DNA of 64,000 bases from Bacilli bacterium. GTDB lineage: Bacteria; Bacillota_I; Bacilli_A; RF39; UBA660. The notes below the pieces were generated by a model, which was not told the DNA's origin, did not search any database, and was given only the letters and a program-made list of their open reading frames with translations. The stretch is from contig JAFZKH010000008.1 in assembly GCA_017553685.1 (NCBI GenBank), positions 3,256 to 67,255 of the forward strand. Reading direction: 5' to 3'. This document shows, piece by piece, positions 1 to 64,000 of the stretch. The translations under genes were made by a program, and so were the position numbers. Positions within the stretch are counted from its first letter, which is position 1; each line of letters opens with the position of its first letter.

Positions 1-2553
1 GCTGGAGATCCAGATGGAACTGAATATAATGTTGGTAGTGTAGCAAGTACTAAGGCAACAATTAATATAGCTGCTACATTATCAGATCCTGCTCCTAATG
101 GTGCTACAGTAACTGGTACTGGTGATATCGCATTAAGTGTTGGTGATAACAGATTACCAGTAGTAGTAACAGCGCATGATGGTACTACAAAGAAAACATA
201 TTATGTACTAGTTAAGAGATTAAATAGTGCTAAGAACCTAGAAACATTAACAATAACTAGTGATCCTGCTGGTACATTAGATCCTGACTTTGATCCAGAA
301 AAAACAACTTATACATATACTACTGATCCAAATGAAACAGAAGTAACTATTAATGCTACTGTTCCAGAAGGAAGTGGTTCTACAATTCTTTCTGGACCTG
401 GAACATATAATCCAGAAACTACTTCAGAAGTAACAATAGTTGTTAAAGCTGAAGATGGTTCTGAAAAACCATATGTAATTAGTCTTGTTAGAGGACTATC
501 TAGAGAAAATACATTAAATAACTTAGGTGTTACAGGTTATGAATTAAATGAAGAATTTAAACCTGGTGATACTGAATATACAGTAACTATTCCTCATAAT
601 GTAGATAGTATTACTATTACAACTGAAAAAGCTGATAGTAGAGAACAAGTTACTGGTGATGGATTAAAAGAAAACTTAACTTATGGTGAAAACCAATATA
701 ATATTACAGTAACTGCTGAAGATCCAACAGTTGAACCAAAAGTTTATACATTAACTGTTACAAGATCTTATAAGACAGATGCTAATTTATTAGATTTAAA
801 AGTAGATGGAGTTACAGTACCTAACTTCCATGCAAATGATCCTGATGGTACTACATATGATTTAGGTAAAGTAAATAGTGATAAAGAACAAATTGAAATT
901 ACTGCTACTTTATCAGATCCAAGTCCAAATGGTGCTACTATAACCGGTGTTGGTATTAAAACATTACAACAAGGTGATAATACATTCCCAGTAGAAGTTA
1001 CAGCACATGATGGTACTACAAAGAAAACATATTATATTAAAGTAAGACAAAAACTTACTGATAATACTTTAACTGGTATCGATATAATTGCTGATACTGA
1101 AGGAACATTAAGTCCTGAATTTGATCCAACTAAGACAGAATATACTTATACATCTGATCCAGATGAAGATTCTGTAACAATAGTTGCACATCCTGCTGAA
1201 GGAGCTAGTGCTGCTGGTGATGGAGAATTTAATCCTCAAGTTGGTGAAGATGCAACAATAGTTGTTACTGCAGAAGATGGTACAATTAATACTTATGTAA
1301 TCCATGTAGTAAGAGGTAAATGTACTGATGCAACATTAGATGAACTTGGTGTTATTGGTTATGATTTAAATGAAGAATTCAAACCAGAAGATGATCATTA
1401 TACTGTTACAGTTCCAGCAGATGTAGATAAAGTAATAATTACTGCACATGCTGCTGATGCTCCAAGAGCTCAAGTAGAAGGAACTGGTGAAAAGACAGTA
1501 GACTTTGGTTCTAATGTATTTACAGTAACAGTTATAGCAGATGATACAAATGTTACTAAACCATATTATGTTACAGTAATTAGAGAATTAAGTTCTAATG
1601 TTAAATTATCAGACTTAAAAGTAAATGATGAAACTGTAGATGGCTTTGATGAGGATAGACCTTCTTATACATATGGACCTGTTTCTCATGATGTTACATC
1701 ATTAGATGTTACAGCTACTCCAAAGGATAGTAATGCTACTGCTAATGTTAGTGGTAATGATAACTTAACTGTTGGTGAAAATGTAATAACTATTGAAGTT
1801 GTTGCACAAAATGGTGAAAAAGGTTACTATACAATAACAGTAACTAGAGAAGGAAATGATGATAATACACTTAGTGGATTAGAAGTTGAAGGATATACAT
1901 TAGATCCTGAATTTGATCCTACAAAGGATGATGATCACTTTACAGTAACTGTTCCATCAGATGTTGATAGTGTAGTAGTTAATGCTACTCCTAATGATGA
2001 AGATGGAGCTACAGTAACAGTTGAAGGCGCAGATAACTTACAACCTGGTGAAAATACAATAACTGTTACAGTAACAGCTGAAAATGGTGATGAAAAAGTT
2101 TATACAATCACTGTTACAAAAGAAGAAGAACCTGAGGAAGATGAAAAGATTACATCTCATATTCGTATAATTGCAGACGGTATGATTAAAGACGTAGTTT
2201 ATAAGACATTACCTCTAGGATTAAAAGATGAATGCGATAATGATAATGATTTATTATTCATCTATGATAGTGAAGATCAAAATGAAATAGATAATAATCA
2301 ACAACTTGGTACAGGAATGATTATTAAATTAATTAAGAATAATAGAGAAAACGATAGAGATATTATCGTAGTTAAAGGTGAAGTAACTGGAGACGGTGAA
2401 ATAAGAATTAACGACGTAGTTAGAGCAGTATCTGCATATGTAGGAGCTGAAGAACTTACAGGTCCTTGGTTTGAAGCATGTGATATTGCTACTGACGGAG
2501 AAATAAGAATTAACGACGTAGTATCAATCGTTAACCTATATGTTGGAGAATAG
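1..2553 (+). CDS. 5'-truncated giant cell-surface protein: >=8 cadherin-like beta-sandwich repeats, C-terminal dockerin-like module
   Basis: Frame 1 is open from the window edge to TAG at 2551-2553 (the track only lists the last 123 aa from an internal Met). Repeated ~85-aa units fit the cadherin-like beta-sandwich pattern (L..L.V.GY.L.P.F.P....YT.TV......V.I.A......A.V.G.G........G.N.I.V.V.AEDG....Y.I.V.R). The C-terminus carries two duplicated segments, VTGDGEIRINDVVRAVSAYVG and IATDGEIRINDVVSIVNLYVGE, typical of a dockerin pair of Ca-binding loops plus helix. Confidence 0.6.
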   Translation, partial: AGDPDGTEYNVGSVASTKATINIAATLSDPAPNGATVTGTGDIALSVGDNRLPVVVTAHDGTTKKTYYVLVKRLNSAKNLETLTITSDPAGTLDPDFDPEKTTYTYTTDPNETEVTINATVPEGSGSTILSGPGTYNPETTSEVTIVVKAEDGSEKPYVISLVRGLSRENTLNNLGVTGYELNEEFKPGDTEYTVTIPHNVDSITITTEKADSREQVTGDGLKENLTYGENQYNITVTAEDPTVEPKVYTLTVTRSYKTDANLLDLKVDGVTVPNFHANDPDGTTYDLGKVNSDKEQIEITATLSDPSPNGATITGVGIKTLQQGDNTFPVEVTAHDGTTKKTYYIKVRQKLTDNTLTGIDIIADTEGTLSPEFDPTKTEYTYTSDPDEDSVTIVAHPAEGASAAGDGEFNPQVGEDATIVVTAEDGTINTYVIHVVRGKCTDATLDELGVIGYDLNEEFKPEDDHYTVTVPADVDKVIITAHAADAPRAQVEGTGEKTVDFGSNVFTVTVIADDTNVTKPYYVTVIRELSSNVKLSDLKVNDETVDGFDEDRPSYTYGPVSHDVTSLDVTATPKDSNATANVSGNDNLTVGENVITIEVVAQNGEKGYYTITVTREGNDDNTLSGLEVEGYTLDPEFDPTKDDDHFTVTVPSDVDSVVVNATPNDEDGATVTVEGADNLQPGENTITVTVTAENGDEKVYTITVTKEEEPEEDEKITSHIRIIADGMIKDVVYKTLPLGLKDECDNDNDLLFIYDSEDQNEIDNNQQLGTGMIIKLIKNNRENDRDIIVVKGEVTGDGEIRINDVVRAVSAYVGAEELTGPWFEACDIATDGEIRINDVVSIVNLYVGE

Positions 2554-2567
2554 AAAGGGAATAGAAA

Positions 2568-4733
2568 ATGAAGTTAAAAAGAATAATTAATAGTTTAATA
2601 ATTACATTCGTAGCATTATTTGCTTGCCTTTCATCAGTATGTGCTGCTGGAACAGCGACTATGTCGCTTTCCGGCAACAGTTCTGTTGTTAGAGGAAATA
2701 ATATTACATTAACAATTACTGTGGATAATATATCCGGTTCTGTTGATGGAAAAGTATCTGGTATTGGTGGATTTATTAATTTTGATCCTCAATATTTAGA
2801 ATATGTAAGTTACTCAGTAGTGGATACAGATAACTGGGGTAAATCAATTAAAACAACTAATATTGCAAATGGTTCACTTGGTAAATTTGCAGCATATGAT
2901 AGTTCAGGTGAAACAAGTAAATCAGGTGGTATTGCAAAAGTTGTATTTAAAGCATTAAAAACTGGTTCTACAACACTATCATTTAGTAGTGCTGAAGCAT
3001 CAGATAAAGGAGCAAATCTTTTAACTGTAACTACTCAAAGTAAAACAATTACAATTAATGATCCTGCTCCAGTATTAGATAGTGATTCTAAATTAAAGAG
3101 TTTAGGAGTAACTGGATATACACTTAGTCCTACATTTAATTCAAATACTAAGGCATATACAACAACTGTTCCAGAAGGAACTGAAAATGTAACTATAACT
3201 GCTCAATGTAATAGTTCAAAAGCAACAGTAGATCCAAATTCAATTGGTCAAAAATCATTAACTGGTGATGCAACAACATTCACTGTTAAATGTACTGCTG
3301 AAAATGGAACAAGTACAAATTATACTGTTACAGTAAATAGAGAAAAACATGTTGAACCAGAACCAGAGCCTACAAAGAGTAGTGATTCAAAATTAAAGAG
3401 TTTAGGAATGTCTGGTTATGATTATAGTCCTAAATTTGATCCTGATACTTTAACTTATTCAATGACTGTTTCTAATGGTATTAAAGGATTATATGTACAA
3501 GCTGTACCTAATGATCCAAAAGCAACAGTAGACATTGAAGGTGATAGTAAATGGGATGTTGGAAAGAATACAGTTAAAATAACAGTTACTGCAGAAGATG
3601 GTAGTAAAACTGTTTATAAAGTTAACGTAACAAGAGAGAGTGAAAAAGTTAAATCAAGCGATAAAAATGTTGATTTCAAAATTTATTCACCTCATACAAT
3701 AGAACCTCAATTTTCAAATGATAAAAATGATTATGAGGTTACAGTACCATATGATATTACAAAATTAGATTTAAGTGTAATACCATATGATTCAAAAACA
3801 AAAGTATCTATTAGTGGTAATGGAAAATTTACTACTGAAGGTGATAATAAAGTAACTATTAAAGTTACTGCAGAAGATGGTTCTGTTAGAACTATTACTC
3901 TTAATGTTAAGAGATCTGAATATAAAGCTAATACTGATTTATTAGATTTAAAAGTTAAAGATTATGAAATGAGTCCTGTATTTAAAGCTAGTACAACTAA
4001 CTATAAAGTTACAGTTCCTCATAAAGTAAGAAAAGTAACAGTATTAGTTAAAGCTCCTGAAGGTGCAACTTATAAAATAACTGGTAATAGGAACTTACAA
4101 GTAGGTAATAACGTAGTATTAGTTAAAGTAACTGATAAGAAAGGATTTACTAAGTATTATCAAATTGATGTTACTAGAAAGAAAGGATTTAATTTCTTTG
4201 GACTTGGTTTAATACCATTCCTAATTATCTTATTCTTATTATTAATATTATTACTACTATTATTATTACTGCTAAGAAGAAGAAAACGTAAAAAAGAAAG
4301 AAGAGCAGCTGCTTTAATAGCAAAAGAATCATCTGATGATGATACTGTTAAACAAGAAGCTCCAGTTCATATTGATTTTAAACCTGAATTTAACTTCAAT
4401 TCTAAAAATGGAACTGATGATGATGTTGTATACTCAAGCGGTTCAATGATTAATGGTATGGATGAAAAGAAACTACTAGATAATCAAGAAACAGTTGTAG
4501 ATGCTAAATATGATATCTATGATGATGTTGTTACTAAAGATGAACTAGTAGATGCATTAAATGAAGGAATAAGAACTAAGAATGTTGATAAACTTCAAAT
4601 GCTACTTGATCAAGAAAACCTTAATCGTAAGAAAAAAAGAATGAAAAGAAAAGCAGAAGAATCAGAATCAAATGATTATGAACCAGAACATGTTGATAAA
4701 TCAGATGATTATGATGATTTTGATATAGAATAG
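2568..4733 (+). CDS. membrane-anchored scaffold-like protein: signal peptide, cohesin-like domain, 5-6 cadherin-like beta-sandwich repeats, TM helix, acidic cytoplasmic tail
   Basis: RBS AAAGGGA. The N-terminus MKLKRIINSLIITFVALFACLSSVCAAG is a signal peptide. Residues ~30-170 (ITLTITVDNISGSVDGKVSGIGGFINFDPQYLEYV...GIAKVVFKALKTGSTTLSF) follow the cohesin type-I pattern (FxYDPxxLE; GxFAxIxFxxxxxGxxxIxF). The repeats LKSLGVTGYTLSPTFN...YTVTVNR are cadherin-like. LIPFLIILFLLLILLLLLLLLL is a TM helix followed by RRRKRKKERR, then a D/E-rich tail. Confidence 0.6.
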   Translation: MKLKRIINSLIITFVALFACLSSVCAAGTATMSLSGNSSVVRGNNITLTITVDNISGSVDGKVSGIGGFINFDPQYLEYVSYSVVDTDNWGKSIKTTNIANGSLGKFAAYDSSGETSKSGGIAKVVFKALKTGSTTLSFSSAEASDKGANLLTVTTQSKTITINDPAPVLDSDSKLKSLGVTGYTLSPTFNSNTKAYTTTVPEGTENVTITAQCNSSKATVDPNSIGQKSLTGDATTFTVKCTAENGTSTNYTVTVNREKHVEPEPEPTKSSDSKLKSLGMSGYDYSPKFDPDTLTYSMTVSNGIKGLYVQAVPNDPKATVDIEGDSKWDVGKNTVKITVTAEDGSKTVYKVNVTRESEKVKSSDKNVDFKIYSPHTIEPQFSNDKNDYEVTVPYDITKLDLSVIPYDSKTKVSISGNGKFTTEGDNKVTIKVTAEDGSVRTITLNVKRSEYKANTDLLDLKVKDYEMSPVFKASTTNYKVTVPHKVRKVTVLVKAPEGATYKITGNRNLQVGNNVVLVKVTDKKGFTKYYQIDVTRKKGFNFFGLGLIPFLIILFLLLILLLLLLLLLRRRKRKKERRAAALIAKESSDDDTVKQEAPVHIDFKPEFNFNSKNGTDDDVVYSSGSMINGMDEKKLLDNQETVVDAKYDIYDDVVTKDELVDALNEGIRTKNVDKLQMLLDQENLNRKKKRMKRKAEESESNDYEPEHVDKSDDYDDFDIE

Positions 4734-4783
4734 TTGTATTTTAATAATAAAATTGCTATAATTATATTAATAGGAGGTAACTT

Positions 4784-5206
4784 ATGGGAAAGAAGAAACT
4801 TATAATAATTATATGTGGTGCAGTATTAGCTGTTGCAGCTATAGCTACATTAGTAGTTCTAGGTGTTAAAGGAGTATTTACTAGTAACGAAAAGAAACTT
4901 AATGCTAATTTAACTACTTTAGGAAAACAATTCTATGAAGATTTCTATTATCCAAGCCAAGAAAAGTCTCAAGAAGATGTTAAAGAATTTATTAAAAAAT
5001 TCGAAAAGACCGGTATTAAAGTAAATCTTGAAAACATTGCTAAAGTTAGTAAAGTAGATCAAGAATTAGTTAAGTCTATGGTTAATAGTAAAACTAAAAA
5101 AGAATGTGATAAGACTGCAAGTTATGTAATTATTAAACCAACAAAACCATATGGTAAAACTGATTACACAATTGAAGTAAATCTTGATTGCGGATTTGAA
5201 AAATAA
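4784..5206 (+). CDS. small N-terminally membrane-anchored protein, hypothetical
   Basis: RBS AGGAGGT. A single N-terminal TM segment LIIIICGAVLAVAAIATLVVLGV. No recognisable domain. Confidence 0.4.
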   Translation: MGKKKLIIIICGAVLAVAAIATLVVLGVKGVFTSNEKKLNANLTTLGKQFYEDFYYPSQEKSQEDVKEFIKKFEKTGIKVNLENIAKVSKVDQELVKSMVNSKTKKECDKTASYVIIKPTKPYGKTDYTIEVNLDCGFEK

Positions 5207-5212
5207 TAATAA

Positions 5213-5246
5213 AAAATGATAGGTAAATACCTATCGTTTTTTTTAT
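5213..5246 (+). terminator. rho-independent terminator
   Basis: Stem GATAGGTA / TACCTATC followed by TTTTTTTT. Confidence 0.6.
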
Positions 5247-5277
5247 TTAAATGATATAATTTATAAAGGTGATATAT

Positions 5278-5538
5278 ATGAAATATATTATGATTAGTGC
5301 ATTATGGTGTCCTGCATGTATTATTACTAACTCTGCTATGGATAAAGTAGTAGAAGAAAAACATATTGATGTAGAAAGATTAGATTATGATTTTGATGAT
5401 ATATCTAAATATAATGTAGGAAGAACTTTACCTGAAATAATAGTATATAAAAATGATATAGAAATAGGTCGTATTATAGGAGAGAAAAACTATAAAGAGC
5501 TATTAATGGAGATAGAAAAGTATGAAGAAAATAATTAG
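5278..5538 (+). CDS. thioredoxin-family protein (CPAC active site)
   Basis: RBS AAGGTG 7 nt upstream of an ATG at 5278. WCPAC motif in a ~85-aa Trx-like protein. No signal peptide. Confidence 0.55.
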   Translation: MKYIMISALWCPACIITNSAMDKVVEEKHIDVERLDYDFDDISKYNVGRTLPEIIVYKNDIEIGRIIGEKNYKELLMEIEKYEENN

Positions 5539-6730
5539 ACTATTCATAATAACTTTATTATTATTTATTCCTGCTTTTAAAGGGGTAAAAGCCCTTGATA
5601 TTTACCTATTTTATAGTGATACATGTCCTCATTGTAAGGCAGAAGAAAAGTTCTTAAATTCATACCTTAAATCAAATGAAGATATAGTACTTCATACATA
5701 TGAAGTAACTAATAATAGTGATAATGCTAAACTATTAGAAGTAGTATCTAAAGATATTATGGGAAAGAGTGCTATAGGAGTTCCTTATACTGTTATAGGG
5801 GAAAAAGTTATATCTGGTTATATGGATGATTCAACTACTGGAGAAGAAATTAAATCTTATATAAATATATATAGAAGTCAAGAATTTACTGATAGAGTAG
5901 GAGAATATATTAAAACTGGAAAAATAATTAAAAAAGATGAACCAGTTGAACCTAAGAAAAAAGATAATAAAGTATCATTTAAAGTATTTGGTAAAAAAAT
6001 AACTGTTAATCCTAGAACAGTTTCATTACCACTTATATCAATAGTACTTGGTTTAGTAGATGGTTTTAATCCATGTGCTATGTGGATATTACTTTTCTTA
6101 ATAACAATGTTATTTAATATGAAAGATAGAAAGAAAATGTGGATCTTAGGATTAACATTTATACTTACTTCAGGACTAGTTTATTTGGCATTTATGTTAT
6201 CTTGGTTTAATATAGCATCATTTGTACCTAAACTATCTTTATTAAGATTTATAGTAGCTATTGTGGCTTTAGCAGCAGGTATATTTAATATGAATAATTA
6301 TATTAAATCTTTATCTAAAGATGATGGTTGTGAAGTAGTAGATGATAAGAAAAGAAAAAAGATTATAAATAGAATTATAAAAATTACATCTAGTAAGAAA
6401 TTTATATTTGCTTTACTTGGAATAATGTTATTAGCTGCTACAGTTAATTTAATAGAATTAATGTGTTCTATAGGTATACCATTAATATTTACTCAAATAT
6501 TATCTATGAATGATTTGCATGGTTTTAAATATATGATTTATATGTTTATATATATAGTATTCTTCTTATTAGATGATATATTAATATTTGTTATATCTAT
6601 GAAGACTTTAAAGGTAACAGGTATATCTACTAAGTATACTAAATACTCTCATTTAATTGGAGGAATTATTATGCTTATAATAGGTATTTTAATGCTTTTA
6701 AAACCAGAATTATTAATGTTTAATTTTTAA
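5522..6730 (+). CDS. thiol:disulfide interchange protein: exported thioredoxin domain fused to a CcdA/DsbD-type transmembrane domain
   Basis: N-terminal signal/anchor, then YSDTCPHCKAEEKFL (Trx CxxC). The polytopic C-terminal half has the CcdA/DsbD-beta signature cysteines (FNPCAMW; LMCSIGIP). It overlaps the upstream trx gene, suggesting translational coupling. Confidence 0.6.
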   Translation: MKKIIRLFIITLLLFIPAFKGVKALDIYLFYSDTCPHCKAEEKFLNSYLKSNEDIVLHTYEVTNNSDNAKLLEVVSKDIMGKSAIGVPYTVIGEKVISGYMDDSTTGEEIKSYINIYRSQEFTDRVGEYIKTGKIIKKDEPVEPKKKDNKVSFKVFGKKITVNPRTVSLPLISIVLGLVDGFNPCAMWILLFLITMLFNMKDRKKMWILGLTFILTSGLVYLAFMLSWFNIASFVPKLSLLRFIVAIVALAAGIFNMNNYIKSLSKDDGCEVVDDKKRKKIINRIIKITSSKKFIFALLGIMLLAATVNLIELMCSIGIPLIFTQILSMNDLHGFKYMIYMFIYIVFFLLDDILIFVISMKTLKVTGISTKYTKYSHLIGGIIMLIIGILMLLKPELLMFNF

Positions 6731-6808
6731 TAAAAAATATTGTTAAAATACTTTACAAAATAAGGGAAAATCATATATAATTAAGTTATAAGATAGGAGA
6801 CGAAAGTT

Positions 6809-7465
6809 ATGGGTAACAGATTTGATTATAATGAAGAAGAAGTAATGAAGATATTAAGTGATGCAACTAAAACTGATGAAGAAAAAAAATCAGCTTTTGA
6901 CTCTTATAAAGCTAACTTATTATCAGAAAGAAAAAATGAAATATTAAATAGATTAAATGAATGTGCTAAAGAGAATCCAATGATTACTCAAGAAAAATAT
7001 GTTACTATGTTAAAAAAATATAGTAATGATAATCTTGAAATTCCATTTGATTCTATAGTAGCTGATATAGAAGCATTTGATAAAGAAATGAAAGAAGAAT
7101 ACAATAAGTATTTAGAAGCAGAAAAAGCCAAAGAAGTAGCTCCAACACCTGTTGAACCAGTTGTAGAACCTACTCCTGTTGCTCCTATTACTCCAGTATC
7201 TGAACCAGTATCTGCACCAGAAGTTGATGAAAAGCCAATTAATATAGAAATCAACCCTAACAGTTTTGATGAAGATATTGTTCCAGATGTTACTCCATTC
7301 TCAAATACTGTTGAAGCTAACCCAATCTTTAGTGATAACCAAAAAGAAGTTAATCCTAGCGATTCTAACGATGGACAAAAAGGTAATGCAAATGCAATTA
7401 TTATTAGTATTATTACAATAATAATTGGTATTGTAATTATGTATTCTATAATTAGATTAAAATAA
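6809..7465 (+). CDS. hypothetical tail-anchored protein with PVEP-type proline-rich linker
   Basis: RBS AGGAGA. A helical N-terminus, a P/V/E-rich linker (PTPVEPVVEPTPVAPITPV), and a C-terminal TM ending ...IIRLK. Confidence 0.4.
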   Translation: MGNRFDYNEEEVMKILSDATKTDEEKKSAFDSYKANLLSERKNEILNRLNECAKENPMITQEKYVTMLKKYSNDNLEIPFDSIVADIEAFDKEMKEEYNKYLEAEKAKEVAPTPVEPVVEPTPVAPITPVSEPVSAPEVDEKPINIEINPNSFDEDIVPDVTPFSNTVEANPIFSDNQKEVNPSDSNDGQKGNANAIIISIITIIIGIVIMYSIIRLK

Positions 7466-7492
7466 AAAACATCATTAAGATGTTTTTTTATT
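7466..7492. terminator. bidirectional terminator hairpin
   Basis: AAAAAACATC attaa GATGTTTTTTT lies between convergent genes. Confidence 0.5.
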
Positions 7493-8048
7493 TGAATTTA
7501 TCCATATTAATTATATTTATTTTATTAGATACATTTGGGTAATAAGTAGAGAATACAAAATCAAATGTAAATATTGTAAGAAGTATTATAACTATTGTTA
7601 ATAATACTTTTTTATTATATTTATCTATTATCTTTTTAACTAGAGGAACTAGTTTATATATTACTAGTAATCCTGCAAGTCCGAATGCTATTGAATATGG
7701 TAAACATATTTTACCATTAATATTAAATGGTTTATTTGTATAATTCCACCAAGACATACCATAAGTGTATTCTAAGTATGTGCTTGTTAAATACTCTGAC
7801 ACAGTACATATAACAAATGATCCCATAAATATAAACCACTTTTTATCTCTATATTCATATAAAAGAATATATATTAAGAATGCTCCTGATCCATATATAG
7901 GTAGCCATGGACCATGCATTGTTCCACTGTTGATTAGATTACCATTCTTCATAAATTCCCAAAGAACTTCCCAAAACCAACCAATGAAACAACAAATTAA
8001 GAAAAGTAGGTTATATTCTATAAATTTATTTGTTCCATTCTTTTTCAT
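7488..8048 (-). CDS. polytopic membrane protein, GPxLPIYG-motif family (possibly the 'putative ABC-transporter type IV'/CmpB-like family)
   Basis: The longer tracked ORF runs through tRNA-His. An internal start ATG at 8048-8046 is preceded by AGGTGG at a 4-nt spacing (MKKNGTNKF...). It shares GPWLPIYG-type and surrounding motifs with the paralog at 10988-11668. Confidence 0.45.
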   Translation of the reverse strand: MKKNGTNKFIEYNLLFLICCFIGWFWEVLWEFMKNGNLINSGTMHGPWLPIYGSGAFLIYILLYEYRDKKWFIFMGSFVICTVSEYLTSTYLEYTYGMSWWNYTNKPFNINGKICLPYSIAFGLAGLLVIYKLVPLVKKIIDKYNKKVLLTIVIILLTIFTFDFVFSTYYPNVSNKINIINMDKFK

Positions 8049-8126
8049 GTAACCACCTATAAAAATTATATCATAAATTACTTGTATATTTAAAAAATAT
8101 GTGTTATATTTAATAAGTAATTTCAT

Positions 8127-8203
8127 GGCGGAATTGGTGAAGTGGTTAACACGGCAGATTGTGGCTCTGTTATGCAAGGGTTCGACTCCCTTATTTCGCC
8201 CCA
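8127..8203 (+). tRNA. tRNA-His (anticodon GTG)
   Basis: Manual cloverleaf: acceptor GCGGAAT/ATTTCGC; anticodon stem GCAGA/TCTGT with loop TTGTGGC; T-arm AAGGG-TTCGACT-CCCTT. An encoded G-1 (8127) pairs with discriminator C73, which is diagnostic for tRNA-His. The 3' CCA is encoded. Confidence 0.85.
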
Positions 8204-8212
8204 TTTGAAAAA

Positions 8213-8238
8213 ATCGAACCAATAGGTTCGTTTTTTTT
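8213..8238 (+). terminator. rho-independent terminator after tRNA-His
   Basis: CGAACC aata GGTTCG followed by TTTTTTTT. A second hairpin AAGGCAT/ATGCCTT plus TTTTATT lies at 8245-8268. Confidence 0.6.
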
Positions 8239-8279
8239 GTATTTAAGGCATTATGCCTTTTTTATTGCAAAAAAAGTTA

Positions 8280-8308
8280 TGTAGTAAAATTGTAGTATTT
8301 TTGTAGTT
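8280..8308 (+). repeat. three phased direct repeats TGTAGTA/TGTAGTA/TGTAGTT with 11-bp period, abutting a promoter
   Basis: Copies at 8280-8286, 8291-8297 and 8302-8308. They sit immediately upstream of the -35 TTGACA (8314-8319). Confidence 0.5.
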
Positions 8309-8313
8309 TTCTA

Positions 8314-8342
8314 TTGACAAGCAATTTTTATGGTGATATTAT
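8314..8342 (+). promoter_or_regulatory. sigma-A type promoter (TTGACA-17-TGaTATTAT, extended -10)
   Basis: -35 at 8314-8319 and -10 at 8337-8342 with TG at -15/-14. It lies 20 nt upstream of the RBS GAGGTGAGG of the RHH-NUDIX gene. Confidence 0.5.
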
Positions 8343-8362
8343 CTAGTCAAGAGGTGAGGAAA

Positions 8363-8950
8363 ATGGCTAATAAAACAAGTGCTATTAACATTCAAGTAGA
8401 TAGTGATGTTAAACAAGATGCAACATTAGTATTAACAGAATTAGGTTTATCAATGAGTTCTGCAATTAATTTATTCTTAAAACAAGTAGTTAAGAAGAAT
8501 GGACTTCCTTTTGCAGTTACTAATGTTGTAGATACTAAAAAGATATTAGATGTAGTATGTGCATTAATAATGAAAGATGGTAAATGTTTAATTGCAAGAA
8601 GAAACAAAGATGATCATTTAAAAGGTAGATGGGAATTTCCTGGAGGAAGAAGACAAGGTCTTGAAGATGAAAAGAAAACTCTTGAAAGAGCATTCAACGA
8701 AGTTCTTGGAATTAAAGCAAATATTAATGATTATTTAACACATAGTATATGTGAATATCCAGGACATATAGTAGATCTTAAAATCTATGAATGTGATTAT
8801 GTAAGTGGTGAATTTAATTCGCCAATACATTCAGAATATAAGTGGGTTAATATAGAAGAATTATTAGATTATGATTTAGCAGATGCTGATGTGATACTAT
8901 CAAAATTTATTATTAGAAAATACATTGAAGAGAGTAGGAGTCAAAAATGA
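8363..8950 (+). CDS. RelB/DinJ-type (ribbon-helix-helix) antitoxin-like domain fused to a NUDIX domain with a degenerate Nudix box
   Basis: The N-terminal ~85 aa (MANKTSAINIQVDSDVKQDATLVLTELGLSMSSAINLFLKQVVKKNGLPFAV) resemble the DinJ/RelB family. The C-terminal half has a Nudix fold signature (GRWEFPGGRRQGLEDEKKTLERAFNEVLGI), but REUxEE is replaced by RAFNEV, so the two catalytic Glu residues are missing. The start ATG at 8363 follows GAGGTGAGG. Confidence 0.6.
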   Translation: MANKTSAINIQVDSDVKQDATLVLTELGLSMSSAINLFLKQVVKKNGLPFAVTNVVDTKKILDVVCALIMKDGKCLIARRNKDDHLKGRWEFPGGRRQGLEDEKKTLERAFNEVLGIKANINDYLTHSICEYPGHIVDLKIYECDYVSGEFNSPIHSEYKWVNIEELLDYDLADADVILSKFIIRKYIEESRSQK

Positions 8951-9360
8951 AAGTAGTAGAAGTAGTAGCAGCAGTTATTAAAAAAGAAAACAAGATATTA
9001 GCAACTCAAAGAGGATATGGACACTTTGAAGGAATGTGGGAATTTCCAGGTGGAAAACCTGAAACAGGTGAAACTAAAGAGGAAGCTTTAGTTAGAGAAA
9101 TTAAAGAAGAAATGGATGCTAATATTAAAGTAGATGATTTTATATGCACAGTAGAATATGATTATAAGGATCCTGATTTTCATTTAATTATGCATACTTA
9201 TTTTTGTGAATTATTAGATGATCATATGGAACTTGTATATCATGATGAAGATAGATTAGAACATAAAGCAATGAAATGGCTTACTAAAGAAGAATTAGGC
9301 TCAGTTGAATGGCTAGGAGCAGACATAGAAATAGTTAATGTATTGGAAAATTTATTATAG
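8947..9360 (+). CDS. NUDIX hydrolase (MutT-like, canonical Nudix box)
   Basis: GMWEFPGGKPETGETKEEALVREIKEEMD matches GX5EX7REUXEEXGU. There is a 4-nt ATGA overlap with the upstream gene. Confidence 0.75.
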   Translation: MKVVEVVAAVIKKENKILATQRGYGHFEGMWEFPGGKPETGETKEEALVREIKEEMDANIKVDDFICTVEYDYKDPDFHLIMHTYFCELLDDHMELVYHDEDRLEHKAMKWLTKEELGSVEWLGADIEIVNVLENLL

Positions 9361-9372
9361 AGGTGGTATAAT

Positions 9373-9693
9373 ATGGTTAATCTTAAGAAACTTAGCGAGG
9401 AAGTATATCAAAATAAAGTTAAACATAATTTTAATACAACAAATATTGAAATGGAATTTTGTTTAGCTTATGGAGAACTTGGTGAGGCATATATAGCGTA
9501 TCTTAAGCAAAAAGAAGATTTAGGGGAAGAACTAGCAGATGTAGCAATATATCTACTTGAAATATCGCACATGCTTAATGTTGATCTAGAAAAAGAGATA
9601 TTACATAAGATTGATAAGAATAGTAAAAGGGTTTATAAAGAAAATTCGAAAGGAGTTCTTGTTAAGGAAGAAGAACTAAAAACAGAGGTTTAA
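9373..9693 (+). CDS. MazG-like nucleotide pyrophosphohydrolase (small all-alpha NTP-PPase)
   Basis: 106 aa. The EELGEELADVAIYLLEI motif is typical of the MazG/YpjD-like family. RBS GGTGG. Confidence 0.55.
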   Translation: MVNLKKLSEEVYQNKVKHNFNTTNIEMEFCLAYGELGEAYIAYLKQKEDLGEELADVAIYLLEISHMLNVDLEKEILHKIDKNSKRVYKENSKGVLVKEEELKTEV

Positions 9694-9694
9694 A

Positions 9695-10936
9695 ATGGAA
9701 TTTAGAGAAAAGAAATTAAAAGAACTATTCAAAAATTATAGTATATCAACATTAGATTCAATCAGCTTTGTGTTAGGGGAAGGAAAATCAAAAAACAAAG
9801 ACATTTTAGAGGCATTATCAGATGCTTATAGCGAAAAAAGTGAAATTATTATTAGAGATACTTCTGAGGAAGCAGTAACTAAAAATTTCACATTAGAAGA
9901 AGTAAAAGAAGATCTATTTAGAATGCCTGATTACGCTTCAGATTTAATTAATAAGGAAATTAGAAAAGGATTTTTTAAAATTCAAAATAGAATAAAAAAG
10001 AGTACTAATGACGAAGAAATAGAAAGACTACAAAAAGTATTAAGTGAAATATCTGGTTTTCTAAATAATGTTAAAGAAACTGAACAAACAAAGATTAAAA
10101 TAGATGATGAAATTCAAAAAGAATATTTAGATAGAAAACATAATACATGGATTGATGATAATTTTAGTGATGAAGAATTAGAAGATTTCTTTAAGAAATT
10201 TGGTGTTAATGAACTTGAAAGAGTACACAATTGCTTTTGCTGTGCATATGATTATTTTTCACATAGATTCTTTGATATTTTAAGTAGAGTTCAATATAAG
10301 ATGCTTGAAGAAAAAGGACCTGATAAACCAACAAAAATGCATGATTATAATTGCATAGTTAATAAACTTGGTGTATTAACTGATAAAGAAATAGAATTAC
10401 TAAAGAGAGGATCAATTGATTCATTAAACTTTGCTCTTACAAAATCTAGAATAGATTCGGATTTTGATGAAGTAGTAAGAGCTTTCACATATTTATCTGA
10501 TTCTATTTTAAAAGAAGAAGAGTTTAGAGTAAGAGAAACCAATTCATTAAATAGATTATTCAAGAAACTTGATAGATATGATCAAATTGTACTTAGAATT
10601 ATTTTTGAGTATGCTGCTGGATATAATTTAGATAAAGAAAAGAACATGATTGAAGAATATATTGAAAACCCATATCTAAAAAAACTTGATCCATCAAAGA
10701 AATTATCTAGTCTTACAAATAAAGAGTTAGAATATTTACTTGAATTAGCTGAAAATGCTTTATCAGTTTTAAGTAGAGAATTTAATCCTGAATTAGGTGC
10801 TGAATTAAATGCAGTTTATTATTTTGAAGAAAGACTTGTTGAAGAAGTTGGTTTAAGAGAATCTTCAAAAGGAAAATATAATAATTTAAACAATAAAAAG
10901 AAAACTAAGAAAAGAAAAAATGTAAAAAAGATGTAA
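9695..10936 (+). CDS. hypothetical protein (413 aa, charged/helical, no recognised domain)
   Basis: Tightly coupled to the upstream gene with a 1-nt gap. It contains HNCFCCAYDY and several conserved-looking Cys/His residues but matches no family I can name. Confidence 0.4.
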   Translation: MEFREKKLKELFKNYSISTLDSISFVLGEGKSKNKDILEALSDAYSEKSEIIIRDTSEEAVTKNFTLEEVKEDLFRMPDYASDLINKEIRKGFFKIQNRIKKSTNDEEIERLQKVLSEISGFLNNVKETEQTKIKIDDEIQKEYLDRKHNTWIDDNFSDEELEDFFKKFGVNELERVHNCFCCAYDYFSHRFFDILSRVQYKMLEEKGPDKPTKMHDYNCIVNKLGVLTDKEIELLKRGSIDSLNFALTKSRIDSDFDEVVRAFTYLSDSILKEEEFRVRETNSLNRLFKKLDRYDQIVLRIIFEYAAGYNLDKEKNMIEEYIENPYLKKLDPSKKLSSLTNKELEYLLELAENALSVLSREFNPELGAELNAVYYFEERLVEEVGLRESSKGKYNNLNNKKKTKKRKNVKKM

Positions 10937-10987
10937 CTGATTAATTAGTTACATCTTTTTTATAATATAATAGAATTGGTGAACTGT

Positions 10988-11668
10988 ATGAGTATTTTTT
11001 TAACATGGGTATTTATATTTATACTAGGAAGTATAGCTGGATGGATTATAGAAATAATTTATAGAAAAATAAAGTTTGGTAAATTAGTTAATCCTGGTTT
11101 TTTAGTGGGTCCATATTTGCCTATATATGGATTTGGATTAGTATTTATTACTATATTCCATACTATATTAATGAGGTTTAATATTCATCCATTACTAATA
11201 ATATTATCAATGGGTATAATTATGACTATAATTGAATTATTAGGTGGATTATATTGTATTAAACAAAAAGTTAAATTATGGGATTATAGTGATGAATGGC
11301 TTAATTATAAGGGAATTATATGCCCTCATTATACATTACTTTGGATTTTGGCAGGAGCCATTTATTACTTTTTCTTATATGATCCGCTTATATATGCTAT
11401 AAACTGGTTTAATGATAATATATCTTTTTCATATGTAATAGGAATATTTTCAGGATTTTTATTAATAGATTTCTTTTATTCATCTAAGTTATATCTTAAG
11501 ATTAGAAAATATGCTAAAAAGAATAATATTGTTGTTAGATATGAAAAACTTAAATTACATATAAAAGAAGAAACTAGGAAAGCAGAAGAAAAATATTTCT
11601 TCTTATTTCCATTTAGACAAAGTAGAAAACTTATAGAATACCTAGATAGTTATAGAGATAGGAAATAA
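10988..11668 (+). CDS. polytopic membrane protein, GPxLPIYG-motif family (paralog of 7488-8048)
   Basis: The start ATG at 10988 follows GGTGA. GWIIEIIY...GPYLPIYGFG mirrors GWFWEVLWE...GPWLPIYGSG in the paralog. Confidence 0.45.
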   Translation: MSIFLTWVFIFILGSIAGWIIEIIYRKIKFGKLVNPGFLVGPYLPIYGFGLVFITIFHTILMRFNIHPLLIILSMGIIMTIIELLGGLYCIKQKVKLWDYSDEWLNYKGIICPHYTLLWILAGAIYYFFLYDPLIYAINWFNDNISFSYVIGIFSGFLLIDFFYSSKLYLKIRKYAKKNNIVVRYEKLKLHIKEETRKAEEKYFFLFPFRQSRKLIEYLDSYRDRK

Positions 11669-11670
11669 AT

Positions 11671-12741
11671 ATGACAATAGTAGATTATATTAATAATTAT
11701 GGAATGTATTCTTTTAGTGATAAATCATTTAATGAAGTAGATAATGGAATATTATCTCTTTTAGCATACCTTAATTTTTCATCTATTACTGATAATAATA
11801 GAAAAAAGGTTAGATTAGAAGATGCTGCTATAGAATTTTTGTCACAAAATAGAGATACTGTTATAGAAGATGTACCTGCTATTAAAGAAGCAATTAAAGT
11901 ATTAGATTTACTTAAGAGTACAAAAAGATATAGAGATATTCTTATATATAACTGCAAGTTTAATTATTCAAATGAGAGTCAATTTTTATGTATTACATTT
12001 GAACTTAATAGAAAACTAGTTTATGTAGGTTTTGGTGGTACAGATAAATTAGTTAGTGGATGGATAGAGGATGCTAAAATGAGTTATGAGTATCCAGTTA
12101 CAGCCCATGTTAATGCTATAAAATATTTAAATAAATACTTTAGATTTAATAGAAAAAGAATAAAACTTGGTGGTCATTCTAAAGGAGGGAATATTGCATT
12201 AGTAGCAGCCCTAGGATGCAAAAAAGGTATTTATAAAAGAATTATAAATGTATATAGTAATGATGGACAAGGTTTAAGAAAAGAAGATATGAATACTCCA
12301 AGATATATAGATTTAGATAAAAAATATGTTCATATATGTCCTTATAATTCTATTATAGGTATGCTTTTATATCATGATCCATATTTTATAAGTGTTGATA
12401 CTGATAAACCTGTTGGTTTTTCTCATAATATAACTACTTGGTTAGTAGAGGATAATCATTTTAAAACAAGAGAAGTAAGTAGATTTAGTAAAATATTAGA
12501 TGAAGGATTTACTAAATGGTTAGATAAATATGATTATGCTGCTAGAAAAGATTTTGTTGAAAGTATAGATAAACTAATGGCAGATAATGGTATAGTTACA
12601 ATAGTAGATTTTAAAAAGAATAAAAAACTTGTATTTGAAGTAGCTAAAGCTGCTAAAGGTATGAATCCAATAGTTAAAGAAATGACTATGGATTTACTTA
12701 AAATAATAGTATCCCTTAATATAGAAAATAGATTTATGTAA
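11671..12741 (+). CDS. alpha/beta-hydrolase, lipase-like DUF2974 (Mbeg1-like) family
   Basis: The N-terminus IVDYINNYGMYSFSDKSFNEVDNGILSLLAYLNF matches the DUF2974 start. A GHSKGG nucleophile elbow (GxSxG) is present. Confidence 0.55.
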   Translation: MTIVDYINNYGMYSFSDKSFNEVDNGILSLLAYLNFSSITDNNRKKVRLEDAAIEFLSQNRDTVIEDVPAIKEAIKVLDLLKSTKRYRDILIYNCKFNYSNESQFLCITFELNRKLVYVGFGGTDKLVSGWIEDAKMSYEYPVTAHVNAIKYLNKYFRFNRKRIKLGGHSKGGNIALVAALGCKKGIYKRIINVYSNDGQGLRKEDMNTPRYIDLDKKYVHICPYNSIIGMLLYHDPYFISVDTDKPVGFSHNITTWLVEDNHFKTREVSRFSKILDEGFTKWLDKYDYAARKDFVESIDKLMADNGIVTIVDFKKNKKLVFEVAKAAKGMNPIVKEMTMDLLKIIVSLNIENRFM

Positions 12742-12744
12742 TAA

Positions 12745-12771
12745 TTAGCACTCTCTATTGACAAGTGCTAA
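12745..12771 (+). promoter_or_regulatory. CIRCE-like HrcA operator (TTAGCACTC-N9-AAGTGCTAA, 17/18 match to consensus)
   Basis: An inverted repeat, TTAGCACTC tctattgac AAGTGCTAA, overlaps the -35 TTGACA of the hsp20 promoter. Confidence 0.55.
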
Positions 12772-12786
12772 TGATAGTGCTATACT
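12758..12786 (+). promoter_or_regulatory. sigma-A promoter TTGACA-17-TATACT upstream of hsp20
   Basis: -35 at 12758-12763 and -10 at 12781-12786. Confidence 0.5.
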
Positions 12787-12846
12787 TTAATTATGGAGGT
12801 AATAATCCACAGGATTTTATCTTAGTAACGAAGGGAGAGATGTTTT

Positions 12847-13233
12847 ATGATGTTACCAGATAGATTTTTTGATGATATGTTTTTAGATGCTCCAAGAGGT
12901 CCAAAGGAAAGAATGGATTGTGATATCTATGAAGAAGATGGTAAATATGTTGTAGAAGCTTCTGTATATGGATTTGATAAAAATGATATCAAAATAGAAA
13001 CTGAAGATGGATCTATTATTATTACTGCTGAAAAGCATGAAGATGAAGTAGATAATAGCAACAAAAAATATCTAAGAAGAGAAAGACATTCTTCATCAAG
13101 TATTCAAAGAGCATTCTACCTAGGAGATATAGATGAATCATCTATTAAAGCTTCATTTAATAATGGAGTTCTTAAAATTGAAGCATCTAAGAAAGAAATA
13201 GAATCAAATAGAAAACAAATTGATATTGACTAA
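12847..13233 (+). CDS. Hsp20/alpha-crystallin family small heat-shock protein
   Basis: 128 aa. The alpha-crystallin domain pattern is present (KYVVEASVYGFDKNDIKIE...GVLKIEASK). RBS AAGGGAGAG. Confidence 0.85.
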   Translation: MMLPDRFFDDMFLDAPRGPKERMDCDIYEEDGKYVVEASVYGFDKNDIKIETEDGSIIITAEKHEDEVDNSNKKYLRRERHSSSSIQRAFYLGDIDESSIKASFNNGVLKIEASKKEIESNRKQIDID

Positions 13234-13239
13234 TAAAAA

Positions 13240-13268
13240 ACTGGTTAAATACCAGTTTTTTTGTTATA
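13240..13268 (+). terminator. rho-independent terminator
   Basis: AACTGGT taaata CCAGTT followed by TTTTTTT. Confidence 0.6.
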
Positions 13269-13296
13269 ATTAATTATGTGAATAGAGGGAGTTATT

Positions 13297-13875
13297 ATGT
13301 TTACAGGATTACAAAATATACTTGATATTATAACTAAATATTTGATTTCTTGGGGACCTTTAGGAGGGTTATTAATAATCATAATTAACTCTATATATCC
13401 TATATTAGTTCCACTAGGAGTATTTATTACATTTAATGTATCTGCTTTTGGTATATATATTGGATTTATAATTTCTTATATAGGTACAATAATAGGATGC
13501 TTTATATCATTTATGTTATTTAAAAAGATAGATAATAAATTATTTACTAGATTTAATGAAAAAGAAAAAGTTAAGAAATTAAAAGAAAAAATGAAAAGTG
13601 TAACTATACCACAATTAGCAGTTTTAACTGCTTTACCATTTACTCCAGCATTCTTAGTAAATGTTTCAGCAGGTTTAGCTAATTTAAATACTAAAAAGTT
13701 TCTTATAGGTATTTCTATAGGAAAGATTCCTATGATATTATTTTGGGTATTTATAGGTAAGAGTATTAAAGAGAGTTTATCTGATTGGAAAACTATTTTA
13801 ATAATAATAGGTATACTTGTAATAACTTATGTAATTAGTAAAGTATTAACTAAAATATTTAAATGGGAGGTTTAA
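13297..13875 (+). CDS. DedA/TVP38-TMEM64 family membrane protein
   Basis: A polytopic 192-aa protein with SNARE-associated/DedA-like motifs (LPFTPAFLVNVSAGLANLN...IGKIPMILFWVFIGK). RBS GAGGGAG. Confidence 0.55.
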   Translation: MFTGLQNILDIITKYLISWGPLGGLLIIIINSIYPILVPLGVFITFNVSAFGIYIGFIISYIGTIIGCFISFMLFKKIDNKLFTRFNEKEKVKKLKEKMKSVTIPQLAVLTALPFTPAFLVNVSAGLANLNTKKFLIGISIGKIPMILFWVFIGKSIKESLSDWKTILIIIGILVITYVISKVLTKIFKWEV

Positions 13876-13876
13876 T

Positions 13877-14938
13877 ATGGAATATGTAATAGTAGGATTA
13901 CTAGTTTTAGTAGTAGTATTAACTGTTATATCTTTATTTAAGAATATTAATGAAGGTAAAATAGTTGATAAAGTTAATGATATGCAAGTTAATTTAACTA
14001 AGGAACTAGGAGACTTTAAAAACGATATTAATAGAAATGTTAATGAAGACTTTAATAAAATAAATGAAAGAATAGAAAATAGACTTACTCAAATAAATAA
14101 TAAAGTAAACGAAAGATTAGATGTTAATTTTGAAAAGACTAATAAAACATTTTCTGATGTTTTAGAAAGACTTAGTAAGATAGATGAAGCTCAAAAGAAA
14201 ATAGATAGTTTATCATCTGATATAGTATCACTTCAAGGAATATTAACTGATAAAAAGAGTAGAGGTATCTTTGGAGAAGTTAATCTAAATCATATACTTG
14301 CATCTGTATTTGGAGAAAAGAATGATAAAGTATATAAAACTCAATTTTCATTTGATAATAACACTATCGCTGATGCAGTAGTATTTGCTCCAGAGCCATT
14401 AGGTTTGGTAGCAATAGACTCTAAGTTTCCTTTAGAGAACTATAGAATAATGGTAGATAAAAAATTTGATAAGGCATCTAGAGAGACTGCCGAAAAATTA
14501 TTTAAACAAGATGTTAAAAAACATATAGATGCTATTGCAAGTAAGTATATAATTCCAGGTGTAACATCTGATCAAGCAATTATGTTTTTACCTGCAGAAG
14601 CTATATTTGCAGAATTAAATGCATATCATAATGACATTATAGAATATGCATATAAGAAAAGAGTTTGGATTACATCACCAACTACTTTAATGAGTACTTT
14701 AACTACAATTGAAGTAATTATTAAGAATAGTGAAAGAGATAAATATGCTAAAGTAATTCAATCAGAATTAAGTAAATTATCTATAGAATTTGGTAGATAT
14801 AGAGAAAGATGGGATAAGCTTTCTAGAAGTATTGAAACTGTTTCTAAAGATGTTGAAGATATCCATATAACAACAGATAAAATTACTAAGAAGTTTGATA
14901 GTATTAATAGTGTAGATATAGAAAAAATAGAGGATTAA
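13877..14938 (+). CDS. rmuC: DNA recombination protein RmuC family
   Basis: An N-terminal TM, a long coiled coil, and a conserved C-terminal core (AIDSKFPLENY...ITSPTTLMSTL) as in RmuC. Confidence 0.6.
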   Translation: MEYVIVGLLVLVVVLTVISLFKNINEGKIVDKVNDMQVNLTKELGDFKNDINRNVNEDFNKINERIENRLTQINNKVNERLDVNFEKTNKTFSDVLERLSKIDEAQKKIDSLSSDIVSLQGILTDKKSRGIFGEVNLNHILASVFGEKNDKVYKTQFSFDNNTIADAVVFAPEPLGLVAIDSKFPLENYRIMVDKKFDKASRETAEKLFKQDVKKHIDAIASKYIIPGVTSDQAIMFLPAEAIFAELNAYHNDIIEYAYKKRVWITSPTTLMSTLTTIEVIIKNSERDKYAKVIQSELSKLSIEFGRYRERWDKLSRSIETVSKDVEDIHITTDKITKKFDSINSVDIEKIED

Positions 14939-14952
14939 TATCCTCTTTTTTA
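14926..14952 (+). terminator. rho-independent terminator
   Basis: GAGGAT taat ATCCTC followed by TTTTTT, overlapping the rmuC stop. Confidence 0.55.
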
Positions 14953-15009
14953 TTGCTTTTATAAGTAAAAAATGATTTAATTATATATAGAATAGGAAGT
15001 GTAATTAGT

Positions 15010-17679
15010 ATGAAAAATATTAAGGGTAAAAAACTATTATTTACTTTTATTTTATTATTAATGGTTATAATTCCTGTAACTATTACATTTGGAAAATTTG
15101 AATATGCTAGTCCAATACAATTTGATAATTTACAAGGAGCAGCTGCTCAAACTATTACTGGAACATATAGATTTAGTAATGGTAGTGTTGGAGCATATTA
15201 TATATATGGTGCAGATAAGATTCCTGCATTCTGTATTACAAGTAGTGTTTGTAGGGGAGCAGAATCTAAGTTTTGGATGGGTGAAGCTGTTACTGGTACT
15301 GGAACAAATCATCAAAGATTTTATCATACTTATTGTTTACAATCTGGGTTAACTGCAAATGGAAAACCTGATGGAATAAGTAGACCATATTTAACTGCTC
15401 ATGTATATAATGATCACTTTGATAATAATACACTAAAAAATAAAGCTGGAAATTATATAAATGCTAATCAACGTGAATTATTAGAAGATGTACTTGCAAG
15501 TGGTTATCATTATTCTGAAAACCATACTCAAACCGTATATAATTTATCTAATGGAGATCATGTTAAGAGAATATTTGTTAAACAATTAATTGTTTGGGAA
15601 ATAGTTGAAGGTGCTAGAACAAACCTTGATGAAGTTCCTAATGTATATCATGCTAATAACAGTGGTTATTATGCTGTTATTACAAAGAAAACAAACTTAC
15701 ATAATATTTATAAAGATCAATTAGCTGCTGCTAGAGAATATAGAGAAAAGAGACAAACTGGTGCTCCTATATTTGGTAAAGAATATACTATGAGATGGAA
15801 TAATAGTATATCTAAGTATGAAAGTGTTATTAGTGAATCATTAAATGGATTTAGTAATTGTAGTGCTAATAATAATGATGTATCTGTTTCTACTAAAACA
15901 ACTACTACTGGAACAGAAACAATTGTTACATCTACTAAAGCAATTACAACTCCAGTAACTATTACATGTTCTTATGTGGTAGGAGATGGTTCTAGTCAGT
16001 ATACATATTTCACATTTACTAAATATACTCAATTTCAAAATTTAGTATATGGTATTGGTGGAACAACAATTAAAAAATCGTTTACTGTTAGATCTGAGGC
16101 ATCAAATGTTTATATTAATAAATATAATGAATCGGGCCAAAGAATTAATAATGCAGATTTTACATTAACTCTAAAGAGTGATCCATCAATTTCGTTTGCA
16201 TTAACTGGTAATAAAACTACTCAAGTTATTGAGAAGAGTGGATTATATACTTTAAGAGAAACTAATCCTCCTCATGGATATGATAAAATATCAGAAGTTG
16301 AGTTAAATATTGATATTAAGAATGGTACTATTACATCATCTAATTCAGCTATTCAAGTTTTATATGATAGTGCATCTAATACATTCTATATAACTGTAGT
16401 AGATAAAGAAAAATCATTTGAAATAAAGAAAGTTAATGAATCAAATGCTGAAGTAAAAGGTGCAACATTTAAGATTTATAATGGTAATAATTTTAGTAAT
16501 GAAGTTAAGTTTAATAAAGCAAATAACATATTTAATTATGCAGAGAATGGTACAGTAACTAATATAGTAGATAATAATTATTCTACATATTCTATTAGAT
16601 TTTTACCTAAAGGTATATATAGAGTAGAGGAAACTGCTACACCTATGCCATATTTATTACCTACTGATATTAATGATAGAACATTCTATATTAAAGTAGA
16701 AGATGAATATAATGTATTTGATTGTGGTACTGATTCTACATGTAAGAATCCTAAATTAACTGTTAATAGTTCTATAACTATTAAAAATTATGAATCAAGA
16801 ATAGAAATAATTAAGACTGGTACTGGTGGTCTTCCTCTTGGAGGAGTTAAGTTTGTTTTATTAAATGAAGATAAAACTAAATATATTACATCTGATTATT
16901 TGGCAAATGAATATTTTTATAGTACATCAGTAACAGATATAACTAATGCTACAGTATTTATTACTAATACTGATGGTAAGATAATTATTCATAATTTACC
17001 AATGGGTACATATTACTTAAAAGAAATAGAAACAATTGATCCATATGTATTACCTGAGGGTGATGCAGTATATACTAAATTAGTATTAGAAATGAAGAAA
17101 GATGGTTTAAAACTTAATGGTAAATCATCTAAATCTGAAAGTATATCAAATGCTTCTAAAGAGTTTAACTTCTATAAAGTAGATGAAAATGGTAATTATT
17201 TAGCAGGTGGTAAATTTAAGATTCAAAGATTTAATGATGATACTGGTAAGTATGAAGATATAAAATTAGTGTCTGTTGAAAACGATGGTACTTATCAAGC
17301 AAATGCTAATATATTTAAAGAAGATTCTGAAAGTGGAAAAGTTCAATTTACTTTAGCACATGGTATTGCTACATTTGTTGATATGACTCCAGGAACTACT
17401 TATAGAATTCTAGAATTAGAGGCTCCTAAAGGATATGAAGTAGCTAATGTAGATAATAGTGCAATCATTAGATTAGATAGAAATGGTTATGCTAAAGGAT
17501 CTGCAATTATTATTAACCAACTTAAAAAGATTGAAGGATCTACTGCTCAAGCTGAATTAATTATAGAAATTCAAACTGGTAGAAAACTTATTAGATATGG
17601 ATTAATTATTGCAGGTACATTAATATTAATCGCAGGATTAATGGTTACATTAATTTATGTTTCAAAAAAGAGAAAATAG
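15010..17679 (+). CDS. surface adhesin paralog A: signal peptide, putative thioester (TED-like) N-domain, >=3 Cna-B/SpaA-type domains, C-terminal EIQTG + TM + KKRK anchor
   Basis: The signal/anchor is MKNIKGKKLLFTFILLLMVIIPVTITFG. A conserved Cys lies in YHTYCLQSG and a conserved Gln in VKQLIVWEI, reminiscent of Gram-positive thioester domains (inference). Three domains are Cna-B-like (GATFKIYNG...LPKGIYRVEETATPMPY; GGVKFVLLNE...LPMGTYYLKEIETIDPY; GGKFKIQRF...TPGTTYRILELEAPKGY). The C-terminus is ...IEIQTGRKLIRYGLIIAGTLILIAGLMVTLIYVSKKRK. Confidence 0.55.
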   Translation: MKNIKGKKLLFTFILLLMVIIPVTITFGKFEYASPIQFDNLQGAAAQTITGTYRFSNGSVGAYYIYGADKIPAFCITSSVCRGAESKFWMGEAVTGTGTNHQRFYHTYCLQSGLTANGKPDGISRPYLTAHVYNDHFDNNTLKNKAGNYINANQRELLEDVLASGYHYSENHTQTVYNLSNGDHVKRIFVKQLIVWEIVEGARTNLDEVPNVYHANNSGYYAVITKKTNLHNIYKDQLAAAREYREKRQTGAPIFGKEYTMRWNNSISKYESVISESLNGFSNCSANNNDVSVSTKTTTTGTETIVTSTKAITTPVTITCSYVVGDGSSQYTYFTFTKYTQFQNLVYGIGGTTIKKSFTVRSEASNVYINKYNESGQRINNADFTLTLKSDPSISFALTGNKTTQVIEKSGLYTLRETNPPHGYDKISEVELNIDIKNGTITSSNSAIQVLYDSASNTFYITVVDKEKSFEIKKVNESNAEVKGATFKIYNGNNFSNEVKFNKANNIFNYAENGTVTNIVDNNYSTYSIRFLPKGIYRVEETATPMPYLLPTDINDRTFYIKVEDEYNVFDCGTDSTCKNPKLTVNSSITIKNYESRIEIIKTGTGGLPLGGVKFVLLNEDKTKYITSDYLANEYFYSTSVTDITNATVFITNTDGKIIIHNLPMGTYYLKEIETIDPYVLPEGDAVYTKLVLEMKKDGLKLNGKSSKSESISNASKEFNFYKVDENGNYLAGGKFKIQRFNDDTGKYEDIKLVSVENDGTYQANANIFKEDSESGKVQFTLAHGIATFVDMTPGTTYRILELEAPKGYEVANVDNSAIIRLDRNGYAKGSAIIINQLKKIEGSTAQAELIIEIQTGRKLIRYGLIIAGTLILIAGLMVTLIYVSKKRK

Positions 17680-17695
17680 TTTCTCTTTTTTTGTT
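17661..17695 (+). terminator. rho-independent terminator overlapping the stop codon
   Basis: AAAAAGAGAAA tag TTTCTCTTTTTTT. An equivalent structure lies at 24553-24590. Confidence 0.55.
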
Positions 17696-17744
17696 ATATA
17701 TGATATAATAATTGTATATATAATAGTATAGGGAGTGTGTATAT

Positions 17745-20700
17745 ATGGAACAAATAAAAAAGGGTTTTTGGAAAACCATAGATTTTATTTATAAGCATAA
17801 AGTAATTGCTTTCTTTGTTGCTTTTACTTTAGCTACATCATTAATTTTGTATGGCGTATTTGCTACAGATGATGAATATGAAAACAAATTAAAAATAAGA
17901 GATAATAGTGCTGTTATTAAAACTATTGCTGATGCTGGTGCTGAACTTGATGCAGATACAGATACTCATGGTAAAGATGCATCTGCTTCTAATGGAGTAC
18001 TAAGAAACTTTGATAGTATTTCTTATAATGTAGAATATGTTTTAGAACATAAAACAGAAACATTAACTACTCCTATAGAAGGAAGAACAGTTATAGTAGA
18101 TGTTATTATTCCAAAGAATATTAATGCTACATTAACATCTTCTAATAAAAGTGGTGATGGTAGTATAATTGCTAAAACATTAGGAGACAATTATAGCTAT
18201 TTCCATTTTGAAATGCATAATGTACCTACATCTAGTACACTTAATCCATCTGAGTTTGATTTTACTTTAGAAGGTGTTAATACACAAACTGTTGGTGCAA
18301 GCTTTACTCCTATAATTCTTGTTAAAGAGAGTACAGATGCTGATAGTAAATCTATAGATGAATTAACTCCAGATGAAAAAGAAGCGTTTGCTGCTAATCC
18401 AGCTGGTAATGTAACTTGTCCTAGTACAGTTTCAAATTGTTTAACTACAATGACTGGTACATATGATTATAATGTTGAAGTATATCAAGGAACTCCTACT
18501 ACTGATACTGTAAGACAAAAAACTTATCCAATAGGTGTTGCTGTTAAAGTTCCTAGAACTATTGGTGTATATATTCCAAATAGTGTTTCATTTAGTATTA
18601 ATTGGGCTCCAGATGTAGCTGATACAGTTACAGTTCAATATGCTGAAAATTCTATGGAAGCATATAAAGGACCAAATAAACAATATACAATTATGTATGA
18701 TGGAATTACTCAATTACCTGAGTTAGGTAATACTATTACATTTGAAAATAATGTTTTAACAGTTAATGCTTTAAAATATTCAAGTGGAAATGATGATTTT
18801 GTTGGTACTGCTTCATTTGAACTTAAGGTAGCTCGTTCAGAAACTGATAGAGAAAACAGAACATTTACTGTTGCAACTAGTAATTTAACAGTACCTGGTA
18901 CAGATTATTCTAAATTACAAGGTGGAGATATTACTGTTACTGATTACTACGAAAAATTTGTTGGTAGTTTCTTATCACAAGTTGATATATATGCTGGTGA
19001 AGTTTCAAAAGATCCAGGAACTGCAACTCCTTTATTACCAGGTAATGCATATTTAAATTATAATCAAAGATTCAGAGTAGTTGAAACAATTGCTTATGCT
19101 ACTGATGGTAAAGGTGATGACTTATCTGAATTAGATAATTATATTAAAATTGATCCTACTGCTTTCTTAATAACTAAAGAAGATAGTGGTATTGTTAGTG
19201 CTCCAATGGCTAGTTTAAAATATGGCCAAGGTGAGTGGACTTCAGAATACTTTGATTTAACTGGTGTATCTGGATGCCCTACATCATTTGATGGATTAAC
19301 TACAGAAAATATTATGAACTTATATGGTGGACCATGTATAGTTGAAAAAACTGGTGAAAACAGTCCATTTGTATGGAGTTTACAAGATGAAGATACATCT
19401 GATCTTCCAATAATAATTGTTAAAGCGATATTTGGTGATCAAACTTCTGATGATATGAATGCTGATGCATCATTAACAGCTAAAGTATCTTTAGCAGGTA
19501 AAATTAGAAAGAATAATATTAATTTAATTGATCATTCATATCAAATATCTACTTTATCAACAGGATACTTTAAGAATCCAACAACTGGTAATTTAGATTT
19601 ATATTATTTATCAAAGAATATTAATACTAGTGATGTTACTAGTGCTAAGAATCCTAATAACTATGGAAAGAGTAATTATAGTTTTGAAAATAGATTCTTA
19701 ATAGCTAATAATACTAATCCATGTAATGGTGAATCTTTATGTGGAATTTCAGGTGATACTGTTCATGTAATGGGATTCAAAGTAAATAAACCTGAAGTAG
19801 TATCTTACTTCAATAATTATCCAAAGACTTCATTCTATGATTATCCAATTGAATGGAGAATTCAAGTTAGTGCAACTTCTGATATAGATACTATTGAATA
19901 TGATCATGCTGGAATTGCAGTAACTATTCCAAAAACATTAAATTATTTATATGCAGAAATATTAGTAAATAACGGTGATAGTTCTAAGAGAATGGAAAAA
20001 ACACCATCAAGAGTAATTGATGATGATCCAACTTATACAATTTATGTATATGATTTTGAAAGAGATGAAATAACTAACGGAGCTGTTAATACATTATCTA
20101 TATTTACTGATATATTTATGAATACAAAATCAGGAACTCAAGTACAAATTAGTGCTGCTGCTGATATGGATGGATATATAGTAGATAATAGTGATATTCA
20201 TAGAGTTTTAGATAATAGACCATCTATTCCATTTAAGACTACTGAATCTGATGTTATAACTCTATATAACAGTGCATATATAAGTACATTTGGTAATGCT
20301 GCTCCAAGATATGTAGAAAAAGAAGAATCATATACTTATACTATGAAATCATATAATAATTCAAGTGATAGTAGTAATGCAGGATATGCTTATGAAAATG
20401 CTACATTATATTATATGCTTCCATATATAGAAGACTATAACTATAAGTCATATAATAAGAAATTTACAAATTCTACTTATAAAGTAAAAATTAATGATAA
20501 TTTAACTGGTTATACAGCATACTATACAACTGATGCTTCTGCTAATGTAGTTAGTGATGTTAATAATTTAGTTAATTCTGATAATTCAACTAACTGGGTA
20601 GAATGGACTAATCCTTCAGCTGAAGTTGAAGCTACTGCTATTAAGATTGTTAAGAATGAAAACTGGGATATTGATACATACTTTGTTTCAGAAAATGGTG

Positions 20701-21893
20701 TTAATGTAACTGTTACACCAGTTAAGAATGCTCAAGCTGATGCATACTATAATGGATTTATAGTTGCAGTTAATAGACCTGCTGGATTTGCTCCAGAATG
20801 TGAAGAAAGAATGGATGAAGATCCAGAAACACCATGTGATCCAAATGCACAAAGTAGTAGATTATTCTTCTATTCATCTGAATCTTTAGTAGAGGTTTAT
20901 AGTAGACAAATTTCAGGATTTGTATTTGAAGATTATAACTATAGTGATATCTATGAAGTTGGTGAAGACCAAATGAAAGATATAGTAGTAGAATTATATA
21001 AATTAAATAATACTTCATATGATCCTCAAGATGCTGCTAATCCAAATGCATATATTAATTCTGAAGTAGATGAACTTGTTTCAACTACTACTACAGATGG
21101 TAATGGTGCATATACATTTACTGGATTAAATACTGGTAACTATTATGTATTATTTAGATATGATGGAAATAAATATACACCAAGTAATAAATATGCTGGT
21201 GGTGATAATAGTAGACAAGTTAATTCTAAGTCTATAGCTAAGAATCAAGCTGATAATGAAGCGGTTTCAGATATACTTACATTAACTAGTCAAAATGGTT
21301 CTGAAAATAAGAATTATATTAACTTAGGATTAAGAATCAGAAAAGACTTTGCTGTTGAAATTAATAAGTACATAACTAATATTGTTCAAACTTCTAGTCA
21401 AGGAGTTAAGACATATGAATATGAAAAAGCAACTAAAGTTAATATAGATATTAGAAATATTAAAAATACTAAGTTTAGAGTAACTTATAGTTTTGATATA
21501 GTTAATACTAAATACTTCCCTGGTTATATTGGAATAATAGCTGACTTAGTACCAGCTGGTATGACATTTGATGGTTCGTTAGAAGAAAACAAAGACTGGA
21601 CTATTTATGATGGGGTTCTATATTATACTGGACTTCAAGATAAATTATTATTACCAGGAGATAGACAATACTTTAAATTAGTTCTTGATTTAGACACTAA
21701 TACAGGTGGAACATATACTAATATAGTAGCTGCTCAACAACCAATATTAATGGGTGAAAAAACATCTGATATAGACTTTAATTCAATTACATTTGAAGAT
21801 GCTAATCCAGTAGAAACTACTGATCCTAACACTGGTACTCAAACAGGTACTGATACAGGAAATAATACTGGAGAAGGAAATAATGGAGAGTAG
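17745..21893 (+). CDS. large surface protein (1382 aa): N-terminal signal anchor, multiple beta-rich domains, SdrD-B-like (Cna-B) domain and DUF11-like C-terminal domain
   Basis: N-terminal TM IAFFVAFTLATSLILYGVFA. The C-terminal region (FVFEDYNYSDIYEVGEDQMKDIVVELYK...GNGAYTFTGLNTGNYYVLFRYDG) fits the SdrD B-like/prealbumin fold. The terminal segment (RNIKNTKFRVTYSFDIVNT...GMTFDGS) is DUF11-like. No C-terminal anchor is present. Confidence 0.45.
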   Translation: MEQIKKGFWKTIDFIYKHKVIAFFVAFTLATSLILYGVFATDDEYENKLKIRDNSAVIKTIADAGAELDADTDTHGKDASASNGVLRNFDSISYNVEYVLEHKTETLTTPIEGRTVIVDVIIPKNINATLTSSNKSGDGSIIAKTLGDNYSYFHFEMHNVPTSSTLNPSEFDFTLEGVNTQTVGASFTPIILVKESTDADSKSIDELTPDEKEAFAANPAGNVTCPSTVSNCLTTMTGTYDYNVEVYQGTPTTDTVRQKTYPIGVAVKVPRTIGVYIPNSVSFSINWAPDVADTVTVQYAENSMEAYKGPNKQYTIMYDGITQLPELGNTITFENNVLTVNALKYSSGNDDFVGTASFELKVARSETDRENRTFTVATSNLTVPGTDYSKLQGGDITVTDYYEKFVGSFLSQVDIYAGEVSKDPGTATPLLPGNAYLNYNQRFRVVETIAYATDGKGDDLSELDNYIKIDPTAFLITKEDSGIVSAPMASLKYGQGEWTSEYFDLTGVSGCPTSFDGLTTENIMNLYGGPCIVEKTGENSPFVWSLQDEDTSDLPIIIVKAIFGDQTSDDMNADASLTAKVSLAGKIRKNNINLIDHSYQISTLSTGYFKNPTTGNLDLYYLSKNINTSDVTSAKNPNNYGKSNYSFENRFLIANNTNPCNGESLCGISGDTVHVMGFKVNKPEVVSYFNNYPKTSFYDYPIEWRIQVSATSDIDTIEYDHAGIAVTIPKTLNYLYAEILVNNGDSSKRMEKTPSRVIDDDPTYTIYVYDFERDEITNGAVNTLSIFTDIFMNTKSGTQVQISAAADMDGYIVDNSDIHRVLDNRPSIPFKTTESDVITLYNSAYISTFGNAAPRYVEKEESYTYTMKSYNNSSDSSNAGYAYENATLYYMLPYIEDYNYKSYNKKFTNSTYKVKINDNLTGYTAYYTTDASANVVSDVNNLVNSDNSTNWVEWTNPSAEVEATAIKIVKNENWDIDTYFVSENGVNVTVTPVKNAQADAYYNGFIVAVNRPAGFAPECEERMDEDPETPCDPNAQSSRLFFYSSESLVEVYSRQISGFVFEDYNYSDIYEVGEDQMKDIVVELYKLNNTSYDPQDAANPNAYINSEVDELVSTTTTDGNGAYTFTGLNTGNYYVLFRYDGNKYTPSNKYAGGDNSRQVNSKSIAKNQADNEAVSDILTLTSQNGSENKNYINLGLRIRKDFAVEINKYITNIVQTSSQGVKTYEYEKATKVNIDIRNIKNTKFRVTYSFDIVNTKYFPGYIGIIADLVPAGMTFDGSLEENKDWTIYDGVLYYTGLQDKLLLPGDRQYFKLVLDLDTNTGGTYTNIVAAQQPILMGEKTSDIDFNSITFEDANPVETTDPNTGTQTGTDTGNNTGEGNNGE

Positions 21894-21902
21894 GTGAATA
21901 GT

Positions 21903-24572
21903 ATGAAAAAGAAAAAAGTACTATATGCCTTAGCCCTATTATTAATTATTGTAATACCTTTTACTGTAGTATTTGGGAAGAAAACAGGATTAAACTTTAA
22001 TTTCTTATCGAAATTAAAGGGTAGTCCTGCCCAAGTAGTTTCAGGTACTTATACATATAATAATAAAAGCTTTCCTGTAAAAGATATATGGGGTTCAAGT
22101 GAAATCCCTAAATTCTATTTAGGACCATATGAACATTATGGAACGTTAAAATCTCAATATATTCATGAAGCAAAGACATCTGATGGTAAATATTATCATG
22201 CATACTGTATAGATAGGGGTATCTCTATAGAGGATACTAATAGTCCTTCATTAGATGCATATGTTTATGATGGTAATTTTGAAGGTCTTACTTCTAGAGA
22301 TATAAATGGAAATGTTTCTTCTACTTTAACAGATGAGCAAATAGAAACATTACAAGATATATTAGCGTCAGGATATCATTATTCTGAAGATCATACTGTA
22401 TCTATTGATAAAATAAATGATGCTACAGTAAAGAAAAAAATATTTGTTAAACAAATTCTTGTTTGGGAAATAATGGCTGGTGGAAGATATAATCTAGAGG
22501 AAATTCCTTCTTGTTGTGATGATTATGGTTCTAGTACACCATTAAATTGCTCATATAATGCAGTTATTGCTCAAAGATCTGATTTACTTCAATATTATAG
22601 AGAAGCACTTCAAGCTGCTAGAGAGTATAGAAGTAAAAGAAATGGAGAAAATATATATTCTCCAGCTTTAGGCAAAAACTATACAATGAGATGGGATTCA
22701 AAACAACAAAAGTATACTACAGGCGTTATTAGTAATGCCCTTGGAGGATATACTTCTAATTGTCAAGCAATTAATAATAATGATATAACTATATCTATTT
22801 CTGGAGATCATGCTACTGTTACATCAACTAAACCAATTCAAAGTGCAACAATTAGTTGTGATTATGTTGAAGGAAGTGGTACTAGTACATGGTGGTATTA
22901 TGATTTTCCTAGTCATCCATCATGGCAGAGAATAGTTAATGGTGATGGTGGTGCTACTATCAATGGTAGATTTACTGTAGGAACTGAAGAAGCACAAATA
23001 TTTATTAGTAAATATAATCCTGAGGGATCTAGACTTTCTGGTTCTAAATTTACATTAACATTAAAGAATGATTCATCAGTAAAATTTAATTTAACTGGTA
23101 ATGATGGTAAAGTTTCTTTAGAGAGAAGTGGAATATATATTCTTACTGAAACTGATACACCATTTGGATATGAAAAAATACGTCAAACAGAGTTAAATAT
23201 TGATCTTAATACTAGATCTATTAGTTCATCTAATACAGGTGAAGTTCAAGCATCATTTAATGATACTGAACATGCATTTGAAATTAGAGTAGTTGATAAT
23301 TATAAAGCATTTAATATTAGTAAAATAAATGAAAATAATGAAGCTTTAAAAGGCGCTACATTTAAGATTTATAATGGATCTAACTTTAATAATGAAGTTA
23401 AGTTTACTAAGAGTAATAATATATTTAGTTATTCTACTAGTGGAAATGTAACTGAAATAGTAGATAATAACTATTCTACATATACAATTAGATTCCTAGA
23501 AAAGGGTATCTATAAAGTAGTAGAAACTAAAGCTCCTAGTCCATATGTATTAACTTCTAAAATAGAAGATAGAACATATTATATTAAAGTAGCAGATGAA
23601 TATAATATTTATGATTGTAAGAGTGATTCTACTTGTAAGAATGCCTCTTTAACAGTTTCTAATACATTAAAGTTTAAGAACTATTTTACTAAGTTAAATA
23701 TTATTAAAACTGGTCAAGGAGGTTTACCTCTAGCTGGTGTTAAATTTATTCTATTAAATGAAGCAAAAGATACATATTATAAGGCAACTTTATCTAATGG
23801 AACATATAATTATTCTGGTACATCAACTAATATAAGTGATGCAACTGTATTAATTACAAATGCTAGTGGACAAATAAATGTTAATAGTCTTCCAGTTGGA
23901 ACATATTACATAAAAGAAATAGAAACTATTGATCCATATGTATTACCTGATGGTGATGATGCTTATACAAAATTAGTAGTAGACATGAAATCAGATGGAC
24001 CTACTGTTAATAATAAAGCATCATGTTCTGAAGGTATTTCAAATGCTACTAAAGAGTTTAACTTCTATAAAGTAGATGAAAATGGTAATTATTTATCTGG
24101 TGGTAAATTCAAGATTCAAAAATTCAATGATGATACTGGTAAATATGAAGATATTAAATTAGTATCTGTAGAAAATAATGGACAATATCAAGCAAAAGCA
24201 AATGTATTTAAAGAAGATGAAGAAAATGGAAAAGTTCAATTTACTTTATCTCATGGTATTGCTACATTTGTAGATATGACTCCTGGAACTACATATAGAA
24301 TTCTTGAAATTGAAGCTCCTAAAGGATATGAACTTGCTAATGTAGATAATAGTGCTGTTATTAAATTAGACAGAAAAGGATATGCAAAAGGATCTGCTAC
24401 TATTATTAACCAAACTAAGAAATTAGAGGGTTCTACTGCACAAGCTGAATTAATTATAGAAATTCAAACTGGTAGAAAACTTATTAGATATGGTTTAATC
24501 ATTGCAGGTACATTAATAATAATCGCTGGATTAATGGTTACATTAATTTATGTATCAAAAAAGAGAAAATAA
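21903..24572 (+). CDS. surface adhesin paralog B (same architecture as 15010-17679, identical C-terminal anchor)
   Basis: The start ATG at 21903 follows AGGTGA; the track's 21894 start is GTG. Features include YHAYCIDRG, VKQILVWEIMAG, Cna-B-like domains, and a C-terminal 178 aa that is ~88% identical to paralog A, including ...EIQTGRKLIRYGLIIAGTLIIIAGLMVTLIYVSKKRK. Confidence 0.55.
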   Translation: MKKKKVLYALALLLIIVIPFTVVFGKKTGLNFNFLSKLKGSPAQVVSGTYTYNNKSFPVKDIWGSSEIPKFYLGPYEHYGTLKSQYIHEAKTSDGKYYHAYCIDRGISIEDTNSPSLDAYVYDGNFEGLTSRDINGNVSSTLTDEQIETLQDILASGYHYSEDHTVSIDKINDATVKKKIFVKQILVWEIMAGGRYNLEEIPSCCDDYGSSTPLNCSYNAVIAQRSDLLQYYREALQAAREYRSKRNGENIYSPALGKNYTMRWDSKQQKYTTGVISNALGGYTSNCQAINNNDITISISGDHATVTSTKPIQSATISCDYVEGSGTSTWWYYDFPSHPSWQRIVNGDGGATINGRFTVGTEEAQIFISKYNPEGSRLSGSKFTLTLKNDSSVKFNLTGNDGKVSLERSGIYILTETDTPFGYEKIRQTELNIDLNTRSISSSNTGEVQASFNDTEHAFEIRVVDNYKAFNISKINENNEALKGATFKIYNGSNFNNEVKFTKSNNIFSYSTSGNVTEIVDNNYSTYTIRFLEKGIYKVVETKAPSPYVLTSKIEDRTYYIKVADEYNIYDCKSDSTCKNASLTVSNTLKFKNYFTKLNIIKTGQGGLPLAGVKFILLNEAKDTYYKATLSNGTYNYSGTSTNISDATVLITNASGQINVNSLPVGTYYIKEIETIDPYVLPDGDDAYTKLVVDMKSDGPTVNNKASCSEGISNATKEFNFYKVDENGNYLSGGKFKIQKFNDDTGKYEDIKLVSVENNGQYQAKANVFKEDEENGKVQFTLSHGIATFVDMTPGTTYRILEIEAPKGYELANVDNSAVIKLDRKGYAKGSATIINQTKKLEGSTAQAELIIEIQTGRKLIRYGLIIAGTLIIIAGLMVTLIYVSKKRK

Positions 24573-24626
24573 TTTCTCTTTTTTTTATTTATATGTTATA
24601 ATCTTTATCGCAAAGGGGAATATACT

Positions 24627-25352
24627 ATGGAAAGATTACAAAAGGTTATTGCAAATTCTGGATACTGTTCTAGAAGAAAAGCAGAAGAACTTATTTCTAA
24701 TGGTAAAGTAATAGTTAATGGTGATATAGTTAGAGAACTTGGTACTAAAGTTAATTCTTCAGATATTATTATAGTAGAAGGTCATTCTATTTCTTATGAA
24801 GAAAGAGAATATTATATGCTTAATAAACCTAGAGAAGTTATATCATCAGCATCAGATGATAAAGGTAGAAAAACAGTAGTAGACTATATAGAAACTGATA
24901 AAAGAATTTATCCTATTGGTAGATTAGACTATGATACAACAGGTTTAATATTACTTACTAATGATGGTGATTTTGCTAATAAAATGATGAAACCAAGTAA
25001 TAATATTATTAAGACTTATTTAGCTAAATTAGACTCTATTTTAACTAAAGAAGATACTGAAAAATTACTTAATGGTTTAGTTATAGATGGAGTTAAATGC
25101 ATTCCTGATAGAGTAAAAATAAAAGATATAGATAAAAAGACTAATAGATGTTTAGTAGAAATATCTATTCATGAAGGAAGAAATCATGAGGTTAGAAAAC
25201 TATTTGAAAAACTTGGTTATAATTGTTTAAAATTAACAAGAATAGCTTATGGTTCATTAAAACTTGGTAATCTTAGATCAGGTGAATATAGACATTTATC
25301 AAAACAAGAGATAAATGAATTATTACAGTTAATAAAAAAAGAAGATAATTAA
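24627..25352 (+). CDS. rluB: 23S rRNA pseudouridine synthase, RluB/RsuA family (S4 domain + PsuS catalytic domain)
   Basis: MERLQKVIANSGYCSRRKAEELISNGKVIVNG is the S4 domain. Catalytic motifs IGRLDYDTTGLILLTNDG and EGRNHEVR are present. Confidence 0.8.
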   Translation: MERLQKVIANSGYCSRRKAEELISNGKVIVNGDIVRELGTKVNSSDIIIVEGHSISYEEREYYMLNKPREVISSASDDKGRKTVVDYIETDKRIYPIGRLDYDTTGLILLTNDGDFANKMMKPSNNIIKTYLAKLDSILTKEDTEKLLNGLVIDGVKCIPDRVKIKDIDKKTNRCLVEISIHEGRNHEVRKLFEKLGYNCLKLTRIAYGSLKLGNLRSGEYRHLSKQEINELLQLIKKEDN

Positions 25353-25561
25353 TCTTCTTTTTTTTCTTCTTCCTTTACTTCTTTTATAGCATCCACAGGA
25401 CAACTTTGAGATTCTATAAATTCTTTTACTTGTTCTAATTCTTCTTCAGTTATGTTTTCTTTAGCTTCTACTTCAGCTTCATCATTAAAAAATAATATCT
25501 CAGGAAATGAAGCTACACATGAACCACATTTTAAACATCTTTCATTATCTATTTTTATCAT
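25349..25561 (-). CDS. small [4Fe-4S] ferredoxin
   Basis: 70 aa with CLKCGSCVASFPE...SCPVDAI, a single-cluster clostridial-type Fd. RBS GGAGGT. Confidence 0.6.
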   Translation of the reverse strand: MIKIDNERCLKCGSCVASFPEILFFNDEAEVEAKENITEEELEQVKEFIESQSCPVDAIKEVKEEEKKED

Positions 25562-25660
25562 TTTATACCTCCATTAATTTAATTATAATTAATTAAATCT
25601 CATTTGTAAATATTAAAAAAATATAGTATAATTTATATAGTAAAGTAGGTGATTATATGT

Positions 25661-26407
25661 ATGAGTTCTAGAGTTGAAAAATATTCTTCGAATGCTACTA
25701 CTAGTAGTAGACAATCAAGAAATAAACAATTATATGAGGATTTATATAGTGATACTAGCTATTCTAATTCAGTTGTTTTAGATGATTCTAAAACTATAGA
25801 TATAGATAAGATTAGAGAAATACTTGAAAATGAAAAGAAATACCAAGATAAGAAAAAATATAACCCTACAAGTGATTTATATGCCGATTTAGAGAGTATT
25901 TCTACTGATGCTGATATAGATAGGGTATATGATATAAATGAGGTTTTAAAGAGTGCTAAAAGCAGTCGTGATATATTTGAAGATGCAAATGAAAAAAGAA
26001 AGATTCAAAGTAAGTTTTATAGTCATATAGATATAGAAAAAGAACTAGAAAAAACTAAAGATGCTTATGATAAACTTCTTCATGAAGAAACAGAATTACT
26101 AGAACTTATGAATACATTAACTAATGCTACTAAAGAAGATCTAGCAATGTCTATGTTTAGTGATTTAACTGATGAAGCAGTTAAAGGTAATACAGTAGAA
26201 GTTAAACAAATAGAAGATGATAAAACATCTACTGCATATAATTCAAGTACATTTATGTTTGATACTAAAGATTTTGATGATGAAATGCAAGATGAAGCAG
26301 AAGAAATGAAAAAAACTAATACTTTAGCTAAAGTATTAATAATAATATTTGTTATATTATTTTTAGCAGCTGCTGCATTCTTTATTTGGAAATATATTTT
26401 AAAATAG
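25661..26407 (+). CDS. hypothetical protein with C-terminal TM anchor
   Basis: The start ATG at 25661 follows AGGTGA; the track's 25649 start is GTG. The C-terminal helix is VLIIIFVILFLAAAAFFIW. Confidence 0.35.
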   Translation: MSSRVEKYSSNATTSSRQSRNKQLYEDLYSDTSYSNSVVLDDSKTIDIDKIREILENEKKYQDKKKYNPTSDLYADLESISTDADIDRVYDINEVLKSAKSSRDIFEDANEKRKIQSKFYSHIDIEKELEKTKDAYDKLLHEETELLELMNTLTNATKEDLAMSMFSDLTDEAVKGNTVEVKQIEDDKTSTAYNSSTFMFDTKDFDDEMQDEAEEMKKTNTLAKVLIIIFVILFLAAAAFFIWKYILK

Positions 26408-26449
26408 TCTTTTGACTATTTTTTTGTTATAATTAAATTGGTGATATAA

Positions 26450-26722
26450 ATGACAGTAAAAACAGAAAAATTTGAATATGAAATAATTAAAGACTATAGA
26501 GATGCTTTTGATAAAGAAGAATTCTTAAATAGATATACTGATTTCTTTGAAATATATGATTATATAGTAGGAGACTATGCATATGGAAAACTTAGATTAA
26601 AAGGTTTCTATGATGATAAAAATAATAGAGCTTCTAATATAAATAAGTATAGTAATGTAGATAAATATATAGAAGAAAACTGTGCTTATGGATGCAAATA
26701 TTTTATTGCTAAAAAGATGTAA
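26450..26722 (+). CDS. YutD-like (DUF1027) small protein
   Basis: 90 aa. FEIYDYIVGDYAYGKLRLKGFY resembles the YutD family. RBS GGTGA. Confidence 0.4.
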   Translation: MTVKTEKFEYEIIKDYRDAFDKEEFLNRYTDFFEIYDYIVGDYAYGKLRLKGFYDDKNNRASNINKYSNVDKYIEENCAYGCKYFIAKKM

Positions 26723-26759
26723 ACATGTTATAATTTATATAGTAGGTAGGTGTTAATAA

Positions 26760-27629
26760 ATGAATGAAAATTTATTTTATGTTATAAATGAAGATGGAAC
26801 TCCAGTTAATGCTAGAGCATTAATTAAATTTAAATTAAATGATAATGATTATTTAGTATATACATATAATGAAATCAATGAAAATGAAATGATTAAAATA
26901 TATGTTACTGGAATTGAATCTAACTCATACAAAGAAATCTCTAGTGATGATGAATGGAATAATGTTAAAGATGCCTTAAAGGTATTTGCTAAAGATTCTA
27001 GTCCACTAGGAGATAACTTTGTATCAAATATTAAAGTATTAGGAGAAGAAATTTCTATTAGAAAACCAAAGAAACTTTTAGTTTCTCAAAAGTTTGCTAA
27101 TACACTTGCTTCTAAGTATGGAGAAGAACCAGTAGGGGAACCAAAAACTATTGAACCTGCTCCAGTAGTAGAACCTAAAGTTGAAGAAAAAGTAACTGAA
27201 CCAGTTGTTAATAATATATCTGAAAATGAATTAAAACTTGAAAAAACAATCAAGATACCTACATTTGAAGAATTACAAGCTAGATCTAAAACTATTCAAA
27301 ATGCTATGAATTCTGTTACTAAGGAAGAAATTAAAAAGCCAGTAACTGAAGAAAAAACAGTAGTATATGATCAAAAGATTAATAGTAAAGATTATGAAGA
27401 ACAATTCAAGAAAGATGTTGAACCAGTTCTTTTAGATGTATATGCTAAACAACAAAAGAGAATTGAAGAATTAGAAGAAGAACTTTCTAAAACTAAATTT
27501 GATTTATTTGAAAAGCAAAAAGAAGCTTTATCTTTAAATAATGAAAAAGCTGCTCTTCAAGAAGAAATTGATAATGTTAATAAAAAGATGGATGGAATCC
27601 TAAACGTAATTCAAGGAAACAAAGAATAA
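26760..27629 (+). CDS. hypothetical protein: DUF1292-like N-domain, PVEP linker, C-terminal coiled coil
   Basis: The N-terminus (FYVINEDGTPVNARALIKFKLNDNDYLVYTY) resembles DUF1292. It is followed by EPKTIEPAPVVEPKVEE and a heptad-rich C-terminus. Confidence 0.35.
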   Translation: MNENLFYVINEDGTPVNARALIKFKLNDNDYLVYTYNEINENEMIKIYVTGIESNSYKEISSDDEWNNVKDALKVFAKDSSPLGDNFVSNIKVLGEEISIRKPKKLLVSQKFANTLASKYGEEPVGEPKTIEPAPVVEPKVEEKVTEPVVNNISENELKLEKTIKIPTFEELQARSKTIQNAMNSVTKEEIKKPVTEEKTVVYDQKINSKDYEEQFKKDVEPVLLDVYAKQQKRIEELEEELSKTKFDLFEKQKEALSLNNEKAALQEEIDNVNKKMDGILNVIQGNKE

Positions 27630-27716
27630 CTAGTGTAAAAACTAGTTATTTTTTATTGTTATATAAAGAAATAATATGATATAATATAATTAGAATAGAG
27701 AAGTAGGTGTTTAGAT

Positions 27717-28274
27717 ATGAGTGAGGTATTAACTTTAGTTACTCAAATAGATAGTGATAAAGATTTAAGCTTAGAACAAAAGAAGTTTTGGGCTAATATA
27801 ATAGTACAAAAAACTAGTACTAGTGGTAAACAAATATTTGTTTATAAAGATAATCATGATATTGAAGTTGAATTTGAAGATTTAAAAAGAATACATGATG
27901 AAGATTCATATAGAAAGGTACTTAGTGAATTACCTATGGAAAGAGCTAAGGCTGCTACTGAATCAGTTCAACCTGTAGAAATTCCTAAAGCTGAAGCTCC
28001 AGCAACACCAGATATGCTTGTTAATACAGGTTATACTGTAGCAATGGAACCTGTTAATCCAGAAACTAATGTAGAACCTCATGTAGTAGATACTCCTATT
28101 GTACCTGTAACACATGTTCCTCTAAGTACAGGTATGAAGATGACTAAGAAACCTACGTCATTTAATAAAACTAAAGCTAATTCACAAAGTGGATTTGCTG
28201 AGGTAATAGTACTTGGAGTAGTAGTTCTAGTATATATTGCTATTATTGTAAATTTAATAATAAGATTAAAATAA
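27717..28274 (+). CDS. hypothetical tail-anchored protein with PVEP-type linker
   Basis: The C-terminal TM ends ...LIIRLK, the same ending as the 6809-7465 product. The middle is proline-rich. Confidence 0.35.
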   Translation: MSEVLTLVTQIDSDKDLSLEQKKFWANIIVQKTSTSGKQIFVYKDNHDIEVEFEDLKRIHDEDSYRKVLSELPMERAKAATESVQPVEIPKAEAPATPDMLVNTGYTVAMEPVNPETNVEPHVVDTPIVPVTHVPLSTGMKMTKKPTSFNKTKANSQSGFAEVIVLGVVVLVYIAIIVNLIIRLK

Positions 28275-28328
28275 ACATATTTTATATATGTTTTTTTTAT
28301 TGTATAATAAGTTTAAGGAGGTATACTT

Positions 28329-29516
28329 ATGAAAGTATTATCAGTAAATGCAGGATCATCATCTTTAAAATTTAAATGTTATGAAATGCCAGAAGAAAGA
28401 GTACTTGCTTCTGGAGTATTTGAAAGAGTTGGAATATCAGGAAGTTTTTATAGAATAGTTGTTAATGGAGAAAAAAGAGAAAAGAAATGTGATGTATCTG
28501 ATCATAGAGATGCTTTTTCTAAATTAATGAATGAGTTAATTAGATTAAATGTTATTAATTCTTTTGATGAAATAGAAACTGTAGGACATAGAATAGTTCA
28601 AGGAGCAGATCATTATAAATCATCTGTTATAGCAACTGATGAAGTAGTTAAAGATGTACTTGATTTAGCTTCTTTAGCACCTCTTCATAATAAAGCTGCT
28701 GCAATAGGTATAAAGGCTGCAAAAGAGGTTATTAAGAATGCAGTACATGTATGTGTATTTGATACAGCATTTCATCAAACAATTAGCAAAGAAAGATATT
28801 TATATGCTTTACCACTTGATTGGTATACTGAATATCATGTTAGAAAATATGGTGCACATGGAACATCACATAAATATATAACAGAACATATGAAAGAAAA
28901 ATTAGGTTCCAATAAGAGACTTATTATATGTCATATAGGATCTGGTGGATCTATATCTGCTGTTAAAGATGGTAAATGTATAGATACTTCTATGGGATTT
29001 ACTCCTAATGCAGGTTTAATTATGGGTTCTAGATGTGGAGATATAGATGTATCTATAATTCCATATATTATGAGTAAAAAGAAATATACTAAAGATGATA
29101 TAGCTATGCTTATAAATAAAGAAAGTGGTCTACTAGGTTTAACTGGTGAATCAGATATGAGAGATGTTAGAAAACTAGCTGATGAAGGATCTGAACTTGC
29201 TAGAACTGCCCTAAATATGTATGTAGATAGAATTGTAGATTATATAGCTAAATATTATTTTGAATTAAAGGGAGTAGATGCTATTGTTTTAACTGCAGGA
29301 GTAGGAGAAAATAATGCTGCTACTAGAAAAGAAATACTAGAAAAACTTGACTTTTTAGGTATAAAAATAGATAATAGTGCAAACGAAGAAATTCTAGGGT
29401 ATAAAGATATACATGAAGGAGTAATAACTACTGAAGATTCATCTATTCCAGTATATGTAGTTCCTACAGATGAAGAAGTAATGATTGGAAGAGATGCCTA
29501 TGAATTTGCTAAATAG
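28329..29516 (+). CDS. ackA: acetate kinase
   Basis: The N-terminus VLSVNAGSSSLKFK gives the acetate/propionate-kinase family signature. Length 395 aa. RBS AAGGAGG. Confidence 0.8.
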   Translation: MKVLSVNAGSSSLKFKCYEMPEERVLASGVFERVGISGSFYRIVVNGEKREKKCDVSDHRDAFSKLMNELIRLNVINSFDEIETVGHRIVQGADHYKSSVIATDEVVKDVLDLASLAPLHNKAAAIGIKAAKEVIKNAVHVCVFDTAFHQTISKERYLYALPLDWYTEYHVRKYGAHGTSHKYITEHMKEKLGSNKRLIICHIGSGGSISAVKDGKCIDTSMGFTPNAGLIMGSRCGDIDVSIIPYIMSKKKYTKDDIAMLINKESGLLGLTGESDMRDVRKLADEGSELARTALNMYVDRIVDYIAKYYFELKGVDAIVLTAGVGENNAATRKEILEKLDFLGIKIDNSANEEILGYKDIHEGVITTEDSSIPVYVVPTDEEVMIGRDAYEFAK

Positions 29517-29529
29517 AAAAGAGAATAAA

Positions 29530-30486
29530 ATGAAAAAAGAAATACTAAAAAAGATAGAGGAGTTTGATACTATTGTTATAGCAAGACATATAGGAGCTGA
29601 TCCTGATGCTCTTGGTTCTTCTTTAGGTTTAAAAGATTTAATATTAGATAATTATCCTAAAAAGAAAGTATATACTATTGGAGTATATGCTTCTAAATTT
29701 AAATTTATGGGTAAATTAGATAATATAGATAACTTAGATGTATCAAATGCATTATTATTTGTACTTGATACTCCAAATCTAATAAGAATAGATGGTATAA
29801 ATAATATAAAAGATTTTAAATATGTTATTAAAATAGACCATCACCCAACAATAGATAAGTTTGGAGATATATCTTGGGTAGAACCTGAAACTTCATCAGT
29901 ATGCCAAATGATATTAGATTTTGCATACTCAAATAACTTAAAAGTTAAGAAAGAAGCAGCAGAAAAGTTCTTTACAGGAATAGTATCTGATACAGGAAGA
30001 TTCCTTTATGATTATACAACTCCAAAAACATATGAATTAATAGGTAGATTATTAATAGAAAATAAAATAGATACATCTGAAATATATTCTAAGATATATT
30101 CAAGATCATTAGATGAAGTAAGACTTCAAGGTTATATAGAAGAAAATATGACTGTTACTGATAATGGATTTGCATATATAATTCTTACTGATGATATTAT
30201 TAAGAAATATGGTGATGATACATCATATCCTGGTGATATAGTTAGTAATTTAAATAATATTAATGAAGTATTAGTATGGTCTATATTTACTTATGATGTT
30301 AAAAATAACTTAATAAAAGTAAATGTTAGAAGTAGAGGACCTGTTATTAGTAAAGTATTAGAGTCTTATGGTGGAGGAGGACATGCTCTTGCATCAGGTG
30401 TTAGATTAAAAGATGATTCTAATGTTAAAAATATTATAAAAGACTTAGATAAAGTATGTGAAAAATATAATAAAGCAAATGAGTAA
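29530..30486 (+). CDS. nrnA: DHH-family phosphoesterase NrnA (bifunctional oligoribonuclease/pAp phosphatase)
   Basis: DHH motifs are present (IARHIGADPDALGS; DHH..; DHH1-associated GGGH C-terminal GGGGHALASG). Confidence 0.7.
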   Translation: MKKEILKKIEEFDTIVIARHIGADPDALGSSLGLKDLILDNYPKKKVYTIGVYASKFKFMGKLDNIDNLDVSNALLFVLDTPNLIRIDGINNIKDFKYVIKIDHHPTIDKFGDISWVEPETSSVCQMILDFAYSNNLKVKKEAAEKFFTGIVSDTGRFLYDYTTPKTYELIGRLLIENKIDTSEIYSKIYSRSLDEVRLQGYIEENMTVTDNGFAYIILTDDIIKKYGDDTSYPGDIVSNLNNINEVLVWSIFTYDVKNNLIKVNVRSRGPVISKVLESYGGGGHALASGVRLKDDSNVKNIIKDLDKVCEKYNKANE

Positions 30487-30537
30487 TTTGCTTTATTTTT
30501 CATTATTTGATATAATTATTGCACGCAGGAGATTAGT

Positions 30538-31131
30538 ATGAAAATTATTAGTGTATCTGAGCCGATAGTGGCTGTTAGACAAAGTCAATATCCAGATGAT
30601 AAGAAACCTGAATTTTTATTAGTAGGAAGAAGTAATGTAGGGAAGAGTAGTTTTATCAATTCTATTGTGGAAAGAAAAGATATTGCAAGAGTATCTTCTA
30701 ATCCTGGTAAAACTCAAACATTAAATTTCTACAGTATTAATAATGATTTCTATATTGTTGATGTTCCTGGTTATGGATATGCAAATGTATCTAAGGAAAT
30801 GCAACAAAAATTTGGATTAATGATTGAAGAATATTTAGCAAATAGGGATAATTTAGAAAGAGTATATATGCTTGTAGATTTTAGAATTAAACCAACTAAT
30901 GATGATATGCTTATGTACAATTTCTTAAAGTATCATAATTTACCTGTTACTATAGTTATGACTAAAGTAGATAAGGTATCAAGAAATGATAGAGATAAAA
31001 ATCTAAATCTTATTAAGAATACATTAAATGTATTTGAAGAAGATAATATGGTATTATTCTCTGCTAAGACTAAACTTGGTAAGAGTGAAATACATAATGA
31101 ACTAGAAAAAATAGTTTATAATAAAGAATAG
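30538..31131 (+). CDS. engB: ribosome biogenesis GTPase YihA/EngB
   Basis: G1 GRSNVGKSS, G3 DVPGYG, G4 TKVDK. Length 197 aa. Confidence 0.85.
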   Translation: MKIISVSEPIVAVRQSQYPDDKKPEFLLVGRSNVGKSSFINSIVERKDIARVSSNPGKTQTLNFYSINNDFYIVDVPGYGYANVSKEMQQKFGLMIEEYLANRDNLERVYMLVDFRIKPTNDDMLMYNFLKYHNLPVTIVMTKVDKVSRNDRDKNLNLIKNTLNVFEEDNMVLFSAKTKLGKSEIHNELEKIVYNKE

Positions 31132-31168
31132 TTTCTATTCTTTTTTTGAGTATAAGAAGGTGAAGTAT

Positions 31169-32479
31169 ATGAAATTACCAACTGTTGCATTAGTAGGTAG
31201 ACCTAATGTAGGTAAATCAACTATATTTAATAGACTTATGGGTAAAAAGATATCTATTATAGAAGATACTCCAGGTGTTACTAGAGATAGAATTTATGGA
31301 GTAGGTCATTATGGAGACTATAAGTTTAATGTTATAGATACTGGTGGTATAGATTTATCTAATGAAAAGTTTAATGAACAAATTAAAATGCAAGCTGAAC
31401 TAGCTATAGATGAATCAGATGTAGTTATATTTGTTGTAGATGGTATAGAAGGTATTAATGCTAATGACTTAGAAGTTAGAAATATACTATATAGATCTAA
31501 TAAAAAAGTTATAGTAGCTGTTAATAAAATGGATGCTAAAGCATCTAAAGATAATCTATATGATTTCTATGAACTTGGATTTGAAAAAGTAATAGGTATT
31601 AGTGCTGAACATGGTACTGGATTTGATACTTTATTTAAAGAAGTAGTATCTGATTTTAATGAACAAGATAATTTTGAATGGGATGAAGACAAGATTAAGT
31701 TCTGCGTAATAGGTAGACCTAATGTTGGTAAGAGTTCTTTAGTTAATGCTATACTTCATGAAGAAAGAGTTATTGTTTCTTCAGAAGCTGGTACAACAAG
31801 AGATTCAATAGATACTCCATTTAATTATGATAAAAAAGAATATATTATAATTGATACTGCTGGTATGAGAAAAAAAGGTAAAATATATGAAGATGTTGAA
31901 AAATATAGTTTACTTAGAGCAATGAAATCAATTGTTAGATCAGATGTATGTGCATTAGTTATTAATGCTGAGGAAGGAATAATAGAACATGATAAACATA
32001 TTGCTTCTTATGCATTAGATGAAGGTAAACCACTTGTTATAGTAGTTAATAAAATAGATGCAGTACCTGATTTTGATAAAAAAGAGTTTGAAAAGAAAAT
32101 AAGAGCAGAATTCCAATTCTTATCTTATATTCCTATAGTATATCTAAGTGCATTAAAGGGAACTAGATTACATACTTTAATGCCAGAAATAATTAAAGTA
32201 TATGAAAACTCTAGAAAAGAACTTAAAACAAGTATATTAAATAATGTTATTAGAGATGCTTATGATAGTAATATACCTCCTTCATTTAAAGGAAGAAGAT
32301 TAAAGATTTACTATTGTACTCAAACAGGAGTAGCTCCTATTAGAATAGATATGTTTGTTAATGATAAGAGATTAATTCATTTCTCATATTTAAGATATTT
32401 AGAGAATCAATTAAGAGCAAATTTTGATTTGGAGGGTACTCCAATCGAATTTAACTTTAAAAATAGATCGGAAGAGTAA
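31169..32479 (+). CDS. der: ribosome biogenesis GTPase Der (EngA), two tandem GTPase domains + KH-like C-terminus
   Basis: GRPNVGKST and GRPNVGKSS P-loops. The start ATG at 31169 follows AGAAGGTGA; the track's 31160 start is GTG. Confidence 0.9.
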   Translation: MKLPTVALVGRPNVGKSTIFNRLMGKKISIIEDTPGVTRDRIYGVGHYGDYKFNVIDTGGIDLSNEKFNEQIKMQAELAIDESDVVIFVVDGIEGINANDLEVRNILYRSNKKVIVAVNKMDAKASKDNLYDFYELGFEKVIGISAEHGTGFDTLFKEVVSDFNEQDNFEWDEDKIKFCVIGRPNVGKSSLVNAILHEERVIVSSEAGTTRDSIDTPFNYDKKEYIIIDTAGMRKKGKIYEDVEKYSLLRAMKSIVRSDVCALVINAEEGIIEHDKHIASYALDEGKPLVIVVNKIDAVPDFDKKEFEKKIRAEFQFLSYIPIVYLSALKGTRLHTLMPEIIKVYENSRKELKTSILNNVIRDAYDSNIPPSFKGRRLKIYYCTQTGVAPIRIDMFVNDKRLIHFSYLRYLENQLRANFDLEGTPIEFNFKNRSEE

Positions 32480-32483
32480 TAAA

Positions 32484-32516
32484 ACAACCAAAAATGGTTG
32501 TTTTTTTCTTTAAAAA
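32484..32516 (+). terminator. rho-independent terminator
   Basis: AACAACCA aaaa TGGTTGTT followed by TTTTT. Confidence 0.6.
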
Positions 32517-32551
32517 ATGTTATTATTATTACATAATAAGGGAGAATAAAA

Positions 32552-32860
32552 ATGGATAGAGAGTTAGAAACTTTTAAAGTTATTGACGAAAAAGGAAATG
32601 AACTTGTAGCAACAGTTGTAACTAGACTTGAAATCAAAGGAACTGATAAAAAGTATTTAATATATTCTATAGATGATGTTGAAGATACTAGAGATGTTCC
32701 TGAAGAGGAAAAGAAAGTTTTTATTATGGCTGCAAGAATAGACGTTGATGAAAATGGTAATGAAAAACTATTCAATTTAACTGATGAGGCAGAAAAGAAA
32801 ACTGTCTATAATGCATTTGCAGAAAGTTATAAAGAATTAGTTAGTGCCAATAAAGAGTAG
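32552..32860 (+). CDS. DUF1292 family protein
   Basis: 102 aa, with FKVIDEKGNELVATVVTRLEIKGTDKKYLIYS...DENGNEKLFNLTDEAEKKTVYNAF. Confidence 0.5.
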   Translation: MDRELETFKVIDEKGNELVATVVTRLEIKGTDKKYLIYSIDDVEDTRDVPEEEKKVFIMAARIDVDENGNEKLFNLTDEAEKKTVYNAFAESYKELVSANKE

Positions 32861-32869
32861 GAGGTTATT

Positions 32870-33973
32870 ATGGAAATTTTAGATGAAGTTGTAAATGAAG
32901 AAAAAGATGTAGAAAAAATATTTGATGATGCTCCTGTATATGTTTTAGAATCTTCTATTCCAGATGTTCTTGCTTTAAATGAATTAAAAAAACAAATTGA
33001 AGAAAAAGATAAAGAAAAAAAAGAACAAGAAGATGAAATAGCAAAAGATGAAGAACAAAGAAATGCTCTTGTTGAACAAATTGGTATTATAAACAATGGT
33101 CAACATATTAATAAAGTAAGAACTAATCTTACAGAATTAAGAGCATTAGATGAAAAGCTATTTACTGAAAGAGCACAAGTAGAAGATATATATGGTGCTC
33201 TTAATGATCTAAATGATGATTATAATTCATTAGATGAGAGCACTAGAGAAATGGTTAATAAGATGACTGCTGAATATAATGATTTAACTGATCGTTATCA
33301 TGATGCTGTTGAATCTTATACAGCAAATGCAAACTTTAGTTATTATCAATTAGCTTTAGATATAGCAGATGAATTAAATACATATAAAGTATTTGAAAAC
33401 TTTGATGCTATTCTAGAAGGTAAAGAATTAGATGAAGATAAAGAAGAAAAGACTGAAGAAAAAGATGAAAATGTAGAAGAAACTCCAGTTGAAGAACCTG
33501 TTCAAGAAAAGGAAGAAGAAACTGAATTATCAGAAGTTAAAGTAGATGCTCTTCCTGAAGCTGAAGCTCCAGTAGAAGAAAAATCTGAAGAAGTTGCTCC
33601 AGTTGAAGAAACTCCAATTCCTCAAGAAGAAGATAAAATTGAAATGCCTTCATTTGAAGAATTAATGGCAAAAGCTAAAGAAGCTGAGCAACAAGCTGTT
33701 CAAGAAGAAAAAGCAGAAGTAACTCCAATAGTAGAAAATAAACCTGAAGAAGTTGCTCCTGTACAAGATGCACCTGTTGTTGAAACTCCAGCTGCAGAAG
33801 CTCCAGTTGCGGAAACTCCTGAAGTAAAGAAAGATGCTGAGTTAAAAATAGAAATATTAACTAGTAAAAATGATAAAATTGCAGAAACAGATCGTGCTAA
33901 AGTAACAGGTATTGAAGAAGTATTTTCTAAAAAACCTGCAGTACAAGATAAAACATTAGTGTATGCAGCATAA
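32870..33973 (+). CDS. hypothetical acidic coiled-coil protein with PVEP/AEAP repeats
   Basis: 367 aa, E/K/D-rich. It contains repeated ...EEVAPV(E/Q)..P... segments. Confidence 0.35.
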   Translation: MEILDEVVNEEKDVEKIFDDAPVYVLESSIPDVLALNELKKQIEEKDKEKKEQEDEIAKDEEQRNALVEQIGIINNGQHINKVRTNLTELRALDEKLFTERAQVEDIYGALNDLNDDYNSLDESTREMVNKMTAEYNDLTDRYHDAVESYTANANFSYYQLALDIADELNTYKVFENFDAILEGKELDEDKEEKTEEKDENVEETPVEEPVQEKEEETELSEVKVDALPEAEAPVEEKSEEVAPVEETPIPQEEDKIEMPSFEELMAKAKEAEQQAVQEEKAEVTPIVENKPEEVAPVQDAPVVETPAAEAPVAETPEVKKDAELKIEILTSKNDKIAETDRAKVTGIEEVFSKKPAVQDKTLVYAA

Positions 33974-34092
33974 AAAATGTGTTAAAAAACACATTTTTTT
34001 TCTTTAAAATGTTGATTTTTCAACAAAAAAATGGTATATTTAACTTGTAAGCATAGATGTGCTTATGATTTCAAAATAGGAGGAATTTGAAT

Positions 34093-34368
34093 ATGAACAA
34101 ATCAGAAATCGTAGAAGCAATTGCTAAGGAAGCTGGAATTACTAAAGCTGACGCTGAAAGAGCTTTAAATGCATTCCAAACAGTTGTTGCAAAAGCATTA
34201 AAAGGTGGTAAAAAAATTACTTTAACAGGTTTTGGTACTTATGCAGTATCAACTAGAAAAGCTAGAAATGGTAGAAATCCAAGAACTGGTGCTACAGTTA
34301 AGATTCCTGCAAGAAAAGCTGTTACATTTAAAGTTGGTTCTAAATTAAAAGACGCTGTTAATAAATAA
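34093..34368 (+). CDS. hup: DNA-binding protein HU
   Basis: MNKSEIVEAIAKEAGITKADAERALNAF...GFGTYAVSTRKARNGRNPRTG. AGGAGG lies 10 nt upstream of the ATG at 34093. Confidence 0.9.
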   Translation: MNKSEIVEAIAKEAGITKADAERALNAFQTVVAKALKGGKKITLTGFGTYAVSTRKARNGRNPRTGATVKIPARKAVTFKVGSKLKDAVNK

Positions 34369-34429
34369 TAAAAGAAAAGGCATTTTATAAATGTCTTTTT
34401 TAGTGCTATAATATTTATATGGTGATACT

Positions 34430-35218
34430 ATGTATGAATTAGGATTAGAAATATTAAGTATATTATTTCAACATAAGTTTGAATCTTATATAGTTGGTGG
34501 TTTTCCTAGAGATATGTATTTAGGAATAGAAAGTGATGATATAGATATTACAACTAATGCTAGTTTAGAAGATTTACAAAAGATATTTAATAATATAAAA
34601 GAAAATGGTTTTATGTCATATATTCTTGAATATAAAGAACATATATTTCAAATAACTACATTTAGAAAAGATACTTCTTATATGGATAATAGAAAACCTG
34701 ATATTCAAGAAAGAGTAGATACAATAGAAGAAGATCTTCAAAGAAGAGACTTTATTATTAATACACTATGCATTAATAGAAATGGTAAATATGTTGATTT
34801 ACTTGGTGCTAAAGAAGATATAGATAATAAGATTATAAGAACTGTTAAAGAACCTAATATATCTTTTAGAGAAGATGCTCTTAGAATGCTTAGATGTATT
34901 AGATTTTCATCAATACTTGGTTTTACTATAGATGAAAATACTAAGAAAGCTATTATAGCTAATAAAGAGTTAATTAAAGGTTTATCTTTCTTTAGAAAGA
35001 AACAAGAACTGGATAAAATATTCTCTGATATTAATTATCAAAGAGGTTTAGATTTAATTAAAGAACTAGACCTTGAAGAGGTATTATCTATAAAAATAGG
35101 TAATAATATATATGCAGATGATTATTTAAATGTATGGTCTAATATAGAATTCTCAGATGAATATCCATTTACTAGAAAAGAAAAGGCTGTAATAGAGTTA
35201 TATAGACAATCTAACTAA
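34430..35218 (+). CDS. short nucleotidyltransferase with poly(A) polymerase/CCA-adding-enzyme head domain only (262 aa)
   Basis: The GGFPRDMYLGIESDDIDITT signature of class-II tRNA nucleotidyltransferase/PcnB head domains is present. The protein is too short to include the usual body/tail domains. Confidence 0.5.
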   Translation: MYELGLEILSILFQHKFESYIVGGFPRDMYLGIESDDIDITTNASLEDLQKIFNNIKENGFMSYILEYKEHIFQITTFRKDTSYMDNRKPDIQERVDTIEEDLQRRDFIINTLCINRNGKYVDLLGAKEDIDNKIIRTVKEPNISFREDALRMLRCIRFSSILGFTIDENTKKAIIANKELIKGLSFFRKKQELDKIFSDINYQRGLDLIKELDLEEVLSIKIGNNIYADDYLNVWSNIEFSDEYPFTRKEKAVIELYRQSN

Positions 35219-35252
35219 TAATAGTATATAATGTAAAAAAGGAGGGTTTAAT

Positions 35253-35882
35253 ATGAATAAGTTACTAAAAGAAGCTTTAAAAGTTAATGGTAATATAATT
35301 ATTCCTGATTACTTATTAAAATATAGAAATGAACTTAATCTTGAAATGGATGAGTTTATTTTGCTGGTTTATTTAATTAATCAAAAAGATTTAGTAATGT
35401 TTGATGTTAATGATTTATCCTCTAAATTATATATAGAAAGTAATAGAGTATTAGAATTAATTAGTTCTCTTAATGAAAAGAATTATATATCTATTGAAAT
35501 GAAGAAAACAAATGGTGTTATTGAAGAATATATTTCAACAGATTTATTCTTTAATAAAATAGAAAGTATGGTTATATCTACTTCTGATAATGAAAGTAAT
35601 AATGATATATATTCAATATTTGAATCAGAATTCGGAAGAACTCTAAGTCCTACTGAAACTCAAATAATTAGTAATTGGATAGAAAGTGATATTCCAGAAG
35701 AATTAATAAAAGAAGCTCTAAAAGAAGCTATATTATCTGGTGTTCATAATATGAGATATATAGATAAGATATTATTTGAATGGACTAAAAAAGGTTATAA
35801 AGAAGTTAGTGATATAAAAAGAAAACCTGAAAAAGAAGAAACCATTGAAGAAATATATGATTATGATTGGTTAAATGAATAG
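35253..35882 (+). CDS. DnaD-domain replication initiation/membrane attachment protein
   Basis: C-terminal DnaD/DnaB-2 motif (FGRTLSPTETQIISNWIESD...YIDKILFEWTKKG). RBS AGGAGGG. Confidence 0.6.
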   Translation: MNKLLKEALKVNGNIIIPDYLLKYRNELNLEMDEFILLVYLINQKDLVMFDVNDLSSKLYIESNRVLELISSLNEKNYISIEMKKTNGVIEEYISTDLFFNKIESMVISTSDNESNNDIYSIFESEFGRTLSPTETQIISNWIESDIPEELIKEALKEAILSGVHNMRYIDKILFEWTKKGYKEVSDIKRKPEKEETIEEIYDYDWLNE

Positions 35883-35946
35883 AGGATATCCTCTATTTTT
35901 TTAATTGAAATAATAATAAATTTATTCTATAATATAGGTATAGTAG

Positions 35947-36927
35947 GTGGTGATTAATGTGGATTATTTTAAGAATATAGGTTTATCTTATACTGGTGAT
36001 TATATAGTACAAGGATCTAATATAGATAAATGTGAAAAATCAGAGAAATTGTCTGCAAAATACACTGAATTATATGTTAGAAAAGATGGTAAAGAATCTA
36101 ATATAGAAGATTTAAAAAAAGTATATCATGGTAAAGTATATTTTCATTTACCTACATTAAGACATGATTTATCTAATTTAAAATCACTTACAAATACAGT
36201 TATAGATCTTGTTAAAGGTGGTATTAAGGATGCTATTATAGATGCATCTACATTACCATTAGATTTATATGATTGGTCTACATCTGATGAACAAGAAGAC
36301 TATATAAGAGCATTATCTAATGGATATGCACAATTAATATCTAATGGTATTAATTTATATATAGAAAATACTAGTAATGATAAAGGAACTTCTTTTTATG
36401 GAAGTAAAGTAGAACATTTATCAGATTTAATCATGTATACTAAAAATACATTATTTAAGAATTATGATTTTCCAAGAGATAAAGTAGAAACATCTATAGG
36501 AGTTTCATTTAATATAACTAAACTATATGATAATGTAGGAGAATACTCTAAATGGTTTAATGTGCTTGGTAATAATATTAAAATTATTAAAGTAGCAGAT
36601 GTAGATAACGCTATATCTATTTTTGATGGTATATTAAATTCAATTAAAGATAATAATATAGTATCTATAATATTACTTCAAACTAATAATGAAATAGAGG
36701 AAGTTAAAAAGAAATATAGAAAGTTTGAATACTTACTTGATATTAAAACTAGTGGTCAAACATTATCTTTAGATAATTATTCTGATATAAATATTAAAGA
36801 TGATAATGAGGAATATAATTTTAGTGCTAATAATCAAAGTGGTTTCTCATCTATAGTTATTATTTGTATGATAATAGCTACTATTTTAGGTGCTGGAATT
36901 ATGCTTTATATTAAGTTTAAAAACTGA
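35947..36927 (+). CDS. hypothetical protein with C-terminal TM helix (start uncertain; GTG at 35947 or 35959)
   Basis: AGGTGG lies at 35943-35948. The C-terminal hydrophobic segment is SIVIICMIIATILGAGIMLYI. Confidence 0.35.
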   Translation: MVINVDYFKNIGLSYTGDYIVQGSNIDKCEKSEKLSAKYTELYVRKDGKESNIEDLKKVYHGKVYFHLPTLRHDLSNLKSLTNTVIDLVKGGIKDAIIDASTLPLDLYDWSTSDEQEDYIRALSNGYAQLISNGINLYIENTSNDKGTSFYGSKVEHLSDLIMYTKNTLFKNYDFPRDKVETSIGVSFNITKLYDNVGEYSKWFNVLGNNIKIIKVADVDNAISIFDGILNSIKDNNIVSIILLQTNNEIEEVKKKYRKFEYLLDIKTSGQTLSLDNYSDINIKDDNEEYNFSANNQSGFSSIVIICMIIATILGAGIMLYIKFKN

Positions 36928-37027
36928 TTTTTAGAGTCAGTTTTTTTGTTACCAAACTTTGACATAAATGCTAAAATATGGTATTATAAAAGAGCTTCAA
37001 AAAAGCGAGAAGTAGGTGAAAAAATCT

Positions 37028-37645
37028 ATGAAATTAGTAAAAAAATTCGAAAAAAAAATTATTGTAGTTTTTACTATTTGCATGGTTTTCTTAATATCTC
37101 TTGCAGTTGTTCTTGGGAACATAGATACAAGAGAGTTAGCTTTATTAAAAGCTGATTTATCAAGCTCAGAAAAGGTAGTATTAGATACTAATACCGAGAT
37201 GAGTAAAAACTCTAATCTAGAGGTTAGACAAATCGTATATGATGGTATGACTTTAAAAGAGTTAGGAGAAAAATTAGAAAGATCTATGCCGGATACTATT
37301 GATGGTTATGGACAGTTCTTAGCTAATCTTTGTATAGAAAAAGGTGTAGACCCATATGTTGCTTTAGGTATTATGTTACTTGAAACAGGATGTAAATGGG
37401 GATGTAGTTCATTAACTAGAAACTGTAACAATGTTGGTGGTATAAAAGGATCACCTAGTTGTGGTGGAGGATCATATAGAAGATGGGATACTATGGAAGC
37501 TGGTATGACTAGTTTCGTAGATAACCTAGCTGGATATTATGCACAAGGTTTAGATACACCTGAGAAAATGAATCCTAAATATGCTGAGTCTAATACTTGG
37601 GCAATGAAAGTAAGAAATTACATGTCACAAATAAGAGCAAAGTAA
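37028..37645 (+). CDS. membrane-anchored cell-wall hydrolase, glucosaminidase/FlgJ-like domain (putative)
   Basis: The start ATG at 37028 follows AGGTGA. An N-terminal TM is followed by QFLANLCIEKGVDPYVALGIMLLETGCKWG..., which resembles mannosyl-glycoprotein endo-beta-N-acetylglucosaminidase-like domains. Confidence 0.4.
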   Translation: MKLVKKFEKKIIVVFTICMVFLISLAVVLGNIDTRELALLKADLSSSEKVVLDTNTEMSKNSNLEVRQIVYDGMTLKELGEKLERSMPDTIDGYGQFLANLCIEKGVDPYVALGIMLLETGCKWGCSSLTRNCNNVGGIKGSPSCGGGSYRRWDTMEAGMTSFVDNLAGYYAQGLDTPEKMNPKYAESNTWAMKVRNYMSQIRAK

Positions 37646-37689
37646 TGCTCTTATTTTTATTTTGTGTTATAATTTTATTAGGTGGTTAT

Positions 37690-38685
37690 ATGAATCAAGA
37701 TAATAAAAGTAGAAATATTTTTACTTTAATAGTAGTAGTTTTATTTTTGATATTTTCATACTATTTAATAAAGAGTTTTTTTGAGGAAAAGACTCCAGAT
37801 AATACATATACTCCAGGTTCTTTTTCATTTGTTTTTAATACTAATGAAATAGATGATAAATTAATGTATGACGAAAATAGAACAGTTAAAGTAGTTAAAA
37901 ATAGTAATTATACTGATGCTACAGGGGATATTAAGAGTAAATTATTCTTAAAGTCATCTAAAATAGATTATTATTTTGATAGTATTAAAATATCTATAGA
38001 TAATAAAGACTATATAGATGTATATAGAATTGATAAAGATTCAATAAGATTAGTTATATTAGGAACAGATTTAAATTACTATAAAATAGATTTATATATT
38101 GGTATTAATACTGATGAAATGGATATAAATGATAAATCATGGAAAGATTTAGGAAAAAATATTGCATGTATATATCCATGCCAATACTATAAAGTCATTA
38201 ATGATAAATATAGTATTTTTATTGAATTTCCAAAAGTTATAAATGAAGAAAAGTATCCTAAAGAAGAATACAATAAACTTGTTAATAAGATAAAGAAAAT
38301 AGTAAGAATAGAGGAAATTAATAATGAATCATATTATGTTTTATATAATAGTGATATAAAACTAAATGATAATGTAACTCTTTTATTAAAGGATAAGAAG
38401 ATAGATACATATTATTCAAAAATGAATAGTGATTATTCATTAACATATTTATCATATTACAATCAAAATAATGAATTAATTAATATTAATGAAATAGATA
38501 ATATTGATAATTATTTAAAGACTGTTAATGTAGTAGGAGAATTTAATTATAAAGATTATAATGTTAAGTCATTAGATAATAATTCAATTATTATTGAAAT
38601 TGATAATAAATATTATTTAATAAATAATAATAGGAATATATCTGACTTAAATACATATTTAGATGGAATATTAGAAATAGAGTAA
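37690..38685 (+). CDS. hypothetical N-terminally anchored extracytoplasmic protein
   Basis: The start ATG at 37690 follows AGGTGG. Signal anchor FTLIVVVLFLIFSYYLI. The body is Asn/Tyr/Asp-rich. Confidence 0.35.
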   Translation: MNQDNKSRNIFTLIVVVLFLIFSYYLIKSFFEEKTPDNTYTPGSFSFVFNTNEIDDKLMYDENRTVKVVKNSNYTDATGDIKSKLFLKSSKIDYYFDSIKISIDNKDYIDVYRIDKDSIRLVILGTDLNYYKIDLYIGINTDEMDINDKSWKDLGKNIACIYPCQYYKVINDKYSIFIEFPKVINEEKYPKEEYNKLVNKIKKIVRIEEINNESYYVLYNSDIKLNDNVTLLLKDKKIDTYYSKMNSDYSLTYLSYYNQNNELININEIDNIDNYLKTVNVVGEFNYKDYNVKSLDNNSIIIEIDNKYYLINNNRNISDLNTYLDGILEIE

Positions 38686-38737
38686 AGTATTACTCTTTTT
38701 CTTTTACCATGATATAATATTTGAAAAGGAAAATAAT

Positions 38738-39616
38738 ATGATGAATGGAATATTAGTTGTTAATAAAGAAAAAGATTTAACTAGTAGAGATGTAGTTAAT
38801 AAACTATGTCATATTTTTAATACTAAAAAAGTAGGACACACTGGTACATTGGATCCAATAGCTACTGGTGTTTTAGTAGTGGTTCTAGGTTCTTCTTTAA
38901 AGATAGTAGATTATATAACATCTTTAGATAAAGAATATATAGCTAAAGTAAAACTAGGTATTAATACAGATACTTTAGATATAACAGGAAATGTATTAGA
39001 AGAAAAAGAAGTAAATATAACTAATGAAGATATAGATAAAGTATTAAAGGAGTTTCCACAGGATTATGATATGGAAGTTCCTATATACTCTGCTATTAAA
39101 GTTAATGGTAAAAAGCTATATGAATATGCTAGAAATAATATTCCTGTAGAACTTCCACATCATATAGTTAAAATATATTCTTTAGAAAGAATAAGTGATA
39201 TTAAAGATAATAGTTTTTATATTAAATGTCATGTTAGTAAAGGAACTTATATAAGAAGTTTAATTAGAGATATATGTAAGAATCTAAATACTGTTGGTGT
39301 AATGGAAGAACTACAAAGAACTAAACAAGGTAAATTTACTATAGAAGAATCATATACTCTAGATGATATAGAAAAAGGTAATTATAAATTACTTAATATG
39401 ATAGATGTACTAGATTTACCTAAAGTAGAAATAGATAATCTAGAGTTATTAAAGAAAGTAACTAATGGTAATAAATTAACTAATATATATAATTATCCGG
39501 AATTTATATTTACATATAACAATGAAGTGATAGCAATATATAAAGAGGAAAATGATATCGTAAAACCTGTAAAGGTATTTAACAGTAGTATTGAATCTCT
39601 AATAAAAGCAAATTAA
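38738..39616 (+). CDS. truB: tRNA pseudouridine(55) synthase TruB
   Basis: GILVVNKEKDLTSRDVVNKL...GHTGTLDPIATGVLVV gives the TruB catalytic Asp motif. Confidence 0.85.
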   Translation: MMNGILVVNKEKDLTSRDVVNKLCHIFNTKKVGHTGTLDPIATGVLVVVLGSSLKIVDYITSLDKEYIAKVKLGINTDTLDITGNVLEEKEVNITNEDIDKVLKEFPQDYDMEVPIYSAIKVNGKKLYEYARNNIPVELPHHIVKIYSLERISDIKDNSFYIKCHVSKGTYIRSLIRDICKNLNTVGVMEELQRTKQGKFTIEESYTLDDIEKGNYKLLNMIDVLDLPKVEIDNLELLKKVTNGNKLTNIYNYPEFIFTYNNEVIAIYKEENDIVKPVKVFNSSIESLIKAN

Positions 39617-39638
39617 AATAATATTAGAGGTAATGCGT

Positions 39639-39953
39639 ATGTATATAGATTTAATTGTAATAGTATTAATAATAATTGCAGTAGTATTCTTCTTTAGAAG
39701 ATTTTCATCATTTGTATATGCTGTATGTGGATTAGATATTTTATTTAGATTATTTCACTTTTTAGCAGATAATCTACATTTAAAAGATGTTAGTAATATA
39801 ATATATAAATATATACCAGCTTCAGTAGCATCTATGGTAGGAAGATATACAGGAACTCATGGAATAATTTATTTAATTGTATGCTGGGCTATGTTTGTAT
39901 TATATGCGATATTATTATTCTATATTATAAGAATTTTAATTAAGAGAAAATAG
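39639..39953 (+). CDS. small hypothetical membrane protein
   Basis: Two or three predicted TM helices. AGAGGT lies 9 nt upstream of the ATG at 39639. Confidence 0.3.
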   Translation: MYIDLIVIVLIIIAVVFFFRRFSSFVYAVCGLDILFRLFHFLADNLHLKDVSNIIYKYIPASVASMVGRYTGTHGIIYLIVCWAMFVLYAILLFYIIRILIKRK

Positions 39954-40001
39954 AGTGTGTTAACACTCTTTTTTTGTTATAATTAATTAGAGGTGTTAAT
40001 T

Positions 40002-40376
40002 ATGTTTTGTACAAATTGTGGAACTAAAATAGAAGAGGGAGCAGTTTTTTGCACTGAATGTGGAACTAAAGTAGATCAAGATACTGAAGTTAAAACTGTT
40101 AAAATAAAAGTAATTAGAGAGAAAAGAACAATGGGATTTGCTATACCATTTCCTGTATATATAGATGGAGAAAAAGTAGCTACATTATCTAATGGTGCTA
40201 TGGTAGAAGTAGATTCTACTTCAGGACATCATTTAGTAGAATTTGTATGTGCAGATGGTAATGTTAAACAAGAAATTGATATACCAAAAGATCATGAATG
40301 TGTTGAAATAAAGTTTAGAACATGTATGGGTTTAATAGCAGCTTCTGCAAAAATTACAAGTATTGAATATAAGTAA
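40002..40376 (+). CDS. zinc-ribbon domain protein
   Basis: MFCTNCGTKIEEGAVFCTECGTKV is a double CxxC zinc ribbon. RBS AGGTG. Confidence 0.4.
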   Translation: MFCTNCGTKIEEGAVFCTECGTKVDQDTEVKTVKIKVIREKRTMGFAIPFPVYIDGEKVATLSNGAMVEVDSTSGHHLVEFVCADGNVKQEIDIPKDHECVEIKFRTCMGLIAASAKITSIEYK

Positions 40377-40422
40377 TTGACAATAACTATCTAAAGTGTT
40401 ATTCTTGTTCTACGGGAGAAAA

Positions 40423-41121
40423 ATGAAGATGGCAGAATATTGTAGATTTTATGAAAAAGATAAAGATGGGAATGAAACAAAAGATAATAAATGTTACGCT
40501 AAATCAGATGAACCAAAGGATGTAGATAAAGAAACATTAAGATGGCTTTGTGGAGATCGTAATTGTGCATGGTCAAATTGTAAGCGTTATAATCGTGATG
40601 TTCCAAGAGATAAGGATGGTTACAATGTGGCTACAGCAACTTTTATGAGATTAGAAAGAAGAGATAGTGTAGTTTTAAAAACAATTAAATCATTAATAGA
40701 TAATGAATTAAGAACTAAAGAAGAATATAAAGACTTTAATAAGATTTATTCAGGAGATGAAGGATCAACTGCTATAGGAGCTTTCCTTGCAGGTCAAATC
40801 TATCCTGATGCTGGAGTAACAAAGAAAGTAAATGGTATAGATAAAAATTATAATAGGATTAATAAAATCTATTCTAAATTGCTAGAAATAGCTAGTCTTT
40901 ATAATTGTGGTGATACTGAAGAAGAAAAAGAAGCTGCTAGAGATTTAGCAGCTAAAAGATATATTTTGTTAGTATTAAAACTTGTAAAAGAATATGGACT
41001 TGAAAAAGAATATAGAGAATATAGAGATAACAATACTGGATATAGACAAAAAAACTTTGCAAAAACTTATACTAATTATGTAAATAAACATAAACAAAAT
41101 AATACAAAAACACTTGATTAA
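40423..41121 (+). CDS. hypothetical protein
   Basis: Start at ATG 40423 (GGGAGA RBS) or 40429. It contains C..C / C..C cysteine pairs in the N-terminal region (CYAKSD...CGDRNCAWSNCKRY). Confidence 0.3.
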   Translation: MKMAEYCRFYEKDKDGNETKDNKCYAKSDEPKDVDKETLRWLCGDRNCAWSNCKRYNRDVPRDKDGYNVATATFMRLERRDSVVLKTIKSLIDNELRTKEEYKDFNKIYSGDEGSTAIGAFLAGQIYPDAGVTKKVNGIDKNYNRINKIYSKLLEIASLYNCGDTEEEKEAARDLAAKRYILLVLKLVKEYGLEKEYREYRDNNTGYRQKNFAKTYTNYVNKHKQNNTKTLD

Positions 41122-41225
41122 TACTAGTTTTGTGTTATAATCTATTACGTACCTTGTACTTGGTGTATGGAAACTCCAACCTATAACTAAGTATTTGGCG
41201 AATTATAAGAAAGGAGAAATTAATT

Positions 41226-41495
41226 ATGGCTTTAAAAGCAGAAAAGAAACAAGAAATTATTAAAAAGTATGGATTAAATGATAAAGATACTGGTTCTGCT
41301 GAAGTACAAATTGCTTTATTAACTGAAGAAATTAATACTTTAACTGAACATTTAAAAACTAATATTCATGATTTCCATTCAAAAAGAGGTTTACTTAGAA
41401 AAGTTGGTAAACGTAAAAATATGCTTGAATATCTAAAGAGAACTGATATCAATAGATATAGAGAAATTATTAATAAATTAGGTTTAAGAAAATAA
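41226..41495 (+). CDS. rpsO: 30S ribosomal protein S15
   Basis: 89 aa; ...[48 protein letters not shown]... RBS AAGGAGA. Confidence 0.9.
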
Positions 41496-41499
41496 AACA

Positions 41500-41533
41500 C
41501 TTTTATAGTGTTTTTTCTTTTATTTTGTGATAG
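41500..41533 (+). terminator. rho-independent terminator/attenuator between rpsO and pnp
   Basis: AACACT ttat AGTGTT followed by TTTTCTTTTATTTT. Confidence 0.55.
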
Positions 41534-41587
41534 AATAGTCTTTGTAAGAGGAAAAAAGAAAGAGGATTTTAAGAAAGAGGAAAAAAG

Positions 41588-43756
41588 ATGAGTAAGAAAA
41601 TATTTGAAATGGATTTTCGTGGAAGAAAATTAATAGTTGAAAATGGAGAGTATGCTAAACAAGCACATGGTAGTGTTTTAGTTAGATATGGAGATACTGT
41701 AATACTATCTACAGTAGTAGTATCACCTAATGCTAATATACTTAGTGATTTCTTTCCATTAATGGTTTTATACCAAGAAAAATTATATTCAGTAGGTAAA
41801 ATACCTGGTGGATTTATTAAAAGAGAAGGTAGACCAACAGATGCTGCTACATTAGCTGCTAGAATGATTGATAGACCTATGAGACCTATGTTCCCAGAAG
41901 ACTTTAGAAATGAAGTACAAGTTGTTAATACTGTATTATCAGTTGATCCTGATTATTCACCAGAATTAACTGCTATGTTTGGTTCTTCACTTTGTACATC
42001 AATATCTAAGATTCCATTTGATGGACCAATAGCTGGTGTTAAAGTAGGTAGAGTAAATGGAGAATTTATTATTAATCCAACTCCAGCAGAATTAGAAGAA
42101 TCTGATATAGATTTAACAGTAGCTGGTACTAAGGAAGCTATCAACATGGTTGAAGCTGGTTCTAAAGAAGTATCTGAAGAAGATATGTTAGAAGCCTTAA
42201 TGTTTGGTCATGAAGCCGTTAAAGAATTATGTGAATTCCAAGAAAAGATTATTAGTGAAATTGGACAAGAAAAGATGGAATATGAACATCTTGAAATATC
42301 TGATGAATTAAAGAATGAAATTAAAGAGTTAGCTTCTGATAAATTAGATGCTGCTTTAAGAATAAAAGAAAAATTAGCTAAATATGAAGCTATTGATAAT
42401 GTAAAAGCTGAAGTAGTAGCTAAATATGAAGAAGAAAATGCTGATTTAGATAAAGATGCATTAGTAGAATTAATTACTAAAGTTAAATTAGTTCTTGAAT
42501 CAATTGAATATGATTTATTTAGATCTATTACAGTTAATGAAAAGACTAGATCTGATGGTAGAAAGATGGATGAAATTAGACCATTATCTACTGAAATAGA
42601 TATATTACCTAGAACTCATGGTTCTGCAGTATTTACAAGAGGAGAAACTCAAGCATTAGCTGTTACTACTCTTGGTGCATTAAATGAATATCAAGCATTA
42701 GATGGATTAAGCCTAGAAGCTGAAAAACATTTCATGCTTCATTATAACTTCCCACAATTCTCAGTAGGAGAAACAGGAAGATATGGTAGTCCAGGAAGAA
42801 GAGAGATTGGACATGGTGCTCTTGGTGAAAGATGTTTAAAACAAGTTATGCCATCTGAAGAAGAGTTCCCATATACAGTTAGAGTTGTTTCTGAAATATT
42901 AGAATCTAATGGTTCTAGTTCACAAGCTACTATCTGTGCTGGCTGTATGTCATTAATGGCTGCTGGTGTTCCAATTAAAGCTCCAGTTGCTGGTATTGCT
43001 ATGGGTCTTATCACATCATCAAATGGAAAAGATTATACAATCTTAACTGATATCCAAGGTATGGAAGATCACCTTGGTGATATGGACTTTAAAGTAGGTG
43101 GAACAAGAAAAGGTATTTGTTCACTACAAATGGATATCAAAATTAAAGGTATTACAAAACAAATATTAAAAGAAGCTTTAGCACAAGCTAAGAAAGCTAG
43201 ATTTGAAATCTTAGATGTTATGGAAAAACAAATTCCAGCACCTAGAGAAGACGTTTCTAAATATGCTCCAAAAACTGATACATTTATGATTAATCCATCT
43301 AGAATTAAAGATGTTATTGGTAAAGGTGGAGAAATGATTACTAAGATTATATTAGAGGCTTCTAATGTAAATTCTGTTAGTGATATAAATGCTGTTAAAG
43401 TAGATATAGATGATGATGGAAGAGTAATTATTTATCATACTGATAGAGATGTTATAAATAAAACTAAAGATATGATCTTAAACTGTGTTAAAGAAGTTGA
43501 AATAGGTAAGATTTATGAAGGTACTGTAGTTAAAGTTGAAGACTATGGATGCTTTGTTAACTTATGGGAAGGATTAGATGGATTTGTACATGTTTCACAA
43601 CTTGCAAATGAAAGAGTAGAAAAACCATCTGATGTAGTTTCTGTAGGAGATGAAATCTTAGTTAAAGCTACTGGTTTTGATAAGAGAGGTAAACTTAACT
43701 TATCTAGAAAAGAAGCTTTAAATCCTGAATCAAAAGATAAAAAAGATAGTGAATAA
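41588..43756 (+). CDS. pnp: polyribonucleotide nucleotidyltransferase (PNPase)
   Basis: 722 aa with two RNase PH domains, KH ([10 protein letters not shown]) and S1 ([14 protein letters not shown]) domains. Confidence 0.95.
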
Positions 43757-43847
43757 TCACTATCTTTTATTTTGACTTTTAAATATAATTGTGATATTAT
43801 GAAGGTGTGAAGAAAACTTCATAAAAAAAGGATACATTTGATTGCGT

Positions 43848-43914
43848 GAATCAGATGTAATCCCTTGATGGATCATCTGATATCAACAGTTGTTGATTCA
43901 GATGTTTTTATTTC
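43848..43914 (+). terminator. pnp terminator region with alternative pairing (GAATCAGATG / CATCTGAT / TCAGATG)
   Basis: The terminator hairpin CATCTGATATCAACAG/TTGTTGATTCAGATG (43874-43904) is followed by TTTTTATTT. An upstream copy GAATCAGATG (43848-43857) can pair with the same CATCTGAT, offering an alternative structure. Confidence 0.5.
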
Positions 43915-44108
43915 TATTTCAAAAAAATATAATACATAAGTATAAATATAATTATGAATAGAAGGAGTATAATGAAAAATAGAGATTGTTCTCTTTTTGA
44001 CATTTTACCACCTCCCTTCTAAGTTGAAGGGAAAACACCTGATATATATCAAATGTATCCAATTCCATTATAGCAAACACATGTATAATTTCAATAGTTT
44101 TTTTGTTA

Positions 44109-44149
44109 AAAAATAAGAAAAAGTAGTGATTATTTATCACTACTTTTTA
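44109..44149. terminator. bidirectional terminator overlapping the rnj stop codon
   Basis: AGTAGTGAT tattt ATCACTACT with A-run upstream and T-run downstream. On the minus strand it reads hairpin + UUUUUCUUAUUUUUU. Confidence 0.6.
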
Positions 44150-45815
44150 TATCCATAATAACAGGCATAATAATAGGTTTTCTACCTGTTTTTTCTATTA
44201 TGAAATCATTAACATCAGTTATTATTTTATTTTTTAAATCAGCTATGTTAAATCTCTTATTGTTTAATTCTCTTTTTATAACTTCTTCAGCTTTATTTTC
44301 TATTTGAGTTAGTAATTCCTCATTCTCATTTACTAATACAAATCCTCTTGTTGCTTGATTTACTTTACCAAGAAGTTTTTTCTTTTTAATATCTATGTTA
44401 CATACTAGAACTAGTATTCCATCATTAGACATTATTTTTCTATCTTTTATAACTGCTCCACCAACATCACCAATTCTATTACCATCAACATATATATCAT
44501 AGCAAGGAAATGATCCTGCTCTTTTACATACACCGTTTTTAATAGATAATATTTCACCATTCATCATTGGGAATATATTTTCTTTTGGCATTTTACATGC
44601 GATAGCTAATTCTTCATGTTTTCTTAAGTATCTGTAATCACCATGTATAGGCATTAAGTATTTTGGTTTTATTAATCTTAGCATTAACTTTAATTCCTCT
44701 TGATTACCATGTCCTGATGAATGGATATCACTTAAGATTGAATTAGTATATGTTTTAATACCGTTTAGAGCTAGTTTATTAAGTGTATTAGCTACTGCTT
44801 CAGCATTACCTTGAATAGGTGATGATGAGAATATAACTATATCACTTGGAACTAATTTAATTTGTTTATGAGTACCATTAGCCATTCTAGAAAGGGCTGC
44901 TAAAGGTTCTCCTTGAGTACCAGTACAAAGTATACATACTTCTTCAGGTTTTAAATTATTAGATTCTTCAGGAGAAATAATAGTACCATTATTTTCTATA
45001 TATCCTAATTGAATAGCTATTTCAACCTGAGTTTGCATACTTCTTCCAAATAGTACAACTTTTCTATTATTTCTTTTTGCAGTCTCTATAATATGTTTTA
45101 ATCTATAAACATTTGATGCAAAAGTTGCTACTATTATTCTTCCGTTTTGTCTTCTAAATAAGTCTGATAAAGCTTCGTCAACTTTAGATTCAGATAGAGA
45201 TACTCCTTCTCTTTCAACATTAGTACTTTCATTCATTAAAAGAGTAACTCCTTCAGAAGATATTTTAGCCATCTTTTGTAAGTTAGCCATAGGACCAATA
45301 GGAGTCATATCAAACTTATAATCTCCTGATTCTACAATAATTCCATCTGGAGTTCTAACTACAATAGAATAGCTATCTGGAATAGAGTGGTTAACTGATA
45401 TAAACTCAACTTCCATATTTTTAAACTTGTATTTATCTTTTTCAGAATAAACAATAATATTATCATATCTGATATTTCTGTCTGCTAATTTCTTTTTAAT
45501 TAGGTTTGCAGCTTGATTAGGCGCATAAATCGCAGGTATTTTAACAGTTTGAAGTAAGAAAGGTATACTTCCTATATGATCTTCATGTCCGTGTGTAATA
45601 AATAACCCTTTTATTTTAGATTCATTCTCTTTTAAAAATGAGAAGTCAGGTATAACATAATCAATACCGAGTAAATCAGCCTCTGGAAATAAAACACCAG
45701 AGTCAATTATAATAAGTTCATTTCCATGCATTATACAATACATGTTTTTTCCAACTTCTCCAAGACCACCAAGCGCAAATACTTTTGTATCAGTATTATT
45801 TTCAAAAAATTTCAT
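44130..45815 (-). CDS. rnj: ribonuclease J (metallo-beta-lactamase/beta-CASP RNase)
   Basis: MKFFENNTDTKVFALGGLGEVGKNMY...HGHEDHIG. Length 561 aa. RBS AAAGGAAA. Upstream (plus coordinates 45898-45926), TTGACA-17-TATCAT belongs to the plus-strand gene at 45958. Confidence 0.9.
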   Translation of the reverse strand: MKFFENNTDTKVFALGGLGEVGKNMYCIMHGNELIIIDSGVLFPEADLLGIDYVIPDFSFLKENESKIKGLFITHGHEDHIGSIPFLLQTVKIPAIYAPNQAANLIKKKLADRNIRYDNIIVYSEKDKYKFKNMEVEFISVNHSIPDSYSIVVRTPDGIIVESGDYKFDMTPIGPMANLQKMAKISSEGVTLLMNESTNVEREGVSLSESKVDEALSDLFRRQNGRIIVATFASNVYRLKHIIETAKRNNRKVVLFGRSMQTQVEIAIQLGYIENNGTIISPEESNNLKPEEVCILCTGTQGEPLAALSRMANGTHKQIKLVPSDIVIFSSSPIQGNAEAVANTLNKLALNGIKTYTNSILSDIHSSGHGNQEELKLMLRLIKPKYLMPIHGDYRYLRKHEELAIACKMPKENIFPMMNGEILSIKNGVCKRAGSFPCYDIYVDGNRIGDVGGAVIKDRKIMSNDGILVLVCNIDIKKKKLLGKVNQATRGFVLVNENEELLTQIENKAEEVIKRELNNKRFNIADLKNKIITDVNDFIIEKTGRKPIIMPVIMDIKSSDK

Positions 45816-45957
45816 ATTATTTCCTTTCTACCAAAATACAAAGTTAATGCGTTTCATAAATAACATTATATACTACTTTTAAAAAAAGGGCAAATAATTT
45901 GACAAAAAAGGGCCTTAATGGTATCATATACCGCATGTTTCAAAGGGGGAAATACAA

Positions 45958-48261
45958 ATGATAAATGTTAAAAAGGAAATTAATGAAGTATTAACAATAT
46001 TATCTAATTTAAATGAAGAAATTCCATTTAAATATAATTCTAGAACAAGAAAAATAGTAGCTGACATTACTACTAAAAGAGAAACTTTTAATATTGACGA
46101 TTTAATTGTTCCAGAAGATGGTCCTTTCGCTTTTAACAAAACATTTAGAGGTAAAATGGATGTTGTAATATCTACTAATAATGGTAGTGAAAAAATAGCA
46201 GAAATTTCAGTAGATAAATGTAACTTAAGTGAAGCAAAAAGAAAATTCTATAGTGAATATCGTGATTATTGTACAGGGGATACTTATCAAGAACCTATTG
46301 TAGATAAGTTACTAAAGGCGGTAACTCCATCTAATAATGGTGCATCACGTATAAAATATTCTTTAAATGAAGATTCTTTAAAAAATATGCTTGCAACTGA
46401 AGATACAAATGGTTCTGTTACTAAGGATCAACAAATGTCATTAGAGAACTTTAATATACAATTAGCAAAAGATAGAGAAAAACAAGCTATTGAAGCAGAT
46501 ACAACTGAAAAGAAAGATTCAAAAGAATTAACTAAAGAACAAAAAGAAGCTTTAGAAAGCTTTTCTTTACAATTATCAAAGAAAAATACAGATACAGAAG
46601 AAGAAAAACCTGTAGAAATAGAAACTGTACCAGGTACTGTATCAAACAACTCAGGTAATTCAGATATTAGATTTGATAATAAAGCAGGTATATTTGTACC
46701 AGTTAAAACTAAAAAGACTTGGGCTGATAGAATTAGTGCAGTCTTAGAAAAGAGTGGCTTTAGAAAAGTTGAAGATAATAGTAATTATTATTGGGGATCA
46801 TTTGATTTAGAAGATAAAACTACTGAAAGTACTAATACAGTAAGTACTGATTCAAAAGATAGTGCATTTGGTGAATCAAGTGAAAATATAACTGGTACTA
46901 TTGGTCCAGCATATGGTGCTGTTAATAGTAGAAATAACACTATTAGTGAAATTAATCAATCTAAAGAAGAAAAAGTTTCTTTAAAAGAAGCTGCTAAACA
47001 ATACTTTGGTTATTTATTTGCAAGAAGTGATAAATTTGGTAAAGTTGAAAAGTTAAATGGTACTTTAACACTAAAAGAAAAAACAAGTAAGTTATTTGAA
47101 TCAACAAAAGAAAAACTATCATATATTTTTGCAAGAAGTGAAAAAGTAAATAATGGTTATACTATTATTGGACCAGGTCCTAAAAAAATAGTTAAAAGAC
47201 CATTAAGAGTTAAACTTAAAGATTCATTAGAGAATGCTAAGGACGGTGTTAAAGAATTCTTTGGATATACCTTTAGTAAGAGTGAAAAAGTAAATAATGG
47301 TTATACTATTATTGGACCAGGTCCTAGAAAAATAGTTAAAAGACCATTAAGAGTTAAACTTAAAGATTCATTAGAGAATGCTAAGGATGGTATTAAAGAT
47401 TTCTTTGGATATACTTTTAGTAAGAGTGAAAAAGTAGATGTAAAACCTGTTATAACTAAAAAGGGAACTTCTACACTAAATAATGGAACTAATAATCCAA
47501 CTGGAACAGGTTTAAATAATGGTGGTACTCCAATTGTAAAACCAGAACCTGCAAAACCAGTTGTTAATGAAGCAGAAGAACTTGTTAAAAAACAATATAC
47601 TTTATTAGAAAAACAATATCAATTAGAAGACTTAAAATTACGTAATAAATTAGGTACATATGAAAGAATGTTTGTTGAAGACGCTAAAGCAGAATGTCTA
47701 GATATTAAAGATAATGAATTTAGACAAATGATAAATGAAAGATGCGTTGATAAACTAGCAATCTTTACTTATTATTGTGATTTAATAGATCTTAAGAGAC
47801 AAATGGCTTCTAAATATATTAATGAATTTAAAGACTATTTTAATACTCTTGGTGAATATGAAAAAATGTTTGTTGAAGATGCTATCGCTGAATATATTTA
47901 TCCAGGTGATAGTGAATATATGCAAATGTTAAGTGAAAGATGTGTTAATAAAGATAGTGTTACTAGATTCTTAAAACAATATAAGAAGTTAGCTGTATTA
48001 TATAAAGAAATATCTGATAGACAAAGAGAATTAACTGATGTAGCTAAAGTATTTGGATTCCATAGAGAATTTAAAGAATTAGATATTAATACTTTAAGAA
48101 AGTTAACTAAACCTCGTAAGAGTGAATTAACTGAAGAAGAGTTAAAGAAGTATAATGCTAGTAAACTTAAAAAAGATGAACTAGTAGAAATATTAGATAG
48201 AACTGATACAGAAAAAGTAAAAAAGTTAGTAAAAGGGGATAATAAAAAAGATGTCAAATAA
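45958..48261 (+). CDS. hypothetical repeat protein (767 aa) with internal 48-aa tandem duplication and C-terminal YE(K/R)MFVEDA modules
   Basis: No signal peptide. The FFGYTFSKSEKV motif occurs 4 times. An exact-ish tandem 144-bp repeat lies at 47137-47424. Two C-terminal modules (LGTYERMFVEDAKAE...NERCVDK; LGEYEKMFVEDAIAE...SERCVNKD) are present. Confidence 0.4.
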   Translation: MINVKKEINEVLTILSNLNEEIPFKYNSRTRKIVADITTKRETFNIDDLIVPEDGPFAFNKTFRGKMDVVISTNNGSEKIAEISVDKCNLSEAKRKFYSEYRDYCTGDTYQEPIVDKLLKAVTPSNNGASRIKYSLNEDSLKNMLATEDTNGSVTKDQQMSLENFNIQLAKDREKQAIEADTTEKKDSKELTKEQKEALESFSLQLSKKNTDTEEEKPVEIETVPGTVSNNSGNSDIRFDNKAGIFVPVKTKKTWADRISAVLEKSGFRKVEDNSNYYWGSFDLEDKTTESTNTVSTDSKDSAFGESSENITGTIGPAYGAVNSRNNTISEINQSKEEKVSLKEAAKQYFGYLFARSDKFGKVEKLNGTLTLKEKTSKLFESTKEKLSYIFARSEKVNNGYTIIGPGPKKIVKRPLRVKLKDSLENAKDGVKEFFGYTFSKSEKVNNGYTIIGPGPRKIVKRPLRVKLKDSLENAKDGIKDFFGYTFSKSEKVDVKPVITKKGTSTLNNGTNNPTGTGLNNGGTPIVKPEPAKPVVNEAEELVKKQYTLLEKQYQLEDLKLRNKLGTYERMFVEDAKAECLDIKDNEFRQMINERCVDKLAIFTYYCDLIDLKRQMASKYINEFKDYFNTLGEYEKMFVEDAIAEYIYPGDSEYMQMLSERCVNKDSVTRFLKQYKKLAVLYKEISDRQRELTDVAKVFGFHREFKELDINTLRKLTKPRKSELTEEELKKYNASKLKKDELVEILDRTDTEKVKKLVKGDNKKDVK
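47137..47424 (+). repeat. tandem direct repeat, 2 x 144 bp (~95% identical) inside the CDS
   Basis: Each unit encodes SEKVNNGYTIIGPGP(K/R)KIVKRPLRVKLKDSLENAKDG(V/I)K(E/D)FFGYTFSK. Confidence 0.75.
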
Positions 48262-48327
48262 GACATCTTTTTTTGTATATTATTGTTATATATGATAGAA
48301 TATATATAAGAATAGAGGTGTGTGTTT

Positions 48328-50181
48328 ATGGCAACTGTAAAAGATTACATAAACTTAATAAAGGAGATTCAAGAGCTAAATCCAGATGTTACTATTGAAG
48401 TAAATAGTAGATTAGAGGATCCTAAAAATGAAGAAAGTTTTTATTGTTCAGTTGATAAAAGTCAATTAAAACTTCCTGATAATTTTTATATTGATCCAGC
48501 TAATCCAAATTATATAACAAATAAAACTGCATTTAGTGTAACTGAACCAGTATATATTAGTATTAATGATATTAATCAAATAAAAGATATTAATACTAAT
48601 GACATATCTATGGTAAAAGAAAGTGGTTTTACAGAAGCAGAGGAGAAGAAACGCCTAGAAGAACAACAAAGAATAGATGCTGCTGCAGCTGCTGCAATTG
48701 AAGCTGAAATGAATAAAGGTACTGGTGCACCTACAGGGTCTACTCCAAATTCTGGAAATGCAGGTGTTGCTCCAGTTGGAGGAGATACTCCAACTGTTAG
48801 CGAAGGTGGAGTTGTTAGAAGAGTTGTTAAAGGTGTTCAAAATCTTTATGCTAAATATACAGAACTTTATGACAGAATTAAAGAAAGATTTGGATATGCT
48901 GTTGAAAGAAGTGAAACAGTTGATGTAAAACCTATAAAGAAAAAAGAAGATAAGCAAGCAGAAAAAATGGTTGCTAGCTATGGTGGTAAAGCACTTGATG
49001 ATTTAACTGTTATTTCAAATTTAACTAAAAAAATAAAAGAAGATGAATTTATGAAGGCCGAGTTAAAGAAATTAACTGGCAATTCTATACAAGATGAATT
49101 AGAGAGTAATCCACATGAACTTGCAGAAATTATGAAGGATGTAACTTTAATAGGAGAATTACACAACTATGTTAAAGATGATCCTAGTTTTAATGGTGCA
49201 ATATTTGATCTAATTGCTAAACAAATGGTTACTTTTAGAAGAACTGAATTACATGTATGTAATAGAATACTTCAACAAGTTAGATATGGTGGAGTAAAAG
49301 AAAACAAAATGCAATTCTTAATTGATAGAGTAAATGCTAAAGGAGCAGAATTCAAATTTGATACTCCACAAAAGAATGCTCCAGGTAATAATACTCCTGG
49401 TGGAACTCTTGGAGGAAGTACTCCTAATGGTGGAGATAAACCAAACGGAGGAGACAAACCAAATGGTGGCGATAAGCCTAATGAAGGAGATAAACCGCAA
49501 CAAGATACTCCAGAAGCTGTAATATTAACTTTATCTGATGAAGCTTTAGCTGAATTAAATAAAAAATACAGTGAATTAAAAATGGATTTATTTAATAGTT
49601 TAGGTGATTATGAAAAAGCGTTTATAGAAGAAGCTACTGCAGAAGGTATTGAACCTGGAGATAGTGAATTTATTAATATGATTAATAACAGAGCAGTAGA
49701 TAAATTTGCAATTCTAGATTATTATTCTGGATTAGAAAAATTAAAAGTAGATTATGAAGATGAAAGAGTTACACTTGCAGCACAAGAATTATATGACAAA
49801 TTAGATGAATATGATAGAATGTTCATTGAAGATGCAGAAGCTGAAGGCTTAAATGCAGAAAAGGGCATAGATAAGAATTATAAGTTTGGTGATTTTGAAT
49901 TTAATTATATGTTAAGTGAAAGAACAGTAAATAAAGATAGAATATTTGAATATCTAAATGGAGTAGATGCAATATATAATACATATAAAAATAATATAAT
50001 TAAATTACAAAATGAAGAAGCTAGAATAAATGCTGTAAGAAAATTCTATAATAAAGAATTTACTGAACAAAATGTAATAAAACCTTTAATAGATATTAGT
50101 GGTGGCTCTAAACAACTAGAAGAAATTAGAAAAATGCGTGAACAATTAAATGAAATAGTATCTGGAGGAAAAGCTAAGTAA
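48328..50181 (+). CDS. hypothetical repeat protein, paralog of 45958-48261
   Basis: The start ATG at 48328 follows GAGGTG. It shares RFGYAVERSETVDVKPIKKK and two YE(K/R)(A/M)FIE(E/D)A(T/E)AEG...SER(T/A)V(N/D)K modules with the upstream gene. It has an Ala-rich stretch and GGDKPN x3 (49430-49497). Confidence 0.4.
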   Translation: MATVKDYINLIKEIQELNPDVTIEVNSRLEDPKNEESFYCSVDKSQLKLPDNFYIDPANPNYITNKTAFSVTEPVYISINDINQIKDINTNDISMVKESGFTEAEEKKRLEEQQRIDAAAAAAIEAEMNKGTGAPTGSTPNSGNAGVAPVGGDTPTVSEGGVVRRVVKGVQNLYAKYTELYDRIKERFGYAVERSETVDVKPIKKKEDKQAEKMVASYGGKALDDLTVISNLTKKIKEDEFMKAELKKLTGNSIQDELESNPHELAEIMKDVTLIGELHNYVKDDPSFNGAIFDLIAKQMVTFRRTELHVCNRILQQVRYGGVKENKMQFLIDRVNAKGAEFKFDTPQKNAPGNNTPGGTLGGSTPNGGDKPNGGDKPNGGDKPNEGDKPQQDTPEAVILTLSDEALAELNKKYSELKMDLFNSLGDYEKAFIEEATAEGIEPGDSEFINMINNRAVDKFAILDYYSGLEKLKVDYEDERVTLAAQELYDKLDEYDRMFIEDAEAEGLNAEKGIDKNYKFGDFEFNYMLSERTVNKDRIFEYLNGVDAIYNTYKNNIIKLQNEEARINAVRKFYNKEFTEQNVIKPLIDISGGSKQLEEIRKMREQLNEIVSGGKAK

Positions 50182-50184
50182 TAT

Positions 50185-50212
50185 AAAAACTACATCATAT
50201 TGATGTAGTTTT
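50185..50212 (+). terminator. rho-independent terminator
   Basis: AACTACATCA tatt GATGTAGTT followed by TTTTTTT. Confidence 0.6.
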
Positions 50213-50248
50213 TTTTATTATATGATATAATATTTATTAGGTGATAAC

Positions 50249-51235
50249 ATGGGATTATTTAGCAAAATAAAAGAAAAATTTACTAGTAAAAAAGAAGTTA
50301 ATAAAGTAGAAAAAAAAGAAACTGAAATATATGAAAAAGGTCTTGAAAAAACTAGAAAAGATTTTTCTGATAAATTAAATAAATTAAATAAGAAGTATTC
50401 TAAGGTTAATCAGGAATATTTTGAAGAATTAGAAGAAATACTTATAATGGCAGATATTGGTGTTAATACTGTTATTAAATTTATGGATAGATTAGTAGAT
50501 AGAGTCAAGAAAGAAAAGATTGATGATCCAGAACTTCTAAAAGAATTAATTGTAGATGAATTATTTATTATTTATGTTAATGATGAAGTATTAGTAAATA
50601 AGATTAATTATAGAGATAATGGACCTACAGTAATTTTATTTGTTGGAGTAAATGGAGTAGGTAAAACTACTACTATAGCTAAGATTGCTAAGAAGGAAAA
50701 AGACCAAGGTAAGAAAGTATTATTAGTAGCTGCCGATACATTTAGAGCAGGTGCAGTAGAACAATTATCTGAATGGGCTAAAAGACTTAATGTAGATATA
50801 GTTAATGGTGAAGAAGGAGTAGATCCTGCATCTGTAGTTTATACTGGTATGGAAAAGTCTAAAGATTATGATTTAGTACTTATAGATACTGCAGGGAGAC
50901 TTCAAAATAAAGTTAATCTAATGAATGAGTTAGAAAAGATTAAGAAAGTAATTAATAATCATCAAGAAGGATCTCCTGAAGAAACATTACTTGTTATAGA
51001 TGCTACTACTGGACAAAATGGTATTTCTCAAGCAAAAGCTTTTAAAGAAATAACTGATGTTACAGGAATAGTACTAACTAAGTTAGATGGATCTGCTAAA
51101 GGTGGAATAGTTTTAGCTATTAAAGAAGAAGTTAATATACCTGTTAAATATGTAGGTATGGGTGAAAAAGAAGAAGATTTAAGAACATTTGATATAGAAA
51201 AATATATATATGGATTATTTAAGGAAATGATGTAA
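50249..51235 (+). CDS. ftsY: signal recognition particle receptor FtsY
   Basis: NG domain: GVNGVGKTTTIAKIA, DTAGR, TKLDG. Confidence 0.9.
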   Translation: MGLFSKIKEKFTSKKEVNKVEKKETEIYEKGLEKTRKDFSDKLNKLNKKYSKVNQEYFEELEEILIMADIGVNTVIKFMDRLVDRVKKEKIDDPELLKELIVDELFIIYVNDEVLVNKINYRDNGPTVILFVGVNGVGKTTTIAKIAKKEKDQGKKVLLVAADTFRAGAVEQLSEWAKRLNVDIVNGEEGVDPASVVYTGMEKSKDYDLVLIDTAGRLQNKVNLMNELEKIKKVINNHQEGSPEETLLVIDATTGQNGISQAKAFKEITDVTGIVLTKLDGSAKGGIVLAIKEEVNIPVKYVGMGEKEEDLRTFDIEKYIYGLFKEMM

Positions 51236-51535
51236 ATGGAATTACAAGATAGATTAATAATATTATTTGATTATTATGGAGAATTACTTACTGATTCTCA
51301 AAAGAACTATTTTATAGATTATTATTTTCATAATTTAACTTTAAGTGAAATAGCAGAAAATAATAGTGTTAGTAAGAATGCAGTTTCTAAAGATTTAAAA
51401 CTTGCATGTTCTAAATTAGAAGACTTTGATTCTAAATTAAAATTAATAGATAAAGATAAAAAGATTATTAAAGTAATCAAAGAAGAAAACAATGAGGAAT
51501 TATTAAAAAAAATAAATAATATACTAGATTTATAG
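51236..51535 (+). CDS. ylxM: YlxM/p13-like putative HTH protein (UPF0122) preceding ffh
   Basis: The ATG overlaps the ftsY stop (ATGTAAATGG). LFDYYGELLTDSQKNYFIDYYFHNLTLSEIAE is typical of YlxM. Confidence 0.7.
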   Translation: MELQDRLIILFDYYGELLTDSQKNYFIDYYFHNLTLSEIAENNSVSKNAVSKDLKLACSKLEDFDSKLKLIDKDKKIIKVIKEENNEELLKKINNILDL

Positions 51536-51544
51536 GAGGCAGCA

Positions 51545-52852
51545 ATGTTTGAAAGTTTATCAGATAGATTAGATAGTGCTATAGGTAAAATTAGAGGATA
51601 TGGATCTATTACTGAAGAAAATATACAAGATGTTTTAAGAGAAGTAAGACTTGCATTACTTGAAGCAGATGTAAACTATACTGTAGTTAAAGAGTTTACT
51701 AATAAAGTAAAAGAAAAAGCTTTAGGAGAAGAAATTAGAAAAAGTTTAAAACCTGATGAAGTATTCTTAAAGATATTAAAAGATGAATTATTAGAACTTC
51801 TTGGTAGTGATAAAGCGGATATTTATACTAAGGGTAATCCTAGCGTGCTTATGTTAGTAGGTCTTCAAGGTTCTGGTAAAACTACTACTATAGGTAAACT
51901 AGCTAATTTACTTAGAAAAAAATATAATAAGAAACCTTTATTAGTTGCAGCAGATATTTATAGACCAGCTGCTATTAATCAATTACAAACATTAGGTAAA
52001 AGTTTAAATATACCAGTATTTGAAGAGGGTACAAAAGATCCTGTTCAAATAGCTAAAGATTCTATAGTTTATGCAAAAGAGAATAATCTTGATTATGTAT
52101 TAATAGATACAGCAGGTCGTCTTCAAATAGATGAAAAACTAATGGATGAATTAAAGAACATTAATGAAGAAGTTAAACCTAATGAAGTAATGCTTGTAAT
52201 AGATAGTATGATGGGTCAAGATGCAATAAATGTTATTACTGGTTTTAATGATAAATTACCTTTAACAGGTACTATTCTTACCAAATTAGATGGAGATACT
52301 AGAGGTGGTGTAGCATTATCTGCTAAATACTTAACTGGTATACCAATCAAGTTTATAGGTACATCTGAAAAATTAGATGGACTTGAAGACTTTGATCCAG
52401 AAAGAATGGTAAGTAGAATTCTAGGTATGGGAGATATGATGTCTCTTATTGAAAAAGCTGAATCTGTTATGAATGAAGATGAAGCAATGGATACTTACAA
52501 GAAAATGAAAAAAGGTAAATATGACCTAGAAGATTTCTTAAAACAAATGAATCAAATTAAGAAAATGGGTTCTATAGAAAGCCTTTTAAAAATGATTCCA
52601 GGTGCTAAAAAGATGGGCCTAAATAATGTACAAATAGATCCAAAACAAATGTCTCATATTGAGGCTATAGTTCTTTCTATGACACCAAATGAAAGAAGAA
52701 ATCCTGATATTATTAAAGCATCTAGAAAAGAAAGAATAGCAAAAGGATCTGGAACTTCTGTACAAGAAGTAAATAGATTACTTAATCAATTTGAAGAATC
52801 TAAAAAGATGATGAAAATGATGAGTAATGGAAATATGAAATTACCTTTTTAA
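51545..52852 (+). CDS. ffh: signal recognition particle protein Ffh (SRP54)
   Basis: GLQGSGKTTT, DTAGR, TKLDGD, and a Met-rich M domain. RBS AGGAGG. Confidence 0.95.
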   Translation: MFESLSDRLDSAIGKIRGYGSITEENIQDVLREVRLALLEADVNYTVVKEFTNKVKEKALGEEIRKSLKPDEVFLKILKDELLELLGSDKADIYTKGNPSVLMLVGLQGSGKTTTIGKLANLLRKKYNKKPLLVAADIYRPAAINQLQTLGKSLNIPVFEEGTKDPVQIAKDSIVYAKENNLDYVLIDTAGRLQIDEKLMDELKNINEEVKPNEVMLVIDSMMGQDAINVITGFNDKLPLTGTILTKLDGDTRGGVALSAKYLTGIPIKFIGTSEKLDGLEDFDPERMVSRILGMGDMMSLIEKAESVMNEDEAMDTYKKMKKGKYDLEDFLKQMNQIKKMGSIESLLKMIPGAKKMGLNNVQIDPKQMSHIEAIVLSMTPNERRNPDIIKASRKERIAKGSGTSVQEVNRLLNQFEESKKMMKMMSNGNMKLPF

Positions 52853-52913
52853 AAAATATTAAATATTTTTTAAAAATATGTTATAATGAATTATGTAATA
52901 GGAGAGTAGTGAT

Positions 52914-53618
52914 ATGAAGTTAAGAGATTATAGATTTGAATCAAAAGAAGATCTTAATAGCGTTGCTTGTTGTGTATTAACTTATTTTTGTAAAGATATT
53001 AATGCAAAAGATGTCGATTATTCTTCTATTAGTGAATATAAAGTTAAGCAATTGAATAAACTTACAGGAGATAACTATGATATTACACCTGAAAATTTAA
53101 TGATGTATTTATCATGCCCTGTTGGAGTAGAAGATGTTAACGATATAAGTACTTTTGGAATAAGAACTAGTGGTGAACTACCTAATGGAAGAATTAATAT
53201 GCATTTATCTAAAATGATATTATGCAGAGCATTATTAGAAAATGCATCACTTGATACTTATGAAAAAATTGTTGATAGTGAAGATGTTGGTACAGATAGA
53301 TTACAGTTACCAGATACCAGTGATTATTTAGATTGTTATGTTTCTTCTTTATTAAGAGAACCAGAATTATTATATTATTTATTCTTTACTGGTAGAGGTG
53401 AAGAATTTACTAGATTATTTGCTGATTCTGAATTTTTAAAGAAGCTTGAAGATGGTTCATTTAAACCAAATGAAATATTTAGTAGACTATCCCCATATAG
53501 ATCTGCAATAAAAGAAACTCCACAACTTCTTAAAGATTTTGCTAAAGAGGATGAATTAAGAATTAAATCTTTAACAGGGGAAACACCTGCTATTGATGCA
53601 AATAAATTAGTTAGATAG
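52914..53618 (+). CDS. hypothetical protein (234 aa)
   Basis: RBS AGGAGAG. No recognisable domain. Confidence 0.35.
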   Translation: MKLRDYRFESKEDLNSVACCVLTYFCKDINAKDVDYSSISEYKVKQLNKLTGDNYDITPENLMMYLSCPVGVEDVNDISTFGIRTSGELPNGRINMHLSKMILCRALLENASLDTYEKIVDSEDVGTDRLQLPDTSDYLDCYVSSLLREPELLYYLFFTGRGEEFTRLFADSEFLKKLEDGSFKPNEIFSRLSPYRSAIKETPQLLKDFAKEDELRIKSLTGETPAIDANKLVR

Positions 53619-53629
53619 GGAGGGTTTGT

Positions 53630-53821
53630 ATGAATTATTCTATTGATAAAATATTAAATATTGTTAATTCTAAATATCAACTTGTTTATATAGCTGCTAA
53701 AAGAGCTACTCAAATGGATGAAACAAAACATTATCAAATGAAAGAAAAAGAATATAAGTCTAAAAAGAGTTTAGATAAGGCTTTAGAAGAAGTTCAAAAT
53801 GGCTTAATACATGTTAATTAA
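53630..53821 (+). CDS. rpoZ: DNA-directed RNA polymerase subunit omega
   Basis: 63 aa. NSKYQLVYIAAKRATQM...LDKALEEVQNGLI closely parallels the firmicute omega (YloH) pattern SKYxLVxxxAxRAR.M...ALEEI..GL. Confidence 0.7.
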   Translation: MNYSIDKILNIVNSKYQLVYIAAKRATQMDETKHYQMKEKEYKSKKSLDKALEEVQNGLIHVN

Positions 53822-53849
53822 TGTATTAAGTTTTTTTATAAGGTGATAT

Positions 53850-54599
53850 ATGAAAGTAAATAAATATGAAAGATTAAAAAATGGTAAATATAAAGTATAT
53901 TTAGATAATGAAGATACTGTTACTTTATATGAAGATGTTATATTAAATAATAATTTAATACTTAGTCATCAAATAGAAGATTTATCTACAATATTAAATG
54001 AAAACTATAATTATGAAGCATATGATATAGCTATTAAGTATTTAAGTGTTAAAATGCGTTCTAAAAAGGAAATAAAGACATATTTAAGCAAATACTATGA
54101 AGATGATATTGTTAATAGTACTCTAAATAAATTAGTTAAAAATGGCTTAATAAATGACTCTATTTATGTATATGCATATTATAAAGATAAGATGAATTTA
54201 TCTAATGATGGCCCTAATAAAATAATAGATTATTTAGTTAAACAAGGTATTAAAGAAGAAGATATAAAAGAATTAATAAATGTTAATAAAGAAGACGTAT
54301 ATAATAAATTAACTAAACTAGTAGATAAAAAGATAAAGACTTCTAAAAGATACTCTGGAAATATATTAAAACAAAGACTAATAAGTTATTTTATTAACTT
54401 AGGATATGATATAGATATGATTAATGAGATATTAAATACTAAGAACTTAACTAATATAGAAGAGGGTATAAAAGAATATAATAAATTATTAAATAAGTAT
54501 AAAGATAAATATGATGATTATAAATTAGAAGCCTATATAAGATCTAAGTTATATGCTAAAGGATTTGATTTAGATGAAATAAAAAGGAATATCGATTGA
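53850..54599 (+). CDS. recX: RecX-family regulatory protein (putative)
   Basis: Three tandem ~50-aa helical repeats have RecX-like periodicity (AIKYLSVKMRSKKEIKTYLSK...; NKLVKNGLINDSIYVYAY...; IIDYLVKQGIKEEDI...). Confidence 0.5.
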   Translation: MKVNKYERLKNGKYKVYLDNEDTVTLYEDVILNNNLILSHQIEDLSTILNENYNYEAYDIAIKYLSVKMRSKKEIKTYLSKYYEDDIVNSTLNKLVKNGLINDSIYVYAYYKDKMNLSNDGPNKIIDYLVKQGIKEEDIKELINVNKEDVYNKLTKLVDKKIKTSKRYSGNILKQRLISYFINLGYDIDMINEILNTKNLTNIEEGIKEYNKLLNKYKDKYDDYKLEAYIRSKLYAKGFDLDEIKRNID

Positions 54600-54612
54600 T
54601 ATTCCTTTTTTA
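54578..54612. terminator. bidirectional terminator between recX and prsA
   Basis: AAAGGAATATC gatt GATATTCCTTTTTTATT. Confidence 0.6.
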
Positions 54613-55563
54613 TTATTGTTCATTATAATAATCTTTTTGTTCTTGGATATATTTATTATATTCTCTTTTTAAAGTAGAATCACTAATCTTTAATCCATAA
54701 TCTTTTCTAATTTTATCTAATGTTGTAATAGCAATAGTCTTATCTTCTTCAGTTTTTCTTTCAACTAGTTTTTCAATTATTTCATCTTTAACATCTTTTA
54801 ATTCTGCTTTATCTTTTTGACCAGTTTTTAATATAATATGATATCCATAACTAGTTTTAACAGGTTCTTTTGTATATTCATTAACATTTAATTTATATGC
54901 TGCTTCTTCAAATTCAGAAACCATTTCACCTTTACCAAAGTAACCTAAATCTCCACCACTAGATTTAGAACCAGTATCATCTGATTTTTCTTTAGCTATT
55001 TCTGAAAAATCTTCACCATTATTTAATCTCTTTATAATTTCTTTAGCTTCTTTTTCTGCATCTTCATCAGATCTATCACTAGTAGATATTAAAATATGTT
55101 TAGCAGATATTTTCCCTTCATATTCATCATTATAATAAGCATTTATTTCTGAATCAGTAATATTTTCTTTTATATAATCTTTAACAGCTTTATCTCTTTG
55201 ATATGATAATCTAAATGCATCTTTTAAAACATCTTCTGATTCATATCCAGCACTTTTTAAAGTAGTTTCCCAACTATCACCATAAGAAGTTTTAAGATAA
55301 TCTATTTGTTCTTCTACTTTCTTTTCAATTTCTTCATCGTTTTTATATACTGTATCAAAAATGATCTTATCAATTTCATCTGCTAGTATTTCTTTAGCAT
55401 ATTTTTCTTTTAAAGTTTCATATACTTTTTCTGCAGATACTTTTTCACCATTAACTTTAAAAGCAACTTCAGATCCATCTTTTAGTTTTGCTTTACCACA
55501 ACCAGTAAGTAATAATACTGCACCCATAGTTATTCCTACGCTTAATAATATTTTGTTTTTCAT
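54613..55563 (-). CDS. prsA: foldase lipoprotein PrsA (parvulin-type peptidyl-prolyl isomerase)
   Basis: Lipobox LLLTGC. The PPIase domain has ISAKHILIS...GGDLGYFGKGEMVSEFEEAAYKL. RBS AGGAGG. Confidence 0.8.
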   Translation of the reverse strand: MKNKILLSVGITMGAVLLLTGCGKAKLKDGSEVAFKVNGEKVSAEKVYETLKEKYAKEILADEIDKIIFDTVYKNDEEIEKKVEEQIDYLKTSYGDSWETTLKSAGYESEDVLKDAFRLSYQRDKAVKDYIKENITDSEINAYYNDEYEGKISAKHILISTSDRSDEDAEKEAKEIIKRLNNGEDFSEIAKEKSDDTGSKSSGGDLGYFGKGEMVSEFEEAAYKLNVNEYTKEPVKTSYGYHIILKTGQKDKAELKDVKDEIIEKLVERKTEEDKTIAITTLDKIRKDYGLKISDSTLKREYNKYIQEQKDYYNEQ

Positions 55564-55603
55564 CTTTATCCTCCTATAAACGTATACATATATAATAACA
55601 AAA

Positions 55604-55966
55604 TTACTTTAATAATTCAAACACTTTATCTACATTTAAGTCTTTATTAGTATTATAGCAAGGTATTAAATGTAAGTGAAAATGTTTTACTTCTTGTAGT
55701 ACTCCATTATTTTGAAGTAATCTAATTCCATCAGGATTTAATCTTTCTTCTATTCTTAATTTAATATCTTTAGCTACTTTCATTATATGATTTAGTGTTT
55801 CTAAATCAATATCATCAAAGTCTTTATAATGTTTTTTAGGTATTATTAAAGTATGTCCAGGTTTAAGTGGATTAATATCTAAAAATACTTTAACTATTTC
55901 ATCTTCATAAATAGTTTTTGATGGTATACTACCATCTATTATTTTACAAAAAATACAATTGTCCAT
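55604..55966 (-). CDS. HIT-family (histidine triad) nucleotide hydrolase
   Basis: CIFCKII...GHTLIIPKKH...HFHLHLIP gives the HxHxHxx motif. Confidence 0.8.
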   Translation of the reverse strand: MDNCIFCKIIDGSIPSKTIYEDEIVKVFLDINPLKPGHTLIIPKKHYKDFDDIDLETLNHIMKVAKDIKLRIEERLNPDGIRLLQNNGVLQEVKHFHLHLIPCYNTNKDLNVDKVFELLK

Positions 55967-56034
55967 TTATTTCATCTCCCATATATATTTTATCACAAAT
56001 GTGATATAATACCAGTATAAAAAGAGGTGCTTTT

Positions 56035-57219
56035 ATGCATAGAGAAGATTTTAATATTTTAAGTACAGATATTATTTATTTTGATAACGGTGCTACTAGT
56101 TTAAAACCAAAATGTGTTTTAGATTCTATAACTAAGTATTATGAAGAGTATCCTATGAATGCTCATAGGGGAGATTATAAACTTAGTATGTTAACTAGTA
56201 ATCTTTATGAAAGAACTAGAGAAAAAGTAAAAGAGTTTATTAATGCTAATTCATCAAATGAAATAGTATTTACTAGTGGTTCTACTGAAAGTTTAAATAT
56301 GATTATTAATGGTTACTTTAAAGATAAGTTATCATCTAATGATGAAGTAATACTATCTAAAAGTGAACATGCTTCTTTAATACTTCCATTTATGGAATTA
56401 GGAGTAAAAATAAAATATGCTAACCTTGATGAGGACTATAAACTAACACTTGATAGTATTTCGAAGCAAGTAACACCAAATACAAAAGTAATTGGATTAT
56501 CTCATATATCTAATGTAATAGGTGACAAAAGAGATATTAAATCTATTATAGAGTTTGCTCATAAAAATAATATTTTAGTAGTAGTAGATGCTGCTCAAAG
56601 TTTAGGACATACTTTAGTAGATGTACAAGATATGGATGTAGATTTCTTAGCAGGTTCTGCTCATAAAATGTGTGGACCTATGGGAGTAGGTATCCTATAT
56701 GCTAAAGAAGAATTAATGAAAGATATTAAACCTGTTTATACTGGTGGTGGAGTAACTACTTCATTTAGTGAAGAAGAAATAGTTTATAAAGACTACCCAT
56801 TTAATTTAGAAGCAGGTACTAGAAATGTTCCTGGTGTAATAGCTTTAGGAGACACTATAGATTATATTAATTCTATTGGAGTTAAAAATATTGAAGAATA
56901 TGTATCTGATTTAAGAAAGTATTTAATAACAAAATTATCTAAATTAGATAATTTAGAAATATATAATTCTAATGTAGAAGGATCAACAATAGTATTTAAT
57001 GTAAAAGGAGTATTTGCTCAAGATACATCTTTATATTTAGATAAGAAAAATATATGTGTTAGATCTGGAGATCATTGTGATAAGATGCTTCATGAAGTAA
57101 CAGGAGTGAAAAATACTGTTAGAGTTAGTTTATACTTCTATAATACTATAGAAGAATGTGATAAATTAGTAGAAGCATTAAATAATCCAAATATATTAGA
57201 AGAAAGTTTAGGTATATAA
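56035..57219 (+). CDS. sufS: cysteine desulfurase (class-V aminotransferase, SufS/NifS-like)
   Basis: 394 aa. The PLP-lysine context SAHKMCGPMGVGILY is present. It is followed by a coupled sufU. Confidence 0.75.
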   Translation: MHREDFNILSTDIIYFDNGATSLKPKCVLDSITKYYEEYPMNAHRGDYKLSMLTSNLYERTREKVKEFINANSSNEIVFTSGSTESLNMIINGYFKDKLSSNDEVILSKSEHASLILPFMELGVKIKYANLDEDYKLTLDSISKQVTPNTKVIGLSHISNVIGDKRDIKSIIEFAHKNNILVVVDAAQSLGHTLVDVQDMDVDFLAGSAHKMCGPMGVGILYAKEELMKDIKPVYTGGGVTTSFSEEEIVYKDYPFNLEAGTRNVPGVIALGDTIDYINSIGVKNIEEYVSDLRKYLITKLSKLDNLEIYNSNVEGSTIVFNVKGVFAQDTSLYLDKKNICVRSGDHCDKMLHEVTGVKNTVRVSLYFYNTIEECDKLVEALNNPNILEESLGI

Positions 57220-57220
57220 T

Positions 57221-57640
57221 ATGGATAGTAATATAAAAAGAGAATTAATATTAGATAATTTTAATTATCCTAATAATAAAGGATTAATTAATGATCCTAG
57301 TTATATTAAAAAGAGTAATAAGAATCCGTCTTGTATAGATCATTTTGATATAGAATTAAAATTAGAAGATGGATTAGTAAAAGACATTAGATTTGATGGT
57401 GAAGCATGTGCTATAGCAACATCTTCTTTATCAATTGCAATTCATAGATTTATAGGTAAATCTAAAGAAGAAGTTTTAAATATTATAGATAACTATAAAA
57501 AAATGGTTAATGAAGAAGAATATGATGAAAGTATTCTAGAAGATTTACTTGCATTTGATGAAATATGGAAACAAGAATCTAGAAAAACATGTGCTACACT
57601 TGGTGTTAATATAATAGAAGATATACTTAATAATAATTAG
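57221..57640 (+). CDS. sufU: Fe-S cluster assembly scaffold SufU/NifU-like
   Basis: Conserved Cys ligands (NPSCIDHF; GEACAIATSS; CATLG). 139 aa. Translationally coupled to sufS. Confidence 0.7.
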   Translation: MDSNIKRELILDNFNYPNNKGLINDPSYIKKSNKNPSCIDHFDIELKLEDGLVKDIRFDGEACAIATSSLSIAIHRFIGKSKEEVLNIIDNYKKMVNEEEYDESILEDLLAFDEIWKQESRKTCATLGVNIIEDILNNN

Positions 57641-57649
57641 GAGGATATT

Positions 57650-59179
57650 ATGTATAGAAGTGAAGGTTTATTAATAGGTAAAAATGATAAAAAGGAAGTA
57701 TATTTACTTCCTAAAATGGCTAATAGACATGGTTTAATAACAGGAGCCTCAGGAACTGGTAAAACTATTACATCTAAAGTAATGGCAGAAAGTTTATCTG
57801 ATCTTGGTGTACCAGTATTTATGGCAGATGTTAAAGGTGATTTAGCAGGAACTGCTATATGCGGTGAATACAATGAAAATATTCAAAAAAGAGTTGAAAA
57901 GCTAAAACTTAAAGATTTTGATGTAAAAGAATTTCCAGTTAGATTCTGGGATGTATATGGTCAAAAAGGACATCCAATTAGATTCAAAGTATCTGATGTA
58001 GGTCCTAATATACTTTCAATGATGCTTGGACTTTCTGAAGCACAAGAAGGTGTACTTAATATAGTATTTAAGGTAGCAGAAGATGAACATCGTAAATTAG
58101 ATGATTTAAAAGATTTAAAATCTATGCTTAACCATGTAGGAGAAAATAGATCAGATTATACTTTAGACTATGGTAATGTAACTACTCAAAGTGTTGGAGT
58201 AATCCTTAGAAGTCTTAGTGTATTAGAAAATCAAGGTTTAAATAATTTCTTTGGTAAACCAGATTTAAATATTTCAGACTTTGTATCTGTTAATAATGAA
58301 GGTAAAGGTATTATTAATATACTTGATGCAGTAGAATTATATAAGAATCCTGATTTATATTCTGCTGTTATGCTTTGTTTATTAACTAAGTTATATGATC
58401 ATATGCCTGAGGTAGGAGACTTAGATAAGCCTAAAATAGTATTCTTCTTTGACGAAGCATATTTCTTATTTAGAGAAATGCCTTCGTATAGATTAAAACA
58501 AGTAGAAAAGATAGTTAGATTAATTAGATCTAAAGGAATTGGACTATACTTTATATCACACTATACTGTGGATATACCTGCAGGAATATTAGATCAACTT
58601 GGTAATAGAGTTCAACATAATTTAAGAGCATATACACCAGCTGATCAAAAGATTGCTAAAGCAGCAGCAGATTCATTTAGAACTAATCCTAAGTTTAAAA
58701 CTTATGATACAATTCTTGAACTTGGTACTGGTGAGGCTGTTGTTAGTTTCCAAAATGAAAAAGGTGAACCTGAAGTATGCGAAAGAGTAACTATTCTTCC
58801 ACCACAAAGTCAGATTGGAACTATTGATGATAGCACTAGACTTAGATTAATAAACAATAGTCCTTTAGCTGGAAAATATGATGAAACTGAAGATGATGAT
58901 TCAGCTTATGAAGAACTAGAAAGAGATAGAAAAATAAAAGAAGAACAAAAAATAGAAGAACAAAGAATTAAAGAAGAAGAAAAAGCTAAAAAAGAAGCTG
59001 AAAAACTAGCAGAAAAAGAACAAAAACAAAAAGAAAAAGAAGCTAGAGAATTAGAAAGAAAGAAAAAGAACTCTGTTCCAAGAAAAGTAGGAAGAAGAGT
59101 AGCTTCTAGAGTAGAAGGTAGATTAATCACTAAAGGGTTAAATGCTTTAGAAAAGGCTTTAAAGAATATAGGAAAATAA
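57650..59179 (+). CDS. HerA-like P-loop ATPase, DUF853 (YjgR-like) family, with K/E-rich C-terminal tail
   Basis: Walker A GASGTGKT and Walker B IVFFFDEAYFLF. The C-terminal ~90 aa is low-complexity EEQKIEEQRIKEEEKAKKEAEK. RBS AGGAGG. Confidence 0.55.
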   Translation: MYRSEGLLIGKNDKKEVYLLPKMANRHGLITGASGTGKTITSKVMAESLSDLGVPVFMADVKGDLAGTAICGEYNENIQKRVEKLKLKDFDVKEFPVRFWDVYGQKGHPIRFKVSDVGPNILSMMLGLSEAQEGVLNIVFKVAEDEHRKLDDLKDLKSMLNHVGENRSDYTLDYGNVTTQSVGVILRSLSVLENQGLNNFFGKPDLNISDFVSVNNEGKGIINILDAVELYKNPDLYSAVMLCLLTKLYDHMPEVGDLDKPKIVFFFDEAYFLFREMPSYRLKQVEKIVRLIRSKGIGLYFISHYTVDIPAGILDQLGNRVQHNLRAYTPADQKIAKAAADSFRTNPKFKTYDTILELGTGEAVVSFQNEKGEPEVCERVTILPPQSQIGTIDDSTRLRLINNSPLAGKYDETEDDDSAYEELERDRKIKEEQKIEEQRIKEEEKAKKEAEKLAEKEQKQKEKEARELERKKKNSVPRKVGRRVASRVEGRLITKGLNALEKALKNIGK

Positions 59180-59182
59180 AGA

Positions 59183-59212
59183 GTTTAATACTCTTTATTT
59201 TTTTTGACAAAG
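59183..59212 (+). terminator. rho-independent terminator
   Basis: AAAGAGT ttaat ACTCTTT followed by ATTTTTTTT. Confidence 0.6.
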
Positions 59213-59260
59213 AAATAGTTGTATGTTAATATAATCCCACTTAAAAAGTGAGGGGTTTTT

Positions 59261-59962
59261 ATGCGTAAACCAACTTGGGAAGAATACTATGAATATAAAA
59301 AAGAAGTAGATAAAACTTTTGAAGAAGGAAAGAATAATGGAAAGATTAGACCTTATGATCCTGAATTAATTGAGGATATGAGAGAACACTACTATAATGG
59401 TATTCCTCTTTCTATATCTTTATTATGTAATTCTATGTGTCGTGGAAGATGTAATGAATTAGCTTTAGAACTTGCAAGAGTATTTATTGATAGAGGACAG
59501 AGAGTAGGATACTTTAGTTTTATTGTTAGAGGTTTAAAGTTAAGACCAGATTATTATGATGAAAATAATCCTGAATATGCTCAACATGGTGTATTAATTG
59601 TAATTGAAAAGGATGGATCTGCATGGGTATATGATACTAATTTACAACTTGCAATGGATTTTAACATGTTTATAGAACTTGAGAAGCCTTTAGAAATAGG
59701 AGAATTACTTAAAGGTAATTTAAAAGAATGTTTAAAACATTTAAAAGATGAAAACCCAGATAGTTATAAGCTTGATAAAGAAGCTGCTATGGCTATTATT
59801 CCTGTAGTAGAAGAATGTTATATGCTTCCAAGAGAAACAGATTATATTAATAGTTATGCTGGAGAATATAATGATGCTAGATTAAAAACTGAAATAGAGT
59901 TTTTAAAAAGAAGTATAGGTTACAGAAGAGAATTAAAAAAGCAAAAAAAAGGAAAAAAGTAG
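59261..59962 (+). CDS. hypothetical protein (233 aa)
   Basis: RBS GAGGGG. No recognisable domain. Confidence 0.35.
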   Translation: MRKPTWEEYYEYKKEVDKTFEEGKNNGKIRPYDPELIEDMREHYYNGIPLSISLLCNSMCRGRCNELALELARVFIDRGQRVGYFSFIVRGLKLRPDYYDENNPEYAQHGVLIVIEKDGSAWVYDTNLQLAMDFNMFIELEKPLEIGELLKGNLKECLKHLKDENPDSYKLDKEAAMAIIPVVEECYMLPRETDYINSYAGEYNDARLKTEIEFLKRSIGYRRELKKQKKGKK

Positions 59963-60050
59963 AGAAATAATATTTCTTTACTTTTTTCTATAATTTATTG
60001 ACTTTAAATAATAAAAATGATATTATTTATATGTTCTTTGAAGTGCGTAT

Positions 60051-60127
<77 letters not shown>

Positions 60128-60142
60128 TTTTTAAAATCATAT

Positions 60143-60219
60143 CGGGAAGTAGCACAACTTGGCAGTGCGCTTGGTTTGGGACCAAGAGGTTGCAGGTTCA
60201 AATCCTGTCTTCCCGACCA
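60143..60219 (+). tRNA. tRNA-Pro (anticodon TGG)
   Basis: Acceptor CGGGAAG/CTTCCCG; anticodon stem CTTGG/CCAAG with loop TTTGGGA; T-arm GCAGG-TTCAAAT-CCTGT. CCA is encoded. A terminator hairpin AACCCTTAT/ATAAGGGTT plus T-run lies at 60230-60258. Confidence 0.85.
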
Positions 60220-60299
60220 TTAGTTAATTAACCCTTATTTTATAAGGGTTTATTTTTTTGGGAGAAGATTGGGAGAAGATTTTTTTAAAAATCTTTTTT

Positions 60300-61400
60300 T
60301 TAAAAGCATACTTTTTGGAGTAAATCTGATGATACTTCATCAATATAACTTGATACTTTTTCTTCCATTTTTGGAAGTAAATGAGTATAAGTACTTAAAG
60401 TTATACTTGTATCAGAATGACCTAGTCTTTGAGAAACTGCTACAATGTTAGTATCACTATTACAAATAAGGTTTGATGCATGAGAATGTCTAAATTGATG
60501 ATTTGTAATATATTTAACTCCAGCTTGTTTAATTGACTGTTCTTTTATTCGGTTTATAGTAGTTCTATGAAAAACATCAACTCGACCGAATATAAACCAA
60601 TTATTATCAATATATCCATATTTCTTCCTTTGTGATTCTTTATAATCACTTAATAACTTATCAATATTATGACCTAAGGCGACATCTCTATAAGAGTTTG
60701 CAGTCTTAGGTTCTTTTAATTCTCCATGATGAACTTCAGTTCTTTCATTAAATTCTTTATTAACAGTTATATAACCATTTTCATAGTCTTCCCATTTTAA
60801 GGCTTGCATTTCACCAATACGAAGACCAGTATAGTACATTACAATGAAGAACATTTTATAATCTGGTCTTTCAACACATTCAATAAACTTATTAAACTCT
60901 TCATTAGTCCAGATATTCTTTCCTCTTTCTCTTTGTGCTATCTTTTCTTCAAATGTCTTATTAAAGGGTTCAATTACATAAGTTGGATCATCATTTAGTT
61001 TGTAATAGACTTTTGCATGGTGAAATACCATTTTTAACACACTTATAATGTGATTTTTAGTTTTAGACGATAAATTGGTCTTAGCTAAGTAATTTTTAAA
61101 ATTACGGCAGTCTAATTCAGTTATTTTCTGTACTCGCTTATTATCAAAGAACTTAAGAATATAATTATTAATAATTGCCTTAGTACTGATATAAGTTGTA
61201 ATAGTACGATTTAATTTATAGTCTTCTAAAAAATCATTAGCAAGATTAGAAATTGATAAATTTGATATTTGGTCTATTTCATTTAGTTGTAGTTTAGATT
61301 CATAGTTTTTAGCATCACTCTTTTTTTCAAAACCTCTATAAGTTTTATTTAGATGCTTAACATAATATAAACCTGTTCTACTATCTTTATGAACAGACAA
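60300..61400 (-). CDS. int: site-specific tyrosine recombinase/integrase (phage integrase family)
   Basis: C-terminal catalytic motifs are present (...HQFRHSHASNL...LGHSDTSITLSTYTHL; R..HxxR..Y). The N-terminal arm-binding-like domain is MSVHKDSRTGLYYV. Start is likely TTG at 61400-61398, preceded by GAGGAGGT. Confidence 0.85.
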   Translation of the reverse strand: MSVHKDSRTGLYYVKHLNKTYRGFEKKSDAKNYESKLQLNEIDQISNLSISNLANDFLEDYKLNRTITTYISTKAIINNYILKFFDNKRVQKITELDCRNFKNYLAKTNLSSKTKNHIISVLKMVFHHAKVYYKLNDDPTYVIEPFNKTFEEKIAQRERGKNIWTNEEFNKFIECVERPDYKMFFIVMYYTGLRIGEMQALKWEDYENGYITVNKEFNERTEVHHGELKEPKTANSYRDVALGHNIDKLLSDYKESQRKKYGYIDNNWFIFGRVDVFHRTTINRIKEQSIKQAGVKYITNHQFRHSHASNLICNSDTNIVAVSQRLGHSDTSITLSTYTHLLPKMEEKVSSYIDEVSSDLLQKVCF

Positions 61401-61405
61401 TTCTT

Positions 61406-61675
61406 TTACCTCCTCAACCTACTTATTTCGAATTCAAGGTTCATTTTATCTCTATAGTAATTTATATCTTTATTAATTACTTTTAGTACTGCTTCTGTTG
61501 GAACTTGCATAGAATATAAATCAATATTATCATTCATACATAATTCAATTGCTTTCTTTCTAATGATAGATGCTCTGGGTTGACCTACTGAGCATAACAT
61601 CATTATTTCTTTAATCGTTAATTCCTCTTTAAGTACTAATTCAAATTTTTCTTTCCAAGATATCTCCTTACTCAT
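61406..61675 (-). CDS. small DNA-binding protein, excisionase (Xis)-like (putative)
   Basis: The start ATG at 61675 follows GAGGTG. ~89 aa, with HTH-like LTIKEIMMLCSVGQPRASIIRKKAIEL. The position next to int is typical for xis. Confidence 0.4.
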   Translation of the reverse strand: MSKEISWKEKFELVLKEELTIKEIMMLCSVGQPRASIIRKKAIELCMNDNIDLYSMQVPTEAVLKVINKDINYYRDKMNLEFEISRLRR

Positions 61676-61749
61676 AAAATTCACCTCGACTTATATCGAT
61701 AGGTTGATTAATATATATCATAATAGACTTAAAAACACAAATCATCATA

Positions 61750-62181
61750 TTAATCATCTCCTATACATTCTTTAATTAATTTATCAATTTCTTCTTGTTC
61801 TTCTTTAGATATAGGTTCTTTTTCAGTAGGTATTTTAATACCATTCCAATAACCATCTTCGTTTAGAGTTGGTTCTTTATTAATATCAATACCATTTATT
61901 TCTAAAACATGGATATAGTTTTGCCTATATCCTTTTTTATCTATGTATCCTTTTGGAATACCTTTAACATAAATATCTTTTCCAACTTCTAAATTGATCT
62001 TATACATATACTCTTTATATATTCTTGCACTAAAAAAAGATAGGTTAATCCTATCCACACCATTTTTATCTTTATATTGTTCTTTTTGTCCTATATCAAA
62101 CCATATATAATTATCATCTACATTATCTCTTATTTCAGAAATATAACCATGATATTTTATATAATCAACTGAGTCAATCAT
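61750..62181 (-). CDS. hypothetical protein (143 aa) of the integrated element
   Basis: RBS GGGAGGT. No recognisable domain. Confidence 0.3.
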   Translation of the reverse strand: MIDSVDYIKYHGYISEIRDNVDDNYIWFDIGQKEQYKDKNGVDRINLSFFSARIYKEYMYKINLEVGKDIYVKGIPKGYIDKKGYRQNYIHVLEINGIDINKEPTLNEDGYWNGIKIPTEKEPISKEEQEEIDKLIKECIGDD

Positions 62182-62290
62182 TTAAACCTCCCTTTACCTT
62201 TACTAAGGCCTTTGTATTATTTATTCTATTTATTTTTTTAATTTATTTATTTTGTTAGAAATATATTTCCCATTAGTTAGAAGAATAATT

Positions 62291-62563
62291 CTACTTACTA
62301 GGAAACTTATAACTAACATATATTTTTCTTTTATAACTTTTTGGATTCTCAATTCTAATATAATTTTGATCATTTAATTCTTTAATTAGATAAGTTATTT
62401 TTCTAGCTGAGCATTTAATCATATTTGCATAATAATTATTAGTAGCATATGAATAACCTAACTTTTTAGAATTAGAATTTAAAAATCCAAGTAAAAGAAT
62501 AGCTCCATAAGATAGAGTTCCTTCAGTTATTAACTTGTTAGGAATGATAATAAATCTTTTCAT
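62291..62563 (-). CDS. small helix-turn-helix protein (replication-initiator/DnaD-N-like, putative)
   Basis: RBS AGGAGG. 90 aa, with LSYGAILLLGFLNSNSKKLGYSYATNNYYANMIKCSARKITYLIKELNDQNYI. Confidence 0.35.
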   Translation of the reverse strand: MKRFIIIPNKLITEGTLSYGAILLLGFLNSNSKKLGYSYATNNYYANMIKCSARKITYLIKELNDQNYIRIENPKSYKRKIYVSYKFPSK

Positions 62564-62957
62564 AAAAATACCTCCTTTTTTAATTTTTTACTAGGGACTA
62601 AAAATTGCTTAAAAAATGCCTATTTTTTTTATGAGCATAAGAAGGTGCCACCAACTACCCCGTTTTGCCCTTATTTTACAACAAAAAGGGTGGTGGCAAA
62701 CTTATTCTGCACATGCAAAATTGGTCCCTAACAATGAAAAAAGCCTTATAAAATAAGGCTTTCTTAAGTCCCTGACCCTGAAAATCGGCAAAAATTAGGG
62801 ACAAAAAACAGATAATTATTTAATTTCATGATTACCTGATTTTACTACATTCTAACATAAAAAGTGTGAATAACAAGGTTTATTTTGTAGAAGTTATGTG
62901 TTATCTATGTGTGGAAAATGTGTTAGAAATAATAAAATTAATTAATGTAAATAAAAA

Positions 62958-62982
62958 ACTATACCATTTGGTATAGTCGATT
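62958..62982 (-). terminator. rho-independent terminator of the endonuclease-like gene
   Basis: ACTATACC aaat GGTATAGT followed on the minus strand by TTTTTTATTT. It lies immediately after the TAA at 62985-62983. Confidence 0.55.
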
Positions 62983-64000
62983 TTAAATAAACTCTTTAAA
63001 TATTTCTTTTATATAACTATTATTAATCCAGAAACATTGTTTAGTATATTCTGTTGCACCAGTTAACTTATCTGCTACTGGTAATTCAATTGTATCTCTT
63101 GAATTTCTTCCATGAGGTCTTACATGGCATACTTCATTTTCACTCATTCCAACAAAGTTAGTTTTCCTTTTACCGTTTTTAATGTATCTAACAATATTTC
63201 CACTTTTAATAGTGTTATATGTTTTCTTCCACATTTCCATAACTGATGTTTCTATATCCATCTCTGGCATATTCCATAATTTAATTCCCTTAAATATATA
63301 ATCATCTTTTTCTTTTTTGAATACAAAGAACATATATTTAGTTGTTTCTAATTCTTCTCTTAAATCACAAGTTTCCCAATCCTGATTTACTATATCAGTA
63401 AATTTAAATGAAGGGAATGATATAGATTCTTTAATTCTTCCATTTTCTTCAATTCTGATTGTTTTAGGTATAATATTTGCTTTTTGAAATTCTTCAGTTT
63501 CTCCAAGTTTACCTTTTACATTAAACATTCTACTAACAAGCATTCTATTAACATTCTTTGCTGTTGAATCAATTTTAAATTCTTTCATTAATTCTTTTTG
63601 AGATTTACCTTTAAATTTATTAATTATATTATTAACAAATTCATTAAATGAATCAGTTGTTTCTTTAAGGACTTTTTCTACATCAGAGTAATCTCCAATA
63701 TATTTTCTAACTAATTGAGTCATATAAGAGTTTTTAAAACAAAATGCTCTTTGCATTGCTGGTATATCACTAAATGGTTGTTCACGAACTGAACTAGCAT
63801 TAGCACCTTTAGAACAAGCTCCAAGATACATTGTATCAGCTTCTGATATTTCGTGTGCTTTACCATCTTTAATTTTCTTAATAATACATTCCCAGTCTTC
63901 TTCTATTTGTTTTAAATCTTCATTTTTAACTAATTCTAAAAGTTTTTCATGAGTTATTTTTAGGTCTTTTGTATCTTTATTTGGTTCCCATAAATACCAT
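62983..64000 (-). CDS. 5'-truncated gene for a MutH/Sau3AI-family restriction endonuclease-like protein (putative)
   Basis: The frame stays open from the stop at 62983 to the window edge (upstream residues ...WYLWEPNKDTKDLKITHEKLLELVKNEDLKQIEEDWECIIKKIKDGKAHEISEADTMYLGACSKGANASS...). Motifs such as GACSKGANASSVREQPFSD and CHVRPHGRNSRD recall the Sau3AI/MutH family. Assignment is from memory only. Confidence 0.4.
   Translation of the reverse strand, partial: WYLWEPNKDTKDLKITHEKLLELVKNEDLKQIEEDWECIIKKIKDGKAHEISEADTMYLGACSKGANASSVREQPFSDIPAMQRAFCFKNSYMTQLVRKYIGDYSDVEKVLKETTDSFNEFVNNIINKFKGKSQKELMKEFKIDSTAKNVNRMLVSRMFNVKGKLGETEEFQKANIIPKTIRIEENGRIKESISFPSFKFTDIVNQDWETCDLREELETTKYMFFVFKKEKDDYIFKGIKLWNMPEMDIETSVMEMWKKTYNTIKSGNIVRYIKNGKRKTNFVGMSENEVCHVRPHGRNSRDTIELPVADKLTGATEYTKQCFWINNSYIKEIFKEFI

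Follow-up and report, generated by a model that had tools for sequence, protein, structure and literature searches.

A predicted membrane-anchored cohesin and a giant dockerin protein of RF39-like gut Bacilli as probable tiers of a non-enzymatic surface fibre

Work on cohesin-dockerin assembly has mostly concerned the way in which fibre degraders organise their enzymes. In the stretch of DNA analysed here (64,000 nucleotides, called the window below), a gene whose product ends in a dockerin-like duplication is followed directly by a gene for a cohesin-like membrane protein, which raises the question of what such modules hold together at this locus. Modules known from cellulose-degrading machines appear to serve here in the display of long non-enzymatic fibres at the cell surface.

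Translation placed both genes where the initial annotation had put them. ORF1 (1-2553, + strand) is truncated at its 5' end and was read in frame 1 from base 1, with 850 codons and a TAG stop codon at 2551-2553. Eight Cadherin-like beta-sandwich repeats (PF12733) of about 88 aa each occupy 1-2121 (+ strand); the Pfam scan gave E 1.6e-68 in 8 stretches and 227.6 bits against a cut-off of 24.2. All 850 aa of ORF1 align at 74% identity with residues 1002-1850 of a full-length orthologue, L001:4434-9986. This orthologue has 1850 aa and consists of a signal peptide, a cohesin, about 16 Cadherin-like repeats, an X module and a dockerin. ORF1 corresponds to the C-terminal part of such a giant adaptor, which is predicted to be secreted. 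In the orthologues, the N-terminal domain matched cohesins in the PDB (E 7e-6) and PF00963 in 5 of 14 cases; this cohesin is known from the relatives, and the same part of the window's gene sits upstream of the window.

The C-terminus of ORF1 contains two further modules. Residues 708-787 (2122-2361, + strand), delimited with an HMM of 15 orthologues, form a conserved alpha/beta domain of ~80 aa directly before the dockerin, which we call the X module. It adjoins the dockerin in 17 giant proteins and in many cargo proteins. Its AF2 model reached a pLDDT of about 96, and the two-domain model of X module and dockerin a pTM of 0.82. Foldseek found no PDB match for the X module, and no similarity to solved X modules was detectable.

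The dockerin covers residues 788-850 (2362-2550, + strand) in two repeats. The duplicated C-terminal segment described in the initial annotation is real, VTGDGEIRINDVVRAVSAYVG and IATDGEIRINDVVSIVNLYVG being alike in 14 of 21 residues. At the DNA level the repeat is 29 nt long (2392-2420 and 2494-2522) and 97% identical, with a spacing of 102 nt, or 34 codons. The Pfam Dockerin_1 search that the initial annotation had proposed came out negative: the window's dockerin stayed below every threshold tried, with no match to PF00404 even at E <= 10, either full-length or isolated. The full-length orthologue in L001, the closest to the window, scored 15.4 bits, below the cut-off of 22.9, and phmmer searches of the PDB with single sequences gave only non-significant cohesin and dockerin matches (E 0.025-1).

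The identity of the window's dockerin therefore comes from an orthologue profile and structure prediction, not from Pfam. When the C-terminal 143 aa of the window's protein were used as the query for homologues, only 7 fragments were returned, and a profile query also returned mostly fragments; orthologous C-termini were therefore collected from loci upstream of ORF2 homologues. In the resulting alignment A2 (15 members, the window copy and 14 orthologues), PF00404 was matched by 12 of 15 members at E <= 0.01, the best at 5.1e-12. Against the PDB, the profile built from it matched 20 dockerin chains over the whole module (E 1.6e-10 to 6.5e-3). The AF2 model (pLDDT 91.6) has the three-helix dockerin layout, with helices at model residues 103-113, 121-127 and 137-148, and its best 20 Foldseek matches in the PDB were all dockerins (TMt 0.72-0.84, rmsd 1.1-2.5 A). 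On both lines of evidence the claim of a C-terminal dockerin was upheld.

The predicted Ca loops are EVTGDGEIRIND at 2380-2415 in repeat 1 and DIATDGEIRIND at 2482-2517 in repeat 2 (both + strand). The canonical Ca ligands are D or N at loop positions 1, 3, 5, 9 and 12, where the window's dockerin has E-T-D-R-D in loop 1 and D-A-D-R-D in loop 2. Both loops retain positions 5 and 12 and have an acidic residue at position 1. Non-canonical residues, in loop 1 E (position 1) and T (position 3) and in loop 2 A (position 3), could weaken Ca-dependent folding of the window's dockerin; most orthologues outside its clade have the canonical DxNxDG. Within each species the two dockerin repeats are near-identical, and between species they differ, a pattern typical of dual-binding dockerins.

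ORF2 (2568-4733, + strand) encodes a protein of 721 aa with a single cohesin. It begins with a Sec-type signal peptide (residues 1-26, 2568-2645, + strand) ending in VCA|AG, a pattern common to 120 of 120 homologues among the matches listed. A lipoprotein signal was considered and rejected, as the Cys residues of the signal peptide do not match a lipobox and are not conserved. The cohesin lies at about residues 29-165 (2652-3062, + strand) and contains both cohesin-like strings that had been pointed out earlier, FINFDPQYLEYV and GIAKVVFKALKTGSTTLSF. PF00963 was not listed in the Pfam scan of full-length ORF2 and matched the isolated residues 27-174 with 38.2 bits (cut-off 24.1, E 2e-9) over positions 4-139 of its 139. 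The nine-stranded cohesin jelly-roll expected in the initial annotation agrees with the AF2 model, which is all-beta (pLDDT 90.4, pTM 0.83) and whose best 50 Foldseek matches in the PDB were all cohesins (E down to 1.9e-10, TMt up to 0.88), led by 2jh2, 2w1n and 2vo8. The Pfam score and the model together bear out that the N-terminal domain of ORF2 is a cohesin.

Four Cadherin-like repeats follow at residues 172-540 (3081-4187, + strand; Pfam E 3.8e-42 in 4 stretches, 143.1 bits against a cut-off of 24.2), so that the same repeat type, as had been noticed, is present in both proteins. A TM helix (545-569) and the stop-transfer cluster RRRKRKKERR (570-579) lie at 4200-4304 (+ strand), and a hydrophobic segment occupies the position of this helix in 119 of 120 homologues among the matches listed. 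Given its signal peptide and a TM helix flanked by basic residues towards the tail, ORF2 reads as the single-pass membrane protein with a cytoplasmic tail that had been proposed. SLH domains and LPXTG were absent from ORF2 in both the sequence and the Pfam scan. A cohesin together with a cell-attachment device, here the C-terminal TM helix, is what defines an anchoring scaffoldin, and ORF2 is a predicted member of that class.

The two genes are separated by a spacer of 14 nt (2554-2567, + strand) with the ribosome-binding site AAAGGGA, and no terminator was found between them; on the + strand a terminator-like hairpin first appears at 5211-5242. ORF1 and ORF2 are therefore probably co-transcribed on one transcript. 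Downstream, ORF3 (4784-5206, + strand) encodes 140 aa, with an N-terminal TM helix and a domain of ~100 aa that has two conserved Cys. Pfam gave no significant match for it. In L001 a paralogue (29% identity, E 1e-13) immediately precedes the giant gene, and members of the family occur in 5 of 17 loci; ORF3 may be an accessory gene of the cluster.

The adjacency of the two genes extends well beyond the window. In each of the 14 divergent loci that have both genes, the cohesin-TM gene directly follows that of the giant dockerin protein; ORF2 is 33-63% identical among them. The cluster, conserved among uncultured gut Bacilli ("Tenericutes", RF39-like) in no fewer than 14 loci, comprises X-dockerin cargo proteins free of enzyme domains, a giant adaptor with an N-terminal cohesin, and the membrane cohesin anchor. 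The cargo genes are known from relatives; in the nearest of these, L001, identity with the window's two genes is 74-80%. The upstream X-dockerin proteins of the relatives carry DUF285, Listeria-Bacteroides repeat (Flg_new), Big_2 and Cadherin-like modules. The initial annotation had spoken of a cohesin-dockerin pair. Both modules hold up; the pair as such is too small a unit, since the giant orthologues have an N-terminal cohesin of their own and X-dockerin proteins are encoded upstream. That neither partner looks like a glycoside hydrolase is confirmed by Pfam, which finds no catalytic domain in ORF1 or ORF2.

We infer binding between the ORF1 dockerin and the ORF2 cohesin from synteny, the shared operon and a modest co-evolution signal. 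Dockerin divergence tracks that of the ORF2 cohesin when the rest of ORF2 is controlled for (partial Mantel r 0.40, p about 0.005, in 14 related genomes and with a test known to be liberal), and it does not track that of the giant's own cohesin (r 0.11, p 0.22, 14 genomes). Our preferred reading, which we hold to be somewhat better than an even bet, is a non-enzymatic cell-surface fibre, assembled by cohesins and dockerins, of which ORF1 and ORF2 make up two tiers. ORF2 would be exported by Sec and retained in the membrane by its C-terminal helix, with the four Cadherin-like repeats keeping the single cohesin away from the cell. The secreted giant ORF1 protein would insert its C-terminal X-dockerin into this cohesin, and the distal N-terminal cohesin of the giant, which differs from that of ORF2, could recruit the X-dockerin proteins encoded upstream. 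The outcome would be a fibril of roughly 50-100 nm with adhesin-like modules for attachment to the host, to particles or to other cells, rather than an enzyme complex.

The same modules could be wired differently. The giant may polymerise head-to-tail, each dockerin engaging the N-terminal cohesin of a neighbouring copy, or its dockerin may bind another cohesin protein while the ORF2 cohesin directly holds the smaller X-dockerin cargo. The giant orthologues do carry both a cohesin and a dockerin, many loci have a second or third cohesin protein beside the ORF2 homologue, and the cargo dockerins are unlike the giant's dockerin in sequence, so that at least two specificities are likely. We nevertheless consider such a wiring unlikely, because the co-evolution signal points to the cohesin of ORF2 rather than to that of the giant, ORF2 is not followed by a second cohesin protein in the window's clade, and ORF1-ORF2 adjacency is the invariant feature of the cluster. 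Absence of interaction altogether, with the dockerin-like end as a Ca-binding stabiliser or a binder of another ligand, the cohesin-like domain as a generic beta-sandwich or lectin, and the genes adjoining only since both encode Cadherin-like surface proteins, seems quite improbable to us. The folds are predicted with high confidence, and among the best PDB matches of the cohesin (50) and of the dockerin (20) there is nothing but bona fide cohesins and dockerins. The adjacency is strict in 14 loci, the co-evolution signal is present, and concerted evolution of the two dockerin repeats suggests selection on a binding face. In favour of this alternative, the window's dockerin reaches no Pfam threshold, and its Ca ligands are degenerate. 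Peer et al. in 2009 are also said to have described many non-cellulosomal cohesin-like and dockerin-like modules for which a partner was not demonstrated, work that is cited in PMC13487519.

ORF2 could also be the anchoring part of a genuine polysaccharide-degrading complex, similar to a cellulosome or amylosome, whose dockerin enzymes are encoded elsewhere in the genome. The Pfam description of PF12733 suggests carbohydrate binding, which fits such a complex, and single-cohesin proteins with a TM helix are predicted for starch- and fibre-degrading Ruminococcus (bioRxiv 10.64898/2026.02.05.704116). Against it, Pfam found a catalytic domain in 0 of 9 neighbouring X-dockerin proteins (7 loci), the window's other 60 kb have no further dockerin or cohesin, and the hosts are small-genome gut Bacilli that are not known as fibre degraders. 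Fusions of a dockerin with a glycoside hydrolase, by which a cellulosome or amylosome is recognised, were found neither in ORF1 or ORF2 nor in the 9 neighbours or the window. We regard such a complex as very unlikely.

What is new in the system is the anchor's predicted cytoplasmic tail, which is conserved more strongly than any other part of ORF2, is restricted to this family and has no known homologues. The tail (4305-4730, + strand) is acidic, with 38 D/E against 19 K/R in the 135 aa after the basic cluster. It contains motif 1, IDFKPEFNFNSKNGTDDDVVY, at 4371-4433 and motif 2, YDIYDDVVTKDELVDALNEGIRTKNVDKLQMLLDQENLNRKKK, at 4509-4637 (both + strand). Mean pairwise identity is 77% for motif 1 and 63% for motif 2, compared with 34% for the cohesin, which makes the motifs the most conserved of ORF2. 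Among 1.84 billion representatives the tail occurs only in the ORF2 architecture, in 90 clusters, and no homologue was found in Pfam or the PDB. Assignment to SAP/HeH (FANC_SAP, E 0.15, no match in the PDB) was weak and sporadic, as was assignment to Tim44-like proteins (Tim44 in 5 of 27 members, best E 3.4e-4); both were rejected as unsupported.

The likeliest role of the two conserved motifs would be to dock a cytoplasmic partner or to drive oligomerisation of the anchor. A search of the cluster's surroundings for a conserved cytoplasmic partner gene found none, the ORF3-like family alone recurring (5 of 17 loci) besides cohesin, dockerin and Cadherin-like proteins. The transmembrane coupling suggested in the initial annotation is a hypothesis, to which the strong conservation of the tail lends weight. 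In its fullest form, the strictly conserved motifs KPEFNFxSxNxxDDD and TKxE..A..E...KL..LL.Q..LN would dock a partner and couple the fibre mechanically or informationally to the cell interior, as a bacterial counterpart of TMEM132-type cohesin/cadherin adhesion receptors; this we put forward as a long shot. Coupling of this kind could serve positioning, force sensing or regulated assembly, for example. A conserved, family-specific tail offers a testable handle on the linkage between bacterial surface fibres and the cytoplasm.

The window comes from an uncultured, AT-rich gut bacterium, and the setting is a conserved operon of uncultured gut Bacilli with small genomes (RF39-like, formerly 'Tenericutes'), about whose surface biology next to nothing is known. 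One relative (locus L008) is Clostridium sp. CAG:433, a name it has in common with the RF39 family CAG-433 (PMC8035907). Most RF39 are predicted to be thin-walled, and in related orders without sortases a reduced display of surface proteins was inferred (PMC10868615). A wall-less host as the cause of the TM anchor was considered and could not be established. A membrane-anchored cohesin system would be another route to an elaborate surface. Here the plug-and-socket logic would serve, in two tiers (anchor, adaptor, cargo), non-enzymatic adhesin-like fibres, and the module pairs may be of use as new orthogonal cohesin-dockerin parts.

Among known systems, the eukaryotic TMEM132/coherin proteins resemble ORF2 in having an extracellular cohesin, Ig-like/cadherin-type repeats, one TM helix and a cytoplasmic tail, whose short conserved motifs were proposed to link to the cytoskeleton (PMC6030884). 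They differ in being eukaryotic and in having no known dockerin partner; no sequence relation between their tails and that of ORF2 was detected, and the likeness is architectural only. The statement in the initial annotation that scaffoldins anchor by SLH domains or sortase motifs is outdated, as anchoring scaffoldins with a C-terminal TM helix are already recognised as a 'nonSLH-anchoring' class (PMC11557425), and such proteins are predicted for R. difficilis, R. sp. HUN007 and other Ruminococcus (bioRxiv 10.64898/2026.02.05.704116). Like ORF2, these cohesin proteins use a C-terminal TM helix to stay in the membrane. Unlike the present cluster, they occur in systems of Ruminococcus (Clostridia) whose glycoside hydrolases or amylases are fused to dockerins, and the passages of the two sources that were covered report neither a conserved cytoplasmic domain of ~140 aa nor a Cadherin-like stalk, both of which ORF2 has.

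The best structural matches of the ORF2 cohesin were modules of Clostridium perfringens glycoside hydrolases and toxins (2jh2, 2w1n, 2vo8 and 2o4e; TMt 0.87-0.88, rmsd 1.7-2.4 A). Those pairs are likewise non-cellulosomal, work outside cellulose degradation and have an accessory module before the dockerin; they differ in linking secreted enzymes to each other, with no membrane anchor and no giant repeat adaptor. The Foldseek matches also included 5n5p and 5lxv, which we take to be structures related to the type III system of Ruminococcus flavefaciens ScaE. ScaE is a single-cohesin anchor (type III) that holds the X-dockerins of ScaB and of CttA, a non-catalytic adhesin, and is joined covalently to peptidoglycan by sortase. 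The likeness lies in a single-cohesin anchor that holds large proteins by a C-terminal X module and dockerin, and in the tiers of anchor, adaptor and cargo. The present cluster differs from the ScaE system in that no enzymes were seen in it, no similarity to solved X modules was detected for its X module, its spacers are Cadherin-like, and its anchor uses a TM helix with a conserved cytoplasmic tail in place of the sortase linkage.

ORF1 (positions 1-2553, +) is truncated at its 5' end: counted from base 1, frame 1 has 850 codons ahead of its TAG stop at 2551-2553. ORF2 (2568-4733, +) encodes 721 amino acids and starts 14 nt past ORF1, the spacer having a ribosome-binding site, AAAGGGA. The first terminator-like hairpin of the + strand is located at 5211-5242, downstream of the small gene ORF3. 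Given this spacer and hairpin, ORF1, ORF2 and ORF3 look like one transcription unit, and ORF1 and ORF2 probably have an operon in common. ORF3 (4784-5206, +) encodes 140 aa and has a TM helix at its N-terminus; two Cys residues are conserved in its C-terminal domain (...C...YP..PYGK..Y.I...LDC.F). A paralogue lies directly upstream of the giant gene at 3766-4290 of L001, the closest complete related locus, so that the family, found in 5 of 17 loci, brackets the cluster.

In Pfam scans, ORF1 has eight and ORF2 four Cadherin-like PF12733 repeats, and neither showed a catalytic domain. ORF2 has a Sec-type signal peptide and a hydrophobic helix (residues 545-569), followed by RRRKRKKERR and a net-acidic tail. 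By the positive-inside rule, this would place the N-terminal part outside the cell and the tail in the cytoplasm. An HMM scan of the window found no dockerin or X module (the domain preceding the dockerin) besides ORF1 and no cohesin besides ORF2.

A Pfam scan of full-length ORF2 did not list a cohesin. Residues 27-174 alone matched PF00963 over the whole profile at 38.2 bits (cut-off 24.1, E 2e-9). For most ORF2 homologues the precomputed Pfam annotation gives PF12733 only. Because of both omissions, sequence-based censuses probably under-count ORF2-type cohesins. An AF2 model of residues 25-182, built on an alignment of 37 family members, was all-beta (pLDDT 90.4, pTM 0.83), and its best 50 Foldseek PDB matches were all cohesins. 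The closest in structure were the non-cellulosomal cohesins 2jh2, 2w1n and 2vo8 of Clostridium perfringens (TMt 0.87-0.88, rmsd about 2 A). From the profile match and the model, we consider the identity of this N-domain as a cohesin settled.

The dockerin of ORF1 was recognized through its relatives. In the window, two 21-residue C-terminal segments have 14 residues in common, and a 29-nt stretch recurs at 2392-2420 and 2494-2522 with a single mismatch (97% identical, spacing 34 codons). The Pfam Dockerin_1 check on this C-terminus failed at all thresholds tried, and the module alone gave only non-significant dockerin matches in the PDB. Relatives supplied the decisive evidence. ORF2 homologues were located in genome contigs and the gene directly upstream of each was read. 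Its product was 1600-2900 aa in 14 full-length loci; in L017 and L019, truncated by the contig end, only its C-terminal end was available. All 16 upstream proteins end in an obvious dockerin, e.g. GDVNGDGNVKINDAMKISNHL, present twice in L012. When 15 C-termini (the window copy and 14 orthologues) were aligned, 12 matched PF00404 individually (best E 5.1e-12), and their joint profile matched solved dockerins over the full module (E 1.6e-10 to 6.5e-3). The AF2 model of the last 150 residues of ORF1 (pLDDT 91.6, pTM 0.82) shows a small alpha/beta module and then the three-helix dockerin layout. Its best 20 Foldseek matches were all dockerins (probability 0.99-1.0, TMt 0.72-0.84, rmsd 1.1-2.5 A), with E-values of 0.013 and above, modest because the domain is small. 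Homology and predicted fold thus support a divergent dockerin that lies below the curated sequence threshold and has predicted Ca loops. We call it divergent because the Ca loops of the window's clade are unusual: loop 1 has E at position 1 and T at position 3, and loop 2 has A at position 3, with positions 5 and 12 kept. The conserved X module (ORF1 residues 708-787) is always found together with this type of dockerin and had no Foldseek match in the PDB; the module order is similar to that of X-dockerins in type II/III systems.

L001 shows 80% identity to ORF2 and 74% to ORF1, and its full ORF1-type protein is about 1850 aa. The domain after the signal peptide of this giant scored 22.3 bits with PF00963, just below the cut-off. 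Among 14 orthologues this N-terminal domain matched PF00963 in five (best E 9.9e-8), and its profile matched solved cohesins (E 7.4e-6). By these profiles, the giant begins, past the signal peptide, with a cohesin of its own.

HMMs from our own alignments were run on all fetched loci. The recurring cluster consists, in order, of at least one large X-dockerin protein, the giant with the layout cohesin-(Cadherin-like)n-X-dockerin and the protein of the ORF2 type, cohesin-(Cadherin-like)n-TM-tail; many lineages have another cohesin protein after these. The upstream X-dockerin proteins carry DUF285, Listeria-Bacteroides repeats, Big_2 and Cadherin-like modules, and no enzyme domain was found in those checked with Pfam. 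A second protein with a cohesin of the ORF2 type (400-610 aa, mostly without detectable TM helix or tail) is encoded directly 3' of the anchor in L005, L006, L010, L012, L013, L014, L025, L027 and L037; it is absent from the window's clade. Small proteins with cohesin and dockerin together, encoded in L005, L040 and L059, look like adaptors.

We infer that the ORF1 dockerin binds the ORF2 cohesin from the probable operon and from several features of the relatives. The giant and ORF2-type genes are adjacent in 14/14 divergent loci holding both (ORF2 identity 33-63%). Among the folded parts of ORF2, the cohesin evolves fastest (mean pairwise identity 34% vs 50% for the repeats). The dockerin helices are species-specific, and the two repeats are near-identical inside each protein and very different between species, a sign that the two binding faces evolve in concert (gene conversion). 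With the rest of ORF2 controlled, dockerin and ORF2-cohesin distances correlated in a partial Mantel test, which is liberal (r 0.40, p about 0.005; 14 mutually related genomes). Dockerin distances did not correlate with those of the giant's own cohesin in the same 14 genomes (r 0.11, p 0.22). These distances are no more than suggestive of co-evolution.

Two tail motifs are the most conserved parts of ORF2: IDFKPEFNFxSKNGTDDDVVY (77% mean pairwise identity) and YDxYDDVVTKDELxDAxNEGxxTKNxDKLxMLLxQExLNRKK (63%). Against 1.84 billion representative proteins, the tail profile hit only 90 clusters. The tail was C-terminal in all matches long enough for judging, and an N-terminal cohesin was detectable in 36 of the 46 matches of at least 550 aa. 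Neither Pfam nor the PDB held a credible relative, and no conserved cytoplasmic partner gene was found in the neighbourhood of the fetched loci. The conservation of the tail argues for a specific intracellular interaction.

Other features of the window were also noted. At 5269-6730 (+), the gene of an 89-aa thioredoxin-like protein (CPAC) runs into the start of the next one, whose 402-aa product has a thioredoxin-like CPHC motif at the N-terminus and a polytopic membrane domain. Every Pfam score was under the cut-off; the close relatives L001-L003 show synteny of both genes with the cluster, and the two proteins may have a role in extracytoplasmic disulfide formation. SpaA prealbumin-like and SdrD_B domains occur in three large surface-type proteins (889, 1382 and 892 aa; 15010-24572, +). 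The C-termini of the first and third are near-identical, ...EIQTGRKLIRYGLIIAGTL..LMVTLIYVSKKRK, with the hydrophobic helix and basic tail of a sortase sorting signal but IQTG in place of LPXTG. As in ORF2, the TM helix may be the only anchor of these pilin- or MSCRAMM-like proteins. Two adjacent proteins without signal peptide (767 and 619 aa; 45958-50181, +) have lysine-rich C-termini and no Pfam match at E <= 1e-5. A HerA-like helicase (57650-59179), a phage-type integrase (60300-61400, -) and a weak MutH-like nuclease (62983-63831, -) may mark the border of a defence island or integrated element close to the window's 3' end.

The window has a G+C content of 27%. MAGs of the relatives are labelled uncultured Bacilli, Firmicutes, Tenericutes or Clostridium sp. 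CAG:433; CAG-433 is a GTDB family within order RF39 (PMC8035907). RF39 and its neighbours are gut lineages with small genomes and thin or missing walls, some orders being without sortases (PMC10868615).

The cohesin-dockerin observation and the domain calls of the initial annotation were confirmed by sequence, Pfam, orthologue profiles and AF2/Foldseek. Its proposal of non-cellulosomal display or adhesion is the best-supported reading; the binding step in it is inferential. Its claim that membrane anchoring is new is outdated: a 2024 genomic survey gives TM-helix anchoring of cohesin proteins as one category (PMC11557425), and a preprint predicts such proteins in several Ruminococcus species (bioRxiv 10.64898/2026.02.05.704116). 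Literature searches returned no account of this cluster, its tail, or cohesin-dockerin systems of RF39-like Bacilli. Cohesins and dockerins outside cellulosomes, for the most part on proteins that are not catalytic, go back to Peer et al. 2009, as referred to in PMC13487519 and PMC10066038. Beside these, three features appear undescribed: the conserved adhesin operon of this lineage with its two tiers, the giant adaptor that starts with a cohesin and ends in an X-dockerin, and the family-specific cytoplasmic domain of the ORF2-type anchor.

Follow-up and report, generated by a model that had tools for sequence, protein, structure and literature searches.

A RelB/DinJ-type ribbon-helix-helix protein fused to a degenerate NudG/MutT-like Nudix domain, a candidate nucleotide-responsive regulator of a pyrophosphatase operon in uncultured Bacilli

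Some Nudix domains serve as sensors and do not function as catalysts, as in NrtR, DBC1, TRPM2 and MutY. To our knowledge all Nudix-sensor transcription factors so far are of ADP-ribose-pyrophosphatase origin and carry a winged helix. A review of the Nudix clan likewise names NrtR-type proteins as the only case of transcriptional regulation among the non-enzymatic roles of the fold (PMC5389931). NrtR represses adjacent genes of related metabolism, and in the family member Slr1690 restoration of the Nudix box resulted in a 600-fold gain of activity (PMC2330246).

The stretch of DNA analysed here (64,000 nucleotides, referred to as the window) contains a gene of 195 codons (8363-8950, forward strand), whose product joins a ribbon-helix-helix (RHH) domain to a degenerate Nudix domain. 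Pfam and NCBIfam matches above their cutoffs bear out this fusion, which an earlier note had proposed from the sequence, and the assignment is further supported by the family alignment and by the ratio of non-synonymous to synonymous substitutions (dN/dS). The reading frame starts at ATG 8363, 4 nt downstream of a ribosome-binding site read from the sequence (GAGGTGAGG, 8350-8358, forward strand) and kept in related loci, and it terminates with the TGA at 8950. Homologues use the same start methionine. A longer reading frame beginning at 8330 is unlikely, because the −10 box of the promoter would then fall inside it.

The regulator shares with NrtR (including BtAraR and the NadQ-type proteins) a basic design in which a Nudix domain of perturbed signature responds to a small effector, a linked module contacts DNA, and neighbouring genes of related metabolism are the (for the regulator, predicted) targets of repression (PMC2330246). 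Beyond this the two differ in every respect that we compared. The Nudix domain of NrtR is N-terminal and resembles ADP-ribose pyrophosphatases, whereas that of the regulator is C-terminal and of MutT/NudG type. NrtR has a C-terminal winged helix; the regulator lacks a winged helix and has an N-terminal RHH domain instead. NrtR operators are located 5′ of NAD-metabolism genes, whereas the regulator module contains no NAD genes, and the sole operator-like site in the window precedes the regulator's own NTP-pyrophosphatase operon. With these differences in Nudix subfamily, type of DNA-binding module, order of the domains and regulon, the regulator is not a relative of NrtR. The NrtR logic invoked in the earlier note survives as a common design of dead Nudix and DNA-binding domain, but ADP-ribose, the effector that frees NrtR from its DNA, is an unlikely ligand given that there is neither a winged helix nor any NAD gene. 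When the literature and databases were searched for Nudix domains joined to RelB/DinJ, RHH or MazG regulators, the RHH-Nudix architecture was not found described. The fusion probably arose independently. If so, Nudix-sensor regulators would have been reached by a second path of their own, starting from a MutT/NudG-type (d)NTP hydrolase and an antitoxin-type RHH domain.

The DNA-binding domain occupies residues 1-59 (8363-8539, forward strand) and was assigned to the RelB/DinJ type using Pfam, TIGRFAM, a DinJ structure and an AF2 model. Pfam RelB (PF04221) matched residues 6-59 with 44.3 bits (cutoff 22.4, E=1.7e-11), and the NCBIfam model RelB_DinJ (TIGR02384) matched with 63.2 bits (cutoff 45.65, E=2e-17). 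Profile searches thus assign an RHH domain to the N-terminus, and HMMER aligned the DinJ structure 9lew onto residues 4-53. Judged by these profiles the domain is a genuine member of the RelB/DinJ family. The family placement given in the earlier note was correct, but the domain comprises about 59 residues and not the 85 suggested there. The β-strand KTSAINIQVD is nearly invariant, with at least 119 of the 121 family members agreeing at each position except position 12, where V and I alternate. AF2, supplied with an alignment of 119 sequences, placed the RHH helices at residues 14-26 and 31-46 at low confidence (pLDDT 45-66) and left the N-terminal strand disordered, which is the usual outcome when a single chain of an obligate dimer is modelled. 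Only positions 2-55 of the 82 in the RelB profile were matched. The toxin-binding tail is absent from the regulator, and from about residue 60 onwards a Nudix fold takes the place of the toxin-neutralizing segment.

This C-terminal domain (residues 60-185; 8540-8917, forward strand) is a Nudix fold of MutT/NudG type that is predicted to be non-catalytic. It matched Pfam NUDIX_4 over residues 65-176 (53.9 bits, cutoff 35) and Pfam NUDIX (37.4 bits, cutoff 21.1), the two matches together covering residues 63-176, and the same 119-sequence alignment yielded a confident AF2 model, with pLDDT mostly >90. Structure prediction therefore gave a confident Nudix fold beside RHH helices of low confidence in a monomer model. 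The fold and the Pfam NUDIX match confirm membership of the Nudix superfamily, as had been claimed for the C-terminus. The best NCBIfam Nudix models were NudG (PRK10546) and MutT, both well below cutoff (NF007834, the NudG equivalog, 89.3 bits against 156; TIGR00586, MutT, 53 against 97.9). Foldseek returned BdRppH, NudG/Orf135, the Bacteroides fragilis CTP pyrophosphohydrolase and Mycobacterium smegmatis MutT2 as best matches, the MutT2 entries including complexes with dCTP and 5-methyl-dCTP. NudG (Orf135), MutT2 and BdRppH are standalone proteins with an intact REUxEE motif, whereas the regulator lacks two of the catalytic glutamates. In our reading the domain is the descendant of an active NudG/MutT-like (d)NTP pyrophosphohydrolase. 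The structural matches also included MutY, by its inert Nudix domain. Like the regulator, MutY reuses a non-catalytic MutT-like Nudix domain for recognition beside a DNA-binding/processing domain; however, the MutY domain reads 8-oxoG in duplex DNA as part of a glycosylase, with no RHH domain, operator or regulatory role.

The degenerate Nudix box (GRRQGLEDEKKTLERAFNEVLGI, 8645-8713, forward strand) was delimited using family and outgroup alignments. It runs from G95 through RRQGL to E101, continues through DEKKTLE to R109, A110, F, N, E113 and V114, and closes with L-G-I. The signature of active Nudix enzymes, GX5EX7REUXEEXGU, contains three glutamates within REUxEE, and the regulator fails it, having R109-A-F-N-E-V at this place. 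HMMER alignments to NudG (2rrk), BdRppH (3ees) and Staphylococcus aureus MutT (5x1x) set the segment LERAFNEVLGI against LVRELREELGI, which puts A110 and V114 at the first and third REUxEE glutamate positions. We take these positions to be those of MutT E53 and E57. In MutT, mutation of these two residues is the most damaging, and their loss costs ∼10^4-10^5 in kcat. The box keeps E101, R109 and E113 (the equivalent of MutT E56), while the lysine corresponding to MutT K39 is changed to arginine (R96). The earlier statement that the catalytic glutamates are replaced (RAFNEV) thus applies to A110 and V114, but not to E113; E101 and R109 are likewise retained.

These exchanges are fixed in the family. 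Position 110 is alanine in 116 of 121 sequences and serine or threonine in the others, position 114 is V, L or I in 117 of 121, and the lysine following GG is arginine in all 121. In contrast, among the 99 nearest standalone Nudix proteins a glutamate is found at position 110 in 98 and at position 114 in 98, and a lysine at position 96 in 96. When the regulator was compared with its nearest active relative (P0127), identity dropped to 6 of 23 residues (26%) in the box against 55 of 101 (54%) in the rest of the domain, and with identity lowest inside the box the usual Nudix pattern is inverted. WEFPGG, H156, W161 and D176 of the xAD motif are invariant in the family and also conserved in active relatives; D102 and E103 are invariant in the regulator family only. 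The substrate-contact residues of NudG are presumably E33, R72, R77 and D118.

Regulators from different genomes are 79-98% identical. Pairwise Nei-Gojobori estimates of dN/dS were ∼0.1 for the RHH part and the Nudix part alike, and 0.02-0.03 in the closest pairs. These values point to strong purifying selection on both domains and argue that the Nudix domain is a maintained pseudoenzyme rather than a decaying one.

A maintained domain that retains E101, R109 and E113, and in which D102 and E103 are invariant in this family only, could also be one that is still an enzyme, acting through a remodelled metal site (E101, D102, E103 and E113) and coupled to a DNA-binding domain that provides autoregulation. 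Activity does persist in some NrtR members whose signature is intact (PMC2330246). We consider a bifunctional protein of this kind very unlikely: the replaced positions are glutamates in 98 of the 99 nearest relatives, the box is the most diverged segment of the domain, and the perturbed box of Slr1690 gave barely detectable activity (PMC2330246).

Upstream of the regulator gene, a tRNA-His gene (GTG, 8128-8203) is followed by two terminator-like hairpins (8215-8259, forward strand), which are predicted to shield the module from upstream transcription. Beyond them lies a putative operator of three direct repeats, TGTAGTA, TGTAGTA and TGTAGTT (8280-8308, forward strand), that is conserved in related loci. 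The repeats start at 8280, 8291 and 8302, and this 11-bp period places them on one helix face. The final repeat ends 5 bp 5′ of the −35 box of a sigma-70-type promoter (8314-8342, forward strand), which consists of TTGACA at 8314, a 17-bp spacer and a TG-extended −10 box, TATTAT. The promoter matches the consensus at 11 of 12 positions, and its position is kept in related loci.

Within the window the three-repeat pattern matched once, against 0.01 matches expected by chance. A two-repeat pattern matched at 8280-8308 alone, and a search for weaker copies across the 64 kb found none. Of 24 loci compared (the window and 23 related loci, which span 7-12.6 kb), all but L019 had exactly one copy of the triple repeat, always 7-9 bp from TTGAC, and the DNA farther upstream is unrelated between genomes. 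In two loci (L020 and L023) an extra module gene is found 5′ of the regulator, and operator and promoter now precede that gene. For a metagenome-wide operator scan we examined 120 stretches among the matches listed; three had operator, promoter and module genes, and all three were located 5′ of an RHH-Nudix gene. No module gene accompanied the other operator-matching stretches among these 120.

With its core of [A/T]TGTAG the operator is similar to the hexad [A/T]TGT[A/C]A that was defined experimentally for RelB of E. coli, of which the last base is least critical and on which dimers bind along one helix face (PMC2812701). RelB/DinJ sites are paired palindromic half-sites, whereas the operator described here is composed of three direct copies. 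The near-invariance of the RHH strand fits the invariance of the operator motif. Together this comparative evidence argues strongly that the regulator binds its own promoter region, and the conserved triple-repeat operator abutting the promoter lends strong, if indirect, support to the regulatory role that had been suggested for the protein. The strength of the promoter and the general behaviour of RHH proteins would favour repression. Activation would also be possible, since the operator is positioned 5′ of the −35 box and not over the −10 box or the transcription start.

Across loci the core of the module consists of three genes, encoding the regulator, a MazG-like protein and an acidic helical protein. 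In the window an accessory active Nudix hydrolase gene (8947-9360, forward strand; assigned by Pfam) is inserted after the regulator gene, with start and stop codons overlapping in ATGA. As had been noted earlier, its REIKEE motif is intact. An adjacent active Nudix gene was found in 11 of the 23 related loci, sometimes 3′ of the MazG-like gene. The possibility that the dead Nudix domain is a recent tandem copy of this neighbour was rejected, as the two are 28% identical and the dead domain is 42-50% identical to standalone relatives.

The more constant partner is a MazG-like all-alpha NTP pyrophosphatase resembling DCTPP1 (9373-9693, forward strand). It is identified by a sub-cutoff match to Pfam MazG-like (E=5.3e-5), a weak best PDB match to dCTP pyrophosphatase 1 (E=4.8e-4) and a PHROG pyrophosphatase match (2.9e-10). 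Partners of ∼100 residues, 60-84% identical, are encoded in 22 of the 23 related loci. Their EELAD motif shows no variation, and GELGE, which forms the first acidic motif, is largely invariant. The earlier description of an operon of nucleotide pyrophosphohydrolases headed by the regulator is thus borne out, with the amendment that the adjacent Nudix gene is optional and the MazG-like gene is the conserved partner.

The third module gene (9695-10936, forward strand) encodes an acidic all-helical protein, connected by jackhmmer to its positional counterparts in the other loci. The family is represented in 21 of the 23 related loci; a ∼130-residue unit occurs one to three times in its members, giving totals of 135-413 residues (for example L001 7330-8094, L008 6901-7764, and L020 5561-5977 and 6913-7320); the protein in the window is an expanded member. 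It diverges fast: between the window and L001 the regulators are 98% identical and the third proteins are barely alignable (phmmer E=4e-16). A homologue search recovered four close relatives only, Pfam, PADLOC and PHROG assigned no family, and the AF2 model was unreliable (pLDDT 51). Sub-cutoff Pfam matches to RelA_AH_RIS (0.002) and SinI (0.07) were dismissed as noise. A 40-bp palindrome with perfect arms flanked by A and T runs (10923-10962) overlaps the end of the gene. It is the probable end of the operon, and judged from its sequence could terminate transcription in both directions, separating the module from the gene that follows.

One related locus (L019) carries an orphan copy of the regulator gene (5989-6579), located directly 3′ of trxA and having a degenerate box that reads RAFKEI. 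Within 6 kb of it we detected neither the TGTAG operator nor a MazG-like or third gene, so that its target, if any, would be elsewhere in the genome.

The organization of the module raises the question of its relation to toxin-antitoxin systems. Common to the regulator and the RelB/DinJ antitoxins are the homologous RHH domain, the position of the gene at the head of its operon, the autoregulatory layout and an operator core close to the relO hexad; sources in fact label the regulator as a RelB/DinJ antitoxin. It can accordingly be imagined that the dead Nudix domain replaces the disordered tail and binds and neutralizes the MazG-like or the third protein, the complex then acting as co-repressor as in the conditional cooperativity of RelBE. 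The compact gene order with its strong, apparently autoregulated promoter and translational coupling would suit such a system, as would the differing genomic contexts of the module and the rapid evolution of the third gene, and unchecked NTP pyrophosphatase activity could conceivably be toxic. However, Pfam, PADLOC and PHROG scans revealed no RelE, YafQ, ParE or other toxin family in the operon, and the upstream neighbour is tRNA-His. The segment with which RelB/DinJ antitoxins wrap their toxins is replaced by a folded Nudix domain, as seen in the truncated match to the RelB profile. The gene directly 3′ of the regulator varies between Nudix and MazG-like, a size range of 135-413 residues generated by unit duplication is unusual for a toxin, and the regulator survives alone in L019. 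We therefore regard an antitoxin-like function as unlikely. Lacking both a toxin gene and a toxin-binding tail, the regulator is not a canonical antitoxin, and the label carried by the family is probably misleading. The earlier idea of a degenerate toxin-antitoxin-derived system is weakened by the same two absences.

The reading that we consider moderately probable is that the protein is an autorepressor in which a dead NudG/MutT-like Nudix domain serves as nucleotide sensor and thereby induces the DCTPP1-like pyrophosphatase. The N-terminal RHH domain would dimerize and recognize the three TGTAGTA repeats, one helical turn apart, 5′ of the −35 box. Bound there, the regulator would repress its own operon, comprising the regulator, the optional active Nudix hydrolase, the MazG-like protein and the helical protein. 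The Nudix domain, having lost two essential glutamates and kept the fold and the substrate-side motifs, would bind but not hydrolyse a nucleotide; the most plausible candidate is a (d)NTP of cytosine type or another non-canonical one. We infer that occupancy is coupled allosterically to the RHH domain: a bound nucleotide would weaken operator binding, and the pyrophosphatase would be induced as its substrate accumulates. If this is true, the nucleotide pool would itself govern the transcription of genes for its sanitation, which is rare. The predicted operator and promoter and the protein are compact and clearly delimited, which makes the hypothesis open to direct test in vitro. Several observations run against the sensor-repressor model. 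The operator is placed 5′ of the −35 box, the RHH part of the AF2 model has low confidence, a metal site could be rebuilt from the retained E101, R109 and E113 together with D102 and E103, and the orphan regulator of L019 has neither operator nor partner genes within 6 kb.

As to the ligand, the best characterized homologue of the dead Nudix domain is Orf135/NudG and that of the MazG-like partner is DCTPP1/RS21-C6, and both of these enzymes are reported to hydrolyse dCTP and 5-methyl-dCTP (PMC10742078). This common activity may hint at the class of nucleotide involved; the hint is weak but convergent, as it is drawn from homologues at ∼30% identity for the Nudix domain and E ∼5e-4 for the MazG-like protein.

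The genomic company of the active relatives suggests further possibilities. The nearest of them, P0127, occurs in five loci (L024-L028) and is translationally coupled to a 327-residue HNH protein, an arrangement found at 859-2225 in L024. In P0129 an active Nudix domain is fused to a weak SAD/SRA match and an HNH domain. The combination of SRA and HNH domains is typical of modification-dependent (type IV) restriction enzymes, and by sequence the P0127 and P0129 arrangements resemble such enzymes with a Nudix partner. The PADLOC candidate PDC-S07, which is unvalidated, matched both the regulator Nudix domain (1.2e-34) and the neighbouring Nudix hydrolase (5.3e-44). The SRA-HNH-linked relatives, the PDC-S07 match and the 5-methyl-dCTP specificity of Orf135 and DCTPP1 hint at an inducible modified-nucleotide switch. 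Here the regulator would sense a cytosine nucleotide of phage or damage type, such as 5-methyl- or 5-hydroxymethyl-dCTP, free the RHH domain from the repeats and induce the DCTPP1-like enzyme, which would degrade the modified dNTP. The module would then be a ligand-gated system of dNTP sanitation and at the same time an anti-phage defence with the third protein at the phage interface. We hold this extension to be unlikely.

The same relatives can be read differently, with the dead Nudix domain sensing a protein or acting as a scaffold. It might oligomerize three RHH dimers, or it might be a decoy that is bound by a phage or host nucleotide hydrolase, resulting in derepression. The derepression of the Stl repressor by dUTPase provides a model for the decoy variant. 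Three repeats on the same face imply cooperative higher-order binding, and several family-specific surface residues are invariant (H85, R96, R97, H127, C130 and H135); the PDC-S07 match and the coupling of the nearest active relatives to HNH nucleases also accord with this reading. The kept substrate-side motifs are nonetheless better explained by nucleotide binding, PDC-S07 is an unvalidated candidate, and no relative was present on the viral contigs, phage records and plasmids searched. A role of this type appears distinctly unlikely to us, and the nucleotide-sensing autorepressor remains the reading that we prefer.

Full-length RHH-Nudix proteins formed a single cluster at 50% identity (P0121) among 1.84 billion representatives, the remaining strong matches being fragments or Nudix-only proteins. 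The family is abundant and at 90% identity comprises ∼1,000 clusters. Its close relatives come from metagenome-assembled genomes of uncultured rumen and gut Bacilli, whose labels are Bacilli, Erysipelotrichaceae, Mollicutes and Clostridium sp. CAG:433. Outside such uncultured Bacilli of gut and rumen the family does not appear to occur. No full-length relative of the regulator was present in the phage, plasmid and viral-contig collections searched; a phage match (H1) that seemed to cover both domains proved to be a plain RelB-like antitoxin of 104 residues. A metagenomic protein of 140 residues (P0122) has an active-type Nudix N-terminus joined at WEFPGG to a degenerate-box C-terminus of the regulator family, and this chimera could reflect recombination between adjacent paralogues or mis-assembly.

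In more distant genomes the module is found in wholly different neighbourhoods, indicating that it relocates as a unit. The window has ∼25-28% GC. A horizontal island was considered and rejected, as GC values in the region stay level between 22 and 30% and composition does not shift near the regulator gene. Two membrane paralogues of the PF06541 (CmpB-like) family flank the module on both sides (7488-8052, reverse strand; 10976-11668, forward strand), and likewise in L002 and L003, the loci most closely related to the window. A 244-residue minus-strand reading frame at 7488-8222 overlaps the tRNA-His gene, and its true start is therefore probably internal. Farther 3′ of the module are genes for an Mbeg1-like alpha/beta hydrolase (11671-12741; PF11187, 3.3e-52) and a putative Hsp20 (12847-13233), the latter with its own near-consensus promoter (12758-12786). 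These two genes are located within ∼3 kb 3′ of the third gene in the window, L001 and L002, and somewhat farther away in L003, and both are outside the conserved core.
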